Part shown: positions 1-64,000 of the stretch, one piece after another | Position numbering within the stretch: the first letter of the stretch is position 1 | How the letters are laid out: the number at the start of each line of letters is the position of its first letter | Origin: an uncultured Candidatus Saccharibacteria bacterium | Lineage (GTDB): Bacteria; Patescibacteriota; Doudnabacteria; UBA920 | Direction of reading: 5' to 3' | Length of the DNA: 64,000 nucleotides | Assembly (NCBI GenBank): GCA_964521955.1 | Contig: CAZFTX010000001.1 | Location: forward strand, 42,386-106,385 | Program-made: the position numbers and the translations under genes | Notes under the pieces: generated by a model | Told to the model about the DNA's origin: nothing | Database searches by the model: none | Seen by the model: the letters and a program-made list of their open reading frames with translations, nothing else

Positions 1-140
1 GCTCAATTGATTCCTTAAGACTTGCCAACAATTTTTCTTCATAAGCCAAGGTTTTTATTTCCGCTTGCAACATTCCGTGCTGTGCCTCTCCATCGAATAA
101 ACCTTCTCCCACATTTTTGATTTTTATCCATAAAATTAAT

Positions 141-1808
141 TTATTTCTTTGTCTTAACCACCGCTTTCATAAAACCATTAAACAAAGGGTGAGGGTTTAA
201 GGGGCGAGACTGAAACTCCGGGTGAAACTGACTTCCCACGAAAAAGGGATGGTCTTTTATTTCAATTATTTCTACCAGCTTACCGTCTGGGGTAGTACCG
301 GAAATAACCAAACCTGCTTCCACAAGCTTTTCCCTAAACTCGTTATTAAACTCATAACGATGGCGGTGGCGCTCGGAAATTTTGGCTTTGCCGGTCTTTT
401 TAATCAAACCTTGTTCTAAGTAAGCTTTTTCAGTTTTAGTCCCTCTGGCAATTACGCAGTCCCAAGCCCCAAGGCGCATGGTAGCCCCATATTCGCGGTT
501 TAAGAGCATTTTTTCCTGTTCAGGCATAATGTGTATGACCGGGTTAGAACTGTTTACGTCTACCTCAGTTGTGTTGGAATTTTTTAGTTTAGCTACATTT
601 CTGGCAAACTCAATAGTTGCCATTTGCATACCGTAACAAAGTCCTAAGTAAGGCACGCTGTGTTCACGGGCATACCTTATAGCTTCTATCATTCCCTCTG
701 TTCCCCTACTCCCAAACCCCCCCGGTACAACAATACCGTCAAAACCTTTTAAAATATTTTTTGCACCTTCTTTTTCTACTTTCACCGAGTCTATCCAAAC
801 TAAATTGGCTTTAACTTTGTTATTCCAAGAAGCATGCTTAATTGACTCAATAACCGAAACGTAAGAATCACTAAGCTGAAACTTACCTACGCCAAAATAT
901 TTTCCCACCACTGCAATATTTACTTCTTTTCTCAGACTCTTAATTCCGGAAACAAGTTTACGCCATTCTTTTAAGTCTTGCTTTCTTGGCTTAAGTTCTA
1001 ACTTTTGTAAAATTAATTCAGCGGCGTGCTGTTGTTCTAAAATTACCGGGACTTCGTAAATACTGGAAACATCCGGGTTAGAAAGCACGGCTTTTTTGTC
1101 TACATTACAAAACAACGCCACCCGCTCTTTACGCCTGTCGTCCACAGGAACACTGCTTCTACCGACAATTATGTCCGGCTCAATTCCCATGGAATTCAAC
1201 ATCCGCACCGACTGTTGAACCGGCTTAGACTTCATTTCCCCTAAATAAGAAGGTATGGGCAAGTAAGCTACATGAATATGAAGTATATCTTTTGGATTCC
1301 TCAATTTCATAATTCGAGTAGCTTCAAAAAAAATAGCATTTTGATATTCACCCACAGTACCACCCAATTCAACTATACAAAAATCATAACCTTTCCCGGC
1401 AACAGTCCATCTGCGAATTATTTCGTCGGTTACATGGGGTATTGCTTCTACGTCTTCTCCGTTATATTCAAAAGCACGTTCTTTTCTTAAAACTTCTGCG
1501 TAAATTTGCCCGGTGGTTATGTAATTAGCTTTATGAATCGGTTGGTCAATAAACCTTTCATAATGGCCCAAATCCTGGTCAGTTTCCATGCCGTCTTCGG
1601 TTACAAACACTTCCCCATGCTCTTGCGGACGAATGGTCCCGGCGTCCTGGTTTAAATACATGTCCACTTTAACCGGACTGACTGAAAAACCTTTACTTTT
1701 TAAAATCACCGCTATTGAAGCAGAGGTAATCCCTTTACCAATACCGGAAATAACCCCACCTGAAACAAAAATAAACTTTGTATTTTTTTTTGTGATTTTT
1801 TTCGCCAT
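141..1808 (-). CDS. pyrG: CTP synthase
   Basis: 555 aa. N-terminal synthetase domain (FVSGGVISGIGKG) plus C-terminal glutamine amidotransferase motifs (GLCYGMQ). Full-length collinear match to PyrG. Confidence 0.95.
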   Translation of the reverse strand: MAKKITKKNTKFIFVSGGVISGIGKGITSASIAVILKSKGFSVSPVKVDMYLNQDAGTIRPQEHGEVFVTEDGMETDQDLGHYERFIDQPIHKANYITTGQIYAEVLRKERAFEYNGEDVEAIPHVTDEIIRRWTVAGKGYDFCIVELGGTVGEYQNAIFFEATRIMKLRNPKDILHIHVAYLPIPSYLGEMKSKPVQQSVRMLNSMGIEPDIIVGRSSVPVDDRRKERVALFCNVDKKAVLSNPDVSSIYEVPVILEQQHAAELILQKLELKPRKQDLKEWRKLVSGIKSLRKEVNIAVVGKYFGVGKFQLSDSYVSVIESIKHASWNNKVKANLVWIDSVKVEKEGAKNILKGFDGIVVPGGFGSRGTEGMIEAIRYAREHSVPYLGLCYGMQMATIEFARNVAKLKNSNTTEVDVNSSNPVIHIMPEQEKMLLNREYGATMRLGAWDCVIARGTKTEKAYLEQGLIKKTGKAKISERHRHRYEFNNEFREKLVEAGLVISGTTPDGKLVEIIEIKDHPFFVGSQFHPEFQSRPLNPHPLFNGFMKAVVKTKK

Positions 1809-1869
1809 AAATGTGTTTGTTATTCCTGACTTAATTAGAAATCTTAAATATTGATTAATTTAGATTAAA

Positions 1870-2091
1870 CTATTCCTGAATATCGTTTAATTGAATTTGG
1901 TTAGTTCTTACTCTATGCACAGGCAAAGCACCTTCCGTCTCCAAATACAGCTGATTGCGGTAGTAATTCTGCGTAATGTACAACACAATTAAAACTGCTC
2001 CGCTGGCAATGAAGGTAAAAATTAAAACTAAAAACAAGTTTTTTAAACGAGTATTCTCTATGGGTAAATTTGGTTTTATTGAGTCTATCAT
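1870..2091 (-). CDS. small single-pass membrane protein, function unknown (weak FtsL/DivIC-like topology)
   Basis: 73 aa. One hydrophobic helix (LFLVLIFTFIASGAVLIVLYI). No recognisable family motif. Confidence 0.35.
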   Translation of the reverse strand: MIDSIKPNLPIENTRLKNLFLVLIFTFIASGAVLIVLYITQNYYRNQLYLETEGALPVHRVRTNQIQLNDIQE

Positions 2092-2137
2092 TTTTGTATG
2101 ATTCCTTCTTAAACTTAAAAAAGTAATATTTTCTATT

Positions 2138-2584
2138 CTACAAAGCTTCTACATTAATTTTTACACTTGCTAAAACCCCGGGAGCTAGCTTTATTTTTAT
2201 AGTATGCTCACCTAAAGTTTTTATTGGCGAAGCAATTTCTATTTGGCTTTTTTCAAACTCAGTTGAATGCTTACTGTTTACCGCTACAACAATTTCTTTT
2301 TCATGAACCGCCCCAAAAATTTGACCTTTAGCCCCCACTTTTACCTTTACAGAAAAAGTCTTTTTTTCTAAGTCTTGTTTTAAACTTTGGGCGTTTAAAA
2401 TTTGTTTCTGCTTTTTAGCCTCTTGTTCCTTAGCTTCTTTATTTAAACGGTTTTGCATGTCCACAGTAGCAACCTGAGCAAAACCTTTAGCAATTAAGAA
2501 GTTCTTGGCAAAACCATCCGAAACTTCTTTAACTTCCCCTCTCCTACCCTGATTTGGTGTGTCTTTTAAAAAAATTACTTTCAT
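2138..2584 (-). CDS. rplI: 50S ribosomal protein L9
   Basis: 148 aa. N-terminal MKVIFLKD..G..GEV..V..G.ARNFL is a typical L9 signature. Confidence 0.9.
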   Translation of the reverse strand: MKVIFLKDTPNQGRRGEVKEVSDGFAKNFLIAKGFAQVATVDMQNRLNKEAKEQEAKKQKQILNAQSLKQDLEKKTFSVKVKVGAKGQIFGAVHEKEIVVAVNSKHSTEFEKSQIEIASPIKTLGEHTIKIKLAPGVLASVKINVEAL

Positions 2585-2887
2585 ATAAATATAAGCCCAA
2601 TAAATTAAAAAATCTCGCCATGTGCGAGAGTCCGTTTAGCCCATTTACCTCAAACAACTTTTGGGCTCTTTTCTAGTATACTTAAATTTTAAAATAATGC
2701 AAATGTTATCCGCTGATACGCTGATTACTGCAGATTACACAGATTTTAGATAAAACTTTTAGAATCTGTGTATTTGCTTGTTTTTGCAACGAGGACTGTT
2801 TGAGCCCCACTCTTAATACAAAGACGGGGCGAGTTCCGCAGTAAAAAAACAAGCAAGTATATAGATTATTTAAAACAAACTAAACAA

Positions 2888-3811
2888 CTATATCTTTAAA
2901 TACTTACGTATAGCCATCATTGTAGAAACTATGGATAGCAATAAAGAAATTACTATCAACATAGCCAACAAATACCAATAACTAAAAACGTTCTGATTAA
3001 AAATAGTCAGTTCGGGGTTAATGAAAATGGCCACCTTAGGCATTATGCGGGTAAACACAGGTATAAACAAAAGTGCGGTAATTACCGTAGCAAAAATACT
3101 ATAAAGCATACTTTCCACCAAAAACGGCCCGCGAATATACCAATTAGTTGCACCCACTAAACGCATAATTTCCACTTCTTCTTTACGGTTGTAGATAGTC
3201 AAAGTAATGGTGTTAAAAATAACTAAAATAGCAATTAAAGAAAAGATTCCAATTAAACCCACGCCAAAAGAAACAATAAACTTCAAAATTCTATTCAGTC
3301 TCTCAATGGCACTTCTGGTTCTTTCGTCTTCATAACTTACTTTATCAATAAAATCCTGATACTTTTGATCTTGCAAAATTTCATGAATTTGAGGATAGTC
3401 CGAAAGTTCAAAAGCTTTAACATTCAAAGTTGCAGGCAGCGGGTTTTCTGTAAGTTCATTTAAAGAAGCTTGTATGAGAGGATCGTTTGCATGTTTCACT
3501 TTGAAGTCTTCAAAAGCTTGAATCGCACTGGTATATTTTATTTCTCTCACCTTTGGGTTAGATTTAATTTCGTCCTGAATACTAAAAATCCTTTCCTCAG
3601 CAAGGCCAATTTTAAAGTAAACACTTATATCTACGGTGTTCTCTATGGTTTTAAGCGAATAACTGGTGATTGCAAAAAGTAAGAATAAAATAGAAAAAAT
3701 TACCAAAGTTATACTCATAACCATGGTTGCGGTTGCTGAAAGCCAGAGATTGCGCCAAAAATTTACAAACCCGGTTTTTATAATTCTAAAAAATGAAATA
3801 GAGTCCAACAT
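2888..3811 (-). CDS. ftsX: cell-division ABC transporter permease FtsX
   Basis: 307 aa with four TM segments and a periplasmic loop. Lies directly downstream of ftsE. Confidence 0.85.
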   Translation of the reverse strand: MLDSISFFRIIKTGFVNFWRNLWLSATATMVMSITLVIFSILFLLFAITSYSLKTIENTVDISVYFKIGLAEERIFSIQDEIKSNPKVREIKYTSAIQAFEDFKVKHANDPLIQASLNELTENPLPATLNVKAFELSDYPQIHEILQDQKYQDFIDKVSYEDERTRSAIERLNRILKFIVSFGVGLIGIFSLIAILVIFNTITLTIYNRKEEVEIMRLVGATNWYIRGPFLVESMLYSIFATVITALLFIPVFTRIMPKVAIFINPELTIFNQNVFSYWYLLAMLIVISLLLSIVSTMMAIRKYLKI

Positions 3812-3927
3812 AAAAAATTTCTAATTAACCTAATATCTAATTATTCTAAAGAAATCAGAAACCCAAATGTTCTAAACTTAGAGCAATTAGGTCAATTAGT
3901 CCGCCAACTGGCGGAACTTAGAATAAT

Positions 3928-4605
3928 TTACAACTTATATTTACCTTTTTCTTGCTCCAAAGTAACTTTACCGTCTTCTATGGTAATAACTCGTTTTTTT
4001 ATTTTATTTACCAAATCGGCCGCGTGAGTAGCAAGAATAACCGTGGTTCCAAGGGTATTTATTTTTAAAAGTAAATCCAAAACTTCTTGGGCGTTTATTT
4101 CGTCCAAATTACCAGTTGGTTCGTCAGCCAAAAGTAAAACCGGCCTGTGAGACAAAGCCCTGGCAATTGCAACCCTTTGCTGTTCTCCTCCCGACATTTG
4201 AGTGGGAAAACTGTCATGTTTACGAGAAAGTCCCACTAAGTCTAAAATTTTCGGAACATCTTCAATAATTTTAGACATTTTATGCCCACAAACTTCCATA
4301 GCAAAAGCTACGTTTTCAAAAGCTGTTCTTTTCGGTAAAAGCTTAATATCCTGAAAAACTACCCCAATTTTTCGCCTTAAGTAAGGTAAGTCAGTTTTTC
4401 TTACCAAAGAAATGTCTATATCGTCAATTAAAATTTTCCCCCCATCTATACCTTCTTCCCCAATTATCAACTTTAAAAGCGTGGATTTACCGGCGCCACT
4501 TCTACCCACAAGCGAAACAAACTCTCCATGATGAATGTCTAAATTCAACCCATGCAAAGCCTTGTTATTTCCGTAATGTTTAGTAACGTTTTGAAATTTT
4601 ATCAT
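3928..4605 (-). CDS. ftsE: cell-division ATP-binding protein FtsE
   Basis: Walker A GRSGAGKST, ABC signature LSGGEQQR and Walker B LLLADEP. Start moved to the MIKFQNV methionine, because the longer ORF reads into a GC-rich structured spacer. Confidence 0.9.
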   Translation of the reverse strand: MIKFQNVTKHYGNNKALHGLNLDIHHGEFVSLVGRSGAGKSTLLKLIIGEEGIDGGKILIDDIDISLVRKTDLPYLRRKIGVVFQDIKLLPKRTAFENVAFAMEVCGHKMSKIIEDVPKILDLVGLSRKHDSFPTQMSGGEQQRVAIARALSHRPVLLLADEPTGNLDEINAQEVLDLLLKINTLGTTVILATHAADLVNKIKKRVITIEDGKVTLEQEKGKYKL

Positions 4606-4805
4606 AAGAAACCACTCCGACGTCCGCCAAAGGCGGAGTCCGGAGCCCCGATCCAAAGGCGTCGGGGCAGAGACGAAGATTACACAAATACTTCAAGATG
4701 TATTATACCAAATTTATAAAAATGATAAAAGAAAATTAGGTCGCCTTTACTTAACAACAAAGTTATGATTAAAAAACTTACCGCACCAAAGTCGAAAAAG
4801 ATGCG

Positions 4806-5852
4806 TTAGTTGAGAATATTAAAAAGCTTGATTCGCTTTCTTAGGTTTTGCGACCGACAGTGTTTTAAAACCCCGAGATAAGAACTTACTGTTTGTTTTA
4901 ATTTTTCAAGACTTATCTCTTCCCGTGTAAATTTAACAATTTTTCCATCGAGCTTTCTTAACATTCTATTTTTTGCTTTAGTTCGTAGGGACTGTCTATA
5001 AGGTAAAACTACATAGCCAAGAAAGTCTATTCCACGAGTTAGCTTATTCAAAAAAATCTTTTTAGGGTGCAGATTAAGTTTTAAATTTTCAGACAGGTAC
5101 GTTTCCATCTGGGGGATCAAGCCTTCCAGATATTTTTTATTATCGCTTACCATCACGAAATCATCTGTATAGCGTATGTAATATCTTACTTTCAGTTGAT
5201 GCTTAATAAATTTATCAAAGTTGTCGAGGTAAATGTTAGCGAATATTTGTGAAGTTAAGTTGCCAATCGGCAGTCCCTTGGCTAAATTTACTTGAAAACT
5301 ATCAATAATTTGATCAAGTAATTTCAATGCATTATGATCCGTGACCCGCCGTCGCAAGAGATCTTTGAGAATCGTATGGTCAACAGAAGCAAAAAATTTT
5401 CTAATGTCACATTTTAAGTAATAACATGGGCGGCGGTAATTCTGGCTAACTCCTTTTGTAAAGTTTTCCAAACGTTTAACCGCACGGTGAGTCCCTTTTC
5501 CGATACGGCAGGAGTAAGAATCGTAAATCAAGGTATGATCGAACAACGGGTATAAATTCCGAAAGACGGCATGATGAACAATTCTGTCACATACAGTTGC
5601 TTTGTGGATCTGGCGCAACTTAGGATCAAAGATAAGAAATGACTCATAAGGCTGGTGGGTATAAGTGTGGTTGACTAATTCATGGCGTAATTGAAAAAGG
5701 TTGTCCTCGAGGTTGCGTTCAAAATTCTGAACGTCAGGCTTACCCCGTTTACCAGCTTTAAATTCCTGCCATGACAATAATAAATTATCTAAACTAGTAA
5801 TTTGTTCAAATAATGTATGAGTTACATCCATAATGAAATTCCTATAATACAA
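4806..5852 (-). CDS. DGR-type reverse transcriptase
   Basis: 348 aa, compact for an RT. Motifs: FDPKLRQIHKATVCDRIVHHA (RT1/2), SYSCRIGKGTHRA, IRYTDDFVMVSD (YxDD catalytic) and GYVV thumb. It sits next to a cognate TR/VR. An alternative start is M8 (MDVTH, 5831). Confidence 0.9.
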   Translation of the reverse strand: MYYRNFIMDVTHTLFEQITSLDNLLLSWQEFKAGKRGKPDVQNFERNLEDNLFQLRHELVNHTYTHQPYESFLIFDPKLRQIHKATVCDRIVHHAVFRNLYPLFDHTLIYDSYSCRIGKGTHRAVKRLENFTKGVSQNYRRPCYYLKCDIRKFFASVDHTILKDLLRRRVTDHNALKLLDQIIDSFQVNLAKGLPIGNLTSQIFANIYLDNFDKFIKHQLKVRYYIRYTDDFVMVSDNKKYLEGLIPQMETYLSENLKLNLHPKKIFLNKLTRGIDFLGYVVLPYRQSLRTKAKNRMLRKLDGKIVKFTREEISLEKLKQTVSSYLGVLKHCRSQNLRKRIKLFNILN

Positions 5853-6167
5853 AAAACTTACGACCTATATAAAACAAATTACGAATATACAAAAACTTTC
5901 CCAAAAAGTGATAAATACGCCTTAGGCGAAAAATCTAAAGCAATTATTTTAGAGCTGCTAGAATTGCTAGTTGAGGCAGAAAATGCCAAGCGCGAATGGA
6001 AAGAACCAATTTTGGCAAAAGCCAGCAACAAATTAGCAGTTTTAAAACTTATGTTCCGGCTCGCCAATGAAACCAAAATCTTAGACAGCAAAAAATATTT
6101 GTCTTTAACCGACAAAAGTTTGGAAGTCGGCCGGATGCTCGGCGGCTGGCTAAAATCCGTTAAGTAG
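5817..6167 (+). CDS. avd: Avd-like accessory variability determinant (four-helix-bundle protein, TIGR02436-like)
   Basis: 116 aa and basic. Motifs FPKSDKYALGEKSKA and ...GRMLGGWLKS match the Avd / 23S-IVS four-helix-bundle family. It is encoded on the opposite strand to the RT and target, and its 5' end overlaps the RT start by 15-36 nt. Confidence 0.75.
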   Translation: MSYIHNEIPIIQKTYDLYKTNYEYTKTFPKSDKYALGEKSKAIILELLELLVEAENAKREWKEPILAKASNKLAVLKLMFRLANETKILDSKKYLSLTDKSLEVGRMLGGWLKSVK

Positions 6168-6216
6168 CCAAGGGCTCGGGTAAATCCCGAACCCTTGCGC
6201 CAAAAGAATAGACGTA

Positions 6217-6346
6217 ACGAGAAGCGACCCACGGCCGAACCGAAGTTGTGATTGGCATTATCGGTCCAGTTGTTGTCGAAGTTGAGCTTGTCATCGTTCC
6301 AGTACCAGTACAGCGAGTTGTTGAACTGGTCATCGGCATCCGGGTG
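6217..6346 (-). repeat. DGR template repeat (TR)
   Basis: About 130 bp, about 85% identical to 6746-6875. Of the 20 differences I could align, 19 sit where the TR has A on the minus strand (T on the plus strand as given). The TR reads as the Asn-rich template ...DADDQFNNSLYWYWNDDKLNFDNNWTDNANHNFGSAVGRFS. Confidence 0.85.
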
Positions 6347-6677
6347 ATTGTCTGGCTTCATCTAAAGCTGAAAAAGAAAAAATATCCTAATCCAGTCCCC
6401 AGGCCAAGCCGAGGAAAAATTTGTGGCGTCTTAAAACGCACTAAAGCCAGACAAGTAGTGTCTATCCTTTCTAAACTCACTTCTTAAAAGCAAAAGCTAT
6501 TTAAGAACTCTGGTTTAAAAAGTAAGGATTTCGGCGACCCTAATCCGTGGACAAGAGTGCATTAGCCTAATTTCCTTTTAAGTATACAGTAATTGTGGAT
6601 AACTAAAAAATTTTGCGAAGCAAGTATCAAGTATAGAAACATATGCAGAGGAAGTAATAAAATTTAAACAAAACAAA

Positions 6678-6730
6678 AGGACTTGGGAATCAAGAATCAA
6701 AAACAAATAGATTCATGATCCCAAGTCCTA
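6678..6730 (-). promoter_or_regulatory. stem-loop immediately 3' of the VR (DGR target-recognition hairpin)
   Basis: Inverted repeat aggacttggg(a)atc ... gat(c)cccaagtcct, a roughly 13-bp stem around a 25-nt AT-rich loop, about 15 nt beyond the target stop. It is absent from the TR copy. Confidence 0.6.
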
Positions 6731-6742
6731 AGTATCGAGCGA

Positions 6743-6875
6743 CTACGAGAAGCGACCCACGGCCGAACCGAAGCAGTGAAAGGCATCATCGGCCCAACCG
6801 CTGCCGAAGCCGAGCTCGTCATCGCTCCAGTACCAGAACAGCGAGTCGACGAACTGGTCATCGGCAACCGGGGCG
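6743..6875 (-). repeat. DGR variable repeat (VR) at the 3' end of the target gene, including the conserved IMH-like block
   Basis: The VR encodes ...VADDQFVDSLFWYWSDDELGFGSGWADDAFHCFGSAVGRFS*. Every TR AAC (Asn) position is a different residue in the VR. The last 27 nt (cttcggttcggccgtgggtcgcttctc on the coding strand) are identical in TR and VR and GC-rich, as expected for the conserved 3' IMH block. Homology stops there. Confidence 0.85.
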
Positions 6876-7866
6876 TAGCTGTTAGCCGGGCAGTCGATGC
6901 CTAGGTACTCGAACTTCGACATCCGGTCGGGCTGAGTAGCTATAGTGCTGCCGGTCATGATGCAGTCCTGGGGGAATTGGTTCTCCGCAAGAACGACCTT
7001 GACCCGGGACAGCCGTACCGAATGGCCGCTGTAGCTGTTGCCGGTGTTGGCACCGGCCGGAGCGAAGCAGAAGTCATCGTCCGTGGTCTCATGGAGTTTC
7101 TGCCACGTGATGATGCCTGCGGGTGTGAGCCGGACGTACTGGGCCGAAAGCTGCCCGTCGCGCCTGTTCTTGAAGCCGTGCTTGCCGAAAACCTTGCGGT
7201 AGGCCTTGCCGACTTCGGGAACGAAGTTGGCGACAACGGAGGCATAGGCTTCGCGTCCTTCGTCCGTGGTAGCGAGCGGATCGCCTTTGATGCCAAACAA
7301 CTTGGCCAGCGTGGAAAGCTTAAACCAGATCGGGATACCTTCGGTACCTTCTCCGGCCTTGGCTTCCTTGGCGAGCTTGAGGGCGGTGGCGACATTCAGC
7401 GTGGTCTTGGAGCCGAACATGTCGCGAGCGAGAGCCTGGTAGGCCGAGACATCTTCTTCCACCGGCAGGTATTTCCAGTCCGGCGGCGGCGTGAAGTGCT
7501 TTTCGGTCGAGATCTCGCCGTCGTAGAGTCCGGCAATGAACGGCCGGGCAATGGCGAAGGTTTCGGGTTGCAGGAAACAGCAAGCCTCGATCTGATCGAG
7601 CAGAACGTAAAACGGCACCTCGCTAGCCATCTGGTTGAACATGCCAGGCTCGCGGGTTTCCAAAGACAGGAACTGTCCGAGGGTTTCCGGCGTCAGCCAA
7701 GTCACTTGGAACGGCAAGCTGTCCTTGTAAGCCTGGAGAGCCTTGGCCAGTTCGGCATCAAACCGCGTGTTGTCACCTTTGTTTACGCGATCGGTTGCTT
7801 GACCGAGCGTGCGCAGGAGAGACTCCCGCTGTTCCAAAGCACCCTGATTTACAGTAGCGCTCATGA
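6743..7866 (-). CDS. DGR target (variable) protein with C-terminal VR, probably a C-type-lectin/FGE-like ligand-binding fold
   Basis: GC-rich ORF (about 57% GC against about 34% for the genome). Preferred start is the ATG at 7866, preceded by AAGGAGG. The ORF track extends to a TTG at 7996, which would add a hydrophobic leader MKLAFLLAILIAG. The C-terminal 45 aa are the VR. Confidence 0.8.
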
Positions 7867-8066
7867 TTGACCTCCTTAGTGGTCTGTTGTGTGCAAGTTG
7901 ATTTAGCCACGAGGACAAGTCCCCGAAGCTGGTTCTCACTTCCGATGAAATGAGCGTTCCGGCTATCAAAATCGCCAGCAAGAACGCTAATTTCAAAGGT
8001 TTAAAATTAGCGTATAATTATACCTGTTTTTTTAACTCCTGTCAAGGACTCCCTTTTCACAGAAAT

Positions 8067-9158
8067 TTACTTGGCAGTTTTTTCCAAATATTTTCCCACA
8101 AATTCGTCTAACTCCCCTTCTAAAACACCTTCAGGATCAGTTGACTCAAAGTTAGTTCTGTGGTCTTTAACCATTTTGTAAGGATGCAGAACGTAAGAAC
8201 GAATTTGGTTTCCCCATTCAGCGGACTTAAACTCACCCCTTAACTCAAGCTTTTCTTTTTGCAACTTTTCTTCTTCTAAAGCTTTTAATTTAGACATTAA
8301 AATTTTCATAGCCAATTCACGATTTTGATGCTGGCTTCTTTCATTTTGAATATTCACCCTTATTCCGGTTGGAATATGAGTAATGCGTATGGCCGAATAT
8401 GTTGTGTTTACACTCTGTCCCCCGTGACCAGAAGCCGTATTGGCTTCAATTTTTAAATCCTTAGGATTAACTTCAAACTTTTCTTTTTCTTCCAAAACCG
8501 GAAGTAGCTCTAAAAGCGCAAAAGAAGTCTCCCTTGTATGAGCCGGATTAAAAGGTGAAAGCCTAACCAAACGGTGCACCCCCGCTTCGCTTTTAAAAAG
8601 TCCGTAAGCAAAAGGACCTTTTACTTCCACCACTGCCGTTTTAACTCCGCCTTGTTCACCCTTTGAAAGTTCCAAAATTTCCGTGCTAAAACCTTTTTTT
8701 TCACTGTAACGCAAAAACATTCTTAAAAGCATCCCTGCCCAGTCTTGTGCATCTACCCCGCCGGCGCCACTGTGAAGGGAAAAAATTGCGCTATGGTCGT
8801 CATACTTTTTAGACAGCAAAGCCACAAAACGGTTTTTACTATACTCCTTTTCCAAAGTTTCAACTTGCTCTTGTAAATATTTTTTTGTTTCTTCTGACTC
8901 GTCTGTATTTTGCTTAACCAAATTTAAAGTTTCCTGAATATTTTTTTCTAAAGTATTCCAAAACTCTACAAATTTTTGCAGTTGGTTAAACTCCTGAGAA
9001 ATACTCTGTGCATGCGCGGAGTCGTTCCAAAAGTCAGAACCCTGCATTAAGTCTTGCAATTCCAAAGCTCTCTGCTCTTTTTGCGGCAGGTTTAAATGTG
9101 ACTTTATTTCTTCAACTTCTAAAAGTAGCTTTTCTAACTTTGAAATCAAATCTTTCAT
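8067..9158 (-). CDS. prfB: peptide chain release factor 2
   Basis: 363 aa. GGQ motif (ASGHGGQSVNTT) and the RF2-type SPF tripeptide region (RLSPFNPAHTRETSFA). Single uninterrupted ORF; no +1 frameshift site is evident. Confidence 0.85.
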   Translation of the reverse strand: MKDLISKLEKLLLEVEEIKSHLNLPQKEQRALELQDLMQGSDFWNDSAHAQSISQEFNQLQKFVEFWNTLEKNIQETLNLVKQNTDESEETKKYLQEQVETLEKEYSKNRFVALLSKKYDDHSAIFSLHSGAGGVDAQDWAGMLLRMFLRYSEKKGFSTEILELSKGEQGGVKTAVVEVKGPFAYGLFKSEAGVHRLVRLSPFNPAHTRETSFALLELLPVLEEKEKFEVNPKDLKIEANTASGHGGQSVNTTYSAIRITHIPTGIRVNIQNERSQHQNRELAMKILMSKLKALEEEKLQKEKLELRGEFKSAEWGNQIRSYVLHPYKMVKDHRTNFESTDPEGVLEGELDEFVGKYLEKTAK

Positions 9159-9294
9159 AACTTCAATATTATCCCAAAAATATCATTAAACATCAATAAA
9201 TAAAAGTACAAAAGCCCGTCGTTCGTTCTCCGACACAAGATACAACCCTCTACCCTCAGTTCACCTCCATATGTTCAAAAACTTTTACATGCTG

Positions 9295-10038
9295 CTACAA
9301 ATTTGGTTTTAAATCTTTTAAAGCAATTCTTCTCACCAAATCCCAAAGCTGATTATGAACCTCTAACGGAGTTAAAAGTCGGCCTTCAAAAGCGCATTCT
9401 AAAAGCTTTGTATTAGGAAAGAGCTTTGCAATTTCCAAATAAGCCTTTTCCGCTTCAATGGCATGACCTTTTTGAGACTCTAAAATATCCGGTTTTCTTT
9501 CCCATGCGCTACTTTTGCCAGATTTATATCTTTTGCTTAAAAGTTTACCTGCTAAATTTGCAGGCATATGCAAAATAATGTTTAAATCCGGCTTAGGCAC
9601 CTGAAATGTTTTGTATTCCAAATTATCCAACCATTTAAAAAACTTGACTCTTTCAACTGAATCGGAAAATTTTGCTCCTTGATGTCCGGCATTTGCAGTA
9701 ACATACCGGTCCGAAACCACAACCTTACCTTCCTTTAACCACTCTCGAATTTTAAAACCAGCATCAAAACGATCCACTGCAAAAAATATGGAAGCTGCAT
9801 AAGGATTTAGCTCACCATACTTACCACTTAAATACTCTTCTAAAACTCCGGCTGACTTTTCTCCGTATTGCGGAAATTTAATATATACGGCATCAAACCC
9901 TTCCGTCCTCAAAGTTTCCACCAACATACTTGCTTGAGTGGACTTTCCACTACCATCAGGCCCATCTACAACCACAAATCTTCCAAATTGTTTTTCAGGA
10001 ACTTTAGATTTCTTTTTCATTCCAAAGGGAAGTTTCAT
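9295..10038 (-). CDS. tmk: thymidylate (dTMP) kinase
   Basis: P-loop VVVDGPDGSGKSTQ, LID-like region and DRY motif (VVSDRY). Confidence 0.8.
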   Translation of the reverse strand: MKLPFGMKKKSKVPEKQFGRFVVVDGPDGSGKSTQASMLVETLRTEGFDAVYIKFPQYGEKSAGVLEEYLSGKYGELNPYAASIFFAVDRFDAGFKIREWLKEGKVVVSDRYVTANAGHQGAKFSDSVERVKFFKWLDNLEYKTFQVPKPDLNIILHMPANLAGKLLSKRYKSGKSSAWERKPDILESQKGHAIEAEKAYLEIAKLFPNTKLLECAFEGRLLTPLEVHNQLWDLVRRIALKDLKPNL

Positions 10039-10039
10039 A

Positions 10040-10576
10040 TTATGTAGTTATTATTTTTTCTAGTTTTTCGTACAGTTCCTCTAAACTGCCTATGTTTTCA
10101 ATTTTAAAATCTGCCTGCTTGCCCAAAACCGGAATATTTATTTCTGTTGGTTCTTGTTCCTGTTTTAAAAAACTCTCAAAATCCATACTGGCGTCATCTT
10201 GCTTTTCATGTCGGTTTTGGTAACGCTCAAACCGTATATTCACCGGTGCAGTAATATAGATTATTTTAGCCCCTATTTTTTTAATGTCTTCCATTTCATC
10301 CATGCGAATGCCGTTAACAACTACCAACCTTTCGTTAGCATCCAAAACCCTTTTTACCACAGCGGGCCCTAACACAGAACGTCCAAAAATATGCCTTAAA
10401 CCTAAACCTAAGTCTATTTCATTTCTTCTGGATATGGGCAAATTTAAAATACCCAAAATCTCGTCCAACAAATGACTAAAACGCACATGCTTTGCACCAT
10501 GTTTTTTTTCCAAATAATTTGCCACTGCGTCTTTGCCTGCAAACTTCTCCCCTACCAAACCAATAATTGTTTTCAT
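10040..10576 (-). CDS. deoxynucleoside-monophosphate kinase, phage T4 gp1-like
   Basis: P-loop GLVGEKFAGKD. The C-terminal IENIGSLEELYEKLEKI closely resembles the T4 gp1 C-terminus (ITNDGSLEELFSKIKN). Start moved to MKTIIG. Confidence 0.55.
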   Translation of the reverse strand: MKTIIGLVGEKFAGKDAVANYLEKKHGAKHVRFSHLLDEILGILNLPISRRNEIDLGLGLRHIFGRSVLGPAVVKRVLDANERLVVVNGIRMDEMEDIKKIGAKIIYITAPVNIRFERYQNRHEKQDDASMDFESFLKQEQEPTEINIPVLGKQADFKIENIGSLEELYEKLEKIITT

Positions 10577-10666
10577 ACAAAGTAGTATAACACGTGTAAA
10601 ATGTATGGAAAATACCAAAAAAGCCTTTAAAATAGTCTAAATTAATAATATTTGTTAAAATAAATC

Positions 10667-11263
10667 ATGACTTTAAAACGAGATCTAGAACTTTTGTATG
10701 AAGTGGGCAGTTTAAGGTTTATTGAACGTGCCTGGAAACAATTTTTAAACCCAGATTATGCTAACTTAGCCGAACATCATTTAAGAGTTATTTGGATTGC
10801 CCTTTTGCTTGCCAAATATGAAGGCAAGGGTAATGTGGAAAAAATCATGAAAATGGCTTTAGTACATGACGTAAGTGAAAGCCGTACAGGCGACGTAAAT
10901 TACATAGGCAGACAATATACCCAAAGAAATGAGCATAAAGCCATTAAAGACATATTTCATAACACAGAACTTGAAAAAGAAATGATTGCCTTATGGAATG
11001 AATACGAAGAAAAAAAGACTATTGAAGCTCAAATAGTAAAAGATGCCGATTTTTTGGACGTGGATTTAGAAATTAAAGAACAAAAAGCAAAAGGTAGAAA
11101 TCACATGAAAGCCTGGGAACCAAATCGCAAAATAGTCTACAATAAACTTTTTACCAAATCAGCAAAAAAAATCTGGAAAGCAATCCAAACTTCCAAACCG
11201 GAAGACTGGTTTATTAACTCGCCAAACCGCTTTAACGAAGGTGACATGAAACCAAAAAAATAA
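10667..11263 (+). CDS. HD-domain 5'-deoxynucleotidase (YfbR-like)
   Basis: H..HD..E..GD motif pattern (HHLRV...VHDVSESRTGD) of YfbR-family HD phosphohydrolases. Confidence 0.7.
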   Translation: MTLKRDLELLYEVGSLRFIERAWKQFLNPDYANLAEHHLRVIWIALLLAKYEGKGNVEKIMKMALVHDVSESRTGDVNYIGRQYTQRNEHKAIKDIFHNTELEKEMIALWNEYEEKKTIEAQIVKDADFLDVDLEIKEQKAKGRNHMKAWEPNRKIVYNKLFTKSAKKIWKAIQTSKPEDWFINSPNRFNEGDMKPKK

Positions 11264-11305
11264 TCTGTAGACATCCGTAGTTTTATAATTAATAAATCTG
11301 TAGCA

Positions 11306-11995
11306 ATGCACTCATACGAAATTGAAATCAAATCCTTACTTGGTGGCAAAGAAAAAGCAGATGAACTTTTAAGTAAAATGAAAGCTATTGACCCAGGCCT
11401 GATTGAAGTTGGTAGCCACAAGCAACTTAACCACTACTTTGTGGGTGGTAATTTACAAACTCTATACGAAAAAGTTAAAGAATTTTTAACCGAAGAAGAA
11501 CAAAAACGTTTACTAGATATTTCTGAAAAAGCAAAAGATTTTTCTGTACGTACCCGCCAAGCAGACGGCAAGATTATTTTGGTTATAAAAGCTTCGGTAG
11601 ACGATACTACCAGCTCAAACGGTACGGCTCGCTTAGAATTTGAAGCCAAACTAAATAACTTTACACTTAATAAACTTGATCAACTTTTACTTGACGCTGG
11701 TTTTGCCTACCAAGCTAAGTGGTCCAGGGAAAGACAAGACTATTTATATCATCCCAAAAACAGGCAGATTAGCGTAAGTATAGACAAAAACGCTGGTTAC
11801 GGCTTTCTTTCTGAATTTGAAGTTGTGGTAAATGACGAATCTAAAACAGAAGAAGTTAAAAATTTTATCCGCGAATCCATGAACGAACTTGGCATAACTG
11901 AACTTAACCAAGACCGTTTGGCCAGAATGTTTGAATACTACAACAAAAACTGGGAACAATATTACGGAACTGAAAATATATTTAATATTGAATAA
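11306..11995 (+). CDS. CYTH-domain (triphosphate tunnel metalloenzyme) protein
   Basis: N-terminal YEIEIK (the ExExK signature) and later acidic strands, consistent with a CyaB/ThTPase-like fold. Confidence 0.65.
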   Translation: MHSYEIEIKSLLGGKEKADELLSKMKAIDPGLIEVGSHKQLNHYFVGGNLQTLYEKVKEFLTEEEQKRLLDISEKAKDFSVRTRQADGKIILVIKASVDDTTSSNGTARLEFEAKLNNFTLNKLDQLLLDAGFAYQAKWSRERQDYLYHPKNRQISVSIDKNAGYGFLSEFEVVVNDESKTEEVKNFIRESMNELGITELNQDRLARMFEYYNKNWEQYYGTENIFNIE

Positions 11996-12003
11996 CAAAA
12001 ATC

Positions 12004-12972
12004 ATGAACAAACACCCGGAGTTTCAATATCTGGATCTTTTAAGAGAAATAAAAGAAAAAGGTTTTAGGAAAGTCGATCGCGGCACGGGCGATGCTTCTT
12101 ACAGTTTATTTGGCAAACAAATCCGCTTTAACCTTTCAGAGGGTTTTCCCATGCTTACTACCAAAAAAGTGTTTTGGAAAGGTGTAGTGGAAGAACTTTA
12201 CTGGTTTATGTCCGGTCAAAGCAACGTCTCTTACCTAACTAGAAAAGGTGTTCACATTTGGGATGACTATCCTTTTAAAATTTATAAAGAAAAAGTCAAA
12301 GTCGGCAAAATGCCGGAAATGTCTAAAGAAGAGTTTGTAAAAAAACTCGAAACCGACGACAGCTTTGCCAAAGAACACGGAGAACTTCCCCGTATTTACG
12401 GAGAACTTTGGCGCCGTTGGCCAACACGAACTCCGGGAAAAACCGTTGATCAACTCAAGTGGGCAATTACCGAAATTATGGAAGACCCAAACGCTCATAA
12501 CTGTATTGTAAATTCCTGGAACCCGGAATATCTTTACACCATGGCCGAATTTGAAGACGCTGCCCGCTACCCTATTTGTCACAACATGTTCCAAATAAAC
12601 CAAATTGGCGGAAAGCTTTCTTTAAACCTTTACCAAAGAAGTGCGGATATTTTCTTAGGTGTACCTTTTAACATTGCCTCTTACGCCCTCCTCACTCTCA
12701 TTCTTGCTCAAGTTACGGGTTACGAGCCCGGGGAGTTTGTACACACTTTTGGGGACGTTCACATTTACGAAAACCACATGGACCAAGTTACCGAACAACT
12801 TTCAAGAGAACCCAAACCTTTACCGAAAGTTGTACTCGACCCTACCATTAAAAATATTGACGACTTTAGACCTGAACACATAAAGCTAGAAAATTACGAA
12901 TCACACCCGGCTTTAAAGGCTGAACTTTCAGTTTCCGGAGGGTTCTTTGATAAAAGTACCAAAAAAAACTAG
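12004..12972 (+). CDS. thyA: thymidylate synthase
   Basis: RYPICHNMFQ (catalytic Cys), YQRSADIFLGVPFNIASYALL and HIYENHMDQ. The Asn in FNIAS indicates dUMP specificity rather than dCMP. Confidence 0.95.
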   Translation: MNKHPEFQYLDLLREIKEKGFRKVDRGTGDASYSLFGKQIRFNLSEGFPMLTTKKVFWKGVVEELYWFMSGQSNVSYLTRKGVHIWDDYPFKIYKEKVKVGKMPEMSKEEFVKKLETDDSFAKEHGELPRIYGELWRRWPTRTPGKTVDQLKWAITEIMEDPNAHNCIVNSWNPEYLYTMAEFEDAARYPICHNMFQINQIGGKLSLNLYQRSADIFLGVPFNIASYALLTLILAQVTGYEPGEFVHTFGDVHIYENHMDQVTEQLSREPKPLPKVVLDPTIKNIDDFRPEHIKLENYESHPALKAELSVSGGFFDKSTKKN

Positions 12973-12981
12973 TTATTTTTC

Positions 12982-13665
12982 ATGATTAAACTTATTGCTT
13001 TTGACTGGAATGGAACCATACTTTCAGACACTCTAGCTTCCTTAAAAGCCGACAATCAAGTTTACAAAGAGCTTGGAATAAACAAGAAGGTAACAATGTC
13101 TGAGTTTAGAAAAGCATTTAGAATCCCAATAATAAACTACTGGACAAACCTTGGTCTAGACAGAGAATATTTTGTAAAAAACGGTGAGCTAATTCATTCA
13201 ATATACGAAAAATACTATGAACTTTTTGAAAATAAAACCAGAACCAGAGCCGGAATTAAAGTATCACTTAAATGGCTCAAAAAAAATAAAATCGAAAGTA
13301 TAATTTTTAGTAACCACATTATCCCTAACATAAAAAGTCAACTTCACCGCTTAAAAATCCAAACATTGTTTAAAGAAGTCTTAGCAAGACCTGTTAATTC
13401 TGTAGACCACTTACATAACCGCAGTAAAGAAGCGAAGCTTAAAAACTATATCGACCAAAATAAAATAAAACCCGAGGAGGTCATTACTGTTGGCGATACT
13501 GACGAAGAAATAGAAATTGGTAAATTATTTGGCTATCATACCGTTGCAATTTCAGGTGGTATGCAAAATACTGCGTATTTAAAATCTCACAAGCCAGATT
13601 TTCTCATACACAACATGAAGGAGTTAATTAAAATAGTAAAAATTTTAAATGAATCCAAAAATTAG
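12982..13665 (+). CDS. HAD-superfamily hydrolase (phosphatase or nucleotidase-like)
   Basis: Motif I FDWNGT (a DxN variant) and motif IV VGDTDEEIE. Sits inside the dTMP-synthesis cluster. Confidence 0.55.
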   Translation: MIKLIAFDWNGTILSDTLASLKADNQVYKELGINKKVTMSEFRKAFRIPIINYWTNLGLDREYFVKNGELIHSIYEKYYELFENKTRTRAGIKVSLKWLKKNKIESIIFSNHIIPNIKSQLHRLKIQTLFKEVLARPVNSVDHLHNRSKEAKLKNYIDQNKIKPEEVITVGDTDEEIEIGKLFGYHTVAISGGMQNTAYLKSHKPDFLIHNMKELIKIVKILNESKN

Positions 13666-14134
13666 CTTAGTTGTTGCCATTTCAAAAAATCGGGCAATTG
13701 GCAAAGACAACAAATTACTTTTCTACATCCCCGAAGACTTAAAAAGGTTTAAAGAAATAACAAAAAACCACCCCATAGTCATGGGGGGAAGAACCTATGA
13801 GTCCATTGGCCATCCACTCCCCGACCGCACTAATATTGTTATTACCAATGACCCTAACCTTAAAGCCAAAGGCTGTGTGGTTTGTCATAGTGTGGAAGAA
13901 GCCTTAAAAGAAGCAAAAAAGCTTAACACTGACGAAATTTTTATCGTCGGTGGGGGTAAAATTTACGAACAAATCATGCCTCTTGCCAATAAGCTCTATA
14001 TAACTGTCATAGATACCATAGTAGAAGACGCTGACACTTTTTTTCCAGAATATTCAGAATTTACTAAAATTACCAAAGAAGAAAAAAAACAACACAACGG
14101 CCTAAACTATACTTTCTATGAACTAGAAAAATAG
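13649..14134 (+). CDS. folA: dihydrofolate reductase
   Basis: 161 aa. ISLVVAISKNRAIGKDNKLLF..IPEDLKRFKEITKNHPIVMGGRTYESIG is canonical DHFR. Confidence 0.9.
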   Translation: MNPKISLVVAISKNRAIGKDNKLLFYIPEDLKRFKEITKNHPIVMGGRTYESIGHPLPDRTNIVITNDPNLKAKGCVVCHSVEEALKEAKKLNTDEIFIVGGGKIYEQIMPLANKLYITVIDTIVEDADTFFPEYSEFTKITKEEKKQHNGLNYTFYELEK

Positions 14135-14238
14135 ACCGCTGATCTTTTAACACACACTGATAACACAGATATTGCAAAATTAAACTATCTGTATTATCGG
14201 TTTCATCAGTATTCAAATCCAAATCCGTATCATAAAAT

Positions 14239-15153
14239 ATGCAAATACTACAAATTATTCTTCCCACGTTTCTAATTATTGGTTTAGGATACATGGGGAA
14301 AAAATACAAAATTGTGGAAGAGTCTTGGGTTCACGCCCTAAATGGCTTTGCCTACTACGTTGCCTTGCCGGCAGTGGTAATTTCTTCGCTTTGGCAAATA
14401 AACCTTTCCGGCCAAACCTTAAAAGTTCTTTTTTACAACGCTTTGGTTATAGTTTGTTTTGGTGCCTTAACCATGCTGGCTTTAAGCTTAACTAAATTAA
14501 AAAAAGAGCAAAAAGCCGCGTTTTTGCTTATTGCTGTAGTCGGAAACTCCATTTACATGGGCTTCCCTATTGCACAAACAACTTTCGCCGGACATGTTTT
14601 CCCACTTATTGCCGCCGCAGGAACTATCCAACTGGTCTTAGGCATTGCTTTGGGGCTTTTAGCAGTTGAACACTGGAAAACCCATACCCACGGAGTCAAA
14701 ACTTATTTAAAAGACTTTTTCTTAAATCCGCTAATTTTAGCTTTACTTGCAGGCTTAATACTTTCGTATTTAAACTTTTCCGGATCCGGAATTGAAGTCT
14801 TAAAGAAAACCATTAGCTCTTTAGGCTCTACAGCCTCCCCAGTTGCGCTTTTCTCTTTAGGCGCTTTTATTTATGGTAAATATTCAAAAACCAATTTTAA
14901 ACTACTTGCTTACGCAAGTACTGTTAAGCTTATACTTATACCAATTTTTGTTTTCTTCTTTTTAAAATGGATCCAACCGGATCTTTTTATAGTAAACTCT
15001 GCTTTCCTGCTTGTGGGCATGCCGGCAGCAGCCACCACTTTTGTATTGGCTGAAAAGTTTAAACTAGACAAAACTTTTGTAGCCGAAGGCCTACTTGTCA
15101 CCACCGCGCTTTCTTTTGTTTCTATAAGTATACTTCTCTCATTTTTGCTATAA
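14239..15153 (+). CDS. AEC-family transporter (auxin efflux carrier / malate permease-like)
   Basis: 304 aa, about 10 TM helices, N-terminal ILPTFLIIGLGY typical of the AEC family. Confidence 0.6.
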   Translation: MQILQIILPTFLIIGLGYMGKKYKIVEESWVHALNGFAYYVALPAVVISSLWQINLSGQTLKVLFYNALVIVCFGALTMLALSLTKLKKEQKAAFLLIAVVGNSIYMGFPIAQTTFAGHVFPLIAAAGTIQLVLGIALGLLAVEHWKTHTHGVKTYLKDFFLNPLILALLAGLILSYLNFSGSGIEVLKKTISSLGSTASPVALFSLGAFIYGKYSKTNFKLLAYASTVKLILIPIFVFFFLKWIQPDLFIVNSAFLLVGMPAAATTFVLAEKFKLDKTFVAEGLLVTTALSFVSISILLSFLL

Positions 15154-15195
15154 AATAATCTTATTTACATTTAAAAAAGTAGTTGGAAATTCCAA

Positions 15196-15774
15196 CTACT
15201 TTTTTCTTACCTCTTGTGTAAGTTTAGAAGCTAAAGGTGAAGTTTGTCCTGCATATTTATTTCCCTTTTTTTTATAGTAAGGAACGTCTACCGGACTGGA
15301 CATTTCTTCAAAAGTAAAAGCGCAAATTCTCATACCAGGATACAAAGCTACCGGCATGACCCCTAAGTTCCCTAACTCCATTGTAGGTTTACCTATCCAG
15401 CCGGGATGAAAAACCGAAGCGGTACCGTGAACAATTATCCCCAACCTACCTAAAGAACTTCGCCCTTCAATACGGCCTAACAAGTCGTCCGACAACACCA
15501 AAGTTTCAACTGTAGTTACGAGTGCAAAATCCCCGGGTTGCATTATAAACGGCTCACCTTTTTTTACTACTATTTCTTTCATTAACTTGTCAGTATCCAC
15601 AGGCCCGGCTAAGTCTATGTAAGGATAAGAAGAATGTTTAAAAACCCTAAAAACATTACCCAAATGCAAGTCTATCATACAAGCATCCAATTGAGTTTTT
15701 AGGTCGGGCTTAGGAGTAATTTTTATCCTGCCACTAATAAGAGCTTTTTTTATGTCTCTGTCAGAAAGTGTCAT
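15196..15774 (-). CDS. dcd: dCTP deaminase
   Basis: 192 aa with full-length similarity to Dcd (GWIDPGF-like GWIGKPTMEL and the conserved Ser/Arg/Glu region). Confidence 0.85.
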   Translation of the reverse strand: MTLSDRDIKKALISGRIKITPKPDLKTQLDACMIDLHLGNVFRVFKHSSYPYIDLAGPVDTDKLMKEIVVKKGEPFIMQPGDFALVTTVETLVLSDDLLGRIEGRSSLGRLGIIVHGTASVFHPGWIGKPTMELGNLGVMPVALYPGMRICAFTFEEMSSPVDVPYYKKKGNKYAGQTSPLASKLTQEVRKK

Positions 15775-16134
15775 ACTTTAAGTTAAAATTAATTACTTAG
15801 ATATTCTACTATACTTATTTATATGAGTCTACATTATCATACATCAGCGCTATCTGCTCCTATCAGAGAATCCGCGGACGTTTTATTGACAAAATTTAAA
15901 GCTTAATATAACATAACTGCAATATGTTCATATTCACTATTTCCCCAATTAAGAATGCAATGAAGTCTTCCTTGAAGACCATGCTTTTGGGGTTAGTCAG
16001 AAAATGAAACTTTAACCAAAATAAATTTTCTAAAACCAACCCCTCAAGCATAGCTAAAGAAGAGGGGTTTTATAATACTTACATTTCCACTTGCCGAAAG
16101 CACTTTTAACAAAAAAGTTTTTTCGGGAGGTGGC

Positions 16135-16423
16135 AATGCCAGAGCCATTCAAAGCTAAGGTTACGGCTATGGATCGGGGCCTTTACTGGATACAACCAGT
16201 AGGAATGAACGAACAAGCCAGGGTGACAGTCATAGCAATCAAGCATGGACGCAACGAAACGCTCTTGATTTTCCACCCGGCAATACCCGCCGGGCAACCG
16301 AAGGGCGAAGTACAACATTTCAGCGCTGTGATCCCGCGAAACTCGGAACAGCACACAACTTGGTGCTTACCGGGAAAACTCTCTGAAGAGGAGTACAAAA
16401 AACTTACTCCGAAAGAGGAGTAA
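16135..16423 (+). CDS. hypothetical small protein (GC-rich island 2)
   Basis: GGAGG 5 nt upstream of the ATG. Local GC about 50%. No family match recognised. Confidence 0.45.
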
Positions 16424-16537
16424 TAACAAGGAGGAAAGAACAAAGAAATCACAACACACGAAAAGCGGCCCTAGAAAGGCTTGTCACTCAATATCCGCAC
16501 CGGGAAATGAGCATGACAAGCGAGGCCGCTTTTTCAA

Positions 16538-16566
16538 TTGACACAAATCTAAATTTTTCCTATCAT
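16538..16566 (+). promoter_or_regulatory. sigma70-like promoter (TTGACA-N17-TATCAT)
   Basis: Consensus -35 with 17-nt spacing and a near-consensus -10, inside the GC-rich island upstream of 16767..17090. Confidence 0.45.
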
Positions 16567-16654
16567 TCCCACATGAGACAACTTTCATCCATTGTCATTA
16601 TTATAAGCATTACTTCCTTCCAGGCAATGGGCTGAGTTCTTTAAAGTATTGTAA

Positions 16655-16693
16655 CCGTCCCGCCCTTGCTACAAAGGGCGAGACGGTTTTTTG
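16655..16693 (+). terminator. rho-independent terminator-like hairpin
   Basis: ccgtcccgccctt / aagggcgagacgg, a 13-bp stem with one mismatch, followed by TTTTTTG. Confidence 0.5.
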
Positions 16694-16766
16694 TTCCCTG
16701 CTAAGGGCTACGTTGTAGCCTTTGGCTGGTTACAAAACCAAAAAGACAACTTGAGAGGAGAGGACA

Positions 16767-17090
16767 ATGAACACACTTAGTTTTTCGGGAGATGGCCTCA
16801 TAACGCTTCAAGAACAGCGAGCGTTACTAAGCCGCCAAACCTTCCGGATCGTAGCCGGTCAAAATGAACAAGCGTTCTCCGTGGTTTCAGTCAGCCAGCA
16901 TTCTGTTGGCATTTTCTTAGTGGAATTAGTACACCAAGACAACATTCCCTGGTATGGAATCTTGATGATTCAGGATAATCCCGGACAAACAATCATGGTC
17001 CTACAATCCGAAGCGCCACAAGACCGCAACGATTGGAACCGTCTCATTCACCAGGCCAGGCTGATTTCCCAAGGCAACCCCAACCACTAA
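16767..17090 (+). CDS. hypothetical small protein (GC-rich island 2)
   Basis: GAGAGGAGAGG SD-like purine run before the ATG. 107 aa with no recognised domain. Confidence 0.45.
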   Translation: MNTLSFSGDGLITLQEQRALLSRQTFRIVAGQNEQAFSVVSVSQHSVGIFLVELVHQDNIPWYGILMIQDNPGQTIMVLQSEAPQDRNDWNRLIHQARLISQGNPNH

Positions 17091-17100
17091 GCAAAACGAA

Positions 17101-17140
17101 AATCGGCGCCCTCCACATGGAGGCGCGCCGATTTTGATTT
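17101..17140. terminator. bidirectional rho-independent terminator
   Basis: cggcgccctcc-acat-ggaggcgcgccg GC-rich hairpin flanked by gattttgatttt. Lies between the convergent 16767..17090 (+) ORF and the giant gene (-). Confidence 0.6.
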
Positions 17141-20100
17141 TAATCATCTAAAGATATATTTTGATTCACTACGCCTTGATTGTCTACTTTTATTATCTGA
17201 TTTTTCAACAAAATAACTTTATCTTCAACTGTCTGCATTACCCTAAGTATATATTCCCCTTTTGGCGCTTTTAAGAAAAATCTTCCTTTTTCATTTGTCA
17301 TTGCCTTACCCAATACAACAGAGGGGATTGATTTAGGACTAATCTCAATTATTAAGAAGTGTGTAGGATGATTTTGGCTAGTTAAGGAGCCCCAAAGTTT
17401 ACGATGTGGAATAAACCTTTTTAGAACAAATAATAACCCAAAAACACTCACAAAAATTAAGCCAAATAAATTTGGTTTCAACAACAGAGTCAGAAGGGAA
17501 AAACTTGCACTTCCCCAAAATATTATTTCAAGAATCACATGAAAGAAAGTTTCTAAACGTGGATGGAAATTTACATATTTTAACTTACCAGTCTGGTTCC
17601 AATCAAATGCTAAAGGGTCCATGGGAATATTCGGTGACAATACTTCCCCACTTTTTGTAATTTGCATTAATTCACCATGATATAAATTATCAAAAACCCC
17701 GTCCATTTTACCCAAAATCCTAACAGAAGGAAATTGATAATTGGTTTTTTTTGCTTTTATCAAAAAATTTCCTGGCTTATCCATAAAACCAAAACGTCCG
17801 CTTAAATCGGTTATGGCTTGCTCCGTAACTTTACCTGTTTCAAAATTTATCATTTCTACAATTACTGGATCCAAAGGCTGCTTAGTAACAGAGTCATACA
17901 CTGTACCCCAATAGCGACGTCTTCGTCTTAAACCAAAACTACTCATTAAACCTTGTAATGTCGCAACAATATGGAGCCAAAATTCGGTTAAATTGGTAAA
18001 GTTACCAAGCAACCCATATTTTGCCAAACTATATTCCATTACCAAAGAAGAAGGCGCTACAACCAAAGCAGAAACTGAAACTGCTAATTTTGTTTCAAAT
18101 TCTTGTAAAAATAAAGTACTTCCTTGTTTTAGAATTTTTTCTAAAGGTTGTATTGAAGTCTTGGAAACTGTAACTATTGTATCCTTAATAAAGTTGCCGG
18201 CGCTACTCAAACCTGAAACTAAGCCTTCTGAAACCGAAGCTACACTACTGGAAATGTTTTCAAATAAATTTGCTAAAGGTAGGTTGTTTGAAAGAGGCCC
18301 AGGACTAGCATCTGGCACTGGGGGAGTGTTTTGAGGAACCACCACTACAGGAGTTTCAATAGGTGGGTTTTCAATAACAACCACGGGAGGAGAAACTTGT
18401 GGCTCAACAACATTTACCAGTGCATCTTCAGCAGGTTCAACCAACACGCTAGCAAAACTTTCTACACTATTTACACCTCTCGTAACTTTAACTCTTATAG
18501 TATAAGCACCCGCTTTTGCAAAATTACAAACATTTCTATGAGTAACAAATTCGTTAGTTGTTCTTCGGGTTAACTCGTAAATGCCGTCATTTGTACAGTC
18601 ATACTCATAAGTAATTTGCCCTTTTGCTGTCCCAGAAACCGCAACTCTTAAACTTACGTTATTTAAAGGCTCCTCCCCAACCAATTTATCTGACCAAATC
18701 TTGCGATCCTTAGAAACAGTTAGTATAGCTGCTAAGGGCAAATTTTCAACCAAAGGAGGGTTAGGAGTTGGAGTTTTATCTTTAACCAAAAGCTGAATAC
18801 CGGAACTCACAGTTTGTTTTGCTTGCATTTGACTATTAAAATATTTTACATAAACTGTATAAAAACCAGCTCGACATGTTTTTTGTTCACACAAATTCCA
18901 CTGAGTGGACGTTGTGAATAATTGCAAAACCGCATTTTTAAAATCTGGCGTGTTTGAAATTGCCATATATGCAGTATCTGCGGTCGCTTGAAGAGTTAAA
19001 GTAGTTAGACTATCTACAGTTGTGCTCGCTCCAGCGTTTATAACTACACCAAATCCTCCCTCTAAAGGAGTTGGTACACCACCACCACCTCCGCCTCCTC
19101 CACCGCCTCCAGACCCTTCATCGTCTAAAGTGGAACAAGCAGCTGTTGACTGAGTTGTTGTTGAAGTGTAAGCAGTTTCTATATCACTACTGTTTCTAGC
19201 TTTAACTACAAAATCATATGAAGTACCACAAGTCAAGCCAGAAAAAATCTGAGATGTTGAAGAGCTCCAATCAGGACTAGTTGATGCAGTTGCATTTAAA
19301 ACATAGTATTCTGTCCCTGCCGGATTACTATTTGCATTCCACGAAGCAGTCAACTGTGTTTGAGAGTCTTGATTTAGACTTAAAGAAGTTGGTAAGTTTG
19401 CCAAAGTATAAATTGAAATTGTGACAGTAGAAGCATAATTACCGGCAACATCAAACACGTCGGCATAGAAGGTATAGGGAGTATTGGGAGTTAAGCCAGA
19501 AGAAAGCCAAGACAAAGCAGAAGTCGCGGAAGAATTTGTACCTGTAGTGGAGTTATTAAAAACGTAAGAAGCTGTTGCCAAACCAGACAAAGAATCCGAA
19601 GCTCCTGAAATTGTGGCCGTCAAAGAAGTTGGTGAGGTAGTTGCTAAAGTCAAACTACCTGCAGTAGGAACGACAGTGTCTAACTTAAAAGCAACCGCAC
19701 CAGAATTAGCTGTAGCATATGAAGAATTGGCTCCCAAATTATCTATAGTTTTCACTCGCCAATAATAACCATCTGAAGAATCGCTTAAAACCTGTCCAGT
19801 TGTACCCGTTGTGTAAGTTCCCGTACTGGTTGCTTGCCCAACTGTAAAACTAGCGCTACCTTGAGTCGCTGTTGCCGAAGTATAATCCAATAACAAAGTA
19901 GAAAAAGAGGAACTTGTAGAAATTTCAATCTTATATCGCACCGTATTGCCAACATCAGGGTCAGTAAGATTGAAAGTAAAAGTAGGAGTATTATCGTTTA
20001 TCCAACTTCCACCCACAACCGTTGATGGCCCAAGCGAAGTTGGGCTATTGGGTGCGTTATCAGAAATTAAGCTTAACTCTGGTAAATTTGCATACGAATC

Positions 20101-23100
20101 CAATACTGTCCCATCACTGTAAACCATCCTAAAATAATACGTTGCACCAAGTACGACATTACTTGGATCCAATACCCAATCATACTCTATATACTGTCCG
20201 GCATTTACCGCAAAAGGGTTTAAAGCTGTTGGATTCCCTTCCTGATAGGAACCTAAAATATCGGACGAAGGAAGTAAAACTGTAGAAATAGTTGTCGAAG
20301 AAGTTACTGAAGCATTATTATAAAAGTTCCATTGTGTACTGGTTGCACTTTGTTCCGTCTCAAAAGTACTGAAAATTCCTGCACCATTTTTATATTCTGC
20401 CTGTATCCAGCTTGGAGAGCGCACACTTGAAGAAAATCTTAATTCGTCAATTACTCCTGAAAAAAAGCCCATACCAGAAGCGCTGTTTGATCCAAAATAA
20501 TATCGGTCACCACCCGTCCAAAGCGTTGCTATAGAAGCAGCGGTTCCTTCTTCAACTCCGTTTAAATATACCCTCATATTTCCGCTGTTTTGTGCGACAG
20601 CTGTAACATAATACCAATTTGAAGGAGTTAATACGGTAGTTCCAAATACCGTTTTTGTTCCACCGTCAAAGGTATAAGATTCTATTGTGCCGGTAGCATT
20701 CATTCTCAACTGGTGTGACCAAGCAGCACCTGGTCCCGCGCTAGTAGTCCTCACAAAAATATTTATAGCAGTCGCATCAACCGGTTTAATCCATGCTGAA
20801 ATTGTATATGCAGTCGGATCCGTAGCATCGTTAATAATCACCCTATCATTGGAACCATCAAAATATTGTGCGCCATCCGAAATTTCAGTAGATGTGGCAT
20901 TTGGCTCAGTTGTTGAAAGCTTGGTTCCAATAATATTATTTGAAGTTGAGTCGTCTATAGTAGTGGTTGCAGTAGTGTCGTTTAAATGATGGACAAATCT
21001 AAAACCGCTATCCCATACCCCAGTCGTTGTAGAATTATCTGTCGCTCCCGGATTGTTATAATACATCCAAATATAATCGGTACTTGAAGCGCTACTAATT
21101 TGCGGAACTTTTACCCATACTGTTGAAGTTGAAGTTTCGTCCCATTTTTCAATTTCATAATTCAATAGAGTTGACCCGTCTGAGTCAACAAAACGAATAT
21201 CTTGTCCACTGTTTTGGGTTTTACTGTAATCAATATTACTACTTTCATTTAAATTAACCAGTACAGGAAAATCTGTTAAATTTTCGGTTGCAGAAGAATT
21301 ATTAAATACAATTTTCCTTCTATTTAACCAACTGTGGTCATACCATTCATCCGGATTTATACTAACATCGTTCCAATTTGAATTCGTGTATGACGAAACC
21401 TGAAGTTTAAAATTTGAAGTTGTAGTTGATAAATTATAATCGCTAACTAATAAATTCATTCTAAGCCTAATAGGACTTGATGTAGAAATTATTACCACAG
21501 ACGAATTCAAAGCACCTATATCTACTGTTGGCTGTAATTGGTTAATATTTTCATAAAATCTATAATCTCCTTGAGAAATAACCGCTTCAAAAATCCAGCC
21601 CTCATTATTACCCGAATCTGTTGAGTAAGTGCTTTGAGCATTAATATCTGAAGCATTGATATTGTAGGAATCTTTAACATCCAAATAAGAAATGCTTTCT
21701 GTGGCCTGCGAGTCTATCCTGGCTTGGGTGCCTGAGGCAGTACTTCGGATTGATAATACTCCCCCGCTTGCGCCGGTTAAAGTTAAGGTATTGGCAATCG
21801 TCTGAGTAGAAGTTGCGCTAAAGTACAGTGTAGCGGCCGTGGTGCTAGATTTGGTTAAATTATAATAAGTGGAAGTTCCAAAAATATATTGGTCAACGCC
21901 ATTTAAGTTAACAGTACCGTTATTATGGGTAAAGGTACTGGCGTCATTAAAAAAGTTTCCGGCAATATTCAAAGTAGAGGAAGTAGCTGTATAAGTCCCG
22001 CCACCAGATAAAGTCAAATGTTTATAATTGTAGTCTTTTATACTGACACTACTAGAAGTTGAATAAATGGCAGTTGAACCGCTTTGAAATTCTGGATAGG
22101 AACTATTAGTAGTAATAGTCTCCCCTCCCTGAAGTTTAAAAGTACCTCCGTCTTGAACTATTAATGTCCCGGAAGAACCGTTAACTGTAAGATTATATCC
22201 GTTAATATTAAAAGCACCCTCTACTATATTCAAGTCCTGCGAAGCTGCATCTAAAGTCAAAGCTGAGACTAACTGGACTTCGCCCCCTGATTTGTTAACA
22301 GTAATATCCCCATTGAAAATCCCTGTCGCACCAGTAAGATCAAATGTTTGTGTCGCTGAACCACCAAATGTTAGGGCTGTAGTACCGCCGTCAAAACCAG
22401 ACAAAATCCGAACACTCCCCCTTGCTTCCACGGTACCTGTATTCAAACTTCCGTCGGATAAAATTAAATCACCAGTAGCAACTAAAGTGTCATCAGAAGT
22501 AATTGTCCTAGAATAATTTCCCACTGAATTGTTAAACTGGAGTCTTTCAAAAGTCTGACTAGAATTAATATTAATAATACGACCACCTCCATCAGCGGGT
22601 CCAAAAACTGTAGATGAAGCGGAAACAAAAGTTCCCCCAGAAATTGTAAAGTAATCAGTAAAAGTTGTGGTGCTATTGCTACCCACAAAAGAACCGCCAG
22701 ATAAAGTAAAAGAACCAGAAAGTGTAAAAGTATAATTTCCTTGAGTATAAGTCCCGGCCGCCTGCTCCCAACTACCAGAGCCACCACTTCCAATAGTAAC
22801 AGCATAATTTCCAGCATTAGAAATTGGTATAGTACCCAAAAAATCAGGGGTAGTAGTAACACCAAAAAGAGAACTTGCCGTATTAAATAATATAGTATCC
22901 GTTGCGTCCGCTGCACTATTTAATCTTACTATCAAACCCGAACCTCCACTCAAAGACAAAGTTTGATTGACACTATCATTACCAAAATCCAAAACTGTTG
23001 TACCCCCGTCAAATGTAGAAGATTGATAAATATTACCCCTAACATCGACAGTGCCTGTATTCAAACTTCCGTCGGATAAAATTAAATCACCAGTTACAAT

Positions 23101-25749
23101 TAAAGTATCCCCTGATGTAATTGTTCTAGAATAATTTCCCACTGAATTGTTAAACTGGAGTCTTTCAAAAGTCTGACTAGAATTAATATTAATAATACGA
23201 CCACCTCCATCAGCGGGTCCAAAAACTGTAGATGAAGCGGAAACAAAAGTTCCCCCAGAAATTGTAAAGTAATCAGTAAAAGTTGTGGTGCTTGACCCTC
23301 CAACAAAAGTTCCGGAAGCCATTGTAAAATTTCCAATAACAGTAAAAGTATACCCATTTCCCTGAGTAAGCGTACCTGTATAACCTGCGGACATTGTAAG
23401 GCCGGCTATTGTGGTTGTGGTTGCTATTGTCGGACTACAATTAGTTACACAAGTATTGTCAAAAGTTGCTGTATCAGATGAACCAGGCACAATGTCACTA
23501 GACCAATTAGCCGCTGTTGTCCACTGAGCATCTCCACCTCCTCCGTCCCAAACGTATGCCGCATTAAAAGCTTCTGCACTCGCATCGCCGAATTGAAAAT
23601 TGAGTTTATGATTTGCGGTCCGCAAATCTAAATGAGAAACAGTTGCCACTTCACTACAATTCCAGTTTGGATAAAAAATTATATCCCCTTCTAAGATTTG
23701 TGCTCCACTAGTCCTATCTTCTTCACCACAAGTTAAAGTTGCAAACTGCATGTCATTTACAGTAGCCTGGTCCGCTGGAGTAATAATTAAATTTTCAGTA
23801 CCAACAGTTGTAAAATCTACATTCCAATATTCTCCCGCCACCGGTTGGGAGTGAATATTTAAAACTTGTATTTCTACTGTTGGGTCAACCACTACAGGAT
23901 AAACTGCTGTTTTTAGCCAGTTTTTATCTGGAGTCAAAGTAAGTAAATTTTTATTTACAGCAAACTTTAAACTCTTACTAATCTCACCTTCACTGTCAAT
24001 CATGTAAGGAGCAGACAAAACATATAAGAGTTTTAAAGACTTTCCTTTATACCCTTTTTCATAAAGTTGAATTTTTGAATCAGACTCCTGTATATAATCA
24101 AATTCATCTAAATTCAATAAATACCTAAAACGACTCGGGTGGTTTTTATTTTTTAAAACAATTGCTTCTTTCAAGCCCGACTCAGTTATCTCATATTCCA
24201 CATCTGTGTTTAAAAATGCTTCTTTATATGCAACTTTGTTATCAAGCCTCTCAGCAGTTGTAGAAGGCCTAGTGCCTGCCATTACCATCTGTAGTTTAGG
24301 AGATTGGTTCAAAGTGTTATTCCCAGAAAAAACAATTGGATTATCCAAATTTCCTGGCAAACTTAAATCCAAAGCCTCATTGGAAAATGACATCTTCAGA
24401 AACCCTTCGGGATCAAGCAACTTCGGAGACATCTCCAAGAGCTCGGTGTCAGTCAATTCACCCTTTTCTTGTTCATATCTAGTTTCCAACCAAACAGAAT
24501 CTAGAAAGAGTAAATCTTGGTTTTCACCTTTAAATTCAAAAGGTAACTGGTAAGAAAGTCTAATTTTCAACTCCGATACAAATTCAAAGAGTGCTTTTGA
24601 TAATGGTATATTAATAAACCCATTGTTCTGCAAATTCGAAACTCCTTTAGTTAAATCTATCTCAACCAATGACTGCCAAGTCGTGCTGGTAGTTTGATAT
24701 TCAACCAAAAGAACCGCTCCCGGCGTTTTTTTAGAAGCTAACGATAAATTTAAAGCAAAGCTTGAAAGAGTTTCGAAATCAAGTAAAGATAAATCTTGTG
24801 AGGAAAAATTAAAATATTCCAGTTTTGGAGAAGAAATTTTAGAATAAGTCTGTATTGGATCAGACTGCTTTTCAGGAATTATTTCTGAATCTTTATCTAA
24901 GATTATTTCCGGATTATTTAATTCACTAATTAAATTTTCAGATTGTGGTGTTGAAGTAGTAATTATTTCTTGAGTAGTGGTAGAAAGAAGTAAGTCATCA
25001 TAAACCAAATTGGTCTCGGTTGATGTTGGAGTTTTTCCAAAACTTTCATTTTCTGAATCACTTAATTCATCAGCGTTTTCTGAAACTAATGCTTTAAATT
25101 TTTGATTGGTTGAAAATAAATCTTTATCATAAAAATTTGTCGTTGTAGAATTTCTCTGTTCCTCAATTTGGGATACAGGTTCTTCTTTTTTATTTTCAAC
25201 ATCTAAATCTGTTTGTACCAAAATAATTTCTTGTGTCCATGCTGTTATTTCTGTTGAGCTACTTTTTACTTCCCCATCTGTTATCTTTTTTTGTTCTTCT
25301 GAAGTTTTATTTAGAGTTGGATCCTTTAATTCAGTTTTTAAATTTTCAGTTTCTAAAACACTGTCCATACTTGAAGTAGACAAAGGAATTTCTAAAGGTT
25401 CAGAAATTTGATTTTCTATTCCATTTTTAAAATTAAGAACCGTAGAATTAAAATCAGTAAACTCACTTAAAGACTGTTCTGGTCCTAAGTCGTTTTTAAA
25501 TGCCTGATTTGGATTTATCCATGAAAGTGTGGAAAGTGTATCTGTTGCAGTTATTGTTACTGAGCCTTTGGGAAAATATTGTTGAATAACAATATTACTT
25601 TCTAAAATTTCCGCATCTTTCAAAGCTTCGTTTGAAATTACCGAGGCAGCAAAAATTTGAGTCGGTATTGAAAATACAAGTAAAAAAATTACAAAATTTT
25701 TACATGTTGTAATGAATGTTTTTTTAATTTTATTTAGAATTATTTTCAC
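17140..25749 (-). CDS. giant secreted/surface protein (2869 aa) with LamG/concanavalin-like domain, beta-rich repeats and a C-terminal membrane-anchor module
   Basis: N-terminal signal peptide. Two near-identical internal repeats of about 100 aa. A LamG-like segment (…WYYVTAVAQNSGNMRVYLNGVEEG…IDELRFSS). A poly-Gly linker. The C-terminal ~350 aa contain CarboxypepD_reg-like domains plus TM helices, homologous to ORF 30924..31868. Confidence 0.85.
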   Translation of the reverse strand: MKIILNKIKKTFITTCKNFVIFLLVFSIPTQIFAASVISNEALKDAEILESNIVIQQYFPKGSVTITATDTLSTLSWINPNQAFKNDLGPEQSLSEFTDFNSTVLNFKNGIENQISEPLEIPLSTSSMDSVLETENLKTELKDPTLNKTSEEQKKITDGEVKSSSTEITAWTQEIILVQTDLDVENKKEEPVSQIEEQRNSTTTNFYDKDLFSTNQKFKALVSENADELSDSENESFGKTPTSTETNLVYDDLLLSTTTQEIITTSTPQSENLISELNNPEIILDKDSEIIPEKQSDPIQTYSKISSPKLEYFNFSSQDLSLLDFETLSSFALNLSLASKKTPGAVLLVEYQTTSTTWQSLVEIDLTKGVSNLQNNGFINIPLSKALFEFVSELKIRLSYQLPFEFKGENQDLLFLDSVWLETRYEQEKGELTDTELLEMSPKLLDPEGFLKMSFSNEALDLSLPGNLDNPIVFSGNNTLNQSPKLQMVMAGTRPSTTAERLDNKVAYKEAFLNTDVEYEITESGLKEAIVLKNKNHPSRFRYLLNLDEFDYIQESDSKIQLYEKGYKGKSLKLLYVLSAPYMIDSEGEISKSLKFAVNKNLLTLTPDKNWLKTAVYPVVVDPTVEIQVLNIHSQPVAGEYWNVDFTTVGTENLIITPADQATVNDMQFATLTCGEEDRTSGAQILEGDIIFYPNWNCSEVATVSHLDLRTANHKLNFQFGDASAEAFNAAYVWDGGGGDAQWTTAANWSSDIVPGSSDTATFDNTCVTNCSPTIATTTTIAGLTMSAGYTGTLTQGNGYTFTVIGNFTMASGTFVGGSSTTTFTDYFTISGGTFVSASSTVFGPADGGGRIININSSQTFERLQFNNSVGNYSRTITSGDTLIVTGDLILSDGSLNTGTVDVRGNIYQSSTFDGGTTVLDFGNDSVNQTLSLSGGSGLIVRLNSAADATDTILFNTASSLFGVTTTPDFLGTIPISNAGNYAVTIGSGGSGSWEQAAGTYTQGNYTFTLSGSFTLSGGSFVGSNSTTTFTDYFTISGGTFVSASSTVFGPADGGGRIININSSQTFERLQFNNSVGNYSRTITSDDTLVATGDLILSDGSLNTGTVEARGSVRILSGFDGGTTALTFGGSATQTFDLTGATGIFNGDITVNKSGGEVQLVSALTLDAASQDLNIVEGAFNINGYNLTVNGSSGTLIVQDGGTFKLQGGETITTNSSYPEFQSGSTAIYSTSSSVSIKDYNYKHLTLSGGGTYTATSSTLNIAGNFFNDASTFTHNNGTVNLNGVDQYIFGTSTYYNLTKSSTTAATLYFSATSTQTIANTLTLTGASGGVLSIRSTASGTQARIDSQATESISYLDVKDSYNINASDINAQSTYSTDSGNNEGWIFEAVISQGDYRFYENINQLQPTVDIGALNSSVVIISTSSPIRLRMNLLVSDYNLSTTTSNFKLQVSSYTNSNWNDVSINPDEWYDHSWLNRRKIVFNNSSATENLTDFPVLVNLNESSNIDYSKTQNSGQDIRFVDSDGSTLLNYEIEKWDETSTSTVWVKVPQISSASSTDYIWMYYNNPGATDNSTTTGVWDSGFRFVHHLNDTTATTTIDDSTSNNIIGTKLSTTEPNATSTEISDGAQYFDGSNDRVIINDATDPTAYTISAWIKPVDATAINIFVRTTSAGPGAAWSHQLRMNATGTIESYTFDGGTKTVFGTTVLTPSNWYYVTAVAQNSGNMRVYLNGVEEGTAASIATLWTGGDRYYFGSNSASGMGFFSGVIDELRFSSSVRSPSWIQAEYKNGAGIFSTFETEQSATSTQWNFYNNASVTSSTTISTVLLPSSDILGSYQEGNPTALNPFAVNAGQYIEYDWVLDPSNVVLGATYYFRMVYSDGTVLDSYANLPELSLISDNAPNSPTSLGPSTVVGGSWINDNTPTFTFNLTDPDVGNTVRYKIEISTSSSFSTLLLDYTSATATQGSASFTVGQATSTGTYTTGTTGQVLSDSSDGYYWRVKTIDNLGANSSYATANSGAVAFKLDTVVPTAGSLTLATTSPTSLTATISGASDSLSGLATASYVFNNSTTGTNSSATSALSWLSSGLTPNTPYTFYADVFDVAGNYASTVTISIYTLANLPTSLSLNQDSQTQLTASWNANSNPAGTEYYVLNATASTSPDWSSSTSQIFSGLTCGTSYDFVVKARNSSDIETAYTSTTTQSTAACSTLDDEGSGGGGGGGGGGGVPTPLEGGFGVVINAGASTTVDSLTTLTLQATADTAYMAISNTPDFKNAVLQLFTTSTQWNLCEQKTCRAGFYTVYVKYFNSQMQAKQTVSSGIQLLVKDKTPTPNPPLVENLPLAAILTVSKDRKIWSDKLVGEEPLNNVSLRVAVSGTAKGQITYEYDCTNDGIYELTRRTTNEFVTHRNVCNFAKAGAYTIRVKVTRGVNSVESFASVLVEPAEDALVNVVEPQVSPPVVVIENPPIETPVVVVPQNTPPVPDASPGPLSNNLPLANLFENISSSVASVSEGLVSGLSSAGNFIKDTIVTVSKTSIQPLEKILKQGSTLFLQEFETKLAVSVSALVVAPSSLVMEYSLAKYGLLGNFTNLTEFWLHIVATLQGLMSSFGLRRRRRYWGTVYDSVTKQPLDPVIVEMINFETGKVTEQAITDLSGRFGFMDKPGNFLIKAKKTNYQFPSVRILGKMDGVFDNLYHGELMQITKSGEVLSPNIPMDPLAFDWNQTGKLKYVNFHPRLETFFHVILEIIFWGSASFSLLTLLLKPNLFGLIFVSVFGLLFVLKRFIPHRKLWGSLTSQNHPTHFLIIEISPKSIPSVVLGKAMTNEKGRFFLKAPKGEYILRVMQTVEDKVILLKNQIIKVDNQGVVNQNISLDD
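22425..23300. repeat. intragenic direct repeat: two ~265-bp copies (22425-22690 and 23035-23300), essentially identical, period ~610 bp
   Basis: Read directly: identical stretches including ...tcccactgaattgttaaactggagtctttcaaaagtctgactagaattaatattaataatacgaccacctccatcagcgggtccaaaaactgtagatgaagcggaaacaaaagttcccccagaaattgtaaag... occur twice. They also produce identical spurious antisense ORFs. Confidence 0.8.
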
Positions 25750-26147
25750 TCTTTATGTCTGTAAAAGTTTATCTAAATTTTAAACAATTTTCTCATTTAA
25801 TATATTAATTATGTCATAAAATAATAACTTTTACTGACTAATTTTAATTTGTTTTTTACATTATTTAAAACAATTTTTACATGAAACCAATAAATATTAT
25901 TTTTTAAAATACTTTTAATATTTTACTATGAAAAAGTATAGAAATTATTTAATTTACACCACAAGGTTTTCTTAGATATTTTTTAGAAAATCTCAAACAA
26001 TTATATACAATATATGAAACACGATTTTTCTATAATTTTTACTACATATTAATCATTTATTAGAACATTATTATTGCGAATTATCCACAACAAAAAAACG
26101 CCCTTCCTTAAATGTAAGAAAGGGACGTTTTTTATATAAAACTTAAT

Positions 26148-26831
26148 TTAGAGTTTAATTTTTACCCCAGGGCCCATAGTAGAGTTCAAAGTAATAGAGG
26201 CTATAAACTGACCTTTAAAAGCTGCTGGTTTAGAAGCCATTAAGGCTGAATAAAAAGCTTTTAAATTTTCTAATAGCTTTGAAGTTTCAAAATCGCTTTT
26301 ACCAATAATCTGATGAATGTTACCTGAGTCATCGTTTTTAAAGTTTACTTTACCACCGGCAATTTCCTTTACCAACTCTGCTATATTCTCCCCTACCGTT
26401 CCGGTTTTAGGGTTTGGCATTAGACCCCTAGTTCCTAAAATCTTGGCGATCTGTGCCAATTTTGGCATCATCGCAGGTTCTGCAACGGCTACTTCAAAGT
26501 CAGTCTTTTCAGTTTCTTTAATAGTTTTAACCAACTCTTCGCCACCTACCAAGAAGGCTCCGGCTGCCTTAGCTTCTTTTTCCTTACTTTCGGTAACGAA
26601 AGCCGCTACCTTTTTTGACTTACCTGTTCCGTTTGGAAGCTTGGCTGTACCTCTTACGGCTTGTTCGGTTTTTTTAGCTTCAATGTTAGTTCTGACATGA
26701 ACTTCTATACTACCTACAAACTTAGTATTTGCAGTTTTTTTTGCTAACTCAATACCTTCTTCTGCGCTGTAAACTTTTTCACTGTCAACTAACTCATTGT
26801 TCGCTTTAACTCGCTTTGCTAACTTTGTCAT
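26148..26831 (-). CDS. rplA: 50S ribosomal protein L1
   Basis: 227 aa; GTRGLMPNPKTGTV and the L1 fold signature. Confidence 0.9.
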   Translation of the reverse strand: MTKLAKRVKANNELVDSEKVYSAEEGIELAKKTANTKFVGSIEVHVRTNIEAKKTEQAVRGTAKLPNGTGKSKKVAAFVTESKEKEAKAAGAFLVGGEELVKTIKETEKTDFEVAVAEPAMMPKLAQIAKILGTRGLMPNPKTGTVGENIAELVKEIAGGKVNFKNDDSGNIHQIIGKSDFETSKLLENLKAFYSALMASKPAAFKGQFIASITLNSTMGPGVKIKL

Positions 26832-26963
26832 ATATTTTTTCCTTCGTGGTATTCGATCTTAAAGATCTCCCACAAATTAATAATTCTTAATTTAATTAAT
26901 TATTTGATTGAATGATTAAATTTTAACAACCTTGTTAATCTTGATCATTCATAGTCAATTGTT

Positions 26964-27332
26964 TTAAACTTCTTTTCTTGCCATTTTCCAATGAAAATAC
27001 CAAACCGGTGTTGCAACCAAAAGCATTGCTAAAGCTTGAGCGGCATCTCTTTGTTTTTGAGAAGAACGTCTTTCTTTAGCTTCTTTTTCGTAAGTAGCCT
27101 TTTCATCTGCCGTACATTCAACCGACTCTCCTGTCATTGAACCTTCTATTTTAACCGGTACACTCCTGGACATACATGGACCATAGTAATAATCCAAAGT
27201 ATCAGCTTTTGTAAACACCCAAGTCTTAAGCGCCATATTAAGAAGCATAATAGCTCCTACTACTGCAATTATTAAAGAAATAACTGAAACTAAATAGAGA
27301 TATGCTTTTTTGAGGGACATAAAAGTCTCCAA
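26964..27332 (-). CDS. hypothetical membrane protein (two TM segments)
   Basis: 122 aa with N- and C-terminal hydrophobic helices. Adjacent to the SPFH gene; not a recognisable NfeD. Confidence 0.4.
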   Translation of the reverse strand: METFMSLKKAYLYLVSVISLIIAVVGAIMLLNMALKTWVFTKADTLDYYYGPCMSRSVPVKIEGSMTGESVECTADEKATYEKEAKERRSSQKQRDAAQALAMLLVATPVWYFHWKMARKEV

Positions 27333-27448
27333 ATTATTCTAATTATACTAATTGACCTAAATAAACTCTCAAACTATTAAATTCCAATTTAATATTTGGG
27401 TTTGATATTCTTTTAAAAATAGGTTAATTAAAATTAGAAATTTAATAA

Positions 27449-28207
27449 TTATTTATTTTCTGACTCCATAAATTTTTTAATTTCTTGCACAGTACTCATA
27501 AACTGAGCAGGAAAAATTATAGTAGAATTTTTTTCTATGCTTATTTCTGCCATAGTCTGCAAATTCCTTAACTGCAAAGCTATTGGGTGCGCGGCTATAA
27601 CATCAGCGGCTTCAGAAAGCTTCTGTGCTGACATAAACTCACCCTCAGCGGCAATTATTTTAGCTCTTTTTTCTCGTTCTGCTTCTGCCTGCTTTGCCAT
27701 AGCTCTCTGCATGTTTTCTGGAAGTTCAATATCTTTAATTTCAACTACCGAAACCACCACCCCCCACACTTCAGTATGCTGGTCTAACACTTTCCGAATT
27801 TCAGCGTTAATTGTGTCTCTTTCAGAAAGAATTTCATCTAACTGAAAACGACCGACAATATTCCTTAGGGTGGTTTGCGCAATTTGGTTAATTGCGGACA
27901 TAACATTCTCAATAGAAACTATACTCTTAACAGCGTCCACTATCTGGTAATATGCGACGGCAGAAACATCTACCGAAACATTGTCCTTAGTTATAATTTT
28001 CTGTGGTGGGATTGGCAAGGTAACAGTCCTAAAATCCACTTTTGTCATCCAGGAAATGTAAGGAATAATCCAAGTTAAACCAGGATTTTTTATACCGGTT
28101 ATTTTTCCCAAAACAAACACCACACCCTTTTGGTACTGTTGTACCACTCTAAGACCGGGAATGACAATAAAAAACAGAACTATAAGCACAACCCATAAAA
28201 TAGTCAT
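27449..28207 (-). CDS. SPFH/band-7 (stomatin/prohibitin-like) protein
   Basis: N-terminal TM, SPFH core and C-terminal coiled coil rich in AEAEREKRAKI. Confidence 0.8.
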   Translation of the reverse strand: MTILWVVLIVLFFIVIPGLRVVQQYQKGVVFVLGKITGIKNPGLTWIIPYISWMTKVDFRTVTLPIPPQKIITKDNVSVDVSAVAYYQIVDAVKSIVSIENVMSAINQIAQTTLRNIVGRFQLDEILSERDTINAEIRKVLDQHTEVWGVVVSVVEIKDIELPENMQRAMAKQAEAEREKRAKIIAAEGEFMSAQKLSEAADVIAAHPIALQLRNLQTMAEISIEKNSTIIFPAQFMSTVQEIKKFMESENK

Positions 28208-28357
28208 ATGTTTTATTTAAAAATAAATATCAAGCTTTAAAAATACACAGTCTCGGACAAGAGACAAAAAACATTTTTAATTTTGATTTTTTAAATTTAA
28301 ATTTTACAGATCCGTTACTTTTTTATGCCTTGAGGAATACCTGATCCTAAAAGAATA

Positions 28358-28783
28358 CTAATTTATAACTTCTACACCCATGCTTCTAGCTGTGCCTGCA
28401 ATAATCTTTTCTGCAGCTTCCAAAGAATGACAGTTTAAATCAGGCATTTTCTTTTCTGCAATTTCTCGTACTTGTTTTGCTGTAATTTTACCCACCTTTG
28501 TAGTAAGTGGGTTAGCAGAACCCTTAGCCAATCCAATTGCTTTCATTATTAAGTTTGCAGCCGGAGGAGTTTTGAGGATAAAAGTAAAAGTCCTGTCCTC
28601 AAAAATGGTCATTTCCACCGGAATAACCATGTCACCCATAGAAGCGGTTCGGTCGTTAAACTCTTTAACAAACTGGGCAATATTAATACCCTGCGGACCC
28701 AAAGCTGTACCTACTGGAGGTGCGGGAGTTGCTTTTGCAGCCGGAAGCTGCAACTTTACCATTGTTTTTACTTTCTTTGCCAT
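28358..28783 (-). CDS. rplK: 50S ribosomal protein L11
   Basis: 141 aa; [15 protein letters not shown] is the canonical L11 motif. Confidence 0.92.
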
Positions 28784-28938
28784 AATATTTTAGATGGTAG
28801 ATCGCTGCCTTTTTTCAAAGGCTTTTTAGTGCGACCATAGATCACAAGACGAGTCCGTGACCAACCATTCCTTTCTTTAAATTAATACTCCTATATTCTT
28901 TGTGTTATTAGTGTAAAATTCGTAATTTCGTGTCATTA

Positions 28939-29484
28939 TTATATTTTCTTTACCTGCAAAAAGTCCAATTCTACGGGAGTTTCGCGGCCAAAAATTGTAA
29001 CCATTACTTTCACTTTTCCATGAGCTTCGTCTAAACCACCAACCTTACCTTCGTAGTCTTTAAAAGGCCCATCTGTAATTCTTACTAGCTCGCCCATTTC
29101 AAAATCAACTTTAAATTTGGGATCTTCCTGACCCATGCGCTTTTTTAAGTAAGCTAACTCTTCCTCTGAAATTGGAGTAGGAATAGTTCCGCTTCCTACG
29201 AAACCGGTAACATTAGGGGTGTTTCTTACAACATACCAAGAGTCGTCAGTAACAATCATGTCTACAAGCACATAACCGGGAAAGATTTTTTCTTCAAACG
29301 TAGTTCTTTTACCATCTTTAATCTTAATTTTTTTCTCCTTTGGCACAATGGAGTCAAAAATCCTGTCTTGCATATCCATAGACTCAATACGTTGCTTTAA
29401 GTTAAAAGCAACACTATCTTCATATCCACTATAGGTATGTAAAACGTACCAATGTCTTTCTCCGGTAACTTGTTGTCTGCTCAT
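28939..29484 (-). CDS. nusG: transcription termination/antitermination factor NusG
   Basis: NGN domain (WYVLHTYSGYE) and KOW motif (ELVRITDGPFKDYEGKV). Confidence 0.9.
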   Translation of the reverse strand: MSRQQVTGERHWYVLHTYSGYEDSVAFNLKQRIESMDMQDRIFDSIVPKEKKIKIKDGKRTTFEEKIFPGYVLVDMIVTDDSWYVVRNTPNVTGFVGSGTIPTPISEEELAYLKKRMGQEDPKFKVDFEMGELVRITDGPFKDYEGKVGGLDEAHGKVKVMVTIFGRETPVELDFLQVKKI

Positions 29485-29488
29485 ATAT

Positions 29489-30037
29489 TTAACTTATTAA
29501 ATTAATAGCTGTTAAAATTGCTATCAAAATTATTAAAACTTCCAAATAAAAACTTAAATGTTTACTATAAATTTTTAAAAATAATATCGAATGTTTAAAG
29601 AAGTTCTTTTCCTCTATGGCTAATTTGGAACCCTCGTTTTTAAAAGCATAAAGCTTAGTACTAAATGGCCAAAGCCACATGATTCCGTATTCTATACTAT
29701 CTAAAAAGAGATGGCTCCAAGTTCCTAAGACTAACAGAAGACTAACAAGCTTCCAATACTCATTTGGCGCTAACCAGTAAGCAAAACCCCCTAAAACTAA
29801 CCACGTAACCGGTGCGTGAGTAAAAAACCTTCTATGATGCTGGTCTGACTGCGGAGAAACTAAAAATCCTTTAGTTTTAAAAAAGAACCAAAATTCATCT
29901 AAGTCAGGAATAAAACCAAACAACATACCCCAAGCATACAATTGATATATTTCCGCTAAAGCCAGTTCCGGCTTTAAAACCTTAACACTAACTACAGCTG
30001 TTAAAAAACCAGCGGCTACGTGTCCTGTTGGCAACAT
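29489..30037 (-). CDS. membrane-bound metal-dependent hydrolase-like protein (YdjM/DUF457-like)
   Basis: Multi-TM with conserved His/Asp residues (H..AG...D.D...HRR.TH...SH..LD). Inserted between secE and nusG. Confidence 0.45.
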   Translation of the reverse strand: MLPTGHVAAGFLTAVVSVKVLKPELALAEIYQLYAWGMLFGFIPDLDEFWFFFKTKGFLVSPQSDQHHRRFFTHAPVTWLVLGGFAYWLAPNEYWKLVSLLLVLGTWSHLFLDSIEYGIMWLWPFSTKLYAFKNEGSKLAIEEKNFFKHSILFLKIYSKHLSFYLEVLIILIAILTAINLIS

Positions 30038-30038
30038 T

Positions 30039-30221
30039 TTACTTATTTAAAATTCTCTCAAAAATCTTAAGTAAAGCAAAATCACCTGCACCGAGAATTA
30101 AAGAAACTACAATACTGAAAACAATAACAGTCACGGTATATTTTAAAGTTTCCGCTCTGGTTGGCCAGACAACTTTACCTAACTCATTTTTTACTTCCTT
30201 TAAAAATCCAATTGGGTTCAT
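30039..30221 (-). CDS. secE: preprotein translocase subunit SecE
   Basis: 60 aa with a single C-terminal TM and a KEV..ELKKV..WP-like N-terminus. Classic secE-nusG synteny. Confidence 0.85.
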   Translation of the reverse strand: MNPIGFLKEVKNELGKVVWPTRAETLKYTVTVIVFSIVVSLILGAGDFALLKIFERILNK

Positions 30222-30267
30222 TTTTTGCTAGATACCTTATTACATTATAAAATTTAATCACTTATGT

Positions 30268-30395
30268 ATTGAGTCAAATCCGAGGCAAAATGCGCGGATG
30301 ATTTGAGCCGTAGTTGACCTACGGTGAGAATCAACGCAAGCATTTTAACAAAGGAGTTGACCAAAGCTATTTTTAGAATCGGACTTTGCCCGAGC
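30268..30395 (+). repeat. intergenic repeat family A, copy 1 (structured, ~130-165 nt)
   Basis: Shares gagtcaa(a/g)t(c/t)cgaggcaaaatg(c/t)gc(g/a)gatgatt(t/c)gagccgtag-N4-5-ctacggtgagaa..caacgcaagcattttaac...ccaaagctactttagaatc + terminal hairpin with the copies at 48908-49058 and 51604-51749. This copy lacks the internal ccccaaaggggtctggctccgccag segment. Confidence 0.7.
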
Positions 30396-30497
30396 AAAAA
30401 AATAGCGTTACATAAGTTGATTTTTGTCTTTTTTAAAAGGCCTTGCAGGGCCTTTTTATAGAAACATTATACAAAACCTTTCAAAGTCTGTCAAATA

Positions 30498-30893
30498 CTA
30501 CTTAGACCTTGCCAAAGCCACAGCCACTCTTTCAACAACCTGCTTTAAATCCGTGTTTGTTTTAACAAAATACTCGTCAATCTTTAAGGCTTGGGCGCTT
30601 AAAATATCTTTTTCAGACCACAAGTTACTTAAAACTATAACAATAGTTTCTGCAATCGCCTTATCCTCATGCTTACGAATAGTTTTTAATACCTCATAGC
30701 CATCCGCCTCGGGCAAAAGCAAATCCAAAAGAATCAAATTAGGTTTTTTTTCATAAACCAATTCAATTGCTTTTTTCCCGTCTTCAGCCTTTAAAACTTC
30801 ATAATTTTGATTGCTAAGTTTGTCAAAAAGTATATTTAACAGGGAGATATCATCCTCCACAATCAAAACCTTTTTTTGTGTATTTTTTTCCAT
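30498..30893 (-). CDS. stand-alone response-regulator receiver domain (CheY-like)
   Basis: 131 aa; IVEDD...LLDLLLPEADG...K, the usual Asp/Asp/Lys triad arrangement. Confidence 0.8.
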   Translation of the reverse strand: MEKNTQKKVLIVEDDISLLNILFDKLSNQNYEVLKAEDGKKAIELVYEKKPNLILLDLLLPEADGYEVLKTIRKHEDKAIAETIVIVLSNLWSEKDILSAQALKIDEYFVKTNTDLKQVVERVAVALARSK

Positions 30894-30923
30894 ACGCTCT
30901 ATTTTAAATTTAGCTTAATTATA

Positions 30924-31868
30924 TTATACCACATAAATAGTTGGGTTGCATATTGACTCAGAACCAACTTTAAAGTCAACTGTTAATTCACTCTGTGACT
31001 TTAGGCTGCTACCTGCTGGTAATTTAATATAAATTTTATAAAAACCCGGGTTTAACCTTAAAAAAAACTTTCCGTCAGAACGGGTAACAGTCTTAGCTAA
31101 GACCAAATTAGGCAAACTTGGACTCTTAAGTTCCAACAAAGCTCCTGCAATTGGTTTAAAACTGCCACCCTCTCTCAACCTACCCCAAAGTCTGGGTTGC
31201 CTAACAATTTTTTCTAGTAGATACAGACTAAAAGAAACTAAAAATATCAAAAGAATAAATAAAGTTACCCTGTTAAAAGTAAGTTTGTTTAAATAAGAAA
31301 TTAAAATCCAAACGAAAGAAAATAAAAAAACAAACCAAAAAATTACAGAGACAAATTGTAAAATAAAATTTTTGAAGTAGGGATATTTTTTTATATAAGA
31401 ATCTTTTGCAGTCTGATTCCAATCAAACTTAATTGGATCCATAGGAATATTTGGTGCAACAACTTCTGAATTGTCGACCAAATTAAAAAGTTCACCCCTA
31501 TATAGATCTTCATAAAAACCGTCACTCGGAGAACTTGAAAGTTGAGAAGGAAACCTATAGTGAGTTTTCTGCGCTAAAATTTTGTAAGTGCCAGGCTCTA
31601 CCAAAAATCCATATCTCCCGGAAATATCAGTAATACAATTTTGCACCTCTTTCAAACCATCAGCCGAAACTAGCTTTACCATAACCGGATCAAGTGGTTT
31701 TTTTTCAACACTATCATAGACAATCCCCCAAAACTTTCTTGGTTTGCGCAATCCTAAAAAAACAAAAATTAAATTAAGAAATTTCTGAAAAAATAAAATC
31801 ACCTGAATGAATACAGGCAAATATGCTTTTTTTACAACTTTACTTTCAATACTATTCATTACCCACAA
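30924..31868 (-). CDS. membrane protein with CarboxypepD_reg-like domains; paralog of the giant protein's C-terminal anchor
   Basis: RKFWGIVYDSVEKKPLDPVMV...TDISGRYGF...NIPMDPIKFDWNQT plus TM helices and a second domain (GKFFLRLNPGFYKIYI). Collinear with the giant protein's C-terminus (RRYWGTVYDSVTKQPLDPVIV...NIPMDPLAFDWNQT...KGRFFLKAPKGEYILRV). Confidence 0.7.
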   Translation of the reverse strand: MWVMNSIESKVVKKAYLPVFIQVILFFQKFLNLIFVFLGLRKPRKFWGIVYDSVEKKPLDPVMVKLVSADGLKEVQNCITDISGRYGFLVEPGTYKILAQKTHYRFPSQLSSSPSDGFYEDLYRGELFNLVDNSEVVAPNIPMDPIKFDWNQTAKDSYIKKYPYFKNFILQFVSVIFWFVFLFSFVWILISYLNKLTFNRVTLFILLIFLVSFSLYLLEKIVRQPRLWGRLREGGSFKPIAGALLELKSPSLPNLVLAKTVTRSDGKFFLRLNPGFYKIYIKLPAGSSLKSQSELTVDFKVGSESICNPTIYVV

Positions 31869-32693
31869 TTATTTAGAGACTGCGACACTTAAGATATTTT
31901 TTAAAAGAAATGCCACCGTAATAGGACCAACCCCTCCAGGAACAGCTGAAAGAAACTTTGCTTTTTCTAAAACCTCCTCAACTTCTACATCTCCATAAAT
32001 ACTCCCATCTATTTCTGAAGCCCCCGCATCAATAACCACTGCACCTGGTTTAATCATAGCACCATTTATTAAACGAGGTTGACCGGTTGCTGTAATAACA
32101 ATATCCGCTTGCTTAATAATCTCCTCTTTATGGCTACTTTGTTTAGTCAAAGTATTTATTTGTAAACCTCGTTTTTTTAAAAGAAAAGCTAAAGGCTTGC
32201 CTACCAAAACTCCCTGGCCTATAACTAAAAAGTTCAACAACTTTAAATCTAAAGACAAAGTTTCAAGAATATGTAGAATTGCTGCTGCTGTTGGCGGAAC
32301 AAATCTTGAATAACCACTGTAAAAAAGACTGGAATTTTCTGTACCCATACAATCTACGTCCAACTTAGGATCAACAGCATCTAAAACAGCTTGCTGATTA
32401 AAAGTTGCAGGTAAGGGCAGCTGAACAATTAAACCACAAATGTTTTTTTTCTGGTTAGTTTCTTTAATTTTGGAGATTAGTTCATTTTCGTCAATATTTT
32501 CTGGCAAGCTAATATGTTGAAATTCAAAACCGTTTCTTTTTGCTACTCGTCCTTTTATTTTTATATACGAAAGCGAAACAGGATCACTCCCAACTGAAAT
32601 ATCGCAAAAAAGAGGTTGAAAACTTAAAGCTTCAACTTCTTTTTTTACATCTTTTAGTATTTCTTCAGCAATCTCTTTTCCGTTTATTAGCAT
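31869..32693 (-). CDS. folD: bifunctional methylenetetrahydrofolate dehydrogenase/cyclohydrolase
   Basis: GLIVQLPLP, the NAD(P)-binding VVIGQGVLVGKPLAFLL and DVGIN-like (VVIDAGA) motifs. Start moved to MLINGKEIA. Confidence 0.88.
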   Translation of the reverse strand: MLINGKEIAEEILKDVKKEVEALSFQPLFCDISVGSDPVSLSYIKIKGRVAKRNGFEFQHISLPENIDENELISKIKETNQKKNICGLIVQLPLPATFNQQAVLDAVDPKLDVDCMGTENSSLFYSGYSRFVPPTAAAILHILETLSLDLKLLNFLVIGQGVLVGKPLAFLLKKRGLQINTLTKQSSHKEEIIKQADIVITATGQPRLINGAMIKPGAVVIDAGASEIDGSIYGDVEVEEVLEKAKFLSAVPGGVGPITVAFLLKNILSVAVSK

Positions 32694-32766
32694 ACAACAA
32701 TTATACCCCATTCAAAAAAGACTGAATAGTACTTTAATTCTCAACGCGCGATAAAATTTAGGCATG

Positions 32767-32859
32767 GGTTCAAATCCTAGGCAAAATGTGCGCCTGCCTG
32801 CCGGCAAGGCAGGGCTGATTCGATAAATAAATAGCATCCTGAGGATCGGGCTTTGCCCG
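32767..32859 (+). repeat. intergenic repeat family A, diverged copy
   Basis: Keeps the 5' (ttcaaatcctaggcaaaatgtgcgc) and 3' (atcgggctttgcccgg) ends of family A with a different internal core (cctgcctgccggcaaggcaggg hairpin). Confidence 0.45.
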
Positions 32860-32918
32860 GCCGAAGGATACAATATGCAGGGGGAGGTATTGGAAGGGGG
32901 CGGTACGCCCCCTCCAAA

Positions 32919-34865
32919 CTAATTATTTTCATACCACCACTTTAGTGCCTCCCTAACAACCGGCACTGCTGCTGCGTGTCCTTCCCCACCTGCTTCCACT
33001 AAAACAGTGATAACAATCTCCGGGTCATCAAAAGGAGCGTAAGCGGTAAACCAAGCGTGAGTACGACTCGGGTCTGAACCGTCAAACTGAGAAGTTCCCG
33101 TTTTTCCTGCTGAGACAAAAGGTAAATCTAAAAGTTTTACACCTGAACCATATTCCACTGTCTGCCTCATCCCTTCTTGCACCATACGCAAGTTTTCATC
33201 ACTTGCAAATTTTTCCACAATTACTTCGGGGTTACTTTTGAAAACCACCTTTCCCTGCTCGTCTAAAATTTCTGACAATATTTTAGGTTTGTAACCGACA
33301 CCGTCATTTGCAATAATCGCTGTCCACATTGTAACCTGCAAAGGCGTAGTTAGCATATCACCCTGACCAATCCCTACATGATAAGTATCCCCTAAATACC
33401 ATTTACTTAAAATAGGGTTATTTTTAAAGTATTCAGACTTCCACTTTGGATCTGCTACTACTCCGGGTTTTTCGCCCCGCATGTCTATGCCGGTAAGTTT
33501 GTCTAAATTAAATTTTCTATAATACTCAGCTAATTTTTCCGCTCCTAGACCCTGTATTGGGGAACTAGGATGACCTCCTGCGAGAATATAAAAATAGATA
33601 TCACTACTTTTAGCAATTGCAGAGTAAACATTAACGGGACCAAGTCCATCCCTTTTCCAACTTACAAAATTATAAGCAATACTTGGGTCAAACTGGTTCG
33701 GTATAACCAAAACCCCTCTGTCCACAACCACAGTGTTTTCAGTAACGGTTTTTTCTTCCAAAGCAGCAAGTGCTACCATAGGTTTAACCGTTGACCCGGG
33801 CGGATAAGTTCCTGCAATACTTCGGTTGAACAATGGCAAAGTCTTGTCATTTAAAAGCTCTTGATATTCATGAGTTTTAATTCCATGAGCGAAAAGATTA
33901 TTATTAAATCCAGGTAAACTTAGCAAAGCCAGCACTTCCCCATTTTTTGGATTCATTGCTACAGCAACTGCCTTGGTTTTAGGATTATTTTTTGTAAGAT
34001 CAGCAAACAACTTTTTCTGCAAACCGGCGTCAATATTCAATTTAGCGGTCATTCCTGGAACTGGTTTTTTCTCACCCAATACACTTAGAAGCCTGCCGGA
34101 AGCATCCACCTCAATTAAATTTTCCCCATTTATACCATGTAAATAATTTTCATACTGCCTTTCTATGCCAGTCTTACCGGTAAAGTCAATACTACCATAC
34201 TTAGCTTTGTCTAAGACTAAAGCTTCTTCAGAGTTTAAAAACCCGGTATAACCGACAGTATGAGAAAAAACTAAGGGGTTTAAGTAATCTCTCACCGGAA
34301 TTTTTTGAATAGAAAATCCCGGAAACTCTGCGGCTTTAGTTTCAAAAAGTATACTCTCTTCTGAGCTTAAATCTTGTTTAATAATTAGAGGTTCTAAAGA
34401 CCGACTCCCAGCTTTTTCCAATTTTGCACTTGCCTCGTTCCGATCAAAAGCAAACAACGCTGAGAGCTTGTCTAGTTCTTCGTTTAAAGTTTCTTTCGGT
34501 AAGTCAAAAGGCACAACAACTAAGTTAAAACTAGCCGTATTTTGAACTAAAACCTCACCTTTTCTATCCTGGATTAACCCTCTAGGAGCTAAAATGACTT
34601 GTCTTCTTAAACGATTTTCTTCTGACATCAAACTAAAATTTTGCCCTCTTACAATTTGTAAGGTAAAAACTCTCGCTACCAAAACAAAAAAACCCGCAAA
34701 TAAAATTACAGATAAAAAAGTCAGTTTCGGCTTTAATCGGTCAGAATCAAAAACCCCCTCTTTCACAGATGCCTGAAAGTCAGCGGCAGATTCCTCCCAT
34801 TCCAAGCCCTTTGACTGGGAAGAAGAGTAGGAAGTTGTAACTTCAAAAGGATCTTTCATAAACAA
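32919..34865 (-). CDS. mrdA: penicillin-binding protein 2 (peptidoglycan D,D-transpeptidase)
   Basis: 648 aa. N-terminal TM, dimerisation domain, transpeptidase motifs STVK, SSD(i) and KTGT. Synteny mreBCD-mrdA. Confidence 0.88.
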   Translation of the reverse strand: MFMKDPFEVTTSYSSSQSKGLEWEESAADFQASVKEGVFDSDRLKPKLTFLSVILFAGFFVLVARVFTLQIVRGQNFSLMSEENRLRRQVILAPRGLIQDRKGEVLVQNTASFNLVVVPFDLPKETLNEELDKLSALFAFDRNEASAKLEKAGSRSLEPLIIKQDLSSEESILFETKAAEFPGFSIQKIPVRDYLNPLVFSHTVGYTGFLNSEEALVLDKAKYGSIDFTGKTGIERQYENYLHGINGENLIEVDASGRLLSVLGEKKPVPGMTAKLNIDAGLQKKLFADLTKNNPKTKAVAVAMNPKNGEVLALLSLPGFNNNLFAHGIKTHEYQELLNDKTLPLFNRSIAGTYPPGSTVKPMVALAALEEKTVTENTVVVDRGVLVIPNQFDPSIAYNFVSWKRDGLGPVNVYSAIAKSSDIYFYILAGGHPSSPIQGLGAEKLAEYYRKFNLDKLTGIDMRGEKPGVVADPKWKSEYFKNNPILSKWYLGDTYHVGIGQGDMLTTPLQVTMWTAIIANDGVGYKPKILSEILDEQGKVVFKSNPEVIVEKFASDENLRMVQEGMRQTVEYGSGVKLLDLPFVSAGKTGTSQFDGSDPSRTHAWFTAYAPFDDPEIVITVLVEAGGEGHAAAVPVVREALKWWYENN

Positions 34866-34869
34866 GAGT

Positions 34870-34990
34870 TTGGAGGGAACAACCTATAGGTTTTTCCCTT
34901 CCAACGTCCCGCCTCTGGCGGGACTGCTTCCCTTTTCCATAGCGTGTCCTTTCGGTCAGGCAAAGCCTGAACCTCCAGGACAAGCTATAA
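34870..34990 (+). repeat. intergenic structured repeat family B, copy 1 (contains the 24-bp palindrome GGGAACAACCTATAGGTTTTTCCC)
   Basis: Homologous in reverse orientation to 36551-36668. Shared segments are aacctataggtttttcccttccaacg, ctgc.tcccttttccata and the terminal gtcct..ttcgg.cagg...ggac. The internal GC hairpins differ in sequence but both still pair (gtcccgcc-tct-ggcgggac against tgccgac-ttc-gtcggca). Confidence 0.7.
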
Positions 34991-35017
34991 TTAGAATTTA
35001 TTAATTACCAATAAATA

Positions 35018-35554
35018 TTAGAACTTTTTTGTAGACAAATATTTTAAATTTACGTACTTTAAATATTCTACCAATTTATAAATTAAATACGAAACAAATA
35101 AACTGTAAAAGGCTTCAATTATAATCTGAATAAAATTTCCCCGTATGCTTAAGGTAAAATCTTCTAAATTCACAAAAACCAAGAAATTAGAATAAATCCA
35201 AAAAAGTAAATAAAACAAAGCAATACTTCCTAAAATAAAAGGTGCCCATGACTTCAAACTTAAACCTATGGAAAAAAAATAATTACTTAAAATATGAAAC
35301 CCAACACTCAAGAATAAAAAACTAAACATGTAACCCCCAAACAAACTACCATAATATGAATCTAAAAATAAACCGGAAACAAACGCAACAAATAAAAAAC
35401 TGTAATCTTTGTCTTTAAAAATTGCCAAAACCAAGACAAAAAGTAAAAGCAGATTTGGAAACGCCCCATATATTGAAAAAAGCGGCTGCAGTATCACTGT
35501 TAAAATAAATAAAACAAAAATTGTAAATAGGTAAAGCAGGTATTTCATATTCAA
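35018..35554 (-). CDS. mreD: rod shape-determining protein MreD
   Basis: 178 aa polytopic membrane protein located between mreC and mrdA. Confidence 0.7.
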   Translation of the reverse strand: MNMKYLLYLFTIFVLFILTVILQPLFSIYGAFPNLLLLFVLVLAIFKDKDYSFLFVAFVSGLFLDSYYGSLFGGYMFSFLFLSVGFHILSNYFFSIGLSLKSWAPFILGSIALFYLLFWIYSNFLVFVNLEDFTLSIRGNFIQIIIEAFYSLFVSYLIYKLVEYLKYVNLKYLSTKKF

Positions 35555-35624
35555 ATTATGTTTATAATCCTAATTATCCGAATATTATATTTGGGGCATT
35601 AGGATAGAATTCGGATCATTCGGA

Positions 35625-36425
35625 TTATGGTTTTACTACGAAGACAAAGTTAAGATTGTGAAAATCTATCGGACTAATAATAATTGCCTTTTTAAAAAGC
35701 TCATTACTACTTGAAACCAAATCCCCGATTTCTCCGACTAAAATATTTTTTGGAATTTTCTCACTTATTCCAGCAGTAATCACCAATGACCCTTTTTCAA
35801 TTTTGTCGTTTTGCGGGAGCTGATCAATAACCAAACCCGAACCAAAAGAACCCTTTACTAAACCTTGAGAATTTCCGGTTAAAATTTTTCCATCAGTTAA
35901 AAAATTAGACCCTGTAGCAAGCAAAACCGTACTTAAATTTTTACCTGCGCGAATAACTTTACCAATCAAATAACCTTGCGAAATAACACCCATACCTTCA
36001 CTAATTCCCGCCTCTTCCCCACAATTAATATACACTGAATCGCTCAATCCTATAACCGTTTCAGAAAGTGCTACGCAAGGTATCAACTTTAAATTTGAAG
36101 ACTTTACAAATTGCAACTCTTTTCTTAATGCCTCGTTTTCTTTTTTTTCTTGCTCATACAAAACCAACTCTTGTCTAAGTTGCCCTACTTCTAAAACTAA
36201 TTCAGTATTTTCGTTTGCAATTTGTCTTAAATGATAAAGACTGTAAAAAAATTCTTTCACCGGATAACCCACAGTCTTTGCTATGGAAATAAACGGTCTT
36301 GGGGCATACAGAAAAACTTTTTGAATACTTTCAAGTTTGCCAATTGAATTTAAAAATACAAAAACAAAAACAAGAAATAAAAAAGCAAAGAAAATTGCAA
36401 AAAGTCTGGTGTAAATAAATCGCAT
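35625..36425 (-). CDS. mreC: rod shape-determining protein MreC
   Basis: N-terminal TM, coiled coil (LRQELVLYEQEKKENEALRKELQ) and a C-terminal beta domain. Confidence 0.8.
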   Translation of the reverse strand: MRFIYTRLFAIFFAFLFLVFVFVFLNSIGKLESIQKVFLYAPRPFISIAKTVGYPVKEFFYSLYHLRQIANENTELVLEVGQLRQELVLYEQEKKENEALRKELQFVKSSNLKLIPCVALSETVIGLSDSVYINCGEEAGISEGMGVISQGYLIGKVIRAGKNLSTVLLATGSNFLTDGKILTGNSQGLVKGSFGSGLVIDQLPQNDKIEKGSLVITAGISEKIPKNILVGEIGDLVSSSNELFKKAIIISPIDFHNLNFVFVVKP

Positions 36426-36550
36426 AAGAAAATGACAAAAATAAATAAAAATTAAGAAAATGACAAAAATAATTTACATCAAATTTTTAACTTTCGCCTA
36501 TGAATGTTTATTGGTTTGACCAAATCCTAATACTGTTAAACTCAATAGAA

Positions 36551-36668
36551 GTCCGAAAGGTCAGGATTCCCCTGCCTGTAGGACTACATTATGGAAAAGG
36601 GAGGCAGCGATGCCGACGAAGTCGGCAGAGCGTTGGAAGGGAAAAACCTATAGGTTTTTCACTCCAAG
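36551..36668 (-). repeat. intergenic structured repeat family B, copy 2 (inverted; palindrome GGGAAAAACCTATAGGTTTTTCAC)
   Basis: See family B copy 1; this is its reverse complement, located between mreC and mreB. Confidence 0.7.
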
Positions 36669-36673
36669 ATGTT

Positions 36674-37729
36674 TTACTTCGGAATCATTCCAAAATCAGC
36701 AGGGACTAAAACATCCTTCAAAGTTTCCAAATCCTCAACTACAACACCTGTGCCTCTAACCACACAAGTAAGCGGATCTTCCGCAATAGTGATTGGCATA
36801 GCGGTGGCCTCTCCAACTAGTTTGTCTAAATCTCTTAAGAGCGCCCCGCCCCCGGCTAGTATTATTCCTCGGTTCATAATGTCAGAAATTATTTCCGGCG
36901 GAATCTCTTCTACAACACTTTTAATACTATTAACAATTGACTTTAAACTATGCATTAAAGCTTCCCTAGCTTGAGTATCTGAAATTGTTACTTCTTTAGG
37001 TAATCCAGTAACCAAATCCCTTCCGCGCATTTGGGTATACATTGCCTGTTCTTGGGGATAAGCACTCCCTACTCTAATTTTAACGTCTTCAGCAGTTCTC
37101 TCTCCCAAAAGTAAATTAAAATGCTCCCTTGCATACTGCATAATATTTTGATTCATTTCATCCCCGGCAATACGTAAAGACTTGGAAACCACTATTCCAC
37201 CCAAAGAAATAACTGCTATTTCCGTTGTTCCTCCACCAATATCAACTATCATAGAACCAGTTGCGTCTTGAACCGGCAACCTACTACCAATAGCTGCAGC
37301 CATAGGTTCTTCTATTAAAAACGCGGCTGATGCTCCTGCGTTTATAGCAGCATCTACCACAGCTCTTTTTTCTACTTCCGTTACACCGGAAGGTATTCCA
37401 ATAACCACCCTGGGTCTGCGTAAAAAAGCGTAAGTCTGACTATGGACTTTGTCTATAAAATACCTCAGCATGGCTTCTGTCACTTCAAAATCCGAAATCA
37501 CCCCGTCAACCAAAGGACGAGTCGCTACTATATAAGGAGGAGTACGACCAACCATTTTTCTGGCATCGTTACCAATTGCCAAAATTTGTTTAGTCCTTTG
37601 ATTAATAGCCACAACACTAGGCTCGTTAATCACAATCCCTTTGCCTTTTACATACACAAGAGTATTAGCAGTACCAAGGTCAATGCCAATGTCTTTTGAA
37701 AAATGTTGGTAGAGTCTATCAAAAATCAT
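36674..37729 (-). CDS. mreB: rod shape-determining actin homolog MreB
   Basis: IGIDLGTANTLVYV phosphate-1 motif and DIGGGTTE phosphate-2 motif. Start set to the ATG for MIFDRLY; the GTG-extended ORF would run into a palindrome. Confidence 0.95.
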   Translation of the reverse strand: MIFDRLYQHFSKDIGIDLGTANTLVYVKGKGIVINEPSVVAINQRTKQILAIGNDARKMVGRTPPYIVATRPLVDGVISDFEVTEAMLRYFIDKVHSQTYAFLRRPRVVIGIPSGVTEVEKRAVVDAAINAGASAAFLIEEPMAAAIGSRLPVQDATGSMIVDIGGGTTEIAVISLGGIVVSKSLRIAGDEMNQNIMQYAREHFNLLLGERTAEDVKIRVGSAYPQEQAMYTQMRGRDLVTGLPKEVTISDTQAREALMHSLKSIVNSIKSVVEEIPPEIISDIMNRGIILAGGGALLRDLDKLVGEATAMPITIAEDPLTCVVRGTGVVVEDLETLKDVLVPADFGMIPK

Positions 37730-37738
37730 TTGTGTTTT

Positions 37739-37774
37739 ACCCAGCACCACTTTTTTAAAAAAGTGGTGCTGGGT
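37739..37774. terminator. perfect 17-bp inverted repeat (acccagcaccactttttt|aaaaaagtggtgctgggt), probably a bidirectional terminator
   Basis: Exact palindrome read in the sequence, about 110 nt downstream of proS and just upstream of the mreB start. The T/A runs form the centre. Confidence 0.55.
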
Positions 37775-37882
37775 TTATCTTTCTTTTCATTTAGCTAAAA
37801 TTAAAAATATCCAAAAAACCAGATTTTGAATATTTTTAATGGGTTTTATTTTAAACCGAAAATTTTGTCGGGAAAATTTTAA

Positions 37883-39112
37883 CTAAACTTTTAAAAAACT
37901 TTGTAATTCTTTAAGAGGAACCAATTCGGTTTTTTCTTCAGATCGCCTTTTTGCCTCTACAGAGTCTTTTTCTATGGTTTTTGGAGAAACGACAATTCTA
38001 AGAGGAATTCCTATAAGGTCGCTGTCTGCAAATTTTACCCCAGCAGACACTTCTCTGTCATCCCATAATACCTCAATCCCCTGTTTAAGTAAATCCTCAT
38101 ACACCTTTTTACTTTCACTTTCCGCACCTTTAAGCGAAATTAAATGAACCCTAAAAGGCGCGACGCTTTCAGGCCAAATAATTCCTTTACTATCATGATA
38201 TTTTTCCACCAAAACCCCCATAAGACGACTTGTACCAATACCATAACAACCCATAAGCACTTTTTGTTTACTTCCTTCTGTGTCAGTAAATTGCAAATTA
38301 AAAGCTGCGGAAAACTTATCCATAAGTTTAAAAATATTTCCAACTTCTGAGGCTGTAGTCTCTCTCCAAGTTGTTTTACAACAATTTGTACATTCAATAC
38401 CTTGAGAAAATATCTCTTTGTTTTTAGCCATGTTACACTTTTCGCAAATATAAATTGTGTCTTCACCATTTTCAATTTCTACCTGAAATTCGTGTGAAAA
38501 TTTAGAAAAACTCCCCCCTGAAGCTTCTGTATAAATTGCTTTTAAGCCTAGGGCTTCAAAAACTTTTTTATACGCAGGAACTGCAACTTCGTTATAGTAT
38601 TTTTCCAAATCTTCTTCAGAAGCATGAAAACTGTAAAGGTCTTTCATCCTAAATTCACGGCCACGCATTAAACCGGACTTAGCCCGTGCCTCGTCTCTAA
38701 ACTTAGTTTGAATTTGGTAAACTGCCAAAGGCAAGTCTCTGTAACTGTTTATAATTGGCAAAGCCAATGGTGTCACAACTTCTTCATGGGTTGGACCTAG
38801 TGCATATTCGTAACCATGAATTGATTTAATTTTAAAAAGAATGTCTAAAGTCTTCCATCTATCTGTAGTCTCCCAGTTAGCTTTTGGGTGTAAAGAAGGC
38901 ATAAAAATTTCTTGACCGCCAATATTTTCCATCTCCTTTCTTACAATATTTTCAATTTTCGCCAAAACTTTCATCCCCAAAGGCAGATAAGAATACACTC
39001 CGGCCATTGTCTTTTGCACAAAACCACCCTGCTCTAAAAGCATAGCGTTTACAGAAACGTCATCTGCCGGTTTAGTCTTACTAGTTTTTAAGAAATATTT
39101 TGACTGTAGCAT
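37883..39112 (-). CDS. proS: prolyl-tRNA synthetase (short form lacking the editing insertion)
   Basis: Class II motifs (FRDEARAKSGLMRGREFRMKD, GCYGIGTSR) and a C-terminal anticodon-binding domain. 409 aa. Confidence 0.85.
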   Translation of the reverse strand: MLQSKYFLKTSKTKPADDVSVNAMLLEQGGFVQKTMAGVYSYLPLGMKVLAKIENIVRKEMENIGGQEIFMPSLHPKANWETTDRWKTLDILFKIKSIHGYEYALGPTHEEVVTPLALPIINSYRDLPLAVYQIQTKFRDEARAKSGLMRGREFRMKDLYSFHASEEDLEKYYNEVAVPAYKKVFEALGLKAIYTEASGGSFSKFSHEFQVEIENGEDTIYICEKCNMAKNKEIFSQGIECTNCCKTTWRETTASEVGNIFKLMDKFSAAFNLQFTDTEGSKQKVLMGCYGIGTSRLMGVLVEKYHDSKGIIWPESVAPFRVHLISLKGAESESKKVYEDLLKQGIEVLWDDREVSAGVKFADSDLIGIPLRIVVSPKTIEKDSVEAKRRSEEKTELVPLKELQSFLKV

Positions 39113-39115
39113 ATT

Positions 39116-40264
39116 CTAAATAATTCCTTTTACATCTTTAATTGTCACTAAAAGCATTAAAAGCAAAAGCAAAGCAAAACCTGCGGCATTTGCCCACTGT
39201 TCTATTTTTTGATTATTCTTTTTGCCTCGAATTTTTTCTACAATCAAAAACAAAACTCTTCCGCCATCCAACGCCGGAAAGGGAAGAATGTTTAATATAG
39301 CTAAATTCAAAGACAAAAATGAAGTAAACTGCAATAAATATACCCAACCTAAATCTGCCACTTCGCCGGTTAGTTTAGCAATCCTTACCGGTCCGCCTAA
39401 ATTGTCCAAAGAAGGTTTATTTGCAAAGAATTCATACAAACCCACAACTATGCTTTTCAACTGAAAAACCGTAGTTTTTGCGCCTTCAGCAAAAGCAGTA
39501 AAGACAGGATATTTTAACTTCCCCATATAAGCCAAAGCTATACCAGTAGGGCCCTGATCCTCAGTGGGCACTTGTGATTGAACTTTAATATCCTGGGTAC
39601 TTTCACCACGCTTAATGGTAAAAACCAATTCTTTTCCTGCGTTTTCTCTAATATAACTTTGCAAATCTTGCAAAATTGTTACATCTTGTCCGTCAATTTT
39701 TAAAACTATATCTGTTGGCTTAATTCCGGCTTTTTCTGCGGGAAAATCTTTAACTACTTCTATAATTGCTACTTGCTTATTTATAAATTGGGCATTTTTC
39801 GGCAAATCTTCAGGGTTGTCTAAAGCCACAGGCAAACCGGCAATATAACCGCCTGAAGTTAAAACCCAAGCTAAAATTACATTCATAGTCACCCCGGCAA
39901 CCAGTGTAAAAAACCTGCCCCAAAAAGGACGGTTAATAAACGAACGAGGGTCATTTTCCTGCTCGTTGTTTTCTCCCATAATTTTCACAAACCCACCAAG
40001 AGGAATTAAATTAATGGAATACAAAGTTGAATCAGGGGCTTGCCCCGTTTGATCCCCACCTTCAATAGGTAATTCTTTTGGATGACCAAAAACAACCTTC
40101 CAACCGCTAGACGTTTTTTTTACACCGATCAAACGGGGAGGAAAACCAAACCCAAACTCTTCCACTTTCATCCCGCTTTTTTTGGCAACAATAAAATGCC
40201 CAAATTCATGGACTAAAACCAAAACTGCAAGTACTGCTATAAAAATTAGAGCTGTGATTAACAT
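39116..40264 (-). CDS. rseP: RIP site-2 zinc metalloprotease RseP
   Basis: HEFGH zinc motif at the N-terminus, a PDZ domain, a C-terminal LDGG motif, multi-TM. Confidence 0.85.
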   Translation of the reverse strand: MLITALIFIAVLAVLVLVHEFGHFIVAKKSGMKVEEFGFGFPPRLIGVKKTSSGWKVVFGHPKELPIEGGDQTGQAPDSTLYSINLIPLGGFVKIMGENNEQENDPRSFINRPFWGRFFTLVAGVTMNVILAWVLTSGGYIAGLPVALDNPEDLPKNAQFINKQVAIIEVVKDFPAEKAGIKPTDIVLKIDGQDVTILQDLQSYIRENAGKELVFTIKRGESTQDIKVQSQVPTEDQGPTGIALAYMGKLKYPVFTAFAEGAKTTVFQLKSIVVGLYEFFANKPSLDNLGGPVRIAKLTGEVADLGWVYLLQFTSFLSLNLAILNILPFPALDGGRVLFLIVEKIRGKKNNQKIEQWANAAGFALLLLLMLLVTIKDVKGII

Positions 40265-40344
40265 ATATATAAACTTTTCTATTTCTTTCTATTATTCTTA
40301 ATTTTTGTCAATTTTGTTCAATTTTATTTATTTTTGTCATTACT

Positions 40345-40902
40345 CTACACTGTCATTATTTCTTTTTCTTTGCTTTCCGCGTGCTCTTTAATTTCTAAGT
40401 TTAACTTGTCTATAACTTCTTGTAATTTTTTTTGTCCGCCGGTCAAGTCATCTTTGCTTATTTTTCCATCCGCTTCTGCTTTTTTCATTTCTTTCATAAC
40501 TGACTCCCGAACATTTCTAACTCCAATTCTTGCTTTTTCCGCAGTCTGTCCGACCATTTTAACCATTTCTTTTCTTCTTTGTTCGTTTAAGGCGGGTAAA
40601 GTAATACGTATTACCGTGCCGTCACTGGAAGGGTTAAAACCCAAATTTGCAACTTGAATCCCTTTTTCAATAGCTTGCATTTGGCTTTTGTCCCAAGGAC
40701 TAATTACCAAAGTTTTTGCGTCTGAAACTGAAACACTAGCCACATGTTCCAGTGGCATTTTTGAACCGTAACTTTCTACCATAACAGTATTAAGCAAAGC
40801 TGGGTTTGCCCTTCCGGTTCTTATACCTGAAAGCTCGTGCAAAAAATGTTCTATGGCTTTGTCGAACTCGCTCTTACTACTTTCAATAATTTGTTGAATC
40901 AT
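40345..40902 (-). CDS. frr: ribosome recycling factor
   Basis: VIRITLPALNEQRRKEMVK is diagnostic of RRF. Start moved to MIQQIIES. Confidence 0.9.
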   Translation of the reverse strand: MIQQIIESSKSEFDKAIEHFLHELSGIRTGRANPALLNTVMVESYGSKMPLEHVASVSVSDAKTLVISPWDKSQMQAIEKGIQVANLGFNPSSDGTVIRITLPALNEQRRKEMVKMVGQTAEKARIGVRNVRESVMKEMKKAEADGKISKDDLTGGQKKLQEVIDKLNLEIKEHAESKEKEIMTV

Positions 40903-40994
40903 AAAAATGAAAAATGTAAACCTCAAACTGTAAAATATAGGTGTCCCGCTTCGCGGGACTCTATAATTTTCAATTTTGATTTTTAAAGTTTAAA

Positions 40995-42065
40995 TTACTC
41001 AATATATACTCCTGCATATACTATTTGTGGCAACTCAGGGTCTACTAAAATATAGTTCACAAACCCGTTTGTGGCAATGCCTTGAGTTTGCCACGAGCTA
41101 CCTCCGTCTAAAGACTTGTAAATTGTGCTTCCCACGCTCGTAAATACTATATTACTACTACTTCTAGCGATGTAAATAGCCCTTGCATTAGACTCACCTT
41201 CTTTAATTGGAAGTTTTAAAAGCTCCCAAACTCCACCACCGTTGGTTGTTTTATAAACCCCGTTACTTGTAGCTAAATAAATTAAATTGCTGCTAAATGG
41301 ATCTAAGTAAAACTGGTTAAATGCTTCTACCCCTTGAGTATTATAAGTTAAGCTAGAAAAATTAATATCCCTAGCCAAGGTCTTACTAATATTTTCAAAG
41401 CTCTCTGCAAAACCAACACTTTTAAACAACCCCTTGGTCCTGGTAAGAACATAAACAGAATTGTTTTGCCAAATAATTCTTTGAATCCTATCACTAAAAT
41501 TTGTAGCTAAAATCCAAGAACCTCCGCCGTCAGCACTTTTAATTAAACTCCCGGAAGCTGTGCCAATTAAAACCTGACTAGTGTTGTTTGGGTTTATGCT
41601 CACACTTCTAACTGGATTTTCTGTGCCTTGTTCATTGTAAACCTCCACCCAAGAAGCACCTCCATCAGTAGTTTTTAAAAGCTTTCCAAAAGTTCCAAAA
41701 AAACCGGCGGCATACATAACATTAGAATTGTTTGGATCAATGGCAAAGTCATAAACTCCAACCTTTGAAAGTATACTGTACCAACTTGCACCTGAATCGT
41801 CGCTTTTAGCAATACCTAAATTGTAGCTGGAAGCATACACCACTTCCCGGTGATGTGGATTTAAAGCTATTTTTGAAATAGCATAAGGGTTTAAAGTACC
41901 CTGAGTTTCGTCTTTAAAAATATTAGAAAACTGCCAATCCGCTCCACCATTTACAGTTTTAACTACTCCTGCAGTTTCCGCTTTCCTTAAAGGATTACAA
42001 GAAGCCCCTAAAAAAACTACTGAGATTAAAATAATAAATATTTTTGTTTTCTCTTTTGTTGTCAT
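40995..42065 (-). CDS. BNR/Asp-box repeat beta-propeller lipoprotein
   Basis: Lipobox LGASC, and at least five S/T-x-D-G-G-x-S/T-W Asp-box repeats (SDDSGASW, TTDGGASW, SADGGGSW, TTNGGGVW, SLDGGSSW). Confidence 0.7.
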   Translation of the reverse strand: MTTKEKTKIFIILISVVFLGASCNPLRKAETAGVVKTVNGGADWQFSNIFKDETQGTLNPYAISKIALNPHHREVVYASSYNLGIAKSDDSGASWYSILSKVGVYDFAIDPNNSNVMYAAGFFGTFGKLLKTTDGGASWVEVYNEQGTENPVRSVSINPNNTSQVLIGTASGSLIKSADGGGSWILATNFSDRIQRIIWQNNSVYVLTRTKGLFKSVGFAESFENISKTLARDINFSSLTYNTQGVEAFNQFYLDPFSSNLIYLATSNGVYKTTNGGGVWELLKLPIKEGESNARAIYIARSSSNIVFTSVGSTIYKSLDGGSSWQTQGIATNGFVNYILVDPELPQIVYAGVYIE

Positions 42066-42143
42066 TGTCGATTAATTCTTATTTATAATAAATTGCATAT
42101 TATTTTATCTGTGTAATCTGTCCGCCATCCGCGTATCAGCGGT

Positions 42144-42884
42144 CTATATTTTTAAAAACAAAGACTGTAAAAGCATTTTTTTGTTCCTGTTTAAATCTAA
42201 CTGTTTCAAAATTTCTGAAAAAACTCGAACCCTAGCAAAATTTTCCGGTCGCTGGCTTAAACTTTCAACTTCCAAATCTTGCCAAGTTTGCAAAACCTCC
42301 TTTAACTCAGCTATTTCTTTTTCTGCATATTCAGTAACTTTTAAAAGCCTGTCTGAAACAGAAGCTTTTTTTAATACTTTCAATTCATTTTCTAAGCTAG
42401 AAATATTTTCATTTTCAGTAAAATGAGCCCTTTGTTTTTGGGACGAGCGATTGAAATTTAAAGTTTGACACCTTGAAACTATAGTCGGTAAAAGCCTTTT
42501 GTTGGAAATCAGTATTAAGACAGCGGCTGGAGGCGGTTCTTCCAAAGTTTTAAGTAGCGCGTTTGAGCTTTGTTCATTTAAATTTTGGGCGTTGTCTATA
42601 ACAGCAACTTTAAATTTTGAAATAAAAGGTTTAAAAGAAACTTGGGTAATAAACTGCCTAACCTTTTCAACTCCAATTTCTTCTTGTGACTCTAAAATCT
42701 GAAAGTCAGGATGAGTTTCTAATTTTTCATTTTTTAAAACTGCTTTTGCAAATTCTAAGGCCAAAGCTTTTTTTCCGATAGAATTAGGACCATAAAACCA
42801 GTAAGCGTGAGGCAATCTGCCTGAAGCTTCTTGTTTTTCTAAAATATGTTTTACATTCTCGTGACCTAAAGTTTTCCATTCCAT
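42144..42884 (-). CDS. holB: DNA polymerase III delta' subunit
   Basis: AAA+ clamp-loader fold with GPNSIGKK in place of a full Walker A, and a T.EEPP box (LEEPPPAAV). Confidence 0.75.
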   Translation of the reverse strand: MEWKTLGHENVKHILEKQEASGRLPHAYWFYGPNSIGKKALALEFAKAVLKNEKLETHPDFQILESQEEIGVEKVRQFITQVSFKPFISKFKVAVIDNAQNLNEQSSNALLKTLEEPPPAAVLILISNKRLLPTIVSRCQTLNFNRSSQKQRAHFTENENISSLENELKVLKKASVSDRLLKVTEYAEKEIAELKEVLQTWQDLEVESLSQRPENFARVRVFSEILKQLDLNRNKKMLLQSLFLKI

Positions 42885-42978
42885 AACAACCTTTACTAAT
42901 TACTAATTTATACAAATATATGAATTTTTATAACACATTAGTATATTGGTAAGTTATTAGTATTTCGTAAATACTAAA

Positions 42979-43515
42979 TTATCTAGCACTAACATTAATT
43001 GAACCGAATACTGAAGAATTTAAGTGATCATGAAACTTCCAATTTCCGGCTTTTAAAAAAGTAAACTGCCACTTTGCCCCACTCGCGATTGGGTCTTTTG
43101 GGTCAAATTCAGGGTAGTCTGTATGAGTAGGGTGAGGAGCTGAAGCGGGCCACATATCCCCTTCGCTTTTATTTCTAAAGACTACTATATCTCCAACCTT
43201 AATATTAAGAGTAGCGGGAGAAAAAGCCTTACCGTCGTATACTATTTCAGAAACTAAAATATCAGGCGCCAAACCTTCAGCTTCACTGCCATCACTAAAA
43301 GTACTGGGTGCAGGTTTTTTTAATTCCGGTACCTGTTCAGGCTCAGTACCTAGATCGTTTATTGCCACCTGAGTTTGGGGAGAGTTTGTGTCTTTGATTT
43401 CAGAATCTTGCTCTTGATTGCTTGGAGCTATCGCTTTTTTGCTGTTTTGAGTATAAAAATAAAACCCAACACCAGCTAATATTAAAACCCCAATTATAAT
43501 TGATATTTTTTTCAT
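42979..43515 (-). CDS. secreted/membrane-anchored cupredoxin-like (CopC/plastocyanin-fold) protein, function unknown
   Basis: N-terminal TM, His-rich HPTHTD and FHDH motifs with a beta-rich C-terminus. No Cys ligand, so not a classical blue-copper site. Confidence 0.35.
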   Translation of the reverse strand: MKKISIIIGVLILAGVGFYFYTQNSKKAIAPSNQEQDSEIKDTNSPQTQVAINDLGTEPEQVPELKKPAPSTFSDGSEAEGLAPDILVSEIVYDGKAFSPATLNIKVGDIVVFRNKSEGDMWPASAPHPTHTDYPEFDPKDPIASGAKWQFTFLKAGNWKFHDHLNSSVFGSINVSAR

Positions 43516-43571
43516 AAAGATTTAATCCTAATCTTAAAATAATGCTATAATTATAGCATAAAATTGATTTT

Positions 43572-43712
43572 TATGAGAAAAAACAAGATTGAAGACGTCT
43601 TTATAAAAGCAAAACGCCGGGAAATTAAGAAACGCCCGAGAATGAAAGTTCACGGTCTTTCTTTAAAACTGAAAAATGCTCATGGCGGAAAAAAATTGGT
43701 GTCACAAAAGTA
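43572..43712 (+). CDS. possible small basic protein (46 aa), unannotated in the ORF track
   Basis: ATG..TAA ORF MRKNKIEDVFIKAKRREIKKRPRMKVHGLSLKLKNAHGGKKLVSQK in an otherwise empty 250-bp spacer upstream of miaA. No SD and no family recognised. Confidence 0.2.
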
Positions 43713-43764
43713 AATTTAGACATCCCCCCGAGCGAATCCCGACCAGATCGGGACGAACCGAGGG

Positions 43765-44706
43765 GTGCCCAATAAACCTATGAATTTAAAAAAAATTCTT
43801 GTCTTAATCGGACCCACAGCTTCGGGCAAGTCTGAACTAGGTGTCAGTCTCGCTAAAAAATTCAATGGAGAAATTATTTCTGCTGACAGTCGCCAAATTT
43901 ACAAAGATATGGACTTAGGTACAGGTAAGGTGGAGGGTAAATGGAAAAAAGATATTTTTATTTACAAAAATATCCCTCACCACTGCATTGATTTTATAAA
44001 TCCAAAAGTTAGGTTCTCTGTAGCACGTTTTCAAAAAAATACCAAAAAAATAATTGCCGATATTTTAAAGCGCGGCAAATTGCCTATTTTAGTAGGAGGA
44101 ACCGGCCACTACATAGACGCGGTTGTTTACAATATACAACTGCCAAACGTAAAACCCAATCTTGCCTTAAGAAAAAAATTAGAGCAATTCCCTACCGAAC
44201 GCCTATTTGCACAAATTAAAAACAAAGACCCAATTAGGGCAAAAACTATCGACCCTCACAACCGTCGTCGCCTCATCCGTGCCCTGGAAATAATCCTTAC
44301 CACCGGCAAACCGGTTCCTGTTCTACCTACAAGCTACGAGCTACAAGCTAACAACTATGATTCCTTATGGCTCGGCATTACCCTCCCCCAAGAAACACTC
44401 TATAAAAAAATAGAAAAACGCCTGAAGGAAAGACTTAAGTTAGGAATGATTAAAGAAGTTGAAAAACTTAAAAAATCAGGGCTCTCCTACAAACGCCTTG
44501 AGTCTTTTGGTTTGGAGTATAAATTCATAGCACTGTATTTACAAAAGAAAATTACTTACAAAGAAATGGAAGAAAAACTTCTCTTTGCAATTAAACACTA
44601 TTCCAAAAGACAACTCACTTGGTGGAAAAAAAACAAGGAAATTCACTGGATAAAACCAAACTTAACCAAAGCTACTAAACTGACTCAACAATTTTTATCC
44701 CAATAG
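43765..44706 (+). CDS. miaA: tRNA dimethylallyltransferase
   Basis: P-loop GPTASGKS and SADSRQIYKDMDLGTGK are canonical MiaA. Confidence 0.9.
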   Translation: MPNKPMNLKKILVLIGPTASGKSELGVSLAKKFNGEIISADSRQIYKDMDLGTGKVEGKWKKDIFIYKNIPHHCIDFINPKVRFSVARFQKNTKKIIADILKRGKLPILVGGTGHYIDAVVYNIQLPNVKPNLALRKKLEQFPTERLFAQIKNKDPIRAKTIDPHNRRRLIRALEIILTTGKPVPVLPTSYELQANNYDSLWLGITLPQETLYKKIEKRLKERLKLGMIKEVEKLKKSGLSYKRLESFGLEYKFIALYLQKKITYKEMEEKLLFAIKHYSKRQLTWWKKNKEIHWIKPNLTKATKLTQQFLSQ

Positions 44707-44782
44707 TCTTCTCTGTTCACTAAGCTTAAACCTTGACTTAGGTTTTTTAGTTACATACAATTCCTGTGCCAAGGAGGCAGTT

Positions 44783-45022
44783 ATGAACACACCTGCGACA
44801 GCAGGCTCACGCATCACGAAGAGTTTCGAGACATCCCCTGATGATCAAGTGAAAATCGCAAGGAGCTTGTTTCCAGCTTGTCACAGCGACCTAATCACAA
44901 GCAACTTCTTTGAACCTGGCAAGAAACCACCCGTCACCTGCCCTGACACGGACAGTGACTCGCCTACATACCAGTTTCCCACACCACTAAACGGCATTCC
45001 GTTCATGACGGAAAACGACTAA
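44783..45022 (+). CDS. hypothetical small protein (GC-rich island 3)
   Basis: AAGGAGG 6 nt before the ATG; about 55% GC; no recognised domain. Confidence 0.4.
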   Translation: MNTPATAGSRITKSFETSPDDQVKIARSLFPACHSDLITSNFFEPGKKPPVTCPDTDSDSPTYQFPTPLNGIPFMTEND

Positions 45023-45043
45023 CAATCAACCTAGGAGGCAAGC

Positions 45044-45265
45044 ATGCCATACCAAACAAGAAACGGCACAGTGATTAAAACAGTGACCTATGATAAAACC
45101 ACTGGGAACATGAAAGTCGAAATTGCCCCTGATCGCGACCCAAGGATCGACGAAGCACTGGCAGAATTCCAGCGCCTAACGGCAGGCATGTTGGACGCAG
45201 CAACCCGCGACAGTGTTGACCGAGCTTTCGTGCAACTTGCAGAGAAACTCCTTCTGGAAAACTGA
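45044..45265 (+). CDS. hypothetical small protein (GC-rich island 3)
   Basis: TAGGAGG SD before the ATG; 73 aa. Confidence 0.4.
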   Translation: MPYQTRNGTVIKTVTYDKTTGNMKVEIAPDRDPRIDEALAEFQRLTAGMLDAATRDSVDRAFVQLAEKLLLEN

Positions 45266-45272
45266 CGACACC

Positions 45273-45413
45273 ATGACTGACAACTATCAACCCTTGCCTG
45301 AAGAGGAACCCTCTGAAACCAATGTCATACCAGCACAGTCGCAAGAACCCCAGTCAGCCGATCCCCATCCAGCCGCCGACCACACTTCTGTGCCCGAGGA
45401 TTACCATTGGTAG
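45273..45413 (+). CDS. hypothetical small acidic protein (GC-rich island 3)
   Basis: In-frame ATG (MTDNYQPLPEEE...) 7 nt after the previous stop. Weak support. Confidence 0.25.
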   Translation: MTDNYQPLPEEEPSETNVIPAQSQEPQSADPHPAADHTSVPEDYHW

Positions 45414-45429
45414 ACTCTCGACACTCGCA

Positions 45430-45473
45430 AAACGCCGCCTCCGACACTCTCGGAAGCGGCGTTCCCTTTTTTC
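45430..45473 (+). terminator. rho-independent terminator
   Basis: aacgccgcctccg-N7-cggaagcggcgtt stem followed by cccttttttc. Confidence 0.6.
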
Positions 45474-45499
45474 TTGCCCTAATTACTTAGCGCTTAGCC

Positions 45500-46975
45500 C
45501 TATCCCAGCTTCTTCTTAAGAAGTTGATTGATCACTCCCGGATTCCCTTTACCCTTCAATTCTTTCATTGTCTGACCAACTAAAAACCCAAAAGACTTTT
45601 GTTCACCGGCTTTAAAATCTTGCACAGCTTTCTCATTTGCTTTTATAACTTTTTCAACAGCAACTTCAATAGCACTTTCGTCGCTCACCTGTTCTAAACC
45701 TAAGTCAGCTACAATATTGTCCGGCTCCCCGCCTTTTTCAAACATGACTTTAAACACTTGCTTAGCTGCACTGCCGGAAATTTTTCCCTGATCAATCAAT
45801 TTAATTAATTCAGCAAAATTTTCCGCAGTAACACAAGAATCCTTTGGATTAAAAAGTTTTTGGTTTAACGCAGCTGAAAACTCTTGCAAACACCAATTCG
45901 CAGCTTGCTTAATCAAACCCTGTCTATCCAAACCTTTTTCTTCTATCATCCACCCGTCCAGCTCACTAACCACTTCTTCAAAAAAATAAGCAAGTTCTTT
46001 CCAGTTAACCAAATTTTCAACATCCATCTCTGTTAAACCAAATTCTTCTTTAAACCTGGTTCTCTTTTGTGCCGGCAGTTCAGGGATACGTGCTTTTAAT
46101 TTTTCTAAAAACTCTTTATCAAATTTCAAAATTGGCAAATCCGGTTCCGGAAAATACCTATAATCATTCGCTTCTTCTTTACTTCTTTGCTCAACAGTTA
46201 CGTTTTCTTTTTCGTTCCAGCCCATGGTAACTTGTTTAGGCATGTCACCATTTTTTAAACTTTGAGTTTGCCTGACAATTTCATAATTAATTGCACTCTC
46301 AGCAAACTTAAAGGAGTTAATGTTTTTAACTTCCACTTTGTACTTTGGCAATGTTTCTTCACCGGGTTTTCTTACTGAAATGCTTGGCTCACAACGCATG
46401 GTACCTTTTTCCATGTCACAAGAAGAGGCTCCAACATAACGAATAATATTTCTAAGTTCTGTTAAAAATATCCTGGCTTCTTCCCCGCTTTCAATGTCTG
46501 GTTCGGTCACAACTTCTAAAAGCGGCGCACCTGCGCGGTTGTAATCAACTAAACTGTAAGACAAACCTTCAGGGTGAATATTTTTCCCAGCGTCTTCTTC
46601 TAAATGAGCACGTGTAATACGAACTCGTTTAACTTTGCCTTGCACGGTTATATCTAAATAGCCATTCTTAGCAATTGGTTGGTCAAACTGAGAAATTTGG
46701 TATCCTTTTGGCAAGTCAGGATAAAAGTAATGCTTTCGGTCAAACTTTGAAAATTCCGGAATTTCACAATTCAAAGCCAAACCTACCATAGCTGCAAGAC
46801 GTATAGCTTCTTTGTTAGCCACAGGTAAAGTTCCGGGCTGCCCAGTAACTATTTCGTCTATGTTAGTGTTAGGAACAGTTTCGTCGGGGTTATTTGGAGC
46901 AGGCGAAAACATCTTACTCTTTGTAGCAAGTTGTACGTGTATTTCAAGTCCAATTACTGGTCTAAATTCCGACAT
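45500..46975 (-). CDS. gatB: Asp/Glu-tRNA amidotransferase subunit B
   Basis: FRPVIGLEIHVQL N-terminus and GatB/YqeY C-terminal domain. Start moved to MSEFRPV; the upstream extension would overlap gatA. Confidence 0.9.
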   Translation of the reverse strand: MSEFRPVIGLEIHVQLATKSKMFSPAPNNPDETVPNTNIDEIVTGQPGTLPVANKEAIRLAAMVGLALNCEIPEFSKFDRKHYFYPDLPKGYQISQFDQPIAKNGYLDITVQGKVKRVRITRAHLEEDAGKNIHPEGLSYSLVDYNRAGAPLLEVVTEPDIESGEEARIFLTELRNIIRYVGASSCDMEKGTMRCEPSISVRKPGEETLPKYKVEVKNINSFKFAESAINYEIVRQTQSLKNGDMPKQVTMGWNEKENVTVEQRSKEEANDYRYFPEPDLPILKFDKEFLEKLKARIPELPAQKRTRFKEEFGLTEMDVENLVNWKELAYFFEEVVSELDGWMIEEKGLDRQGLIKQAANWCLQEFSAALNQKLFNPKDSCVTAENFAELIKLIDQGKISGSAAKQVFKVMFEKGGEPDNIVADLGLEQVSDESAIEVAVEKVIKANEKAVQDFKAGEQKSFGFLVGQTMKELKGKGNPGVINQLLKKKLG

Positions 46976-46997
46976 TAATTTAAAAATGTTTAAATGT

Positions 46998-48485
46998 TTA
47001 AATGCTTGGATGTTTTTTATGCCACTGTGTAATTTGCTGATAAGCATGTCCTACGTTAAACACAACTTGCTCTCCCCATTGAGGACCAATAATCTGCATA
47101 CCAACAGGCAACCCGTCAACCGAAGGGCTTTCTCCTTCAGAGGGTCTTGAAAAACCTACCGGAACTGAAACTGCTGGAAGCCCTGCTAAAGAAGAAGGTA
47201 TGTTTAACTGGTCAGCAATGTATCCAAAAAGCGGGTTGTCTTTGGCTTTACCCAAAGGTACAGCAACGTTTGGTGAAGCGGGTGCAACTAAAACGTCTAC
47301 CTGTTTAAAAATTTCTTCAAACTCATTTATTATCAACCTTCTCACCTTCTGAGCTTTTTTGTAATAAGCGTCATAGTATCCGGCAGAAAGCACATAAGTT
47401 CCGGTAAGAATGCGTCTTTTAGCTTCAATCCCAAAATATTCTCCTCGAGTTTTATTATAAACTTCAAAAAGATCTTTTGCGTTTTTAGAACTGGACCCAT
47501 AACGAATACCGTCGTAACGCATGAGGTTAGAAGAAACTTCACTGGGACAAATAATTGCATAAACTAATGAACCAAATTTGGTATTGGGTAAATTTACTTC
47601 TTTAATTTCGGCGCCCATTTTTTTGAGTTCTTCAACAGCTTCCATAACCTTTACTCTAACACCTTCTTCCATACCATCCACAAAGTATTCTTTTGGTACA
47701 CCAACTTTCAAACCTTTAATATCAGTATTTAAATTTTTTGCAAAAAAAGGAACTTCTCCTCCTCCGGTTGTAGAATCCTTTTCATCTACTCCAGAAATTA
47801 CTTCTGCTATATGCGCCAAATCTTTCACGGAAAAAGCCACGGCTCCCGGCGAATCCAAAGAACTGCCCATAGAAATAACCCCGTACCGACTCACTCGGCC
47901 GTAAGTAGGCTTCCAACCGGAAACACCGCACAAACTACTTGGCTGACGAATGCTTCCACCCGTTTCAGTAGCCGTTGCCCAAGGGGTTAAGCCTAAAGCC
48001 AAAGCAGCTGTACTGCCTCCGGAGGAACCTCCTGGAATGCGAGTTTTGTCCCAAGGATTCTTTGTTGCACCGAATGCTGAAGTCTCTGTTGAGGACCCGT
48101 GTGCAAATTCGTCTAAATTTGTTTTGCCCAACAAAACACTTTTTTGTTCTTTAAGTTTGGCAGTGACTGTCCCGTCATAAGGAGGTAAATAGTTATCTAA
48201 AATTTTAGAACTCGCCGTAGTTCTTAAACCCTGCGTGCAAAACAAATCCTTAGACGCATAAGGTATCCCACATAAAAAAGGATTCTCACCGGGAGAGTTA
48301 ATAAACTCATCAGCTTCAGCAGCGTTTTTTAAAGCTTCTTCTTCTGTAACCGTAACAAAAGAATTCAAATCCTTGTCTAAAGATTTTATACGCTCCAAAA
48401 AATGCTTCGTCAACTCAACTGAAGAAACTTTTTTCTCATCCAATATTTTTCTAAGCTCCGTAAGCTCTAAAAACTCTAACTGCAT
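46998..48485 (-). CDS. gatA: Asp/Glu-tRNA amidotransferase subunit A (amidase)
   Basis: Amidase signature GGSSGGSTAALA and a Ser-cisSer-Lys triad context. Confidence 0.92.
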   Translation of the reverse strand: MQLEFLELTELRKILDEKKVSSVELTKHFLERIKSLDKDLNSFVTVTEEEALKNAAEADEFINSPGENPFLCGIPYASKDLFCTQGLRTTASSKILDNYLPPYDGTVTAKLKEQKSVLLGKTNLDEFAHGSSTETSAFGATKNPWDKTRIPGGSSGGSTAALALGLTPWATATETGGSIRQPSSLCGVSGWKPTYGRVSRYGVISMGSSLDSPGAVAFSVKDLAHIAEVISGVDEKDSTTGGGEVPFFAKNLNTDIKGLKVGVPKEYFVDGMEEGVRVKVMEAVEELKKMGAEIKEVNLPNTKFGSLVYAIICPSEVSSNLMRYDGIRYGSSSKNAKDLFEVYNKTRGEYFGIEAKRRILTGTYVLSAGYYDAYYKKAQKVRRLIINEFEEIFKQVDVLVAPASPNVAVPLGKAKDNPLFGYIADQLNIPSSLAGLPAVSVPVGFSRPSEGESPSVDGLPVGMQIIGPQWGEQVVFNVGHAYQQITQWHKKHPSI

Positions 48486-48543
48486 TTTATGTCTTTAATA
48501 AATTATGTTCAATTTTATTTAATTTTGATCAATTTTGTCATTT

Positions 48544-48825
48544 CTAGAGTATTTCTCTAACCTTATAAAACTCATCTTTCACTTCGGGTGCTTGGGCTAA
48601 TATTTCCTCTCTATTATTACCAAGTTTGGACTCATCCATTCTTTGCACATTGACTAAACCGGTTACTTGAGAAACCTCGTCCAACCCTTCCGTATTCAGC
48701 CCTTGCAACTCTTTTACATACTCCAAAACAGCGGAAACTCCGCTTTGGAGCACTTCCACTTCTTCGTCTGAAAGCTCAATTCGAGCTAAAAGAGCAACTT
48801 TTTCTACTTCTTCTTTAGTGAGCAT
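48544..48825 (-). CDS. gatC: Asp/Glu-tRNA amidotransferase subunit C
   Basis: 93 aa; VEKVA.LARIEL..EE pattern; gatCAB order. Confidence 0.85.
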   Translation of the reverse strand: MLTKEEVEKVALLARIELSDEEVEVLQSGVSAVLEYVKELQGLNTEGLDEVSQVTGLVNVQRMDESKLGNNREEILAQAPEVKDEFYKVREIL

Positions 48826-48907
48826 AAGAGCACTAATTATAGCAAAGCCTCAAAAGCCTTTCAAATGCTTAATACTAAAAAATATCAACTATCACAAAGT
48901 CTATATA

Positions 48908-49058
48908 TTGAGCCAAGTTCGAGGCAAAATGCGCGGATGATTCGAGCCGTAGTGAACCTACGGTGAGAAACAACGCAAGCATTTTAACGAAGCCCCCAAA
49001 GGGGTCTGGCTCCGCCAGAAAATTGGCCAAAGCTACTTTAGAAATCGGGCTATGCCCG
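48908..49058 (+). repeat. intergenic repeat family A, copy 2
   Basis: Full-length copy between secA and gatC, including the cccccaaaggggtctggctccgccag segment. Confidence 0.7.
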
Positions 49059-49087
49059 TTTCAAAAGTAGCGGTATATTGACTTTAA

Positions 49088-51457
49088 CTAGAGTAAATTT
49101 TTTTGAAGAAGAAGAACAAACAAAGACTTAATAAACTGCTTTTGAATCCCTTTACCCATTTCTTCAAACAAATTTTTACTCTCTAAAATAAATTCAATGA
49201 GCGGGTCTTCAGAAGCATAAGAAAGTAACCCAGCCTCTTCCTTTAAAACATCCATAAGTTCTAAATGATCACTCCAGTGATTGTCTATAATTTGTAGGAT
49301 CAACTGCTGACTAGCCTCCCAAGTCTCTGGGTTTTCTTTTAAAAGCCCGGCTCTAGTTTGCAAATATGTAGAAAATTTATCTACCGCTACATTGGCTTTT
49401 TCCGAAAGTTTGTTTTTATCCTGCTTGTTAGAAAAATATTCTTCTAACTCATGCGGGTTAACTTCTACACTAAACACATCTCTCAAATTTTCTGCAACTA
49501 ACTTTGGTTCTGCAAGCAAAAAAGCAAAACTTACCAAATCTGAAATGGTTTGGTTTAAAAATTTTTCAAATTCAACTTCGTTTTCTAAAAGCCTGTCCCT
49601 TAAAGCATAAACTTCACTGCGTTGAAAATTTATAACTCTGTCGTATTTATACAAATAAATTCTACCATCATAATTTTTACTTTCTACAAAATCTTGGGCT
49701 TTCTTAAATTCTTCGTCCAAACTTTTCCCAGAAATGTATTCGTCTTCAGGAATATCATACTCCTCTAAAGCGTCAATAATTCTTTCGCTACCAAACATTT
49801 GCATAATTTCATCTTCCATCGAAATCAAAAACTGGCTTTCACCTGCCTCACCTTGTCTGCCGCTTCTTCCAATTAACTGGTCGTCTATTCTTCTGGATTC
49901 ATGTCTTTCAGTTCCAATTACATAAAGACCACCCAAAGCTTCAACGCCTGGACCTAAAAGTATGTCCGTACCCCGACCTGCCATGTTAGTTGCAACTGTA
50001 ATCATACCTTCTAGTCCTGCCTTGGAAATTTTTTCCGCTTCAGCTCTGTGGTCAGACGCTGTTAAAAGCTGGAAAGGCATTTCTTCTGTTTCCAACATGT
50101 CGGCCAACGCATGGGCAGTTTCTACAGTTCGTGCACAAAGTAAAATTGGCTGACCGCGTTTATGAATTTGTTTCAGTTTTTTTAAAAGTCCAGCAAATTT
50201 TCCTTTTTGAGTCTTAAAAAACAAATCCGAATGGTCAACCCTGGTAACTGCCTTGTTTGTGGGAATTTTCACAACTTCCAAATTATATACTTGCATAAAC
50301 TCATCCCTAGCGCGCATAACCGTTCCGGACATACCGGAAAGTTTTTCATACATTGGGAAAAAGTTTTGAAATGTTAAAGCTGCAACCGTTCGGTCAGAAT
50401 CTTTCACTAAAACTTTTTCTTTTGCTTCAATTGCTTGGTGCACTCCGTCCGTAAACCTTCTGCCAGGCAAAACTCTTCCAGTAAACTCATCCACAATTTC
50501 CACCCCAGTTTCAGTAACAATATAGTCTCTGTCTTTTTCAAAAAGCGTTTTAGCTCTTAAACACACGTCTAAATAAAAAACATACATGGGATTTTCCTTT
50601 GAAAACATTGGCGAACCAATTAACTTTTCCATTTTATCCAAACCCGTAGAAGTTAAACTTACGTTTTTGTGTTGGTAGTCAACTTTAAAATCTTTATCTT
50701 CCTCTAAACTAGCGACATTTTTTGTAAACAAATCATACAAACTTCTTTGTTCTTTTACTGTCGCCGCAATAATTAAAGGCGTACGCGACTCGTCAATGAG
50801 TATACTGTCTATTTCATCTACAATTCCAAAATGCAAAGGATTTTCTTTCCTTAAAACCCTGTCACTTTTTGAAAAAACTAAATTATCCCTTAAATAATCA
50901 AAGCCTAAGTCTTGGTTAGTTACATAAGTTATGTCAGCCGCATAAGCTTTTCGTCTGTCTTCACTTTTCATGGCCGAAGTCACAAAACCAGTACTCAAGC
51001 CTAAGAAAGAATAAAGTTTATTCATTTCTTTTGCGTCTCTTTCTGCTAAATAGTCGTTAGTAGTAATTACATGCACGCCTTTTCCTAAAAGCGCGTTCAA
51101 ATAAACCGGCATTGTTTCAGTTAAAGTTTTGCCTTCTCCGGCTTTCATTTCAGCAATTTTTCCTAAGTGGATTACTAACCCACCTAAAATTTGTACTTCA
51201 TACGGAGTTTTACCAAACATTCTTCTTGCGGCTTCACACACTAAAGCAAACCCCGGCACAACCAACGAATCTAAAGACTTGCCTTTTTTCAAGTCATCTT
51301 TAAAAGCTAAAGTAGCCAGCCTAAGTTCTTTGTCTGCCCAACTTTTTAGTTCTTCACGATTTTTTAAAATCAAATCCACCCTGTGCTCCAAAGAACCCAA
51401 AGCTTTTGTATCAATGTAACCGTTTATTTTGTCTTTTAAAGAATCAATAAAACCCAT
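49088..51457 (-). CDS. secA: preprotein translocase ATPase SecA (short, 789 aa)
   Basis: DEAD-like motor (MKAGEGKT, DEIDSILIDE) and the preprotein cross-linking domain. It lacks the long C-terminal tail. Confidence 0.92.
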   Translation of the reverse strand: MGFIDSLKDKINGYIDTKALGSLEHRVDLILKNREELKSWADKELRLATLAFKDDLKKGKSLDSLVVPGFALVCEAARRMFGKTPYEVQILGGLVIHLGKIAEMKAGEGKTLTETMPVYLNALLGKGVHVITTNDYLAERDAKEMNKLYSFLGLSTGFVTSAMKSEDRRKAYAADITYVTNQDLGFDYLRDNLVFSKSDRVLRKENPLHFGIVDEIDSILIDESRTPLIIAATVKEQRSLYDLFTKNVASLEEDKDFKVDYQHKNVSLTSTGLDKMEKLIGSPMFSKENPMYVFYLDVCLRAKTLFEKDRDYIVTETGVEIVDEFTGRVLPGRRFTDGVHQAIEAKEKVLVKDSDRTVAALTFQNFFPMYEKLSGMSGTVMRARDEFMQVYNLEVVKIPTNKAVTRVDHSDLFFKTQKGKFAGLLKKLKQIHKRGQPILLCARTVETAHALADMLETEEMPFQLLTASDHRAEAEKISKAGLEGMITVATNMAGRGTDILLGPGVEALGGLYVIGTERHESRRIDDQLIGRSGRQGEAGESQFLISMEDEIMQMFGSERIIDALEEYDIPEDEYISGKSLDEEFKKAQDFVESKNYDGRIYLYKYDRVINFQRSEVYALRDRLLENEVEFEKFLNQTISDLVSFAFLLAEPKLVAENLRDVFSVEVNPHELEEYFSNKQDKNKLSEKANVAVDKFSTYLQTRAGLLKENPETWEASQQLILQIIDNHWSDHLELMDVLKEEAGLLSYASEDPLIEFILESKNLFEEMGKGIQKQFIKSLFVLLLQKNLL

Positions 51458-51603
51458 TTAACTTTGTATATTTTTGTTTCTAAAGTTTGCTTATTTTGAG
51501 ATAATTATACCATAAAAACCGCAGATGTGCTATAATAAATTTACTTTAAATTAACTCGCACGCGAAGAAAAAGCGTTGTCGAAGAAATAGAATTTTACGC
51601 ATT

Positions 51604-51749
51604 AAGTCAAGTTCGAGGCAAAATGTGCAGATGATTCGAGCCGTAGTCTACTACGGTGAGAAGAAACGCAAACATTTTAACAAAGCCCCAAAGGGGTCTG
51701 GCTCCGCCAGAAAATTGACCAAAGCTACTTTTAGAATCTGGCTCAGCCA
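51604..51749 (+). repeat. intergenic repeat family A, copy 3
   Basis: Full-length copy between secA and lemA. The terminal hairpin is ctggctcagccag, against gggctatgccc in copy 2. Confidence 0.7.
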
Positions 51750-51764
51750 GTTCAGAAAATAGCA

Positions 51765-52337
51765 ATGCGAGAAATTCTAAACAAAAATATGGATATTGGA
51801 ATATATATAATTATTGCGTTAGTAATCTTAGGAATCTACTTCTACAACTCCATGGTTTCTTCCAGAAACCGCGTAGAAGAAGCTTGGAGCGACATAGAAG
51901 TTCAACTCAAAAGGCGTTATGACCTCATTCCTAACTTAGTGGAAACCGTCAAAGGCTACGCCAAACAGGAATCTTCTGTTTTGGAAAATGTGACCAAAGC
52001 TAGAAACATGGCCATGAACGCTGGCAGCATGCAAGAAAAACTTCAAGACGAAAACATGCTTTCCGGTGCTTTAAAATCTCTTTTTGCAGTTTCAGAAAAT
52101 TACCCTGACTTAAAAAGCAATACTAACTTCATGCAAATGCAAAGAGACTTAACAGACACCGAAGACAAAATTCAGGCCGCTCGCAGGTTTTACAACGGCA
52201 CAGTCAGAGACTACAACACTTTACTTCAAACTTTCCCAAGAAACATAGTTGCTCCTATGCTAGGTTTTAGCGTTAAGCAATTCTTTGACATTGACGAAAA
52301 AGGCCCTGAAGCCCAACCTGTTAAAGTTTCTTTTTAA
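51765..52337 (+). CDS. lemA: LemA-family protein
   Basis: N-terminal TM and the LemA core (WSDIEVQLKRRYDLIPNLVETVKGYAKQE). Confidence 0.85.
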   Translation: MREILNKNMDIGIYIIIALVILGIYFYNSMVSSRNRVEEAWSDIEVQLKRRYDLIPNLVETVKGYAKQESSVLENVTKARNMAMNAGSMQEKLQDENMLSGALKSLFAVSENYPDLKSNTNFMQMQRDLTDTEDKIQAARRFYNGTVRDYNTLLQTFPRNIVAPMLGFSVKQFFDIDEKGPEAQPVKVSF

Positions 52338-52466
52338 AGAAACTTTAACCTTGAGCGAAGTCGAAAGATTAAAGTCCAATTCTAATCATTTAAACATTTA
52401 AGCATACAAGCATAAAAAATTTTGCTAATGTAAGCATGCTTAAATGTTAAATGTTTAAATGAATAA

Positions 52467-53396
52467 ATGCTGACATACGATCACATTTCTAAAAACAAAA
52501 CCGAAAGCTGGATACTCATATTCAGCTTTTTAGTAATTATTTCCCTTTTAGGTTTTGTTTTTTCTCAAATTTACAACACTCCGCAAATTCTGTATTTTGC
52601 GGTTGGTTTTAGCATTATTACTTCTTTTATTTCTTACTACTTTTCCGACTCTATAACTTTAGCCATGTCCCAGGCTAAAGAAGTTAACAGACAGTCTGCG
52701 CCGGATCTTTTTAGGTTAGTGGAAAACTTAACCATTGCTGCAGGGCTTCCCATGCCTAAAGTCTACGTTATAGAAGACACAGCTTTGAATGCTTTTGCCA
52801 CCGGCAGAGACCCCGAGCATGCAGTTGTTTGTTTTACCACGGGAATACTGCAGCGCTTAGAAAAAACTGAACTAGAAGGAGTGGTAGCCCATGAACTTTC
52901 CCACATTGGCAACTACGACATTCGCGTCATGACTTTAGTCGTAGTTTTAGTGGGCACCATTACCTTACTTGCAGACTGGATGCTAAGAGCTTCTTTTTTT
53001 GGCAACCGAAAGTCCAGTGACCGCGAAGGTGGCGGACAAATAAAGCTGATTTTGATGATTGCCGGAATTCTTTTAGCTATCCTTTCCCCAATTATTGCTA
53101 CAGTTATAAAGTTAGCAGTTTCCAGAAAACGCGAATTTTTAGCCGACGCTTCCGGTGCTCTTTTAACCCGTTACCCGGAAGGCTTGGCCCGCGCTTTAGA
53201 AAAAATATCCAGCGACAAAGAACCCTTGGAAGCCGCAAACAAAGCCACAGCTCACATGTACATAGTCAATCCTTTTCATGAAGACTCAAAGTTAAACGCT
53301 AATTCCGCAAAAAGCAGAGGGTGGTTTTCTTCACTTTTCAACACCCATCCGCCGGTAGAAGAAAGAATTCGTCGTTTACGTGAAATGAATCTTTAA
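52467..53396 (+). CDS. htpX: M48 zinc metalloprotease HtpX
   Basis: HELSHI zinc motif, four TM helices, a downstream Glu. Confidence 0.88.
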   Translation: MLTYDHISKNKTESWILIFSFLVIISLLGFVFSQIYNTPQILYFAVGFSIITSFISYYFSDSITLAMSQAKEVNRQSAPDLFRLVENLTIAAGLPMPKVYVIEDTALNAFATGRDPEHAVVCFTTGILQRLEKTELEGVVAHELSHIGNYDIRVMTLVVVLVGTITLLADWMLRASFFGNRKSSDREGGGQIKLILMIAGILLAILSPIIATVIKLAVSRKREFLADASGALLTRYPEGLARALEKISSDKEPLEAANKATAHMYIVNPFHEDSKLNANSAKSRGWFSSLFNTHPPVEERIRRLREMNL

Positions 53397-53902
53397 AAAA
53401 CTACTTTTGAAATTACGTTTGTTCTGAACCCCTTACTCGCTAACTTTTTGGCCAGTTTTTGCTTTACCTCGTATAAATCACTGCTTGCAGTGATTTCCGT
53501 GCTAGATTTTGCTACATGCTTCTTAACAAATCTCTTAGCAATTTCCAACTCTTCTTCTTCACTTAAACCCTCGCTCAAAGTCTTTTCAATGAGCTCAGAA
53601 GGTAATCTTTTTTCAATAAACTTTTTTTTAATTCCAAAATACCCAAAATTTTTATACTTTTTTAAATTTTCCAAAAAAACCTGTGCATATCTTTCATCGT
53701 CTAAATACTTTAAACCTTTTAGTTCCTCAATAACTTCTTCAATAATTTTTTCATTTTGATATTTAATTTTTAGTTTTGCTTTTATTTCCCCTTCAGTTCT
53801 CAGCTTTAAACTCAGTAAATAAACAGCATATGCATATGCCCTTTCTTTCTGCTCTTGAGTTTTATTTGCAAATTGATCTATAAGCATCAGTGTTATCCGC
53901 AT
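53393..53902 (-). CDS. recX: RecX-family regulatory protein
   Basis: 169 aa; three-repeat helical pattern (YAVYLLSLKLRTEGEIKAKL...). Confidence 0.6.
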   Translation of the reverse strand: MRITLMLIDQFANKTQEQKERAYAYAVYLLSLKLRTEGEIKAKLKIKYQNEKIIEEVIEELKGLKYLDDERYAQVFLENLKKYKNFGYFGIKKKFIEKRLPSELIEKTLSEGLSEEEELEIAKRFVKKHVAKSSTEITASSDLYEVKQKLAKKLASKGFRTNVISKVVF

Positions 53903-53920
53903 GTTTTAAAAAATCTGTGG

Positions 53921-53947
53921 TTAGCACTCTCTTGACTTGAGTGATAA
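53921..53947 (+). promoter_or_regulatory. CIRCE operator (HrcA-binding inverted repeat) upstream of clpC
   Basis: TTAGCACTC-tcttgactt-GAGTGaTAA. This matches the consensus TTAGCACTC-N9-GAGTGCTAA at 17 of 18 positions. A TTGACT -35-like hexamer lies in the spacer. Confidence 0.75.
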
Positions 53948-54094
53948 TTTATCATAACATATATATAGATGTTATAATTACATATATAATAGCATTTTCA
54001 ATTAAAGACTATTTTAAGAAAACTATAGGATTGAGCCGAACTTCCGAATATCTGTTGCATCAGTCCTATTTAGTCCTATAAGGCCTATTCACAA

Positions 54095-56659
54095 ATGACA
54101 AATTTTACATACATATTAGAACGCTTAAGCAGTAGAGCAAAAAATGCTCTTATTTTAGCTCAAATGGTTTCTGAAGAACTTAAGCACGACCATATTGGTA
54201 CCGAACATTTGCTTTTTGGTGTGGTTTCAGAAAAAAGTTCTTTTGCTGCAGAAATTTTAGCAAAAACCAAGCTCAGCCCTGAAGCAGTAAAAGAAGAGCT
54301 TATTTTAGTTAACACCAACAACACCATTACTAGCTGGAAGCCTGTGCTTTCCGAAAACTTAAAACAAGCTATAGAAAAAGCTGCAATTATTGCCAGCCAA
54401 TATGGTTACCAATTTATTGGTACCGAACATTTTCTTTATGGCTTACTTTCAAGCAAACTCAACAAAGCCAGGGTGATTTTCTCAAAACTAGGAATTGATA
54501 CTAGTGAACTCCAGCAAAATTTAGAAAATGTTTTTGAAAATATTTCAAAATTTCCCGAAATGCCGGGAATAGGACCGGAAGCTACTGGTGGTTTTCAAAA
54601 TCCCGGAGCAAACCCCGGACAAATTCCTCAAAACCCTCGCATGAACGGACAAAAGCAAAACTTATTGGAATATTTCACCACCGACTTAACTAAAAAAGCC
54701 TTAACTGGTTTAATTGACCCGGTTATTGGCAGAAAAAATGAAATTGAAAGACTGGTCTCTATTTTAAACCGTAGAACTAAGAACAATCCCCTACTTATTG
54801 GCGAAGCCGGCGTAGGCAAAACCGCAATTGTTGAAGGTTTAGCTTTAGCAATTTCCAAACGCGAAGTACCTGACTCTTTGCTCGATAAAAAAATACTTTC
54901 TTTAGACTTAGCCCTCATTGTAGCTGGCTCCATGTTCAGAGGTGAATTTGAAAACCGTTTAAAGCAAATTATAGACGAAGTAAAAGCTGACAAAAACGTC
55001 ATTTTGTTTATAGACGAACTTCACACCATGGTTGGCGCAGGCGCCACTACTGGCTCTTTAGATGCGGCTAATATTTTAAAACCTGCCTTAGCCCGCGGCG
55101 AACTCCGGGCAATTGGTGCCACTACGCTTTCGGAATACAAACAACACATTGAAAAAGACGCTGCTTTGGAAAGAAGGTTCCAACCTATTTTAGTAGAAGA
55201 ACCTAGCCGTGACGAAACTGTAGAAATTTTACAAGGCTTAAAACCTTCTTACGAGAAACACCATAACGTTACCATTACTGACGAAGCCATTCGCAGTGCT
55301 GTTGACCTTTCTTCCCGCTACATTCAAGACCGCTTCTTACCTGACAAAGCTGTAGATTTGATTGATGAAACCGCTGCCTTTTTAAGAAGTATTAACTCTT
55401 CTTCCAAGCTTCTTCGAACTACCAAAAAAATAGAAGCTGACTTACTGGCTCTAGAAGAAGAAAAAACCAAGGCTGTTTTAAGTCAAGATTTTACAACAGC
55501 TTTACACTTAAGGGCTCAGGAAGAAAAACTTTTAAAACAAAAAGCCGATCTTTCCAAAAGTCTCAGTGTTGAATCACAAATTCCAACCCACACCATTTCC
55601 GGCGAAGACATTGCACATACCGTTTCCATGATGACAAAAATTCCGCTTGCTCGCCTTACTAAAACCGAAATTGGCAGACTGGCTAACTTAGAAAAAATTC
55701 TCAAATCTAAAATTGTTGGTCAAAACGAAGGCGTGGAAGAAATTGCCAAAGCAATTCGCCGTTCCCGCGCGGGCATTGCTGACCCCAAAAGGCCTTTAGG
55801 TTCTTTTATTTTCTTAGGTCCTACCGGAGTGGGTAAAACTGAAACTGCCAAAGTTTTAGCTAAAGAAATTTTTGAAGACGAAGAAGCTTTAATCCGGGTA
55901 GACATGTCGGAATTCATGGAAAGACACAACGTTTCCCGTCTTATTGGCGCTCCGGCCGGTTATGTAGGCTACGGCGAGGGCGGCAGACTTACGGAAGCTG
56001 TCAGAAGAAAACCCTACTCAGTTGTGCTTTTTGACGAAATTGAAAAAGCAAACCCGGACGTGTTCAACATTTTCCTGCAAATTTTAGAAGACGGACAACT
56101 CACAGACGCGGAAGGTAAAAAGGTTTCTTTTAGAAACACGGTCATAATTATGACCTCCAACTTAGGCATGCAGGAACTGACAATGCAAGCCGCCAAAATT
56201 GGTTTTGCCGACCGGGAAGAAAAACCGGACCAAAAAAAACAACTGGAAAAAGAATATGAAAACATTAAAGCCGGCGTGTTAGAAACCTTGCGTCAGTCCT
56301 TTAGACCGGAGTTTTTAAACCGCATAGACAAAATTATTGTTTTCAAACCCCTGGGTTTTTCTGAACTCAAAGAAATTACCAAACTTCAAATTGCTCAACT
56401 TCAAAACCGACTTTTGGAACAAAATGTCCAACTTAAAATTGCACCTGCAATTTACAAATTCATTGCAGAAAAAAGTTTTGACCCGGCCCAAGGCGCCAGA
56501 TTCGTTCGAAAAAACATTCAGGACTTACTGGAAGACCCTATGGCAGAAAAAATTATTGCCGGCAGAACTAAAGGTGGCGTAAGAATTTCCGCTGACGTAA
56601 AAAACGATAAAATATCCTTTACTGTTCAAAAAACCGAAAGAGTCCTTGTCCCAGCATAA
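54095..56659 (+). CDS. clpC: ATP-dependent Clp protease ATPase subunit ClpC (Hsp100)
   Basis: Two Clp_N repeats, AAA-1 (GEAGVGKT), a UVR-like linker, AAA-2 (GPTGVGKT, sensor/arginine finger) and the C-terminal D2-small domain. Confidence 0.92.
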
Positions 56660-56771
56660 TAGAGATTCCCTCTTTCCCTCTCCTGCCTTGCGGGAGAGGG
56701 TGTCCCGAAGAGACGAGTGAGGGCAAATAATTATATCGACAATTCTTAAATAAAATAAGTCACCATTTTTT

Positions 56772-56801
56772 ATCCCGCCCCTATACAGGGCGGGATTTTT
56801 G
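56772..56801 (+). terminator. rho-independent terminator of clpC
   Basis: atcccgccc-ctataca-gggcgggat plus TTTTT. Confidence 0.7.
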
Positions 56802-56804
56802 GTA

Positions 56805-56833
56805 TTTACAAAACCTCTCATATATTGTATAAA
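56805..56833 (+). promoter_or_regulatory. sigma70-like promoter (TTTACA-N17-TATAAA) for the island-4 ORF
   Basis: Read directly; positioned 30 nt upstream of AAGGAGG-ATG. Confidence 0.4.
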
Positions 56834-56863
56834 TATCATTAACCGATCCAAGGAGGATCACTT

Positions 56864-57181
56864 ATGCCCCATCAACCCGCTATCGCCACTCAGGTTTCCT
56901 GGTTAGCGATAAGAAGGATTCGGGAACAAACCGATTCCACCAACAAAAGTCATCCTGGGCAGTCTCACGCCAGCGCACGTAAAGCAGAATTGCGCTCTGC
57001 TCGCAGAAAAGAACATGGTGCGAGCATTGCGAAAATCGGACTGCAACAGGTCATGGAAGAAGAGGACAAGCGGTTTCAAAACGCCAAAAAATTCATGACC
57101 GGAGGCACCAAACCGACCACTATCACCGCCGCCAATCCTGTCATGAAAGCTCCGTCGTATTCAGGTCGTTACTACTACTGA
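56864..57181 (+). CDS. hypothetical small basic protein (GC-rich island 4)
   Basis: CAAGGAGG SD; 105 aa; no recognised domain. Confidence 0.4.
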   Translation: MPHQPAIATQVSWLAIRRIREQTDSTNKSHPGQSHASARKAELRSARRKEHGASIAKIGLQQVMEEEDKRFQNAKKFMTGGTKPTTITAANPVMKAPSYSGRYYY

Positions 57182-57200
57182 TCGACGACCACTCCGCCAC

Positions 57201-57246
57201 TCACCTCCCCGCACGTAGCCTAGTTGCGGGGAGGTGTTCTTTTTTT
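57201..57246 (+). terminator. rho-independent terminator
   Basis: cacctccccgca-N11-tgcggggaggtg, a perfect 12-bp stem, then ttcttttttt. Confidence 0.7.
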
Positions 57247-57321
57247 ACCCAAACTTGATACAATATTAGCATAAAGTAATGTCCTTCATTTTTATTTAAT
57301 TTTGATCAATTTTGGTCAATT

Positions 57322-58056
57322 ATGGTCAATTTACTAAAGCCTTTTTTTAAAGACCTACAAACTTTCTTTCTAGACACCCTTTTTCCCATTTACTGCCTTT
57401 CCTGCGGCAAAGAAGGAAATTTTTTATGTACCAATTGCCAAAAAACTATAACTTTTTTGAAGCACCAAACTTGTATTTACTGTAAAAAAGTCAGTTTAGG
57501 CGGGCAAACCCATTCCAGCTGTTTAAAACCTTTTAGCCCGGAAGGTTTAGTTTCTCTTTTAGACTACCGGGACGAAGTCGTGTCTGAACTTATTATTCAA
57601 GGAAAATATTACTTCGTTAAAAGTACGTTTGAACTTTTAGGACAACTCATGGCTCAAAAGCTTAAAAAAGACTATTCAAATTTAATTTTAGGAAAAGACT
57701 ATACAAACGAATTCATTCTTTGCCCAATCCCCTTACATAGTTGGCGCCACCGTTGGCGTGGTTTTAACCAATCAGAAGTTTTGTGTAAGGCAATTTCAGA
57801 AAATTTAAACTTAGAAGTGAGGGAATTTTTAGAAAGAAAAAAATCTACCCTCACACAAAAGGATTTAAAAAAAGACCAAAGGCAACAAAACATGGAAAAT
57901 GCTTTTGGTTTAAAAACCGGAGTAAACATTAAAGGAAAAAATATTTTTCTGGTAGACGACGTAACCACTACCGGCTTTACTTTACTTGAAGCTGTAAAGG
58001 CTTTAAAAAGAAACGGCGCCAACCAAGTATGGTGTTTAACCGCCGCAAAAGAATAG
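57322..58056 (+). CDS. comFC: ComF-family competence protein (phosphoribosyltransferase-like, ComFC)
   Basis: N-terminal Cys-rich zinc ribbon (CLSCGKEGNFLCTNC...CIYCKK) and a C-terminal PRTase motif (VDDVTTTGFTL). Confidence 0.8.
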   Translation: MVNLLKPFFKDLQTFFLDTLFPIYCLSCGKEGNFLCTNCQKTITFLKHQTCIYCKKVSLGGQTHSSCLKPFSPEGLVSLLDYRDEVVSELIIQGKYYFVKSTFELLGQLMAQKLKKDYSNLILGKDYTNEFILCPIPLHSWRHRWRGFNQSEVLCKAISENLNLEVREFLERKKSTLTQKDLKKDQRQQNMENAFGLKTGVNIKGKNIFLVDDVTTTGFTLLEAVKALKRNGANQVWCLTAAKE

Positions 58057-58104
58057 CAAAAAGAAATACCGCGGGGTTCTTGAGCCCCGCGGTGACGACT
58101 TAAG

Positions 58105-58353
58105 TCAGGAATCACTTTTTTGAAGAGCCAGACTTGCAAGCAAAGCCTCAAGCTTATCGGCTCTTTCTTCAAGCGTGTCAACTCGATCCGCAAGAGAAGG
58201 CCCGTAACATTTAAGCGCATCCCTAACCGCACGTCGACAGAATCCAGATACGTCATCGCCGAGGCTTCTTGCGACTGACTCAATCAAATCGTAATCGGAC
58301 TCTGGAAGGCGAAAATTGACTTGCCTGCGTTTTTGAGGCGTTCCTCTTCTCAT
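58105..58353 (-). CDS. ribbon-helix-helix (CopG/Arc/MetJ-like) DNA-binding protein (GC-rich island 5)
   Basis: A beta-strand VNFRLPES followed by two helices (DYDLIESVARSLG / DVSGFCRRAVRDAL). GGAGG SD before the ATG. Confidence 0.5.
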   Translation of the reverse strand: MRRGTPQKRRQVNFRLPESDYDLIESVARSLGDDVSGFCRRAVRDALKCYGPSLADRVDTLEERADKLEALLASLALQKSDS

Positions 58354-58417
58354 GATGTTCCTCCGTCCTGTTGAAATACGCCTATTATAATGCTACATTT
58401 CAACCCAAAAGTCAATA

Positions 58418-58438
58418 CTAAAAAGCTGCATAACGCAG
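58418..58438 (-). terminator. terminator-like hairpin downstream of the alkD-like gene
   Basis: aaagctgc-ataac-gcagcttt, an 8-bp stem flanked by a T/A-rich run. Confidence 0.4.
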
Positions 58439-58463
58439 CTTTAAAATTCCTAATTCAAACTTT

Positions 58464-59165
58464 TTACTTCAAATACTTTTGTCTCAACTTTTCCGGAAAC
58501 CTTTCTATAGCATACCTTAACATGGTTCTAGGCATTTTTTGATAATGCTTTTGTAGAAAAACTTCTTCAGTTTTTTGACTAACTCTTTTGCCAACTTCTC
58601 GGAGCATCCACCCTACGGCTTTGTGAATTAAGTCATGTGTGTCTGAAAGTAAAATTTCAGCAATTTTAAAAGTATCTTTAAACTCTCCTTGGTTTATAAA
58701 AGCAAAAGTAGAAAGTATGGCAATTCTTTTCTCCCATAAATTTTTTGACTTTGCCAACTTAAACAAAATACTTCGGTCTTTGTCTTTTAAAAAATCACCT
58801 ACTATGTAAGGAGCGCTAGAGTCTACCAAATCCCAGTTATTAACCTGTTTAGCATTTTTTATATACCACTGATAAATTTCCTTTTTTATTTGAAATTTTT
58901 TATACTTATAAACCGCCACAAACAAAGCAGTCAACCTTTCTTCATGAACCTTGCTTTTAATTAAACTTGAAAGATCTTGGAGACTTAAGTCCAAATATTT
59001 TTTTGCAATTTTTCTTTGCTTCGGAACAGTTATACCCAAAAAGACATCCCCCTCACCATACTGTCCTTTCCCGGTTTTAAAAAAACGTTTTAAAAAAGCT
59101 GCCTTGTTAAAGTCAGCGTTTTTTAAAAGCTCGGCTCTTAAATTCTTCAAGCTTGAAGTTTTCAT
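58464..59165 (-). CDS. DNA alkylation repair protein (AlkD/AlkC-like HEAT-repeat glycosylase family)
   Basis: 233 aa all-helical protein with the DNA_alkylation-family pattern (…KRFFKTGKGQYGEGDVFLGITVP…WDLVDSSAPYIVG…). Confidence 0.6.
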   Translation of the reverse strand: MKTSSLKNLRAELLKNADFNKAAFLKRFFKTGKGQYGEGDVFLGITVPKQRKIAKKYLDLSLQDLSSLIKSKVHEERLTALFVAVYKYKKFQIKKEIYQWYIKNAKQVNNWDLVDSSAPYIVGDFLKDKDRSILFKLAKSKNLWEKRIAILSTFAFINQGEFKDTFKIAEILLSDTHDLIHKAVGWMLREVGKRVSQKTEEVFLQKHYQKMPRTMLRYAIERFPEKLRQKYLK

Positions 59166-61609
59166 TTTTTCATTTTATCTTCCACGGCCTTTATTTGCAA
59201 AGTCGCTTTTAAAACTGTGTCCGGGTTTAAAGAAATACTGTCTATACCCTCTCTTACTAAAAATTCAGCAAATTCCGGAAAATCCGAAGGCCCCTGTCCG
59301 CAAATACCCACCTTTAAACCCAAAGCATGCGCTTTAACTATGAGATGATGAATAAGTTTTAATACAGCATGGTTTTTTTCATTACCCACATGCGCAACCA
59401 ACTTACTGTCCCTGTCCAAACCTAAAGTCAACTGGGTTAAGTCATTACTGCCAATGGAAAATCCGTCAAAAATTTTAGCAAAATCTTCTACCAATAAAAT
59501 ATTTGAAGGTATTTCAGCCATGACCCAAACTTGCAAATCACCTTTTTTTCGGTCTTTTTTGGGTTTTCGCTTAAGACCGTTCTTTGCCATTTCCGCGACA
59601 ACGCTCTCACCTTCCTCTGGAGTTCGGCAAAACGGAATCATTACTTGTAAATTTTTCAAACCCATTTCTTCCCTTACTTTCAACACAGCTTGGCATTCAA
59701 GAGCGAAAGCCGCAGAAAAGCCCTGGTCATAATACCTGCTCGCTCCACGCCAGCCAATCATAGGGTTTTCTTCATGCGGTTCATAGTCTGTACCGCCAAT
59801 TAAACCAGCATACTCGTTGGTCTTAAAGTCTGAAAATCTAAGCAAAACCTCATTTGGATAAAAAGCCGAGGCAATAATTCCAATACCGTAGGCCAGCTTT
59901 TGCACATAAAAATCTACCGGAGAACCAAAACCCGAAGAGAGTTCGTCTATTTGTTTTTTTACTTCCGGCTTTTCAATTTTGTTGTAATTTAAAAGCGCAT
60001 TCGGGTGAACTTTAATGTAATTGGTAATTACAAACTCTTCCCTTAAAAGCCCGACCCCCTTGTTGGGTATGAAAGAATGGCCAAAAACCAGTTCAGGATT
60101 GGCAACAATCATTTTAATCTCTGTTTTGGGCTGGGAAAAATCCTTTAAATTATGTTTGTCAATTTTAAACTTTAACCTACCTTCGTAAACCTTACCTGCC
60201 TCGCCTTCGCTGCAGGACACGGTTACTTCAGTACCGGTTGAAACTTTTTCCGTAGCGTTACCACACCCAACCACTGCCGGAATCCCAAGTTCCCTGGAAA
60301 CAATAGCCGCGTGACTGGTACGCCCCCCACTGTTAGTTACAATAGCACTTGCCATTTTCATAATCGGCTCCCAGTCGGGATCGGTTATTTCTGTTACCAA
60401 AACTTCACCGGGTTTAAATTCACTAATTTGGGAAGCGTCCTTAATAAAGTGCGCTTTGCCTTGGCCAATTTTGGCTCCCACAGCCGCACCTTGGCACAAA
60501 ACTTTCCCTGTTTCCAAAAGTACATATTCTTCCAAAACATTTACATCCCTTCTCGCTTGCACGGTTTCCGGCCTGGCTTGAACAATAAACAACTTTTTAG
60601 TTTCACCGTCATAAGCCCATTCTATGTCCATTGGCCTTTGGTAATGATCTTCAATCATTGCTCCCCAACGTGCCAGCTGCAAAATTTGTTCATCAGAAAA
60701 AACAAAACGCTTTCGGTCTTGTTCCGAAACCACAGCTTCCTTAGTAGGGCTTATACCCTCGGAAGAATAAATCAACTTTTTTTCTTTACTTCCCAACTTT
60801 TTGCTAATTATGGCTTTAAAATTCTGTTTCAAGGTTGGTTTAAAAACCATATACTCGTCTGGAGTAACCACACCCTTAACCACATACTCACCAAGCCCGT
60901 AAGACGCGTTAATTAAAACCACATCCTTAAAACCGCTTTCCGTGTCCAAAGTAAACATAACTCCGCTTGCGCCTCTGTCAGACCTAACCATTTTTTGCAC
61001 AGTTACAGAAAGCGCAATTTTAAAATGGTCAAAATTTTTGTCTACCCGGTAAGAAATAGCCCGATTGGTAAACAAAGAAGCAATAGCCTTTTTAATTGCT
61101 TCCTGCAGTTGATACTGACCTTTTACGTTTAAATACGACTCCTGCTGACCGGCAAAAGAAGCATCCGGCAAATCTTCAGCTGTAGCCGAACTACGCACCG
61201 CCACGTCTAGGTCAACTTCAGAAACTTTTAACTTCTTTGCCAACTCCGTATAGGCTTTGTTAATGTCGGCCTGTAAATCCTCGGGGAAAGTTGTAGCTAA
61301 AATTACCTGCCTGACTTTTTGACCCTTGTCTTCTAACTGTTTTAAGTCTCCGGTGTTTAAACCTTTTAAAATGTCAGCAATCTTCTTGTCCAAACCAGTC
61401 ACAGACACAAAATACCTGTATGCTGCCGCAGTTACTGCAAAACCGTAAGGTACTGCTATTTGTTCGCCCGGAAAAAGCTTTGACTTAGCCTTAGTCAAAT
61501 TCTGGAACATTTCCCCCAAATTTGCGTTTTTCCCTCCCACTAAAGGAATATCGTTTTTGCTAATTTCGTCAAACCACAAAATAAAAGTCTCTTGCCTGGT
61601 TTTGGGCAT
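59162..61609 (-). CDS. ppsA: phosphoenolpyruvate synthase (pyruvate, water dikinase)
   Basis: 815 aa. N-terminal ATP-grasp-like PPDK_N, central phosphohistidine domain (GGRTSHAAIVSRELGIPAVVG) and a C-terminal PEP-utilising TIM barrel. Confidence 0.88.
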   Translation of the reverse strand: MPKTRQETFILWFDEISKNDIPLVGGKNANLGEMFQNLTKAKSKLFPGEQIAVPYGFAVTAAAYRYFVSVTGLDKKIADILKGLNTGDLKQLEDKGQKVRQVILATTFPEDLQADINKAYTELAKKLKVSEVDLDVAVRSSATAEDLPDASFAGQQESYLNVKGQYQLQEAIKKAIASLFTNRAISYRVDKNFDHFKIALSVTVQKMVRSDRGASGVMFTLDTESGFKDVVLINASYGLGEYVVKGVVTPDEYMVFKPTLKQNFKAIISKKLGSKEKKLIYSSEGISPTKEAVVSEQDRKRFVFSDEQILQLARWGAMIEDHYQRPMDIEWAYDGETKKLFIVQARPETVQARRDVNVLEEYVLLETGKVLCQGAAVGAKIGQGKAHFIKDASQISEFKPGEVLVTEITDPDWEPIMKMASAIVTNSGGRTSHAAIVSRELGIPAVVGCGNATEKVSTGTEVTVSCSEGEAGKVYEGRLKFKIDKHNLKDFSQPKTEIKMIVANPELVFGHSFIPNKGVGLLREEFVITNYIKVHPNALLNYNKIEKPEVKKQIDELSSGFGSPVDFYVQKLAYGIGIIASAFYPNEVLLRFSDFKTNEYAGLIGGTDYEPHEENPMIGWRGASRYYDQGFSAAFALECQAVLKVREEMGLKNLQVMIPFCRTPEEGESVVAEMAKNGLKRKPKKDRKKGDLQVWVMAEIPSNILLVEDFAKIFDGFSIGSNDLTQLTLGLDRDSKLVAHVGNEKNHAVLKLIHHLIVKAHALGLKVGICGQGPSDFPEFAEFLVREGIDSISLNPDTVLKATLQIKAVEDKMKK

Positions 61610-61680
61610 ATATTTTTGTTTCTTTTTGTTTGCTTATTACTATAATATTATACCACCAAATAATTCTTTTGTGTATTTTT

Positions 61681-61718
61681 TAGGTTAATTAGGTTAATTA
61701 GGTTAATTAGGTTAATTC
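61681..61718. repeat. tandem repeat (AGGTTAATT)x4.2
   Basis: taggttaattaggttaattaggttaattaggttaattc read directly. It overlaps the last three codons and the stop of yggU, and lies about 70 nt upstream of the ppsA start. Confidence 0.85.
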
Positions 61719-61925
61719 TATTATCTTTTGCTTCGCCCTCTGCCCCCTAACTATTTTCAGGCGCGTTTTAGGCACACTTAAAAAAGCGGCCAAAGCTTCT
61801 AAAACGGCTTTATTCGCTTCCCCTTCTTTAGGCAAAGCTTTTACCCGCACCTCAAAATGACTTGGGTCTTTTTGCAAAACCTGAGTCTCTCTTGCTCGAG
61901 TCTTCACACTTACAAATAACTTCAT
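61707..61925 (-). CDS. yggU: DUF167/YggU-family protein
   Basis: VKALPKEGEANKAVLEALAAFLSVPKTRLKIVRGQRAKQK matches the UPF0235 core. Confidence 0.7.
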   Translation of the reverse strand: MKLFVSVKTRARETQVLQKDPSHFEVRVKALPKEGEANKAVLEALAAFLSVPKTRLKIVRGQRAKQKIIELT

Positions 61926-62006
61926 AAAAAACTTCACGAATTAACCATGGATCTAAAAATTTATTTTTAAATTTTCAAATCCATAATACATTAAACGAAG
62001 CGTTAG

Positions 62007-62098
<92 letters not shown>

Positions 62099-62233
62099 CG
62101 ACCTCTCCAAATACTTACATATTTTACTTAAAAAAAGCCTATTGGTCAATAAAAATACGGACGGGGGTCAGAGGCCTTAGCCTTCAGCCCGCCGTCCGCG
62201 AATTTCGGTCTTGCGAGAGAACTGTGGTTGCGG

Positions 62234-62827
62234 TTAGAGCGCCGAGACCTTCGAAAGCACTTTCGCCCAGCCGTCGGGGTGCAATCCCAGTTCCACACCT
62301 TCCAAGGTATGATAACTGAAATATTCCCGAGACAAATCAAAAGTGCCTTTAACTGCGCAGACCGCAAGGTCAATCATCGGGCCATGACCGAAGGCAACGC
62401 CCAACTCACCTTCTTCAAGCTGCGCAAACATCTGGGAGACTCCACCTCGGACAATTTCTGCCCACTCATCCACCACCTTTGCCACTCCATGACATGCGAG
62501 CATGGCATGAATGTTCCCTCCCGAAGCTGCAAGCGCCCGAAACGTGCTAGGCGACGTAATTTCAGAAAGCAACTCCTTAGTGCCAATTTGGGAAACAACA
62601 GGCGCAACCCTACCCACATGCCCGTGCCCCACAATGAACGAAGCCGCGGTCTGAGCCGTGCAGACATGCGGTCCGTGAAAAACGCAATCAATCCCAAACC
62701 GATCACTCATTGCACGATACGCAAGCCCAACATCACGGGCTAAATCTAATCCAGCAAGACTGAGGAATTTGAGCGATTCGCTCGCTTCTTCATCGGCATC
62801 GGCATGAGTGAGATAAATCAATCTCTT
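62234..62827 (-). CDS. hypothetical protein, weakly SixA/histidine-phosphatase-like (GC-rich island 6)
   Basis: The N-terminus MKRLIYLTHADADEEASESLKFLSLAGLD parallels SixA (IMRHGDAALDAASDSVRPLTTNG), but RHG is replaced by THA. AAGGAGAAGGAA SD. About 58% GC. Confidence 0.3.
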   Translation of the reverse strand, partial: KRLIYLTHADADEEASESLKFLSLAGLDLARDVGLAYRAMSDRFGIDCVFHGPHVCTAQTAASFIVGHGHVGRVAPVVSQIGTKELLSEITSPSTFRALAASGGNIHAMLACHGVAKVVDEWAEIVRGGVSQMFAQLEEGELGVAFGHGPMIDLAVCAVKGTFDLSREYFSYHTLEGVELGLHPDGWAKVLSKVSAL

Positions 62828-63081
62828 CATTTCCTTCTCCTTCTTCATTTCAGATTTCGGACACAACAGGCAAGGGTCAAAAAACCACTACCCGTTGTGT
62901 CCAACTTAAAAAGAAGAAAACTAACCGCAAATTGTTAAAGTTCATTCGCAAATCACATTTCAGGCTTAAATCCGTCTACCTTTGGTAGACAAACTTAGGC
63001 ACCAAACCGTGATCTAGCATTATAGCACTTTTTTTGCTCCTTGTCAATGGTGATCTTTTCATACTTGCTATGCTAAGATTT

Positions 63082-64000
63082 ATGTATAATTCTCATACTA
63101 TGAATTCAATTACTAAAGAAAAGTTAGTCAAAATAATTAAAACTAATCACTGGTTAATCCAAGGGTTTAATGGTTTGCCAATTTACCTTCATAACGTTGC
63201 TACCAATACCGGATGGATGATAAAAAATATTACGGGAGTTACATATTCCCACTTTTTTTTAAGAATGCACGAAAGTAGGGCAAAATACTATTACGACGAG
63301 TCAGACTTAATTGCTATAGGTAATGGGTACTTTAAAAAAAATAAAAATGTAAAAGATTTAATTACCTTTAGACAAATTCAAAAAATAGACTACCTCAAAG
63401 CCAGAAAAACAAGTGGTCAGGTTCCTCAAAATTTAAATTCCCTGAATTTACGCCAACTAGTTTCTTTAGCAAAAAATTTGTCTTTTGAGTTAACTATGTC
63501 TATTGGTATCTCTCACTCAATAGAAGGCATTTCTTTTGTTAGTGAACAAAAATTAAAAGAATTACTAAACCAAAGAAACTCTAACACTCATGAAAATTTT
63601 CACCTTCTATCGTCTCCTACCAAGCCTTCATTTCTTTCTTTAGCTCAAACAGCTTTATGGAAAATAAAAAAATCCAAAGGCATACTACAAGAAAAATTAA
63701 TCAAAAAGTTTTTAAAAAGTTTTGGATGGATTGAAAATAGTTATGTTAGAGGGAAAATATTGTCTAAAAAACATGTTTTAGAAAAAGCCAAACACCAAAA
63801 ACATTTTTATTCCCCGAATGTCTTAAAAAAAACCAAAGCGGATAAAGCTAGCTTAATTAAAAAGCTACATTTAAACAAACAAGAACAATTTGTTGTTCAG
63901 ACCATTGAACTTTGTACAAGCTGGCAGGATGATAGAAAAAAATTCCTAATGCAAACCATTGGACGTTTTGAGCCTGTTTTGGAAGAAATCGCTAAAAGAT
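63082..64000 (+). CDS. hypothetical protein, 5' partial (runs off the window end)
   Basis: Uninterrupted reading frame of about 306 codons from an ATG to the end of the window, with host-like AT-rich codon usage. Not listed in the ORF track, presumably because it has no stop. Confidence 0.5.
   Translation, partial: MYNSHTMNSITKEKLVKIIKTNHWLIQGFNGLPIYLHNVATNTGWMIKNITGVTYSHFFLRMHESRAKYYYDESDLIAIGNGYFKKNKNVKDLITFRQIQKIDYLKARKTSGQVPQNLNSLNLRQLVSLAKNLSFELTMSIGISHSIEGISFVSEQKLKELLNQRNSNTHENFHLLSSPTKPSFLSLAQTALWKIKKSKGILQEKLIKKFLKSFGWIENSYVRGKILSKKHVLEKAKHQKHFYSPNVLKKTKADKASLIKKLHLNKQEQFVVQTIELCTSWQDDRKKFLMQTIGRFEPVLEEIAKR

What the first reader, a model, noticed from the sequence alone, without database searches (positions are those of the whole stretch)
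4806..7996. Complete diversity-generating retroelement: RT, Avd, 130-bp TR and adenine-mutagenised VR in a C-terminal target domain
TR (6217-6346) and VR (6746-6875) are about 85% identical. Of the 20 differences I could align, 19 fall where the TR has an adenine on the coding (minus) strand. At protein level every TR Asn (AAC) codon corresponds to a different residue in the VR: TR ..DADDQFNNSLYWYWNDDKLNFDNNWTDNANHNFGSAVGRFS against VR ..VADDQFVDSLFWYWSDDELGFGSGWADDAFHCFGSAVGRFS. The only other cause of such a pattern is error-prone reverse transcription. Together with a compact YxDD RT and an Avd-like protein, this is a DGR that has been active recently. DGRs are known in CPR-like bacteria, but this particular cassette (target fold, gene layout) looks worth characterising.
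Basis: seen in the sequence. Interest (0 to 1): 0.88.

Follow-up and report, generated by a model that had tools for sequence, protein, structure and literature searches.

The report
Complete CPR diversity-generating retroelement with structured template RNA
This is a real and apparently intact diversity-generating retroelement of the kind already known to be common in Patescibacteria (CPR bacteria), so the cassette itself is ordinary, but its template repeat sits inside a conserved, folded RNA that I could not find described anywhere.

Summary
TR (6344..6217, minus strand) and VR (6872..6745) are 128 bp, offset 528 rather than 529. They differ at 20 positions, 19 at TR adenines (P = 3e-13). 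None of the 32 TR adenines is at a third codon position.

The RT is closest to the Bordetella phage DGR RT. Avd passes curated Pfam and NCBIfam cut-offs. The target's last ~100 residues model as a C-type lectin fold. The layout, target-TR-(avd inverted)-RT, is architecture B3, reported for 90% of CPR DGRs, so it is not new. The host is a Patescibacterium and the RT has more than 7,800 close homologues. Verdict: a new member of a known kind. "Recently active" cannot be shown.

Two things go beyond the finding:
- The ~230 nt upstream of TR (6574..6345) is a conserved structured RNA with strong covariation. It pairs with both flanks of TR, has no Rfam match, and recurs in the same position in more distant CPR DGRs with unrelated targets.
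- The target gene is 59% GC (GC3 0.75) against 36% for RT, Avd and the genome. The same contrast appears in every related and unrelated CPR DGR I examined, and I cannot explain it.

The parts
8017..8045 (-). Promoter of the target gene: TTGACA, 17 nt spacer, TATAAT
   Evidence: A 12 of 12 consensus match. Both hexamers are conserved in relatives L001, L002, L009 and L010. This is a consensus match only; transcription was not shown.
7865..8010 (-). Conserved leader of about 140 nt on the target mRNA, containing two hairpins and ending in AAGGAGG
   Evidence: Alignment A9. Conserved among the closer relatives, with at least one compensatory change. Function unknown.
6743..7864 (-). Target (variable protein) gene, 373 aa: an N-terminal helical region of about 270 aa with no known relative, followed by a C-terminal C-type lectin fold
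6745..6872 (-). Variable repeat (VR): the last 42 sense codons plus the first base of the stop codon
6678..6729 (-). Long hairpin (about 20 bp, 11-nt loop) followed by a T-run, starting 16 nt after VR. It is either the target terminator, the DGR target-site hairpin, or both
   Evidence: Conserved in L001, L002, L009, L003 and L013. Its role is inferred by analogy with the BPP-1 inverted repeat.
6581..6586 (-). TATACT, a -10-like box 6 nt upstream of the point where conservation of the RNA begins
   Evidence: Conserved as TATAMT/TATTAT in alignment A3. The generic scan reported no full promoter here. Inferred.
6345..6574 (-). Structured 5' domain of the TR-containing RNA. It comprises P1 (6567..6532), P2 with its AAACCAGAG internal loop (6525..6475), strand A (6470..6460), the invariant linker ACUAC (6459..6455), strand B (6454..6443), two small hairpins, and strand B' (6359..6348)
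   Evidence: It is more conserved than the protein genes. RNAalifold finds 23 of 49 pairs with compensatory changes. Pairing is 90.9% against 34-49% in slid controls, with 17 pairs changed on both sides against 2-7, and 0 of 500 shuffles reach the covariation score. No Rfam match. The covariance model finds it at the same position in L144 (E 5e-17), L146 and L148 (E about 3e-4).
6217..6344 (-). Template repeat (TR)
   Evidence: A TR at the same relative position, with A-specific mismatches, is present in 8 distinct related loci.
6203..6213 (-). Strand A': the flank 4 nt downstream of TR, which pairs with strand A of the 5' domain (11 bp in the window)
   Evidence: Present in the single-sequence minimum free energy fold. 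Covariation: 5 of 11 pairs changed on both sides, 82.6% paired.
6167..6201 (-). Strong stem-loop right after TR, ending at the avd stop codon. It is a candidate counterpart of the 'Avd-binding stem-loop' described downstream of TR in other DGRs
   Evidence: A different but fully compensated stem is present in 7 of the 8 loci and is absent from L003. The analogy comes from Handa et al. 2024. Inferred.
5817..6167 (+). avd (116 aa), inverted relative to the other parts. Its start codon region overlaps the RT start by 15 nt
   Evidence: Pfam bAvd 79.1 bits (cut-off 40) and NCBIfam DivGenRetAVD 81.8 bits (cut-off 80). The same 15-nt divergent overlap occurs in L002, L009, L013 and L016.
4806..5831 (-). 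DGR reverse transcriptase (341 aa)
   Evidence: RVT_1. The best solved relative is bRT, 8ub7, at E 6.7e-43. The alignment shows PIGNLTSQ and YTDD, and the residues aligned to bRT R74, I181 and Q187 are identical. More than 7,857 homologues at E<=1e-30, with named ones all Patescibacteria.

Best explanation
This is a chromosomal diversity-generating retroelement of a Patescibacterium, with the TR-(avd)-RT ('B3') layout typical of that group. Expected mechanism: an RNA of about 410 nt is transcribed from the minus strand (roughly 6574 to 6165). The RT-Avd complex copies the 128-nt TR part of it into cDNA, inserting random bases opposite template adenines. The cDNA then replaces VR at the 3' end of the target gene. 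This recodes up to 21 codons on the ligand-binding face of a C-type-lectin-fold domain, while the A-free scaffold codons and the A-free GC-rich 3' end stay fixed. Shown here: the parts and their family assignments, the adenine-specific TR/VR spectrum, the predicted fold, and the conservation of the whole arrangement in relatives. Also shown: TR is embedded in a conserved folded RNA. A 5' domain pairs through two adjacent strands, separated by an invariant ACUAC, with the flank just downstream of TR (A:A') and the flank just upstream of TR (B:B'). TR is therefore held as a closed loop, followed by a stem-loop. Inferred: that this RNA is the RT-Avd substrate, and that the 5' domain does the job done by the spacer RNA downstream of TR in the Bordetella phage element (protein binding, positioning of the start site, stopping of cDNA synthesis at the 5' end of TR). 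Also inferred: that the element is still active.
For: TR/VR: 19 of 20 differences at TR adenines, P 2.8e-13, no TR adenine at a third codon position, one VR in the window. RT: closest to bRT, with IGxxxSQ and YTDD. Avd: above curated cut-offs. Target: C-type lectin fold including a match to the DGR variable protein TvpA, and a family-wide hypervariable C-terminus. Same layout and A-specific TR/VR mismatches in relatives: 16/16, 12/13, 19/20, 16/16, 22/25, 12/12 and 22/25. Same layout in nine more distant CPR DGRs. B3 is documented as the CPR-typical architecture. RNA: covariation of the local helices and of the two long-range helices (89.6% paired against 46-57% in slid controls, 11 pairs changed on both sides against 1-6). 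About 15% of paired cells are G-U, which would be A-C mismatches on the other strand, so the folded strand is the TR-sense strand. The whole 431 nt folds with z = -5.45 and the fold contains A:A' and B:B'. Homologous domain at the same position in DGRs with unrelated targets. In the Bordetella element, RNA on both sides of TR is required, and about 300 nt upstream are needed for full retrohoming.
Against: There is no direct evidence of activity. No sister-strain or read-level VR variation could be examined, and the clusters holding this target and this RT each have a single member. The RT clade assignment rests on best-hit similarity, motifs and synteny, not on a phylogeny. The promoter and the ends of the RNA are inferred; the generic scan found no full promoter upstream of 6574. 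The RNA covariation rests on only 8 distinct sequences, 4 of them close to each other. The covariance model finds nothing in 2 of 8 testable distant DGRs and only borderline hits in 3. The priming site is unknown. The target has no signal peptide or membrane segment, so what it binds is unknown.
Confidence: 0.85

Rival explanations
1. A fossil DGR. The cassette looks intact, but it no longer diversifies the target, and the VR/TR differences are old and frozen.
For: Decay is common in this target family. L001 has only an Avd fragment and no RT. The Doudnabacteria loci keep only the last 117 aa of the RT. L011/L012 keep an Avd remnant. L006, L007, L010 and L023 have no TR nearby. All of these still show A-specific TR/VR differences or an orphan VR. 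In the L012 lineage, 13 protein variants differ outside VR but share an identical VR. P0039 is identical on 24 or more contigs.
Against: In the window every part is full length: the RT has catalytic YTDD, Avd is above the curated cut-off, TR keeps 9 Asn codons, and the RNA domain, the helices and the VR reading frame are all intact. Only one non-adenine difference has accumulated in 128 bp.
Confidence: 0.25
2. The conserved sequence upstream of TR is not part of the DGR RNA. It could be an independent small RNA, a cis-regulatory leader, or a set of DNA-level protein-binding sites.
For: No transcript data are available. Its promoter is only a -10-like box. The covariance model does not find it in all CPR DGRs.
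Against: It always sits directly against TR, on the TR-sense strand, including in DGRs with unrelated targets and different genomic neighbours. Its two central strands pair, with compensatory changes, with the two flanks of TR itself. G-U pairs argue for RNA rather than DNA, and for this strand.
Confidence: 0.12
3. TR and VR are an ordinary duplicated gene end that diverged by point mutation, and the RT is an unrelated retron, group II intron or defence reverse transcriptase.
For: NCBIfam has no DGR RT model, and its best partial hits are group II RT (139 bits) and Drt3a (84 bits).
Against: Both hits are far below their cut-offs of 300 and 200. bRT is the best solved relative by 63 bits. No group II intron or other Rfam RNA is present. 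The adenine bias has P 2.8e-13 and recurs in every related locus. Avd is adjacent.
Confidence: 0.01

Closest known systems
CPR/Patescibacteria DGRs of architecture B3, TR-(avd)-RT (Wu et al. 2018, NAR 46:11, PMC5758913; the CPR set derives from Paul et al. 2017)
   Same: Same gene order and orientations. Same host group. The target is upstream with VR at its 3' end and has no Pfam domain. The RT clade is shared with thousands of Patescibacteria RTs.
   Different: This target family (373 aa, MSAT... start, about 270 aa helical N-terminus) carries no annotation in any source. I could not check whether its VR belongs to one of that paper's 'UVR1-6' classes. That paper does not describe the RNA domain upstream of TR or the GC contrast.
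Bordetella phage BPP-1 DGR (mtd-avd-TR-brt) and its bRT-Avd-RNA complex (PDB 8ub7 series; Handa et al. 2018 PMC6182149; Handa et al. 2024 bioRxiv 10.1101/2023.10.23.563531)
   Same: RT about 40% alignable over 305 residues, with R74, I181 and Q187 conserved. Avd present. Adenine-specific TR-to-VR transfer. An A-free GC-rich 3' end of the repeat, and a hairpin after VR. RNA flanking TR on both sides forms duplexes that bracket the template.
   Different: avd is inverted and lies between TR and RT, so there is no free spacer between them. The large conserved RNA domain is 5' of TR, not 3'. Both TR flanks pair with that 5' domain rather than with a downstream spacer. The element is chromosomal, not phage-borne. 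The target is not a tail fibre and has no export signal.
RT-10 RNA motif and the other RT-1..RT-19 motifs (Weinberg et al. 2017, PMC5737381)
   Same: Conserved RNA structures next to bacterial RT genes. RT-10 lies between TR and brt in BPP-1 and was proposed to act in the DGR.
   Different: No Rfam 15 family matches window 4700-8100 at E<=1 apart from one chance miRNA hit, and none reaches gathering score. The domain here is upstream of TR.
DGR variable proteins with C-type lectin folds (Mtd, TvpA and relatives)

Membership tests
Diversity-generating retroelement | A TR/VR repeat pair whose differences fall almost only at TR adenines | tested here: met
   19 of 20 differences, P 2.8e-13.
Diversity-generating retroelement | A reverse transcriptase of the DGR clade (closest to bRT, with the [I/L]GxxxSQ motif) | tested here: met
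   bRT at E 6.7e-43 against group II RT at 1.2e-23. PIGNLTSQ and YTDD are visible in the alignment. No phylogeny or dedicated DGR RT HMM was available.
Diversity-generating retroelement | VR lies inside a protein-coding target gene, usually at its 3' end, with TR adenines at codon positions 1 and 2 | tested here: met
   VR covers the last 42 codons of the target. Of the 32 TR adenines, 0 are at position 3.
Diversity-generating retroelement | An Avd accessory protein | tested here: met
   Pfam bAvd 79.1 bits against a cut-off of 40. NCBIfam DivGenRetAVD 81.8 bits against 80.
Diversity-generating retroelement | An IMH/IMH*-like end: a GC-rich, A-free identical 3' segment, then divergence between VR and TR, with an inverted repeat after VR | tested here: met
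   29 identical A-free bases, then divergence after TCTCGT. A hairpin lies at 6729..6678. Its function was not tested.
Diversity-generating retroelement | Ongoing diversification: VR polymorphic and TR invariant among close strains or reads | not testable with these tools
   The target and RT clusters each have a single member.
DGR architecture B3 (TR-(avd)-RT) | avd on the opposite strand, between TR and RT | tested here: met
C-type lectin fold DGR variable proteins | VR forms part of a C-terminal CLec/FGE-like fold | tested here: met
Group II intron | An RT/maturase above the family cut-off, plus ribozyme domains flanking the ORF | tested here: not met
   TIGR04416 scores 139 bits against a cut-off of 300. 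No intron RNA in the Rfam scans.
Retron / defence RTs (Drt) | An RT above the family cut-off, with msr-msd RNA or effector genes | tested here: not met
   Retron St85 scores 56 against 235, Drt3a 84 against 200, Drt2 55 against 390. No retron RNA hit.
Rfam RNA families, including the RT-associated motifs | A covariance-model match at gathering score | tested here: not met
   Nothing in 4700-8100 at E<=1 except a chance miRNA hit at E 0.88. The whole window gives only one tRNA.

The most novel reading that the evidence does not exclude
In the B3-type DGRs that dominate Patescibacteria, the RNA module that surrounds the template may be arranged differently from the Bordetella paradigm. A conserved domain of about 230 nt lies 5' of TR instead of a spacer 3' of it. 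That domain clamps both TR flanks through two adjacent strands joined by an invariant ACUAC. It would then provide the RT-Avd binding surface, the stop for cDNA synthesis and possibly the priming nucleotide. This would be an undescribed RNA family and, in effect, a permuted DGR RNA. Separately, the persistent +10 to +23 point GC excess of the target genes over their own RT and avd genes may reflect an unknown constraint or process acting on DGR targets.
Probability: 0.35. Interest if true: 0.7.

Novelty: new member of a known kind. Interest (0 to 1): 0.5.

Why it matters
The cassette adds one more intact example to a very large known class, and a Pfam-less target family with a predicted C-type lectin tip. 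The more useful result is the RNA. How B3-type DGRs prime and bound cDNA synthesis is unknown. They make up most DGRs of the CPR, and in them avd is inverted and leaves no spacer between TR and RT. A conserved 5' domain that pairs with both TR flanks gives a concrete model that can be tested by mutation, and a covariance model for finding TRs in CPR genomes. If the GC contrast proves general, it would be a simple new marker of DGR targets and a puzzle about how they evolve.

Tried and rejected
1. The correct offset is 528.
2. The long ORF starting at TTG 7996, which would add a hydrophobic N-terminus, was rejected. The Shine-Dalgarno sequence and all homologues point to ATG 7864.
3. ORF 5879..6361 (160 aa, minus strand) is a read-through of TR into antisense avd, not a gene. 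Similar ORFs are called in L001 and L147.
4. An adenine-mutagenesis footprint as the cause of the target's high GC was rejected. Both A3 (0.09) and T3 (0.16) are depleted and the coding strand shows no A/T asymmetry.
5. A distance-dependent effect around VR was rejected, because GC drops sharply at the stop codon.
6. A recent swap of the target alone was rejected, because target, Avd and RT identities fall together across relatives.
7. A DNA pattern scan of viral contigs for the RNA (CGCCGAAAT...AACCAGA) returned 120 loci. None of the 80 I tested matches the covariance model, so these are chance hits.
8. The local hairpin AGAC-ACUACUU-GUCU and the helix around it, which RNAalifold drew on the truncated alignment (helices 5 and 6), compete with the long-range helices A:A' and B:B'. 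The long-range pairs have the better covariation and appear in the full-length fold. I favour them but cannot exclude alternation between the two.
9. Foldseek against the PDB gave no match for the N-terminal region. The afdb50 library was not available.
10. Paul et al. 2017 could not be read, as it is not held.
11. A second covariance model (R2) did not clearly improve detection in distant DGRs.
Full report
**1. The observation**

- TR is 6344..6217 and VR is 6872..6745, 128 bp each, with 20 mismatches.
- Nineteen mismatches are at TR adenines (13 A>G, 6 A>T). One is C>T, next to two mutated adenines.
- TR has 32 adenines. The chance of at least 19 of 20 mismatches falling on them is 2.8e-13.
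- None of the 32 adenines is at a third codon position, and all nine Asn codons are recoded in VR.
- The last 29 bases are A-free, GC-rich and identical. Right after them the two copies diverge.
- No second VR exists in the 64 kb window.

**2. The parts**

*Reverse transcriptase.* The RT (5831..4806) matches Pfam RVT_1.
- Its best solved relative is the Bordetella phage DGR RT bRT (8ub7), at E 6.7e-43. The next best, a group II intron RT, is at 1.2e-23.
- The printed alignment shows PIGNLTSQ and YTDD, and identity at the positions of bRT R74, I181 and Q187.
- NCBIfam models for group II, retron and Drt RTs all score far below their cut-offs.

*Avd.* Avd (5817..6167, plus strand) exceeds the curated cut-offs of Pfam bAvd and NCBIfam DivGenRetAVD.

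*Target.* The target (7864..6743) has no Pfam, NCBIfam or PDB sequence match.
- It has 44 homologue clusters, all unannotated. One is from Candidatus Doudnabacteria.
- The family alignment shows a conserved body and a hypervariable last ~45 residues on a fixed scaffold.
- The N-terminal ~270 residues match nothing.

*Host.* The host is a Patescibacterium. The adjacent prfB is 78% identical to Doudnabacteria and Patescibacteria proteins. The named RT homologues, among more than 7,857 at E<=1e-30, are all from CPR lineages. The flanking genes are housekeeping genes (prfB, ftsE, ftsX, tmk).

**3. Relatives**

I fetched loci encoding the target family.
- Where the downstream DNA is present and intact, the order is the same: target, about 400 nt, TR, inverted avd, RT.
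- TR/VR mismatches are again almost all at TR adenines: 16/16, 12/13, 19/20, 16/16, 22/25, 12/12 and 22/25.
- Many relatives are decayed. L001 has no RT. The Doudnabacteria loci have a C-terminal RT fragment only. L011/L012 have an Avd remnant only. L006, L007, L010 and L023 have no TR.
- In the L012 lineage, 13 protein variants differ outside VR but share an identical VR.

So TR/VR differences outlast the machinery, and they cannot date the last event in the window. The window's cassette is one of the few complete ones.

**4. The layout is known**

Wu et al. 2018 define architecture B3 as TR-(avd)-RT. [quoted passage not shown] Nine more distant RT homologues that I fetched all have this layout, with unrelated targets and A-biased TR/VR pairs.

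**5. A structured RNA around TR**

Aligning the DNA between the target stop and avd showed something unexpected. The ~230 nt upstream of TR is more conserved than the proteins. It has invariant blocks shared with loci whose target is only 44% identical.

*Local helices.*
- RNAalifold on a plain MAFFT alignment predicts 49 pairs, 23 of them with compensatory changes.
- For the 156-nt core, 90.9% of cells pair, against 34-49% when partners are slid.
- Seventeen pairs change on both sides, against 2-7 in the slid controls, and no shuffle of 500 reaches the covariation score.
- About 15% of paired cells are G-U, so the folded strand is the TR-sense strand.

*Long-range helices.* Folding the whole 431 nt (z = -5.45) adds two long-range helices.
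- Strand A (6470..6460) pairs with the flank 4 nt downstream of TR (6213..6203).
- Strand B (6454..6443) pairs with the flank 3 nt upstream of TR (6359..6348).
- A and B are separated only by an invariant ACUAC.
- Both helices covary: 89.6% paired against 46-57% slid, and 11 pairs changed on both sides against 1-6.

*After TR.* A strong stem-loop follows TR. Its sequence differs between loci but is fully compensated in 7 of the 8; L003 lacks it.

*Distribution.*
- Rfam 15 has no match.
- A covariance model of the core finds the domain in the same position in a Woykebacteria DGR whose RT is 53% identical and whose target is unrelated (79 bits, E 5e-17).
- It also finds it in two others at E about 3e-4.
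- Three more give borderline hits, and two give nothing.

*Prior literature.*
- In the Bordetella element, RNA on both sides of TR is required. The downstream spacer wraps the RT, lies on Avd, and forms duplexes with TR and with the upstream segment.
- A survey by the same authors looked only at 40 nt upstream and 100 nt downstream of TR in other DGRs.
- Weinberg et al. 2017 tied the RT-10 motif to the Bordetella spacer.
- I found no description of a 5' domain in CPR DGRs in the held literature, but Paul et al. 2017 could not be read.

My reading, which is inferred, is that in B3 elements the scaffold RNA sits 5' of TR and brackets the template from there.

**6. An unexplained compositional contrast**

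The target gene is 59% GC with GC3 0.75. RT and avd are 36% GC with GC3 0.35-0.39, neighbouring genes are 37-38%, and the VR-TR spacer is 36%.
- The same direction, +10 to +23 points, holds in all relatives.
- It also holds in eight of eight distant CPR DGRs with unrelated targets.
- It is not an adenine-only footprint, because A3 and T3 are both depleted.
- It is not a gradient around VR, because the drop at the stop codon is sharp.
- It is not a recent swap of the target, because the cassette parts co-diverge.

I have no explanation.

**7. Verdict**

This is a genuine, complete DGR, a new member of a well-populated known class, and current activity is unproven. The cassette as such deserves modest interest. 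The RNA architecture and the GC contrast are the parts worth following up.

Noticed in passing
window 6743-7864 versus 4806-6167 and flanks; also L001-L023 and L144-L152: The target gene is 59% GC (GC3 0.75), while RT, avd, the flanking genes and the intergenic spacer are 36-38% GC. The same excess of +10 to +23 points occurs in every related locus and in 8 of 8 distant CPR DGRs with unrelated targets. A3 and T3 are both depleted, and the drop at the stop codon is sharp. Unexplained.
   Followed up: partly
window 7865-8045 (minus strand): A perfect TTGACA-17-TATAAT promoter is followed by a leader of about 140 nt, containing two hairpins, upstream of the target gene. The leader is conserved in L001, L002, L009 and L010. 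It may be regulatory.
   Followed up: partly
window 5817-5831; L002, L009, L013, L016: The start codons of avd (plus strand) and RT (minus strand) face away from each other, and the two coding regions overlap by exactly 15 nt. The overlap is conserved in relatives, so each gene's promoter must lie inside the other gene.
   Followed up: no
L011/L012 lineage (proteins P0024, P0165-P0177); L003-L005, L008, L018, L019: In relatives that have lost RT or Avd, the VR is frozen. Thirteen variants that are 96-99% identical share one VR while differing elsewhere. One Doudnabacteria target protein is identical on 24 or more contigs, next to an RT reduced to its last 117 aa.
   Followed up: yes
window 8067-9158 (prfB); proteins P0192, P0193: Sister strains with 98% and 91% identical prfB exist in public assemblies. 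Yet the 90% clusters holding this target and this RT each have a single member. Either the cassette is strain-specific or it is simply not assembled in those strains.
   Followed up: no
window 5879-6361 (minus strand); L001 7526-7996; L147 84-380: An ORF that reads from just upstream of TR, through TR and into antisense avd (160 aa in the window) is an artefact of the in-frame TR. Gene callers annotate its equivalents as genes in related contigs.
   Followed up: partly
window 4613-4668 (minus strand): A GC-rich stretch with two imperfect inverted repeats (CCCCGA...TCGGGG and CTCCGGACTCCGCC...GGCGGACGTCGGAG) lies in otherwise AT-rich DNA just upstream of the ftsE start codon (4605).
   Followed up: no
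L001 and L002 flanks: The two closest complete or partial relatives sit next to phage-type integrase and TraG/TrwB-like genes. The window copy and the Doudnabacteria copies lie between housekeeping genes. The cassette therefore occurs both on mobile elements and in core chromosome contexts.
   Followed up: no

Follow-up and report, generated by a model that had tools for sequence, protein, structure and literature searches.

The window, which is the whole stretch of 64,000 nucleotides analysed here, carries between prfB and ftsE a DGR cassette of 3,322 bp (4739..8060, minus strand; GC 0.452) whose target gene is set apart in base composition from its own enzymes and from its host. The target ORF (6743-7868) is 59% GC (0.592), the window as a whole 0.377, and the RT and avd genes of the same cassette 0.357 and 0.362, respectively. 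On balance, the cassette probably came recently, with a target allele drawn from a GC-richer, recombining pool.

As judged from its sequence, the element is a complete, compact standard DGR of the known architecture TR-(avd)-RT. This identity follows from its RVT_1 and bAvd domains, a 128-nt pair of template repeat (TR) and variable repeat (VR), and a target with a CLec-fold C-terminus. Read along the minus strand, the cassette runs from the promoter through the leader, the target (with VR at its C-terminus), the spacer, TR, a hairpin and the inverted avd to RT. The RT (4806..5831, minus strand; Pfam RVT_1, 2e-20) is 71-76% identical to the RTs of two related cassettes (L002 and L009) from residue 1 on, and IGNLTSQ and YTDD can be read in its translation; [I/L]GxxxSQ and YxDD motifs are signatures of DGR-type RTs. 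The avd accessory gene (5817..6167, plus strand; Pfam bAvd PF22296, 4e-22) encodes 116 residues, is conserved in homologous cassettes, and lies on the strand opposite to target and RT; its transcription runs toward TR and the antisense strand of the target. Thus the cassette has an RT, adenine-specific TR/VR differences in a coding gene, an Avd, and an IMH-like segment with a downstream inverted repeat.

VR (6745..6872, minus strand) makes up the last ~42 target codons, and TR (6217..6344, minus strand) is 25% A with a GC of 0.53. Over 128 nt the two are 84% identical; 19 of the 20 mismatches fall at TR adenines and the other is a C>T change. The last 29 nt (...CTTCGGTTCGGCCGTGGGTCGCTTCTCGT) are common to TR and VR and unchanged, forming an IMH-like GC-rich 3' segment. 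The TR 3' end is present in just two copies, and no remote extra VRs were found in the window. VR is identical in a second assembly (L021), in a comparison of assembled consensus sequences only. An imperfect hairpin of ~20 bp followed by a T-run (6678..6729, minus strand), 14 nt past the target stop, is conserved and paired in 5 loci; it may act as a terminator or be the hairpin that DGRs carry downstream of the IMH. Between VR and TR lies an AT-rich spacer (6345..6744, minus strand; GC 0.357) with strong nucleotide conservation: its mean column identity is 88%, with long invariant runs, among 5 cassettes that differ at 50-80% of synonymous sites. Spacer hairpins show some compensatory changes, and the spacer probably belongs to the TR RNA as its structured 5' part. 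A further hairpin lies right after TR (6170..6196, minus strand) and has many compensatory base-pair changes between cassettes, with both sides changed in 11 of 19 pairs (alignment columns 563-609). A search of the window against Rfam at gathering thresholds returned tRNA-Ser alone.

The target gene (6743..7864, minus strand) encodes the variable protein, 373 residues with an N-terminal helical region and a C-terminal C-type-lectin-fold domain; residues encoded by VR lie in this fold at the C-terminus, as in DGR variable proteins. The target had been assigned a start with a perfect AAGGAGG in the preliminary description, and this SD is present (7877-7871, 6 nt 5' of the start codon), but the start is ATG 7864 rather than 7866; an N-terminal MSAT kept in 25 homologs supports the assignment, with the stop at 6743. 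Most host genes have no SD. The same description had RT and avd lacking one, which holds for avd; RT carries AGGA only. A predicted sigma-70 promoter (8017..8045, minus strand) matches the consensus TTGACA-17-TATAAT at 12 of 12 positions and is invariant in six loci. Similarity between cassettes starts at this promoter, with none 5' of it, and continues through a conserved 5' leader (7865..8010, minus strand), defined by inter-cassette alignment, that contains a hairpin (GGGGACTTGTCCTC) and the SD. In this region, the bin 7953-7858 is 91-92% identical to three of four related cassettes and 77% identical to L002.

The change in composition is abrupt, with its boundary at the target stop codon. 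Along the cassette, GC is 0.625 in VR, 0.531 in TR and 0.357 in the spacer (6345-6742); the non-VR part of the target is 0.588 and the long ORF 6743-7996 is 0.581. The interval 6170-7996 taken whole has a GC of just 0.527, because the AT-rich spacer falls inside it. In sliding 1,100-nt windows over the 64 kb (mean 0.377, sd 0.042), the target is the top GC peak, with the maximum of 0.588 at 6801. At third positions the target has a GC3 of 0.75 (C3 0.46, T3 0.16, A3 0.09) against a host GC3 of 0.319±0.052 for 42 ORFs, giving z=8.3; A3 is the most depleted base, since host genes have A3 of ~0.33 and T3 of ~0.37. In contrast, avd and RT have GC3 values of 0.39 and 0.35, both near host ORFs. Amino acids are shifted as well, the GARP fraction being 0.28 in the target and 0.15-0.24 in host proteins, and the target uses CCG, CTG, CGC and GCC-type codons in the style of high-GC genomes. 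GC3 is lower in the first ~46 target codons and flat over the remaining gene; a gradient centred on VR was therefore rejected. Atypical composition is limited to the target ORF and TR and does not extend over the entire island, as RT, avd and the spacer are host-like. Thus the GC-rich target in a low-GC genome is real, the bulk of the gene outside VR is equally GC-rich, and GC along the cassette is non-uniform when actually computed, all as first described, although the earlier figures of ~0.34 for the window and ~0.33 for RT and avd become 0.377 and 0.357/0.362.

Several of these features would also be seen if selection on target mRNA or codons, such as selection for strong expression, for a stable RNA or against AT-rich signals, maintained the high GC. 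The gene has a perfect consensus promoter and an SD in a genome with few SDs, the GC boundary is the stop codon, and the dip in GC3 over the first ~46 codons is found in many expressed genes. However, the highly expressed host genes for ribosomal proteins L11 and L1 show no shift to C- or G-ending codons (GC3 0.31-0.32, C3 0.11-0.14), and on that ground translational selection as the cause was rejected. The codons typical of high-GC genomes, the accompanying shift in amino acids, the excess of GC→AT private changes and the near-host composition of long-resident loci (the last two given below) also stand against such selection, and we regard it as quite unlikely. DGR mutagenesis that removed adenines specifically from the coding strand was rejected too, as T3 is depleted besides A3 and the coding strand as a whole contains about as much A as T.

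As the sequence comes from a metagenome-assembled genome and its composition changes sharply, one could suspect an assembly chimera, in which a GC-rich piece from a second organism was wrongly joined to a low-GC contig. This is scarcely credible, however, as two mis-joins ~1.2 kb apart would be needed, the adenine-specific template of the GC-rich VR lies in the AT-rich part at a distance of 400 nt, a separate Logan assembly has an identical arrangement, and the same layout is present on more than 10 other contigs.

The boundaries of the insert are visible by comparison with two relatives (L029 and L030), whose prfB is 91% identical to that of the window and in which prfB and ftsE are adjacent, separated by 83 nt with no cassette; the order thyA-HD-tmk-prfB-ftsE-ftsX-L9 is kept in both. 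An alignment with L029 places the junctions at 8060 and 4739, and an independent Logan assembly (L021) gives the same joins. The insert is flanked by an imperfect direct repeat, which may be a target-site duplication, with TAAATTTCT on the left (8061..8069, minus strand), which takes in the prfB stop codon, and TAATTTTCT on the right (4730..4738, minus strand), identical at 8 of 9 positions; 9-mers with one mismatch are frequent in the AT-rich DNA of the window, and a search in L002 and L022 verified no comparable repeat. The DNA past the right repeat matches the L029 intergenic region, and the 9-mer is single in L029 and present on both sides of the insert in the window. The empty prfB-ftsE site therefore indicates that RT, avd, TR and target were gained (or lost) together, as a single unit. 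The sister genome that lacks the cassette is no very near relative (host-gene pS 0.48-0.71); the date of the insertion is therefore bounded just loosely, and the cassette may instead have been lost from the sister lineage. The insert contains no ORF beyond target, avd and RT, and thus no integrase or transposase, and there is no tRNA at the site, the nearest being at 62017. Related cassettes in L001, L002 and L025 adjoin integrase, recombinase or TraG genes; the cassette family is absent from IMG/VR. Taken as a whole, the 3.3-kb cassette is most likely a horizontal insertion into a Doudnabacteria-like Patescibacteria genome, between core genes.

That the target is compositionally foreign and laterally acquired, as the preliminary description proposed, is supported. 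Of the two routes that it offered, acquisition of the whole cassette, with the target under another regime or history, is favoured over local capture, in which RT and avd would be long-term residents and a foreign GC-rich gene would have been captured locally as their target. Composition by itself fits a local capture: RT and avd (GC 0.36, GC3 0.35-0.39) are near host ORFs (GC3 0.32±0.05) and the target is not. That target and RT are unlike in dS and in nearest neighbours fits it too. However, RT, avd and target are all missing from the empty site, and the insert boundaries enclose every cassette gene, which speaks against resident enzymes. Moreover, the same architecture and the same split occur in other hosts and neighbourhoods, and TR, a target-like GC-rich sequence, sits within the AT-rich half here and in all relatives as well. 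Local capture is thus very unlikely.

Related cassettes show that the split is not peculiar to this genome. Target-TR-(avd)-RT cassettes with a GC-rich target and AT-rich RT and avd recur in other Patescibacteria and in other neighbourhoods. All 21 related loci have a higher GC in the target than in its flanks, by a mean of +0.12 (hosts 0.33-0.50, targets 0.49-0.60), in a set that is small, phylogenetically non-independent and mostly made up of metagenome contigs; the whole target ORF lies 6-22 GC points above the host in every family member found. The avd GC3 follows host GC3 (r=0.82, mean difference -0.02), and RT is likewise close to its host (-0.04), whereas the target is at +0.23. Since the split is present in every related cassette found, it is a property of the cassette family and not of a local capture event. 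Whether the closest homologs all belong to a low-GC lineage has a divided answer: they occur in Patescibacteria-type contexts only, but they are GC-richer than their hosts. No high-GC genome carrying the family was found, all sampled hosts being at or below 0.50 GC. The GC3 excess of the target is +0.30 in intact cassettes and +0.13 in loci with degraded or lost RT/avd (Mann-Whitney p=0.003), in keeping with a life cycle in which cassettes arrive and then decay; in three Doudnabacteria loci of long residence (L004, L007, L023), targets are nearly host-like (+0.01 to +0.08). A GC split between target and enzymes within one cassette was not described in the open-access literature searched.

The target ORF also differs from the enzymes in its divergence. 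Between the same cassettes, pS is ~0.5 for the target and 0.75-0.83 for RT, with similar dN. This lower target dS could reflect constraint on synonymous sites instead of a younger age. The target is a mosaic in its identity to other cassettes, with values of 0.51-0.95 in 100-nt bins and nearest neighbours that change along the gene; RT pairs L002 with L009, and the 5' end of the target pairs the window with L001, L009 and L025. Among private synonymous third-position changes in clade-A targets, 84 are GC→AT and 20 AT→GC, a direction assigned by majority rule at pS ~0.5 and with biased composition, an approach that overcounts common-to-rare changes; the same count is 29 versus 40 for RT and 16 versus 17 for avd. 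On the private target branch of the window the numbers are 12 versus 6, which does not agree with a prolonged evolution under the bias of the host (binomial p=0.009).

A plausible sequence of events accommodates these observations. A complete 3.3-kb cassette would have landed between prfB and ftsE, belonging to a family in which the composition split is intrinsic and in which avd and RT would lie near the composition of whichever host they occupy. The target ORF would have a history partly separate from that of avd and RT, its GC-rich alleles being swapped from one cassette to another when the conserved flanks, leader on one side and spacer/TR on the other, recombine homologously. These flanks are 85-100% identical between cassettes and, given this near-identity, could act as recombination substrates. 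The swapped alleles would stem from a GC-richer pool outside the sampled genomes, which is hypothetical because all sampled hosts are at or below 0.50 GC. The target lies far from the synonymous equilibrium of its host, and we therefore infer an arrival that is recent on the scale of synonymous turnover; in the genome of the window, the target would now be drifting toward AT. Against this explanation, the identities of target, avd and RT drop roughly in parallel over the family, which suggests long co-divergence of the three genes, and under neutrality GC3 should then have equalised.

A different account is that a gene-specific process raises GC and holds the target ORF at high GC in every host of the cassette. 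Such a process could be GC-biased gene conversion at a recombination hot spot, or it could be the occasional recombination, beyond TR, of adenine-mutagenised cDNA from both sense and antisense transcripts, which would deplete A on both strands. Several observations agree with such a process: the split in 21 of 21 loci, including hosts of 0.33-0.38 GC and with host-like avd and RT; four-fold identity between clades of 0.23-0.31, which amounts to synonymous saturation, while every clade stays above its host; a mosaic identity that speaks of frequent recombination within the target ORF; A3 as the most depleted base, at 0.09 against ~0.33 in host genes; the transcription of avd toward TR and the target antisense strand; and the larger GC3 excess in intact than in degraded cassettes. 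However, the excess of 84 GC→AT over 20 AT→GC private changes runs opposite to a GC-ward bias still at work, GC3 shows no clear gradient with distance from VR, the spacer between VR and TR is AT-rich (0.357), and the long-resident loci L004, L007 and L023 are nearly host-like. Depletion of T3 besides A3 means that adenine mutagenesis of the sense strand alone is insufficient, and effects of GC-biased conversion reported in bacteria are far below +0.2 to +0.4 GC3. Such a process is therefore unlikely, though it is the rival to which we give most weight. Somewhat less likely still is the proposal that the DGR itself, or recombination that it provokes, makes the GC excess through biased conversion over the entire target ORF; the excess would then not be the relic of a high-GC donor. 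If so, the GC3 excess would be a footprint and clock of DGR activity, high with intact RT and avd and decaying after their loss, and such a biased process linked to DGRs would mean a new kind of mutational side effect.

The cassette resembles the DGRs of CPR/Patescibacteria (the CPR set of Wu et al. 2018, PMC5758913; DGR clade 2 of Roux et al. 2021, PMC8144416) of architecture B3, TR-(avd)-RT, in having an RT, a reverse-oriented avd and a TR directly upstream. As in those DGRs, one target lies adjacent and ends in VR, the differences between TR and VR are adenine-specific, the location is chromosomal, and constant GC-rich segments lie on either side of the part of TR and VR that is mutagenised. 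Unlike them, it is GC-enriched over the whole target ORF and not in VR alone, with host-like avd and RT; it has a nucleotide-conserved VR-TR spacer of ~400 nt; and its ends are defined here, as those of an insertion of 3.3 kb between putative 9-bp repeats. About 20% of DGRs differ by at least 5% GC from their host (Wu et al. 2018, PMC5758913). The DGR of Bordetella phage BPP-1 (mtd-avd-TR-brt) follows the same logic, from TR RNA to A-mutagenised cDNA to VR, and likewise has an Avd, a CLec-fold variable protein with a C-terminal VR, and a hairpin just downstream of VR. The cassette described here differs from it in gene order, in avd orientation, in an unrelated N-terminal domain of the target, in the lack of a phage context, as far as IMG/VR shows, and in conserved RNA that lies upstream of TR and not just within a TR-RT spacer. 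Treponema denticola TvpA and other CLec-fold or FGE-like DGR proteins also differ from the target, for which a Pfam search gave no family match, FGE-sulfatase included, and a Foldseek search against the PDB nothing significant; its residues 1-110 are family-restricted, being specific to about 45-55 proteins.

In its atypical GC and codons, its absence from a syntenic relative, its putative short flanking repeat and its GC→AT drift, the insert is like an ameliorating genomic islet of the Lawrence-Ochman type. Unlike such an islet, it has one atypical gene and two native-looking ones, and its site lacks an integrase, a transposase and a tRNA. DGR cassettes are usually regarded as co-evolving units of a single history. 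If target alleles are exchanged between cassettes, target genes would be a laterally shared resource among episymbiotic Patescibacteria, and calls of native or foreign made from the composition of DGR parts would mislead. The clean empty site and the 9-bp repeats, for their part, provide a concrete case in which to ask by what means a DGR that lacks an integrase gets from one core-gene neighbourhood to another.

The high GC of the target also opens other reading frames, which had been described from the start as a spurious by-product of composition. The antisense ORF over the target (6977-7870) spans 297 codons. When synonymous codons were shuffled, the longest antisense run averaged 281 codons, and 43% of the shuffles reached at least 297. 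This length is thus expected from the codon composition, the frame is not open in lower-GC homologs, and the antisense ORF was rejected as a real gene.

The GC-rich stretch belongs to a complete diversity-generating retroelement (DGR) on the minus strand. A perfect sigma-70 promoter (8045-8017) precedes a target leader of about 150 nt (7865-8010) and the variable-protein (target) gene (7864-6743, 373 aa), whose 3' end is the variable repeat (VR, 6872-6745). These are followed by an AT-rich VR-TR spacer (6345-6744) with a hairpin of about 20 bp (6729-6678), the template repeat (TR, 6344-6217), a second hairpin directly after TR (6196-6170), the accessory gene avd (5817-6167; bAvd, 4e-22), which is on the plus strand, opposite to the rest, and the reverse transcriptase gene (RT, 5831-4806, minus; RVT_1, 2e-20). 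Nineteen of the 20 TR/VR mismatches are at TR adenines; the exception (6269/6797, TR position 76) is C in TR and T in VR. Wu et al. (PMC5758913) class the order TR-(avd)-RT as architecture B3 in their survey, and the element adds a new member to the DGRs already known from Patescibacteria.

The preliminary description set a GC-rich target against a host-like RT and avd, and sliding-window GC and codon usage bear this out, its figures (57% for the target, 34% for the genome, 33% for RT and avd) being slightly off. The window has a GC content of 37.7%, and 6743-7868 has 59.2%; the part of this stretch outside VR is, as had been claimed, equally GC-rich (58.8%). RT (35.7%), avd (36.2%), and the 400-nt spacer (35.7%) resemble the remainder of the window, while TR is at 53% and VR at 62.5%; GC-rich constant ends of TR and VR are known from DGRs (Wu et al., PMC5758913). 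In 1,100-nt windows slid across the 64 kb, GC has a mean of 0.377 (sd 0.042) and a maximum of 0.588 at 6801, making the target stretch the strongest compositional outlier. The contrast is greater at synonymous sites than in overall GC. GC at third codon positions (GC3) is 0.75 in the target (A3 0.09, C3 0.46, G3 0.29, T3 0.16), compared with 0.319±0.052 in the 42 host ORFs of 150 aa or more (z=8.3), 0.39 in avd, and 0.35 in RT. The amino acid classes GARP and FYMINK make up 0.28 and 0.23 of the target versus 0.15-0.24 and 0.27-0.39 of host proteins.

The target start is ATG 7864, rather than 7866 as first described, because the N-terminus MSAT is kept in 25 homologs. The perfect Shine-Dalgarno (SD) motif AAGGAGG reported ahead of it is present at 7877-7871. 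RT and avd had been said to lack SD sequences; this is correct for avd, but RT has AGGA, though nothing more. SD-like motifs are absent from most host genes: across all window ORFs, only about one-fifth of host ORFs have even a 4-nt motif within 20 nt of the start, so most genes of this genome seem to initiate independently of an SD. The target leader, 91-92% identical to three of four related cassettes and 77% to the fourth (L002), contains a hairpin, GGGGACTTGTCCTC, as well as the SD and thus may be regulatory. The high GC had also been thought to produce spurious overlapping ORFs. In synonymous shuffles, the longest antisense run averaged 281 codons and reached at least 297 in 43% of cases, and the antisense ORF 6977-7870 is therefore ruled out as a real gene, its length being expected from GC-rich codon usage.

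The split between a GC-rich target and host-like RT and avd characterizes the cassette family as a whole. A search of 5.8 billion proteins yielded 44 full-length target relatives at 42-76% identity; in an exhaustive HMM search, 16 proteins fell below 1e-30, and a broad set of about 600 was alike only over the C-terminal 150-250 residues. In all 21 independent loci compared, whose hosts include Saccharibacteria and Doudnabacteria MAGs with flank GC of 0.33-0.50, the target (GC 0.49-0.60) exceeds its flanks, by 0.12 on average (range +0.06 to +0.22). Where present, avd tracks host GC3 (r=0.82, mean difference -0.02); the mean difference is -0.04 for RT, where present, and +0.23 for the target. 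The layout target-TR-(avd)-RT is uniform, inter-cassette similarity begins at the -35 hexamer, and neighborhoods vary (a uvrB/Mur ligase gap, sites beside hisS and ftsA-ftsZ, integrase/recombinase/TraG regions). No member was found in IMG/VR, and none of the loci retrieved has a high-GC context. In about 20% of DGRs, GC departs from the host value by at least 5% (Wu et al., PMC5758913). The split within one cassette is unlike the DGR descriptions found in the open-access literature, a search of which turned up no report of it; it is a family-wide evolutionary oddity with a clean insertion site.

That site lies behind prfB, whose product is nearest to Candidatus Doudnabacteria and "Patescibacteria group" proteins (78% identity). 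Two contigs of a relative, L029 and L030 (prfB 91% identical), retain the gene order thyA-hyp-HD-DNMK-tmk-prfB-ftsE-ftsX-L9 with a prfB-ftsE gap of just 83 nt and no cassette. Junction alignment defines the insert as 8060-4739 (3,322 bp), and an independent Logan assembly has identical joins. It is bordered on one side by TAAATTTCT (8061-8069, containing the prfB stop codon) and on the other by TAATTTTCT (4730-4738), then by sequence matching the L029 intergenic region. Exactly at both cassette ends, TAAATTTCT and TAATTTTCT form a 9-bp imperfect direct repeat, single-copy in L029 (5627-5635), that may be a target-site duplication, even though neither an integrase nor a transposase is encoded in the insert. 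Since the boundaries enclose all genes and the relative's site is empty, RT and avd are no more resident here than the target, contradicting the earlier proposal in which the retroelement was resident and took up a foreign target. Because host genes of the sister genome are fairly divergent from the window's (synonymous divergence, pS, 0.48-0.71), the gain is dated only loosely, and the sister lineage may instead have lost the cassette.

Host translational selection is excluded as the cause of the target's composition, ribosomal protein genes L11 and L1 having GC3 of 0.31-0.32. Sense-strand adenine mutagenesis alone is likewise excluded, because T3 is depleted too (0.16). Among six targets of clade A, private synonymous third-position changes number 84 GC→AT versus 20 AT→GC, compared with 29 versus 40 in RT and 16 versus 17 in avd; directions were assigned by majority-rule parsimony on divergent, biased sequences, which probably exaggerates the skew. 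For the same cassette pairs, pS is about 0.5 in the target versus 0.75-0.83 in RT and 0.61-0.75 in avd, with similar nonsynonymous divergence. Target identity is a mosaic (0.51-0.95 per 100 nt) whose nearest neighbor shifts by segment: L002 pairs with L009 in RT, whereas over the first 200 nt of the target the window falls with L001, L009, and L025. The skew, lower pS, and mosaic together show disequilibrium in the target and a history that is partly its own. The conserved leader (91-92% to those three cassettes) and spacer/TR (85-100%) bracket the ORF and are thus possible substrates of homologous exchange. By a rough argument, which takes host GC3 to equilibrate at 0.32 and the private branch to span no more than about half of the window-L029 divergence, GC3 of 0.75 could not have lasted that whole branch if synonymous sites are neutral. 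The window's own private changes, 12 GC→AT versus 6 AT→GC, are likewise inconsistent with host bias (p=0.009).

The best-supported reading is that the cassette would have arrived recently as a single unit, its target ORF reflecting a pool of GC-richer alleles in its composition, having been exchanged among cassettes through recombination, and now ameliorating. Its main weakness is that the GC-rich source has not been found; in addition, target, avd, and RT appear co-divergent over the family's history, during which neutrality should have equalized GC3. The GC3 excess is +0.30 in intact cassettes versus +0.13 where RT or avd is degraded or lost (p=0.003), which fits arrival followed by joint decay and equally an activity-dependent process. 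A process raising GC in the target ORF alone, by biased gene conversion or cDNA spill-over, seems unlikely. Target relatives are solitary or flanked by RT/avd remnants at L003-L005, L006, L007, L010, L023, L024, L026, and L028, and so former DGR targets, orphaned, endure as intact ORFs. The RT fragment in Doudnabacteria loci consists of residues 225-341, and avd is truncated in L001, L012, and L013.

Aligned with its equivalents in L001, L002, L009, and L025, the VR-TR spacer has 88% mean column identity with long invariant runs, far above synonymous sites of neighboring genes. Several hairpins form in it, with compensatory changes in a few of them, and the spacer probably serves as a structured 5' domain of the TR RNA. 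In relatives, an extended -10-like sequence, TGTATAAT, lies about 40 nt upstream of its best-conserved part. The hairpin at 6170-6196, with many both-sided compensatory changes across the five cassettes, could be an avd terminator or an RT priming/recognition element. The divergent avd (plus, ATG 5817) and RT (minus, ATG 5831) overlap by 15 bp at their 5' coding ends (5817-5831), and because both N-termini are kept in relatives, the promoter of each must sit within the other gene.

In the ftsE leader (about 4606-4663, minus, upstream of ftsE), a GC-rich palindromic segment of about 58 nt, CTGCCCCGACGCCTTTGGATCGGGGCTCCGGACTCCGCCTTTGGCGGACGTCGGAGTGG, stands where L029 has only 16 nt and could represent a small repeat or a MITE-like insertion. 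A smaller GC-rich islet (62100-62900, 0.50-0.55) adjoins tRNA-Ser (62017-62108), the window's only tRNA gene; its ORF 62234-62848 (204 aa, minus) has no Pfam match. Neither have the small ORFs 56864-57181 and 16091-17090 (both plus, GC 0.48-0.51), the former preceded by a strong SD, CCAAGGAGGAT, rare in this genome. The giant ORF 17140-25749 (minus, about 2,740-2,870 aa), with Ser/Thr repeats and terminal transmembrane-like segments, probably encodes a surface protein.

Follow-up and report, generated by a model that had tools for sequence, protein, structure and literature searches.

The least understood step of mutagenic retrohoming is how the cDNA finds and replaces the VR. The cis signals that have been dissected come from one phage element, and they are absent from or different in most DGRs. 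The locus considered here, which lies in a 64,000-nucleotide stretch of DNA (the window), raises this question directly: the VR and TR of its DGR end in the same sequence, so what marks the VR as the recipient? The sequence-only reading of this DNA had pointed to an IMH-like block and a hairpin past the VR. Our analysis confirms that observation with small corrections, and the feature is the VR boundary of a DGR. With respect to annotation of the window this is an ordinary result, as a boundary of this type is expected at the 3′ end of a DGR target. The family of related cassettes is of wider significance, as it provides a second, clearly different VR-flanking signal with comparative support.

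The cassette and the identical ends of its repeats

The minus strand of the window carries a complete DGR, in which the target gene with its VR is followed by the TR, an inverted avd and the RT. This TR-(avd)-RT gene order corresponds to architecture B3 of Wu et al. 2018 (PMC5758913). The parts of the cassette are as follows.

8017 to 8045, minus strand: sigma-70-like consensus promoter 5′ of the target gene, with 12/12 hexamer matches and a 17-nt spacer
6743 to 7864, minus strand: DGR target gene, 373 aa, with a Shine-Dalgarno sequence and ATG start; stop codon TAG at 6745-6743
6745 to 6872, minus strand: VR, 128 nt, 84% identical to the TR, forming the final part of the target ORF
6217 to 6344, minus strand: TR, 128 nt, at an offset of 528 from the VR
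5817 to 6167, plus strand: avd, 116 aa, between TR and RT on the opposite strand
4806 to 5831, minus strand: DGR reverse transcriptase, 341 aa (RVT_1, E 2e-20)

Three features that characterise a DGR are found in this cassette. The first is an RT of the DGR clade ([LIV]GxxxSQ together with YxDD), and the RT motifs are intact here, with IGNLTSQ at residue 189 and YTDD at residue 221. The second is an Avd protein, which most DGRs have and which here scores 81.8 bits against NF033474 DivGenRetAVD (cut-off 80) and E 4e-22 against PF22296 bAvd. The third is adenine-specific mismatch between TR and VR: 19 of the 20 mismatches fall on adenines of the downstream copy, which is therefore the TR, and the remaining one is a C-to-T difference at 6797. 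All 32 TR adenines occupy codon position 1 or 2, and 19 of them are altered in the VR. No other VR occurs in the window.

The two repeats share their 3′ terminus, the feature at which the A-to-N differences stop.

6745 to 6773, minus strand (TR copy 6217 to 6245): adenine-free, GC-rich block common to VR and TR, encoding FGSAVGRFS

Specifically, the final 29 nt of both repeats are identical (CTTCGGTTCGGCCGTGGGTCGCTTCTCGT; 6773 to 6745 in the VR, 6245 to 6217 in the TR). An identical, GC-rich end had been recognized from the sequence alone and given as 27 nt; that string covers 6773 to 6747, and the true length is 29 nt. GC content is 66% in the block, 62.5% in the VR, 53% in the TR and 38% in the window. 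The last VR/TR mismatch lies at 6774, and from there the GC-rich block bounds the A-to-N differences in the manner of an IMH. The block contains no adenine, which has a chance of about 1e-5 given the A frequency of 0.32 across the remaining TR.

The identity of the block in VR and TR is explained by this lack of adenines, since mutagenic reverse transcription cannot alter a stretch in which the TR has none, and by a protein constraint on the conserved C-terminus that it encodes. Nearly all full-length homologues in a 36-sequence alignment terminate in FGSAxGxxS-like residues. An adenine-free TR 3′ end of 29-38 nt is present in six of the nine distinct relatives with a readable TR end; the exceptions are L019, where it spans 13 nt, and L005 and L022, where it is broken by an adenine.

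VR/TR homology reaches into the stop codon TAG (6745-6743) as far as its T, and the two copies diverge from the second base on. Past the block, the VR continues as AGTCGCTCGATAC and the TR as TACGTCTATTC, which bears out the earlier statement that the copies diverge fully at this point. At and just after the stop, the VR reads GTAGTC in the window and GTAGTG or GTAGTA in relatives. The same site on the TR side reads GTTACGTCT (GTTACG...) in the window and GTTRCGTCT in 9 of the 12 distinct family TRs that were read. In terms of directionality, the sequence difference that separates IMH from IMH* is missing, as all 29 nt of the block are the same. The block therefore cannot itself tell recipient from donor, and because it is identical in VR and TR the recipient information must lie just downstream.

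The stem-loop past the VR

Two features occupy the region immediately downstream of the VR.

6678 to 6729, minus strand: VR-proximal three-segment stem-loop, 52 nt, 19 pairs, 11-nt loop, 37% GC
6660 to 6677, minus strand: T-rich tract TTTGTTTTGTTTAAATTT directly 3′ of the stem, a terminator-like tail as read from the sequence

The stem-loop begins 13 nt past the stop codon, which is 15 nt past the end of VR/TR homology; the 15 nt originally counted from the stop fits the latter landmark. Its longest perfect stem is 11 bp (AGGACTTGGGA/TCCCAAGTCCT), and 19 pairs form overall with one bulge and one mismatch. The stem-loop initially proposed is indeed stable, but its stem was put at 13 bp from a 3′ arm string with one c too many. 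The loop, TATTTGTTTTT, is T-rich and 11 nt long in the window, and it is likewise T-rich, at 3-12 nt, in relatives. Secondary-structure prediction, which had been suggested for 6678-6730, returned a stable stem as both DNA (-15.9 kcal/mol, z -7.7) and RNA (-28.8 kcal/mol, z -6.2), and in neither case was any of 200 shuffles as stable. As DNA, the two strands of the window copy fold similarly (sense -15.6, antisense -15.3 kcal/mol). The element ranks second in stability among 23,084 AT-rich 60-nt segments of the 64 kb. Other long hairpins, of a kind that could be terminators, are present in the window, for example at 37717-37776 and 62845-62904.

The stem-loop is specific to the VR. Neither BLAST nor a covariance model found a second copy in the window or in the related loci, TR side included, so the same hairpin does not recur downstream of the TR. 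The claim that the TR lacks this hairpin is thus correct as regards a copy of it; the TR does, however, have a different hairpin of its own, running from 6197 to 6169.

With respect to conservation, the target protein has 44 homologues, all metagenomic and uncharacterised and one of them named Candidatus Doudnabacteria, which belongs to the candidate phyla radiation; no Pfam domain was found in any of the 44. From 26 retrieved loci, 15 distinct relatives were compared, which together with the window make 16 distinct cassettes. Among the eleven closest of these, the stop is followed at a distance of 5-12 nt by a stem-loop built in the same way, and L005, L022, L027 and L028 have a related variant past the stop, so that the element adjoins the VR in 15 of 15. 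The closest seven copies are near-identical (GGGACTTGGGrTCTTGAATCT - loop - AGATTCTyGATyCCCAAGTCCC). More distant copies (L007, L012, L017, L023 and L026) keep the three helical segments with sequences that are changed but complementary, and the most distant (L005, L022, L027, L028 and L008) have a related CCTTGG-type version. The comparison with orthologous cassettes recommended in the sequence-only reading accordingly shows a hairpin kept with compensatory changes.

Covariation was assessed with a covariance model, R1, which was built from 11 copies and searched against the window and 23 loci (197,757 bases, both strands). R1 matched only at the VR-side position, and its matches included weak, untrained ones at the expected site in L005/L006, L022 and L028. 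In the window it scored 76.1 bits on the sense strand versus 26.4 bits on the antisense strand. In the model alignment, which is fitted to the model and so favours the structure, 96.9% of cells pair and compensatory changes affect 7 of 16 pairs, a combination reached by none of 500 shuffles; controls slid along the sequence gave far lower values for paired cells and compensatory pairs. These counts use the covariance-model alignment because a MAFFT-only alignment of the hairpin was partly out of register. An independent RNAalifold run found 5 of 16 pairs compensatory.

The sequence of the stem-loop is conserved as well. In every relative, nucleotide identity to the window is higher for the stem-loop than for the coding sequence: for L021 the values are 90% for the stem-loop, 65% for the coding sequence and 25% for the downstream flank, and for L026 they are 83%, 67% and 6%. 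The stem-loop is therefore conserved above the coding region and far above the flank, and it is both conserved and covarying across cassettes whose proteins are 42-76% identical. Its TT.TT internal loops are also conserved. An Rfam scan of 4500-8200 (E <= 1) gave as its sole match a chance miRNA on the hairpin (20.6 bits, where the gathering score is 70), and viral contigs searched for the 5′ arm pattern gave no match.

These results bear on whether the inverted repeat and identical block could be accidental, either through chance or as a leftover of the VR/TR duplication. AT-rich intergenic DNA often has inverted repeats, and nothing else speaks for such an origin. The z scores of -6 to -8, a stability that none of 200 shuffles matched, the covariation across such divergent cassettes and the probability of about 1e-5 for the block make it extremely improbable, and we set it aside. 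We likewise rejected termination on the plus strand, where the stem is not followed by a T-run.

A marked strand asymmetry accompanies the conserved fold. In 15 of 16 loci, the sense strand gives the more stable RNA structure, with a gain of up to 10 kcal/mol that comes from G.U and U.U pairs. In distant members, DNA folds reach -0.7 to -6 kcal/mol, versus -7 to -22 kcal/mol for the sense-strand RNA. On these predicted energies, the sense-strand bias and the weak DNA folds would suit an RNA element better than a DNA cruciform.

The TR is flanked by structures of its own.

6169 to 6197, minus strand: TR-side hairpin CAAGGGUUCGGG-AUUUA-CCCGAGCCCUUG, 20 nt past the TR end
6345 to 6575, minus strand: conserved structured region of about 230 nt immediately 5′ of the TR, from an alignment of 11 cassettes
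6581 to 6588, minus strand: promoter-like TGTATACT (TGTATAAT in relatives) 5′ of the TR leader, conserved in the alignment

Five close relatives have a TR-side hairpin in the corresponding place, each with a sequence of its own, and 10 of its 23 pairs are compensatory across the six cassettes. A U.G pair on the minus strand corresponds to a C-A mismatch on the plus strand, so that the template-RNA strand is favoured. In the region 5′ of the TR, RNAalifold predicted 53 pairs in the 11 cassettes, 29 of them compensatory; this region is presumably the 5′ domain of the DGR template RNA, and it has no match among Rfam families. The sequence TGTATACT may be a promoter that precedes the TR leader, although a simple promoter scan did not call it.

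Probable termination, TTG motifs and proposed marking of the recipient

Our best reading, to which we assign a probability of roughly 0.55, is that the element is a lineage-specific stem-loop that marks the VR and also terminates transcription in the sub-lineage of the window. By analogy with an IMH, the identical block would anchor the 3′ end of the cDNA exchange through perfect homology. The recipient mark would sit just downstream of the block, where the VR has GTAGTG and a 45-60-nt stem-loop and the TR has GTTRCGTCT and an unrelated hairpin. The stem-loop would then play, in this lineage, the part of the BPP-1 stem-loop, which makes retrohoming into the VR more efficient. For the sub-lineage of the window, the U-tract that follows most likely also ends transcription of the target before the separately promoted TR RNA. 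Several observations count against this reading, namely the non-canonical stem and loop, the T-run in 11 cassettes, the sense-strand RNA bias and the retention of the element by orphan targets described below.

In an alternative account, the stem-loop is only an intrinsic terminator and mRNA 3′-end stabiliser that shields the TR RNA unit from the strong target promoter and has no role in recognition. Directly past the stem, the window has TTTGTTTTGTTT, in which 10 of 12 bases are T, and the element is therefore also a plausible intrinsic terminator. Such a T-run occurs in 11 of the 16 distinct cassettes (the window and 10 others). The RNA folds of -27 to -29 kcal/mol and the greater stability of the sense strand fit this account, as do the other long hairpins of the window that could be terminators and the report that a minority of DGRs have terminators after the IMH (Wu et al. 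2018, PMC5758913). A simple terminator scan did not call the stem-loop, because its loop exceeds 8 nt. The T-run is absent from L005, L022, L026, L027 and L028, so the U-tract is not kept wherever the element is kept. L005, L022, L027 and L008 (a member of the L027 lineage) have a canonical terminator 65-75 nt downstream, separate from the element, which persists there though termination is supplied elsewhere. The conserved TT.TT loops and a TTG periodicity, considered below, are not needed for termination either. Judged by conservation that surpasses even the coding sequence, the constraint on the stem-loop exceeds what a generic terminator would need. For these reasons we regard termination as the sole function as possible but somewhat unlikely; among the natural variants, the stem-loop and the terminator are separable.

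Retention of the element without a DGR also bears on what its presence can be taken to mean. The hairpin had been thought to suggest a homing-competent element as opposed to a relic, and this is not supported. The orphan targets L017 (within 1.3 kb downstream), L021 (within 4 kb) and L023 (within 4 kb) carry the element without a leader, TR or RT, and L018 keeps the element and a TR with a truncated avd and no RT. The presence of the element in these loci is therefore no evidence of competence, and it is also what a terminator alone would predict. For the window cassette, competence is better argued from its other parts: the RT motifs and the Avd are intact, 19 of the 20 mismatches are A-specific and the VR is in frame, which together would suggest it. 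No VR differences were seen between near-identical contigs (L005/L006/L014, L007/L010, L012/L013 and L008/L009), which are consensus contigs from different samples, and these comparisons thus provide no evidence of activity in the relatives. When orphan VRs were compared with family TRs for diversification in trans, the signal was swamped by orthologous divergence.

The relatives share a further regularity on the sense strand, where five to eight yTTGr motifs recur at a spacing of 7-10 nt through both arms. In L005, L022, L027 and L028, this array begins at the stop codon, upstream of the stem. Runs of four to six consecutive 7-10-nt TTG spacings were equalled, locus by locus, in 0-6 of 2000 dinucleotide shuffles; the run statistic, when summed, was 44, versus a shuffle mean of 6.7 and maximum of 14, and no 75-nt segment across the 64 kb exceeded a run of three. 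TTG[GA] occurs two to six times on the sense strand versus zero to one time on the antisense strand. In L027, six TTGG motifs persist while the fold is almost absent (RNA -7.0, DNA -0.7 kcal/mol).

It is conceivable that an array of about six or seven yTTGr motifs is primary and the hairpin secondary, the array docking an oligomeric single-strand binder such as an Avd pentamer with RT or an mRNA regulator. A docking function of this type is speculative, and we consider the primacy of the array quite improbable. The window copy has largely lost the periodicity (a run of 1), yet it keeps a near-perfect stem that is the most regular in the family. Moreover, covariation in the helix segments that separate the motifs shows selection on pairing itself. 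The TTG periodicity could simply reflect 5-6-bp helices separated by T.T loops, and periodicity and helices flanked by TT.TT loops are partly one thing described twice.

A more far-reaching version of the stem-loop as VR mark can be considered, though we think it unlikely. The lineage may have swapped the IMH/IMH* asymmetry and the GRNA hairpin for a strand- and sequence-specific mark, an imperfect palindrome with about seven yTTGr motifs and T.T/U.U loops. The sense strand of the mark, in the form of single-stranded DNA or RNA, might be read for example by an Avd pentamer-RT complex, together with the 230-nt 5′ RNA domain, which had not been described before, and the 3′ hairpin. If true, this would constitute a distinct mode of target recognition for mutagenic retrohoming. 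In practical terms, the structured RNA domains flanking the TR and the stem-loop itself are concrete elements to mutate in a reconstituted system, of which the BPP-1 DGR in E. coli is a precedent (PMC12875486), and they may be of use in developing DGR-based targeted mutagenesis for AT-rich hosts.

Comparison with known DGR signals

The block resembles an IMH in being GC-rich and adenine-free, in marking the 3′ limit of A-to-N differences and in encoding constant C-terminal residues. It differs from the IMH/IMH* pair of BPP-1 in being the same over 29 nt in both repeats. Cases of this type are described by Wu et al. 2018 (PMC5758913), according to whom recognition must extend downstream where IMH and IMH* are equal, and the identical ends of the present family push recognition in the same direction.

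The hairpins described by Guo et al. 2011 (PMC3240598) have a GC-rich stem of 7-10 bp and a 4-nt GRNA loop and lie 4-34 bp from the VR. In BPP-1, adding 2 nt to the loop abolished or severely reduced function, and replacing GC with AT pairs severely reduced it (Guo et al. 2011, PMC3240598). Across DGRs, only 34% had high-confidence GC-rich inverted repeats (Wu et al. 2018, PMC5758913). The inverted repeat in the window is comparable in position, 15 nt past the VR, and in the absence of its sequence from the TR side. The structure of its stem is conserved too, and, unlike in the Guo-type hairpins, so to an unusual degree is its sequence. In form it is clearly different: the stem has 19-20 pairs in three segments at 37% GC, in place of a GC-rich 7-10 bp stem, and the loop is 11 nt and T-rich, in place of a GRNA tetraloop. 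The family also has conserved TT.TT loops, strong strand asymmetry and weak DNA folds in its distant members. The IMH-plus-hairpin architecture put forward in the sequence-only reading consequently stands for the position, the adenine-free boundary, the VR specificity and the conservation; it does not stand for the form of stem and loop, which is non-canonical, or for a directing role of the block.

A resemblance to intrinsic terminators was remarked for DGR hairpins by Guo et al. 2011 (PMC3240598) themselves. It extends to the window, where a stable stem-loop right past the stop codon is followed by a U-rich tract. The stem is nonetheless long and interrupted, the loop reaches 11 nt, conservation is above that of the coding sequence, and some relatives keep the element without a U-tract.

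On the TR side, the relevant comparison is with the DGR RNA of BPP-1, in which a structured spacer (Sp) downstream of the TR recruits RT-Avd and primes cDNA synthesis (PMC12875486). By position, the TR-side hairpin probably corresponds to this spacer, as both are structured and lie immediately 3′ of the TR on the strand of the template RNA. It differs in having no sequence similarity to Sp and in sitting between the TR and the convergent end of avd.

Finally, nanoarchaeal DGR hairpins have short GC-rich stems with a GRA triloop and lie inside the target ORF (Paul et al. 2015, PMC4372165). The stem-loop in the window is similar in being a lineage-specific variant of a VR-proximal hairpin under extra constraints, and it differs in being long, AT-rich and intergenic. 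A search of genome contigs with the window RT returned only two distant DGRs, which were taken as outgroups, and both have canonical hairpins at the same place. In a Moraxellaceae MAG (L001), these are GC-rich stems of 7-8 bp with 3-4-nt loops, and in a Nanoarchaeota MAG (L002) the hairpin is GTCGGC-GAA-GCCGAC, with a GRA triloop. The position of the VR-proximal hairpin is therefore general, and its form is lineage-specific.

Structured regions on both sides of the TR

The template repeat (TR) is flanked by two structured regions on the minus strand:

6345-6575, minus strand: conserved, covarying structured region of ~230 nt, abutting the TR on its upstream side
6169-6197, minus strand: hairpin beginning 20 nt past the TR end, before the stop codon of the convergent avd gene

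Specifically, RNAalifold predicted 53 pairs in the upstream region (leader) from 11 cassettes, 29 of them with compensatory changes, and four motifs were conserved: TAGGyTAAT, GCCGAAAT, AACCAGA and GAyACTACTT. The first of these has a single variant, TAGGATAAT, in the related cassette L007, and the third reads AACAAGA in L022. An Rfam search with the region returned no family matches. In the DGR template RNA, this region would probably make up the 5′ domain.

On the downstream side, the hairpin occupies the same position in five close relatives with a different sequence each time, and compensatory changes are found at 10 of its 23 pairs. The presence of a U·G pair favors the TR-RNA strand as the one that folds.

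The VR-side repeat array and orphan targets

With respect to the variable repeat (VR), the first ~75 nt past the target stop codon contain five to eight yTTGr motifs on the sense strand, spaced every 7-10 nt, in L005, L007, L008, L012, L017, L022, L023, L026, L027 and L028. This periodicity is highly non-random when compared with shuffled sequences, and the array gives rise to conserved TT·TT internal loops in the VR-side stem. In the window's own VR-side copy the array is degenerate.

The VR-side stem-loop is also kept in three of the four orphans compared (L017, L021, L023 and L024), which are homologous target genes with no TR, leader or RT in the 1.1-4 kb of downstream sequence covered (1.1 kb for L024, 1.3 kb for L017, and 4 kb each for L021 and L023). 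L021 shares one contig with L004. A further locus, L018, contains a TR and leader, but its avd is truncated and the RT is missing; two substitutions, both of which are weakening, are present in its VR-side stem.

The target gene and the avd–RT arrangement

The cassette has two further features:

8017-8045, minus strand: sigma-70-type promoter with a perfect 12/12 match, ~150 nt ahead of the start codon of the target gene
5817-5831: overlapping starts of the divergent avd (plus) and RT (minus) genes, 15 nt shared

Such a promoter at this distance implies a long 5′ UTR, and the target gene is probably strongly expressed. Given this overlap of the avd and RT starts, either each gene must have its promoter within the other, or the RT is expressed by read-through of the TR transcript over antisense avd. 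An avd in this inverted orientation is also found in L019, L020 and L022.

In terms of composition (6217-7864), the GC content is 54-61% in the target gene and 53% in the TR, as against 38% for the whole window, and the RT, avd and flanking genes are AT-rich, unlike the target gene and TR. The raised GC could result from avoidance of adenine, from codon design or from a foreign origin. The only non-adenine difference between VR and TR is at 6797 (C in the TR, T in the VR), in a codon where both adenines have changed as well (AAC to GGT).

Pfam and NCBIfam searches of the target protein family (44 members; 6743-7864) returned no domains, and a confident AlphaFold model had no Foldseek matches in the PDB. 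The ~230 residues at the N-terminus form an unassigned helical region, and likeness to C-type lectins is weak and confined to the C-terminal part.

Other hairpins and the canonical type

Very stable hairpins with near-perfect stems of 15-17 bp were also observed at 37717-37776, 62845-62904, 16649-16708 and 17085-17144. These could be of a terminator-capable kind, and their build is unlike that of the window's VR-side element. Strongly folding GC-rich patches (55-65%) in AT-rich surroundings, at 43713-43772, 45409-45468, 56665-57236 and 62157-62216, may correspond to structured RNA genes or to GC-rich islands of another kind.

VR-side hairpins of the canonical type were found in two distant DGRs retrieved with the RT as query, L001 and L002:

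L001, 3600-3680 and 4200-4270: hairpins at two VRs, with GC-rich stems of 7-8 bp and loops of 3-4 nt
L002, 4555-4600: GTCGGC-GAA-GCCGAC, within the target ORF

Follow-up and report, generated by a model that had tools for sequence, protein, structure and literature searches.

The DNA analysed here, a 64-kb Doudnabacteria stretch that we refer to as the window, contains a tightly packed, conserved housekeeping island for dTTP synthesis that is found lineage-wide in tiny-genome Patescibacteria. The explanation we favor, with a probability of roughly 0.6, is that this genome carries its own copy of an island inherited vertically across a Patescibacteria clade (Doudnabacteria and relatives) and that its orphan kinase is a (deoxy)nucleotide kinase of the pathway, from the UPF0200/DNMK branch. 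The island would have two parts, a backbone that stays fixed (orphan kinase – tmk – prfB – ftsE – ftsX – pyrG) and, facing it, an exchangeable module for dUMP supply and dUMP to dTMP conversion, represented here by HD_3 – CYTH – thyA – HAD – folA – AEC transporter plus dcd.

Within 6.5 kb, the island encodes Tmk, a 178-aa P-loop kinase, HD_3, CYTH, ThyA, HAD (with a DxN motif), FolA, AEC transporter, and Dcd proteins (Table 1). Profile searches recovered all of the genes named in the initial annotation, which had assigned them to positions 10040–15774; the remaining genes lie inside that span, but tmk sits just outside its start. Only 1 nt separates the kinase stop from the tmk start, and the two genes are thus probably co-transcribed and translationally coupled. 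The longest open reading frame of the kinase reaches a TTG at 10618, though the homologue alignment supports an ATG start at 10576. Promoter-like hexamers are present on both strands of the 90-bp intergenic region, at a count not above shuffle expectation. Elsewhere in the island, the HAD gene and folA overlap by 17 nt and dcd is convergent with the AEC transporter gene, which also occurs at the equivalent position in loci L039, L041, L045, and L051. No cmk, ndk, or dut gene is present within the 64-kb window.

Table 1. Features of the dTTP-synthesis island and its syntenic backbone (positions within the window).
Feature	Position	Strand	Basis
pyrG / CTP synthase	141-1808	-	Pfam; syntenic backbone
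rplI	2138-2584	-	Pfam; syntenic backbone
ftsX	2888-3811	-	Pfam; syntenic backbone
ftsE	3928-4656	-	Pfam; syntenic backbone
prfB, opening the conserved backbone downstream of tmk	8067-9158	-	PCRF + RF-1 domains
tmk (dTMP kinase)	9295-10038	-	PF02223 1.9e-21, 77 bits
Orphan kinase, compact P-loop nucleotide kinase, UPF0200/DNMK clade, 178 aa	10040-10576	-	Homologue alignment
Divergent intergenic region, 90 bp, between kinase-tmk operon and HD-CYTH-thyA operon	10577-10666	.	Gene coordinates
HD_3 / YfbR-like HD-domain phosphohydrolase	10667-11263	+	PF13023 1.6e-27, PF12917 5e-10
CYTH / triphosphate-tunnel metalloenzyme, conserved C-terminal helical extension	11306-11995	+	
thyA, long form of thymidylate synthase (322 aa)	12004-12972	+	PF00303 3.5e-95; TIGR03284 351 bits
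HAD_2, HAD-superfamily hydrolase, motif I DxN (FDWNGT)	12982-13665	+	PF13419 2.8e-18, 67 bits
folA (dihydrofolate reductase)	13649-14134	+	PF00186 8.3e-54
AEC-family (Mem_trans) membrane transporter	14239-15153	+	PF03547 5.7e-32
dcd (dCTP deaminase)	15196-15774	-	TIGR02274 181.4 bits (cutoff 92.8)

We recovered 50 species-level Patescibacteria loci, whose kinases are 48–69% identical to the window protein. The kinase gene holds a constant position upstream of tmk-prfB-ftsEX in these 50 genomes and diverges as fast as tmk and prfB do. In 45 of 45 loci tmk comes next after it, on a prfB-ftsEX-pyrG backbone; the full order kinase-tmk-prfB-ftsE-ftsX-pyrG recurs in related loci. This conserved position and tmk-like divergence mark the cluster as typical of the lineage and not an oddity of this genome, which does not support an earlier proposal that the locus represents an unusual wiring of deoxynucleotide metabolism.

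A comparison of locus types revealed two distinct patterns of divergence. Kinase identities are similar between (54–56%) and within (55–61%) types, as are those of tmk and prfB, whereas thyA, folA, and dcd are 40–49% identical between types and 58–84% within them. These identities thus indicate a fixed backbone next to a swapped module. The adjacent dUMP-supply module varies by lineage, taking the form of dcd+CYTH±HD, dcd+dut, dCMP deaminase+kinase+dut, or ThyX+MazG; CYTH is found in 18 loci, dut in 24, and both in none. The 322-aa ThyA of the window belongs to a lineage distinct from that of dut-type loci, whose ThyA proteins measure 270–309 aa; identity is 49% across types and 63–79% within them. 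A distant homologue (L059) is arranged as kinase – dCMP deaminase – AAA_17 kinase – ThyX – Tmk – MazG, and the association of the kinase with dTMP synthesis thus survives replacement of ThyA/FolA and of Dut. Two observations count against the favored explanation: a Gracilibacteria homologue adjoins dnaE, not tmk, and a kinase-dUTPase fusion is limited to one two-sequence cluster, both members of which lie on short contigs.

The kinase is uncharacterized, often mis-annotated, and probably a deoxynucleotide kinase. It has an unusual P-loop (GEKFAGKD), and residues G9, K11, G14, K15, and D16 of this loop, LID arginines R115/R118/R122, and R91, E94, T144, E145, and N161 are invariant across 35 homologues. 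Its best profile and fold matches are to a cellular family, that of the archaeal UPF0200 protein SSO1041 (hmmsearch E 8e-15 versus 6e-5 for phage T4 gp1; 163 hhalign columns versus 61). Sequence and fold matches to UPF0200/PRK08356 proteins extend over the full length, and a score of 79.8 bits against the PRK08356 NCBIfam equivalog (cutoff 189) places it in a subfamily that is related to PRK08356 yet distinct. The nearest solved structure, 3lw7, was crystallized with AMP. A literature search on the function of UPF0200 proteins found nothing.

The initial annotation regarded the kinase as a gp1-type dNMP kinase on the strength of its C-terminus. This resemblance, in which IENIGSLEELYEKLEKI matches ITNDGSLEELFSKIKN of gp1, is real and beyond chance; pairwise BLASTP against gp1 gives an E value of 2e-5 over 92 columns and hhalign of the kinase family profile an E value of 3e-7 with 93% probability. 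Dephospho-CoA kinases and SSO1041 carry a weaker form of the motif, however, and the motif alone is thus not gp1-specific. The PHROG that contains gp1 (phrog_139, which scores gp1 at 2e-65) matches the kinase over its full length at 3e-17, SSO1041 at 8e-10, and E. coli CoaE at 6e-7. The Pfam DNMK family (PF21448) gives a whole-protein score of 27.4 bits, just over its cutoff of 27.1, with no single stretch passing and the alignment confined to residues 4–41 around the P-loop. Of the 17 alignable gp1 ligand-binding residues that we mapped, 13 are conserved. Kinase residues R91, E94, T144, E145, and N161 occupy the positions of gp1 Arg177, Glu181, Thr208, Glu209, and Asn223, which bind ligand (Table 2 of PMC10653934). 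The gp1 protein is built from two equally large domains, with Lys37/Arg68/Arg132/Met135 on its five-helix ‘myoglobin-like’ domain 2 (PMC10653934). This helical domain of ~120 residues is absent from the kinase, in which gp1 residues ~35–165 lack a counterpart and the AF2 model has merely three short helices (33–79) between strands 2 and 3. Some specific, if remote, affinity to the gp1/DNMK group is thus supported, but the missing domain and the better cellular matches set the kinase apart from gp1 itself.

These comparisons bear on where the kinase came from and what it does. One reading is that of a phage-type broad-specificity dNMP kinase, a gp1 orthologue that this genome took up from a phage and that rewires its dNTP synthesis; in its favor are the phrog_139 match, the DNMK score barely over cutoff, and the GxKxxGKD P-loop and C-terminus common to both proteins. 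The island enzymes also parallel the dNTP-synthesis gene set of T4, which comprises thymidylate synthase (TS), dihydrofolate reductase (DHFR), dCTP/dCMP deaminase, dNMP kinase, and dUTPase (the last encoded in dut-type loci). Yet the best matches are cellular (SSO1041), domain 2 is absent, a tblastn search of 50,697 phage genomes (E<=1e-3) and an IMG/VR scan yielded no relative, the CYTH protein has no PHROG match, and the kinase gene keeps its syntenic place across 50 species while diverging like tmk and prfB. Nothing points to a phage origin, recent phage transfer is largely refuted, and we consider this reading improbable. Even less credible is a dephospho-CoA kinase (CoaE), the name under which many homologues appear in JGI and UniRef and to which weak TIGR00152 and PDB DPCK matches lend some appeal. 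The TIGR00152 score is 18 bits against a cutoff of 65.55, PF01121 gives no match, hhalign against E. coli CoaE reaches a probability of 12% over the P-loop only, the P-loop reads GKD rather than GKS/T, and within the dTMP island the gene is always beside tmk.

Two functional alternatives are unlikely to a similar degree, though less so than those above. A stand-in nucleoside-diphosphate kinase or dedicated dTDP kinase would, with Tmk, complete the dTMP to dTDP to dTTP route in genomes without ndk. This would account for retention of the kinase under any dUMP route, and it agrees with the invariable Tmk pairing and with the lack of ndk in the window; however, the conserved residues map to the gp1 monophosphate-binding pocket, and we know of no member of the clade that phosphorylates diphosphates. 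The kinase might instead be a nucleotide-sensing or regulatory partner, not a metabolic kinase, that controls flux through the island, similar to the kinase-like N-terminal domain of the anti-phage dCTP deaminase, in which dCTP depletion requires the kinase domain's motif for binding nucleotides (10.1101/2021.04.26.441389). It matches the kinase-like region of the PADLOC ‘dCTPase’ weakly (E 1e-3; residues 3–176 to 155–330), and a paralogous AAA_17 kinase next to the dCMP deaminase of related loci matches that domain at 8e-11. Against this, the defense-protein match of the window kinase is marginal, its P-loop Lys, Asp, and LID arginines form a full and invariant catalytic complement, and the locus is core housekeeping rather than a defense island.

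If the region is a dTTP-synthesis island, as we favor, CTP made by PyrG would lead to dCTP, Dcd would convert dCTP to dUTP, CYTH/HD_3 or a bifunctional Dcd would be candidates for the dUTP to dUMP step, ThyA with FolA would produce dTMP, and Tmk would phosphorylate this to dTDP. The orphan kinase would be a compact, ATP-dependent enzyme, co-expressed with Tmk, that acts on a deoxynucleotide of the pathway; we infer both its catalytic activity and its substrate, for which dCMP/dUMP, dGMP, and dTDP are candidates. Speaking against such a role, a dTMP-kinase function is redundant given the canonical Tmk encoded alongside, the gp1 dNMP-phosphate ligands Lys37, Arg68, and Arg132 sit in the helical domain absent here, and 3lw7 is itself without an assigned function.

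The neighboring enzymes resemble known families to differing degrees. Tmk passes PF02223 (77 bits versus 27) and falls below TIGR00041 (67.3 versus 83.25) and NF005923 (112.9 versus 193), which suggests a divergent yet recognizable family member. Dcd matches the E. coli (3e-42) and M. tuberculosis (9e-41) enzymes with equal strength, the latter being a bifunctional, dUMP-forming dCTP deaminase. HD_3 shares its fold and HD motif with YfbR/HDDC2/OxsA phosphohydrolases, as reflected in PF13023 (96.8 bits, cutoff 22.5), PF12917 (39.8 bits, cutoff 25.9), and PDB matches to the oxetanocin-like protein 1xx7 (4e-13), HDDC2 (5e-11), and YfbR (5e-7). Both Pfam scores exceed their cutoffs, but a YfbR NCBIfam equivalog score of 36.7 versus 122 means that the substrate of this proposed 5'-deoxynucleotidase is not assured. 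The reported DxN motif of the HAD protein is present (FDWNGT), and D-W-N-G-T is conserved in 7/7 homologues; this motif I departs from DxDx[TV], in which the second Asp is the general acid/base, within a protein that belongs to the PF13419 fold family. The CYTH protein has the N-terminal ExExK motif, eight-stranded tunnel fold, and paired acidic/basic strands of CyaB class IV adenylyl cyclase, thiamine triphosphatase, and YgiF tripolyphosphatase, but differs from known CYTH enzymes in lying immediately upstream of thyA, only in loci without dut. To our knowledge, no characterized CYTH enzyme has been linked to thymidylate synthesis or dUTP, and a possible replacement of dUTPase by CYTH provides a testable lead.

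Compared with T4 gp1 (PDB 1DEK/1DEL), the kinase shares the P-loop Lys at position 3 and the Asp after GK (GEKFAGKD versus GVKRSGKD), equivalents of Gly225, Ser226, Leu227, and Leu230 alongside the five ligand residues already mentioned, the C-terminal I-x-N-x-GSLEEL helix, and probably a pathway with TS, DHFR, and deaminase, joined in dut-type loci by a dUTPase. It differs in its length (178 versus 241 aa), in a long, Arg-rich LID where gp1 has a short loop, in not conserving Arg11, Asp175, Arg197, and His206, and in being a cellular, vertically inherited protein encoded beside a canonical Tmk. SSO1041 (‘adenylate kinase-related’, PDB 3LW7/3H0K) and PRK08356 share its size, full-length architecture, three-helix NMP-binding subdomain, LID, and D/N-G-[VI]-R...E motif, whereas SSO1041 has an ordinary GxxGSGKS P-loop, no T-E motif, and no Pfam DNMK match. 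The kinase-like domain of the anti-phage dCTP deaminase (NF041025) falls in the same broad UPF0200-like clade and is likewise linked to deoxycytidine nucleotide deamination, but a better match to it is the AAA_17 kinase that related loci encode separately. CoaE differs in P-loop and gene context. Finally, gp1-like dNMP kinases are already documented in cellular genomes, as in Pseudomonas putida, where a genomic-island gp1-like kinase supplies essential TMPK activity (PMC10653934). This enzyme provides a precedent for a gp1-family kinase in a bacterial housekeeping dTMP pathway, though the P. putida protein is a two-domain gp1-type kinase on a mobile island that replaces a disrupted tmk, whereas the kinase described here is compact, core-syntenic, and accompanied by tmk.

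All of the genes named in the initial annotation of this locus appear in the ORF listing and family scans of the window, where they are packed in an operon-like manner. A single nucleotide separates the stop codon of the P-loop kinase (hereafter the orphan kinase, 178 residues) from the start codon of tmk, and the genes running from HD_3 to folA are spaced by 42, 8, 9, and -17 nt. An alignment of 35 homologues favors the kinase start originally assigned, ATG 10576, over TTG 10618, with which the longest ORF begins. Catalytic motifs are intact in the kinase (P-loop lysine/aspartate and LID arginines), the CYTH protein (ExExK and others), and HD_3. The proposed DxN motif of the HAD protein was read correctly, since its motif I is FDWNGT, a feature kept in seven homologues. 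In a promoter/terminator scan, the count of promoter-like sites was not above shuffle expectation and terminator-like sites were slightly above it (10 vs 5.7 ± 2.8). A window-wide gene search identified no homologues of dut, ndk, dCMP deaminase, NUDIX, or NDT within the 64 kb. The two ORFs of ~110 residues that follow dcd lie where GC is slightly raised and are gene calls in a Logan assembly (L006).

Features of the thymidylate island and of other elements in the window
Feature	Coordinates	Strand	Remarks
Diversity-generating retroelement	4806-7996	-	between ftsE and prfB
Reverse transcriptase (RVT_1)	4806-5852	-	part of retroelement
160-aa ORF	5879-6361	-	no family match; Avd-like by position
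Template repeat	6217-6344	-	retroelement, 128 nt
417-aa ORF	6743-7996	-	55-62% GC vs 37% GC genome
Variable repeat	6745-6872	-	forms 3' end of 417-aa ORF
tmk	9295-10038	-	PF02223, 77 bits
P-loop (orphan) kinase	10040-10576	-	UPF0200-architecture, gp1-like core
HD_3 / YfbR-like hydrolase	10667-11263	+	PF13023, 1.6e-27
CYTH protein	11306-11995	+	ExExK motif
thyA	12004-12972	+	3.5e-95
HAD_2 hydrolase	12982-13665	+	PF13419, 2.8e-18
folA	13649-14134	+	8e-54
Mem_trans / AEC transporter	14239-15153	+	6e-32
dcd	15196-15774	-	TIGR02274, 181 bits
ORF of ~110 aa	16091-16423	+	no Pfam match
ORF of ~110 aa	16767-17090	+	no Pfam match
2,869-aa ORF	17140-25749	-	presumably a surface protein

A protein database search recovers hundreds of kinase homologues (55-91% identity) from Patescibacteria MAGs, and an exhaustive profile search for the family yields 5,397 representatives of 50%-identity clusters (E≤1e-3). 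A scan of GTDB species representatives provided 50 kinase loci, in all of which ORFs were called and classified by phmmer with proteins of the window and its relatives as queries. The labels of these loci are nearly all of Patescibacteria type (Doudnabacteria, 'Patescibacteria group', Daviesbacteria, and automated 'Saccharibacteria'), the exceptions being two short contigs labeled Planctomycetales and Chloroflexia and a few labeled simply 'bacterium'. In every one of the 45 loci with a visible downstream gene, tmk is the gene that follows the kinase, and the backbone kinase-tmk-(x)-prfB-ftsE-ftsX-(rplI)-pyrG is constant across loci and found in the same order in the window. Compared with their window counterparts, the kinases have a median identity of 61%, the Tmk proteins 59%, and the PrfB proteins 75%. 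It is near certain that the locus is a conserved lineage-wide island; the arrangement, which had been suggested to be unusual wiring, is typical of the lineage. A more distant family member in Gracilibacteria (L058, 6001-6543) adjoins dnaE, in divergent orientation, instead of tmk. Its translation under table 11 does not match the query and an alternative genetic code, as reported for Gracilibacteria, is suspected.

Two other elements of the window were recorded. The repeats of the retroelement (128 nt) are 84% identical, and all internal mismatches pair an A in the template with another base in the variable copy. The product of the giant 2,869-aa ORF combines a signal-like segment at its N-terminus with long repeats rich in Ser and Thr, a Gly run, and membrane segments at its C-terminus.

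Upstream of the kinase, gene content varies and several forms (types A-D) can be recognized. Type A, found in this window and 18 loci, reads dcd > [AEC <] folA < [HAD <] [NDT-like <] [NUDIX <] thyA < CYTH < [HD_3 <]. Related loci have either type B (dCMP deaminase > AAA_17 kinase > dut > kinase > tmk > thyA > folA) or type C (dcd > dut > kinase > tmk > thyA > folA), and a distant homologue (L059) lies in type D (rplA - kinase - dCMP deaminase - AAA_17 kinase - ThyX - Tmk - MazG). Kinase, Tmk, and PrfB are equally similar between and within types (for the kinase, 53-56% between vs 55-61% within), whereas identities between types fall to 49% for ThyA, 40% for FolA, and 43% for Dcd, against 58-84% within types. 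This contrast shows that the backbone is orthologous and that the module beside it has been replaced. The Dcd lineages, at 73-84% identity within types, are specific to island type, and ThyA is present in the window's type as a long form (314-348 aa) and in types B and C mostly as 270-309 aa.

Several variants of these islands deserve mention. Between thyA and folA, many CYTH-type islands (L003, 4797-5596; L004, L008, L011, L012, and others) have two extra small genes not present in the window, which encode a NUDIX hydrolase and a protein resembling nucleoside 2-deoxyribosyltransferases (PF05014, below cutoff). In the type D locus (1324-6194), the kinase homologue has 390 residues with a 200-aa low-complexity N-terminal extension, and ThyX (455 aa) stands in place of ThyA/FolA. 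Two fusions are rare: dUTPase-Tmk (P0399, 392 aa) and kinase-dUTPase (P0169/P0276, 376-378 aa). The latter is weak evidence, because it is known from a single two-sequence cluster whose contigs measure 1.3-1.9 kb.

CYTH and dut occupy a single slot, which MazG fills in the ThyX variant. Of the 44 loci whose sequence extends 3 kb or more upstream of the kinase, 24 contain dut only, 18 CYTH only, none both, and 2 neither (naive Fisher p 2e-10). This pattern is suggestive rather than proof, since the loci are non-independent and Fitch parsimony, applied to a rough NJ tree built from kinase and Tmk, counts ~3 CYTH/dut switches.

The initial annotation regarded the orphan kinase as a phage-type dNMP kinase akin to T4 gp1, and BLAST and profile comparisons uphold a specific affinity to gp1 while placing the best matches in a cellular family. 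BLASTP against gp1 (gp1 sequence verified as identical to 1DEK) aligns the C-terminal 92 columns only, at 26% identity (pairwise E 2e-5). In a search of PDB sequences with a profile of 35 homologues, the archaeal UPF0200 protein SSO1041 matches over the full length at 8e-15, gp1 in three short pieces at 6e-5, and dephospho-CoA kinases at 2e-3 to 5e-3. The corresponding hhalign probabilities are 98% for SSO1041 (163 columns), 93% for gp1 (61 columns), and 12% for E. coli CoaE. The nearest relative of the kinase is therefore the archaeal SSO1041/UPF0200 family. Even so, the Pfam DNMK model scores the window kinase at 27.4 bits (cutoff 27.1) and does not match SSO1041, and phrog_139 scores its member gp1 at 2e-65, the window kinase at 3e-17, SSO1041 at 8e-10, and CoaE at 6e-7. 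The P-loop of the window kinase (GEKFAGKD) likewise resembles that of gp1 (GVKRSGKD), whereas SSO1041 and CoaE have an ordinary GxxGSGKS. Judged from these sequence comparisons, the affinity to gp1 is real and more than generic, though remote.

Of the gp1 ligand residues, taken from a published table (PMC10653934) and mapped through HMMER local pieces and BLASTP alignments, 13 are retained. The P-loop equivalents are kept (gp1 to kinase: K10→K11, G13→G14, K14→K15, D15→D16), as are R177→R91, E181→E94, T208→T144, E209→E145, and N223→N161 and, near the C-terminus, G225→G163, S226→S164, L227→L165, and L230→L168. The retained residues are mostly invariant across the kinase family; R11, D175, R197, and H206 of gp1 are not conserved. 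Gp1 contains a large insertion relative to the family profile, and its helical domain 2 (Lys37, Arg68, Arg132, Met135, and others) has no counterpart in the orphan kinase, which, unlike gp1, has only a three-helix NMP-binding subdomain along with a long LID bearing three invariant arginines. The orphan kinase can be described as a compact kinase of UPF0200 architecture with a gp1-like catalytic core.

Other identities and origins were weighed against this assignment. Public databases label the family 'dephospho-CoA kinase', 'AAA family ATPase', 'hypothetical', or nothing at all. The first label, carried by many homologues, is very probably wrong: the window kinase misses the NCBIfam family cutoff, which together with its low hhalign probability to CoaE rules out a dephospho-CoA kinase, and the mislabel could introduce a spurious step of CoA biosynthesis into metabolic reconstructions of these organisms. 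The suggestion of possibly phage-derived wiring draws on the gp1 resemblance, but tblastn against 50,697 phage genomes found no kinase relatives at E≤1e-3, a pattern and tblastn scan of IMG/VR found none, and fold matches in BFVD are all generic P-loop kinases at ≤26% identity. On the basis of these searches, we reject a phage origin; the kinase is neither phage-type nor phage-derived, and its locus is lineage-wide. A defense system is similarly rejected, as PADLOC returns a marginal match for the kinase only and none for HD, CYTH, HAD, or Dcd, and the synteny is that of core housekeeping genes.

Based on textbook pathway knowledge, the island would act on CTP (PyrG) converted to dCTP, from which Dcd would form dUTP; dUTP would then yield dUMP, which ThyA would methylate to dTMP with FolA recycling dihydrofolate, and Tmk would convert dTMP to dTDP. 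The window locus contains no canonical enzyme for the dUTP-to-dUMP step, for which CYTH, HD_3, or a bifunctional Dcd are candidates. The window Dcd resembles E. coli Dcd and the M. tuberculosis enzyme to the same degree, and similarity does not distinguish mono- from bifunctionality. Because CYTH and dut share a slot and never co-occur, CYTH may be a non-orthologous dUTPase replacement in the dut-less form found in the window, alone or with HD_3. It may convert Dcd-made dUTP to dUMP for ThyA or may clear the triphosphate by-product of HD-type dUTP hydrolysis. A literature search linking CYTH to dUTP or thymidylate found nothing relevant, and the exclusivity with dut lets a new substrate for CYTH be proposed in concrete terms.

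For the orphan kinase, the most plausible role is that of a (deoxy)nucleotide kinase acting beside Tmk, with dCMP/dUMP, dGMP, or dTDP as candidate substrates; a dTMP-kinase role would duplicate Tmk. It may be dedicated to deoxypyrimidine nucleotides and, together with Tmk, complete dTTP or dCTP supply in these reduced genomes. We assign a probability of roughly 0.6 to the composite explanation of a conserved island with a deoxynucleotide kinase. The catalytic assignment of the kinase itself has roughly even odds, and it seems unlikely that CYTH replaces dUTPase in the dut-less island and the kinase is also dedicated to deoxypyrimidine nucleotides. The general view is that Patescibacteria rely on scavenging for their nucleotides, and the strictly conserved, probably co-transcribed kinase-tmk pair beside swappable dUMP modules shows which steps toward dTTP have been retained. 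The island also exposes an enzyme family without an assigned function, and the proposed CYTH-for-dUTPase substitution and the kinase substrate are the best leads.

The kinase links three groups: the UPF0200 proteins of archaea, the dNMP kinases of phages, and the kinase-like domain found in anti-phage dCTP deaminases. This link suggests a deoxynucleotide-specialized clade. We found no relevant literature on UPF0200/SSO1041 function or on dNMP kinases in CPR. SSO1041 and the AAA_17 kinase seen in types B and D match the N-terminal, kinase-like domain of the anti-phage dCTP deaminases, in which a kinase-domain motif is needed for dCTP depletion (10.1101/2021.04.26.441389); these matches hint at a role in deoxypyrimidine nucleotide metabolism for the UPF0200-like clade as a whole. 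In type B islands (L001, 8305-9951; L005, 6370-7945), a ComEB-like dCMP deaminase that matches the deaminase region of the anti-phage models precedes a separate AAA_17 kinase that matches their kinase-like region (NF041025, 9e-8; PADLOC dCTPase, 8e-11). This pair is a split, housekeeping-context counterpart of the fused defense protein.

Kinases of the gp1 family are documented in cellular genomes, so the presence of such a phage-type enzyme in a cellular organism is not by itself new. A gp1-like dNMPK in a P. putida genomic island provides essential TMPK activity, and 667 BLASTp matches in the non-redundant protein database are annotated as dNMPK, most of them from Pseudomonadales (PMC10653934). 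The orphan kinase differs from these documented examples in being compact and core-syntenic, in coexisting with Tmk, and in having no phage relatives. What is new here is an uncharacterized compact kinase subfamily within a conserved thymidylate island.
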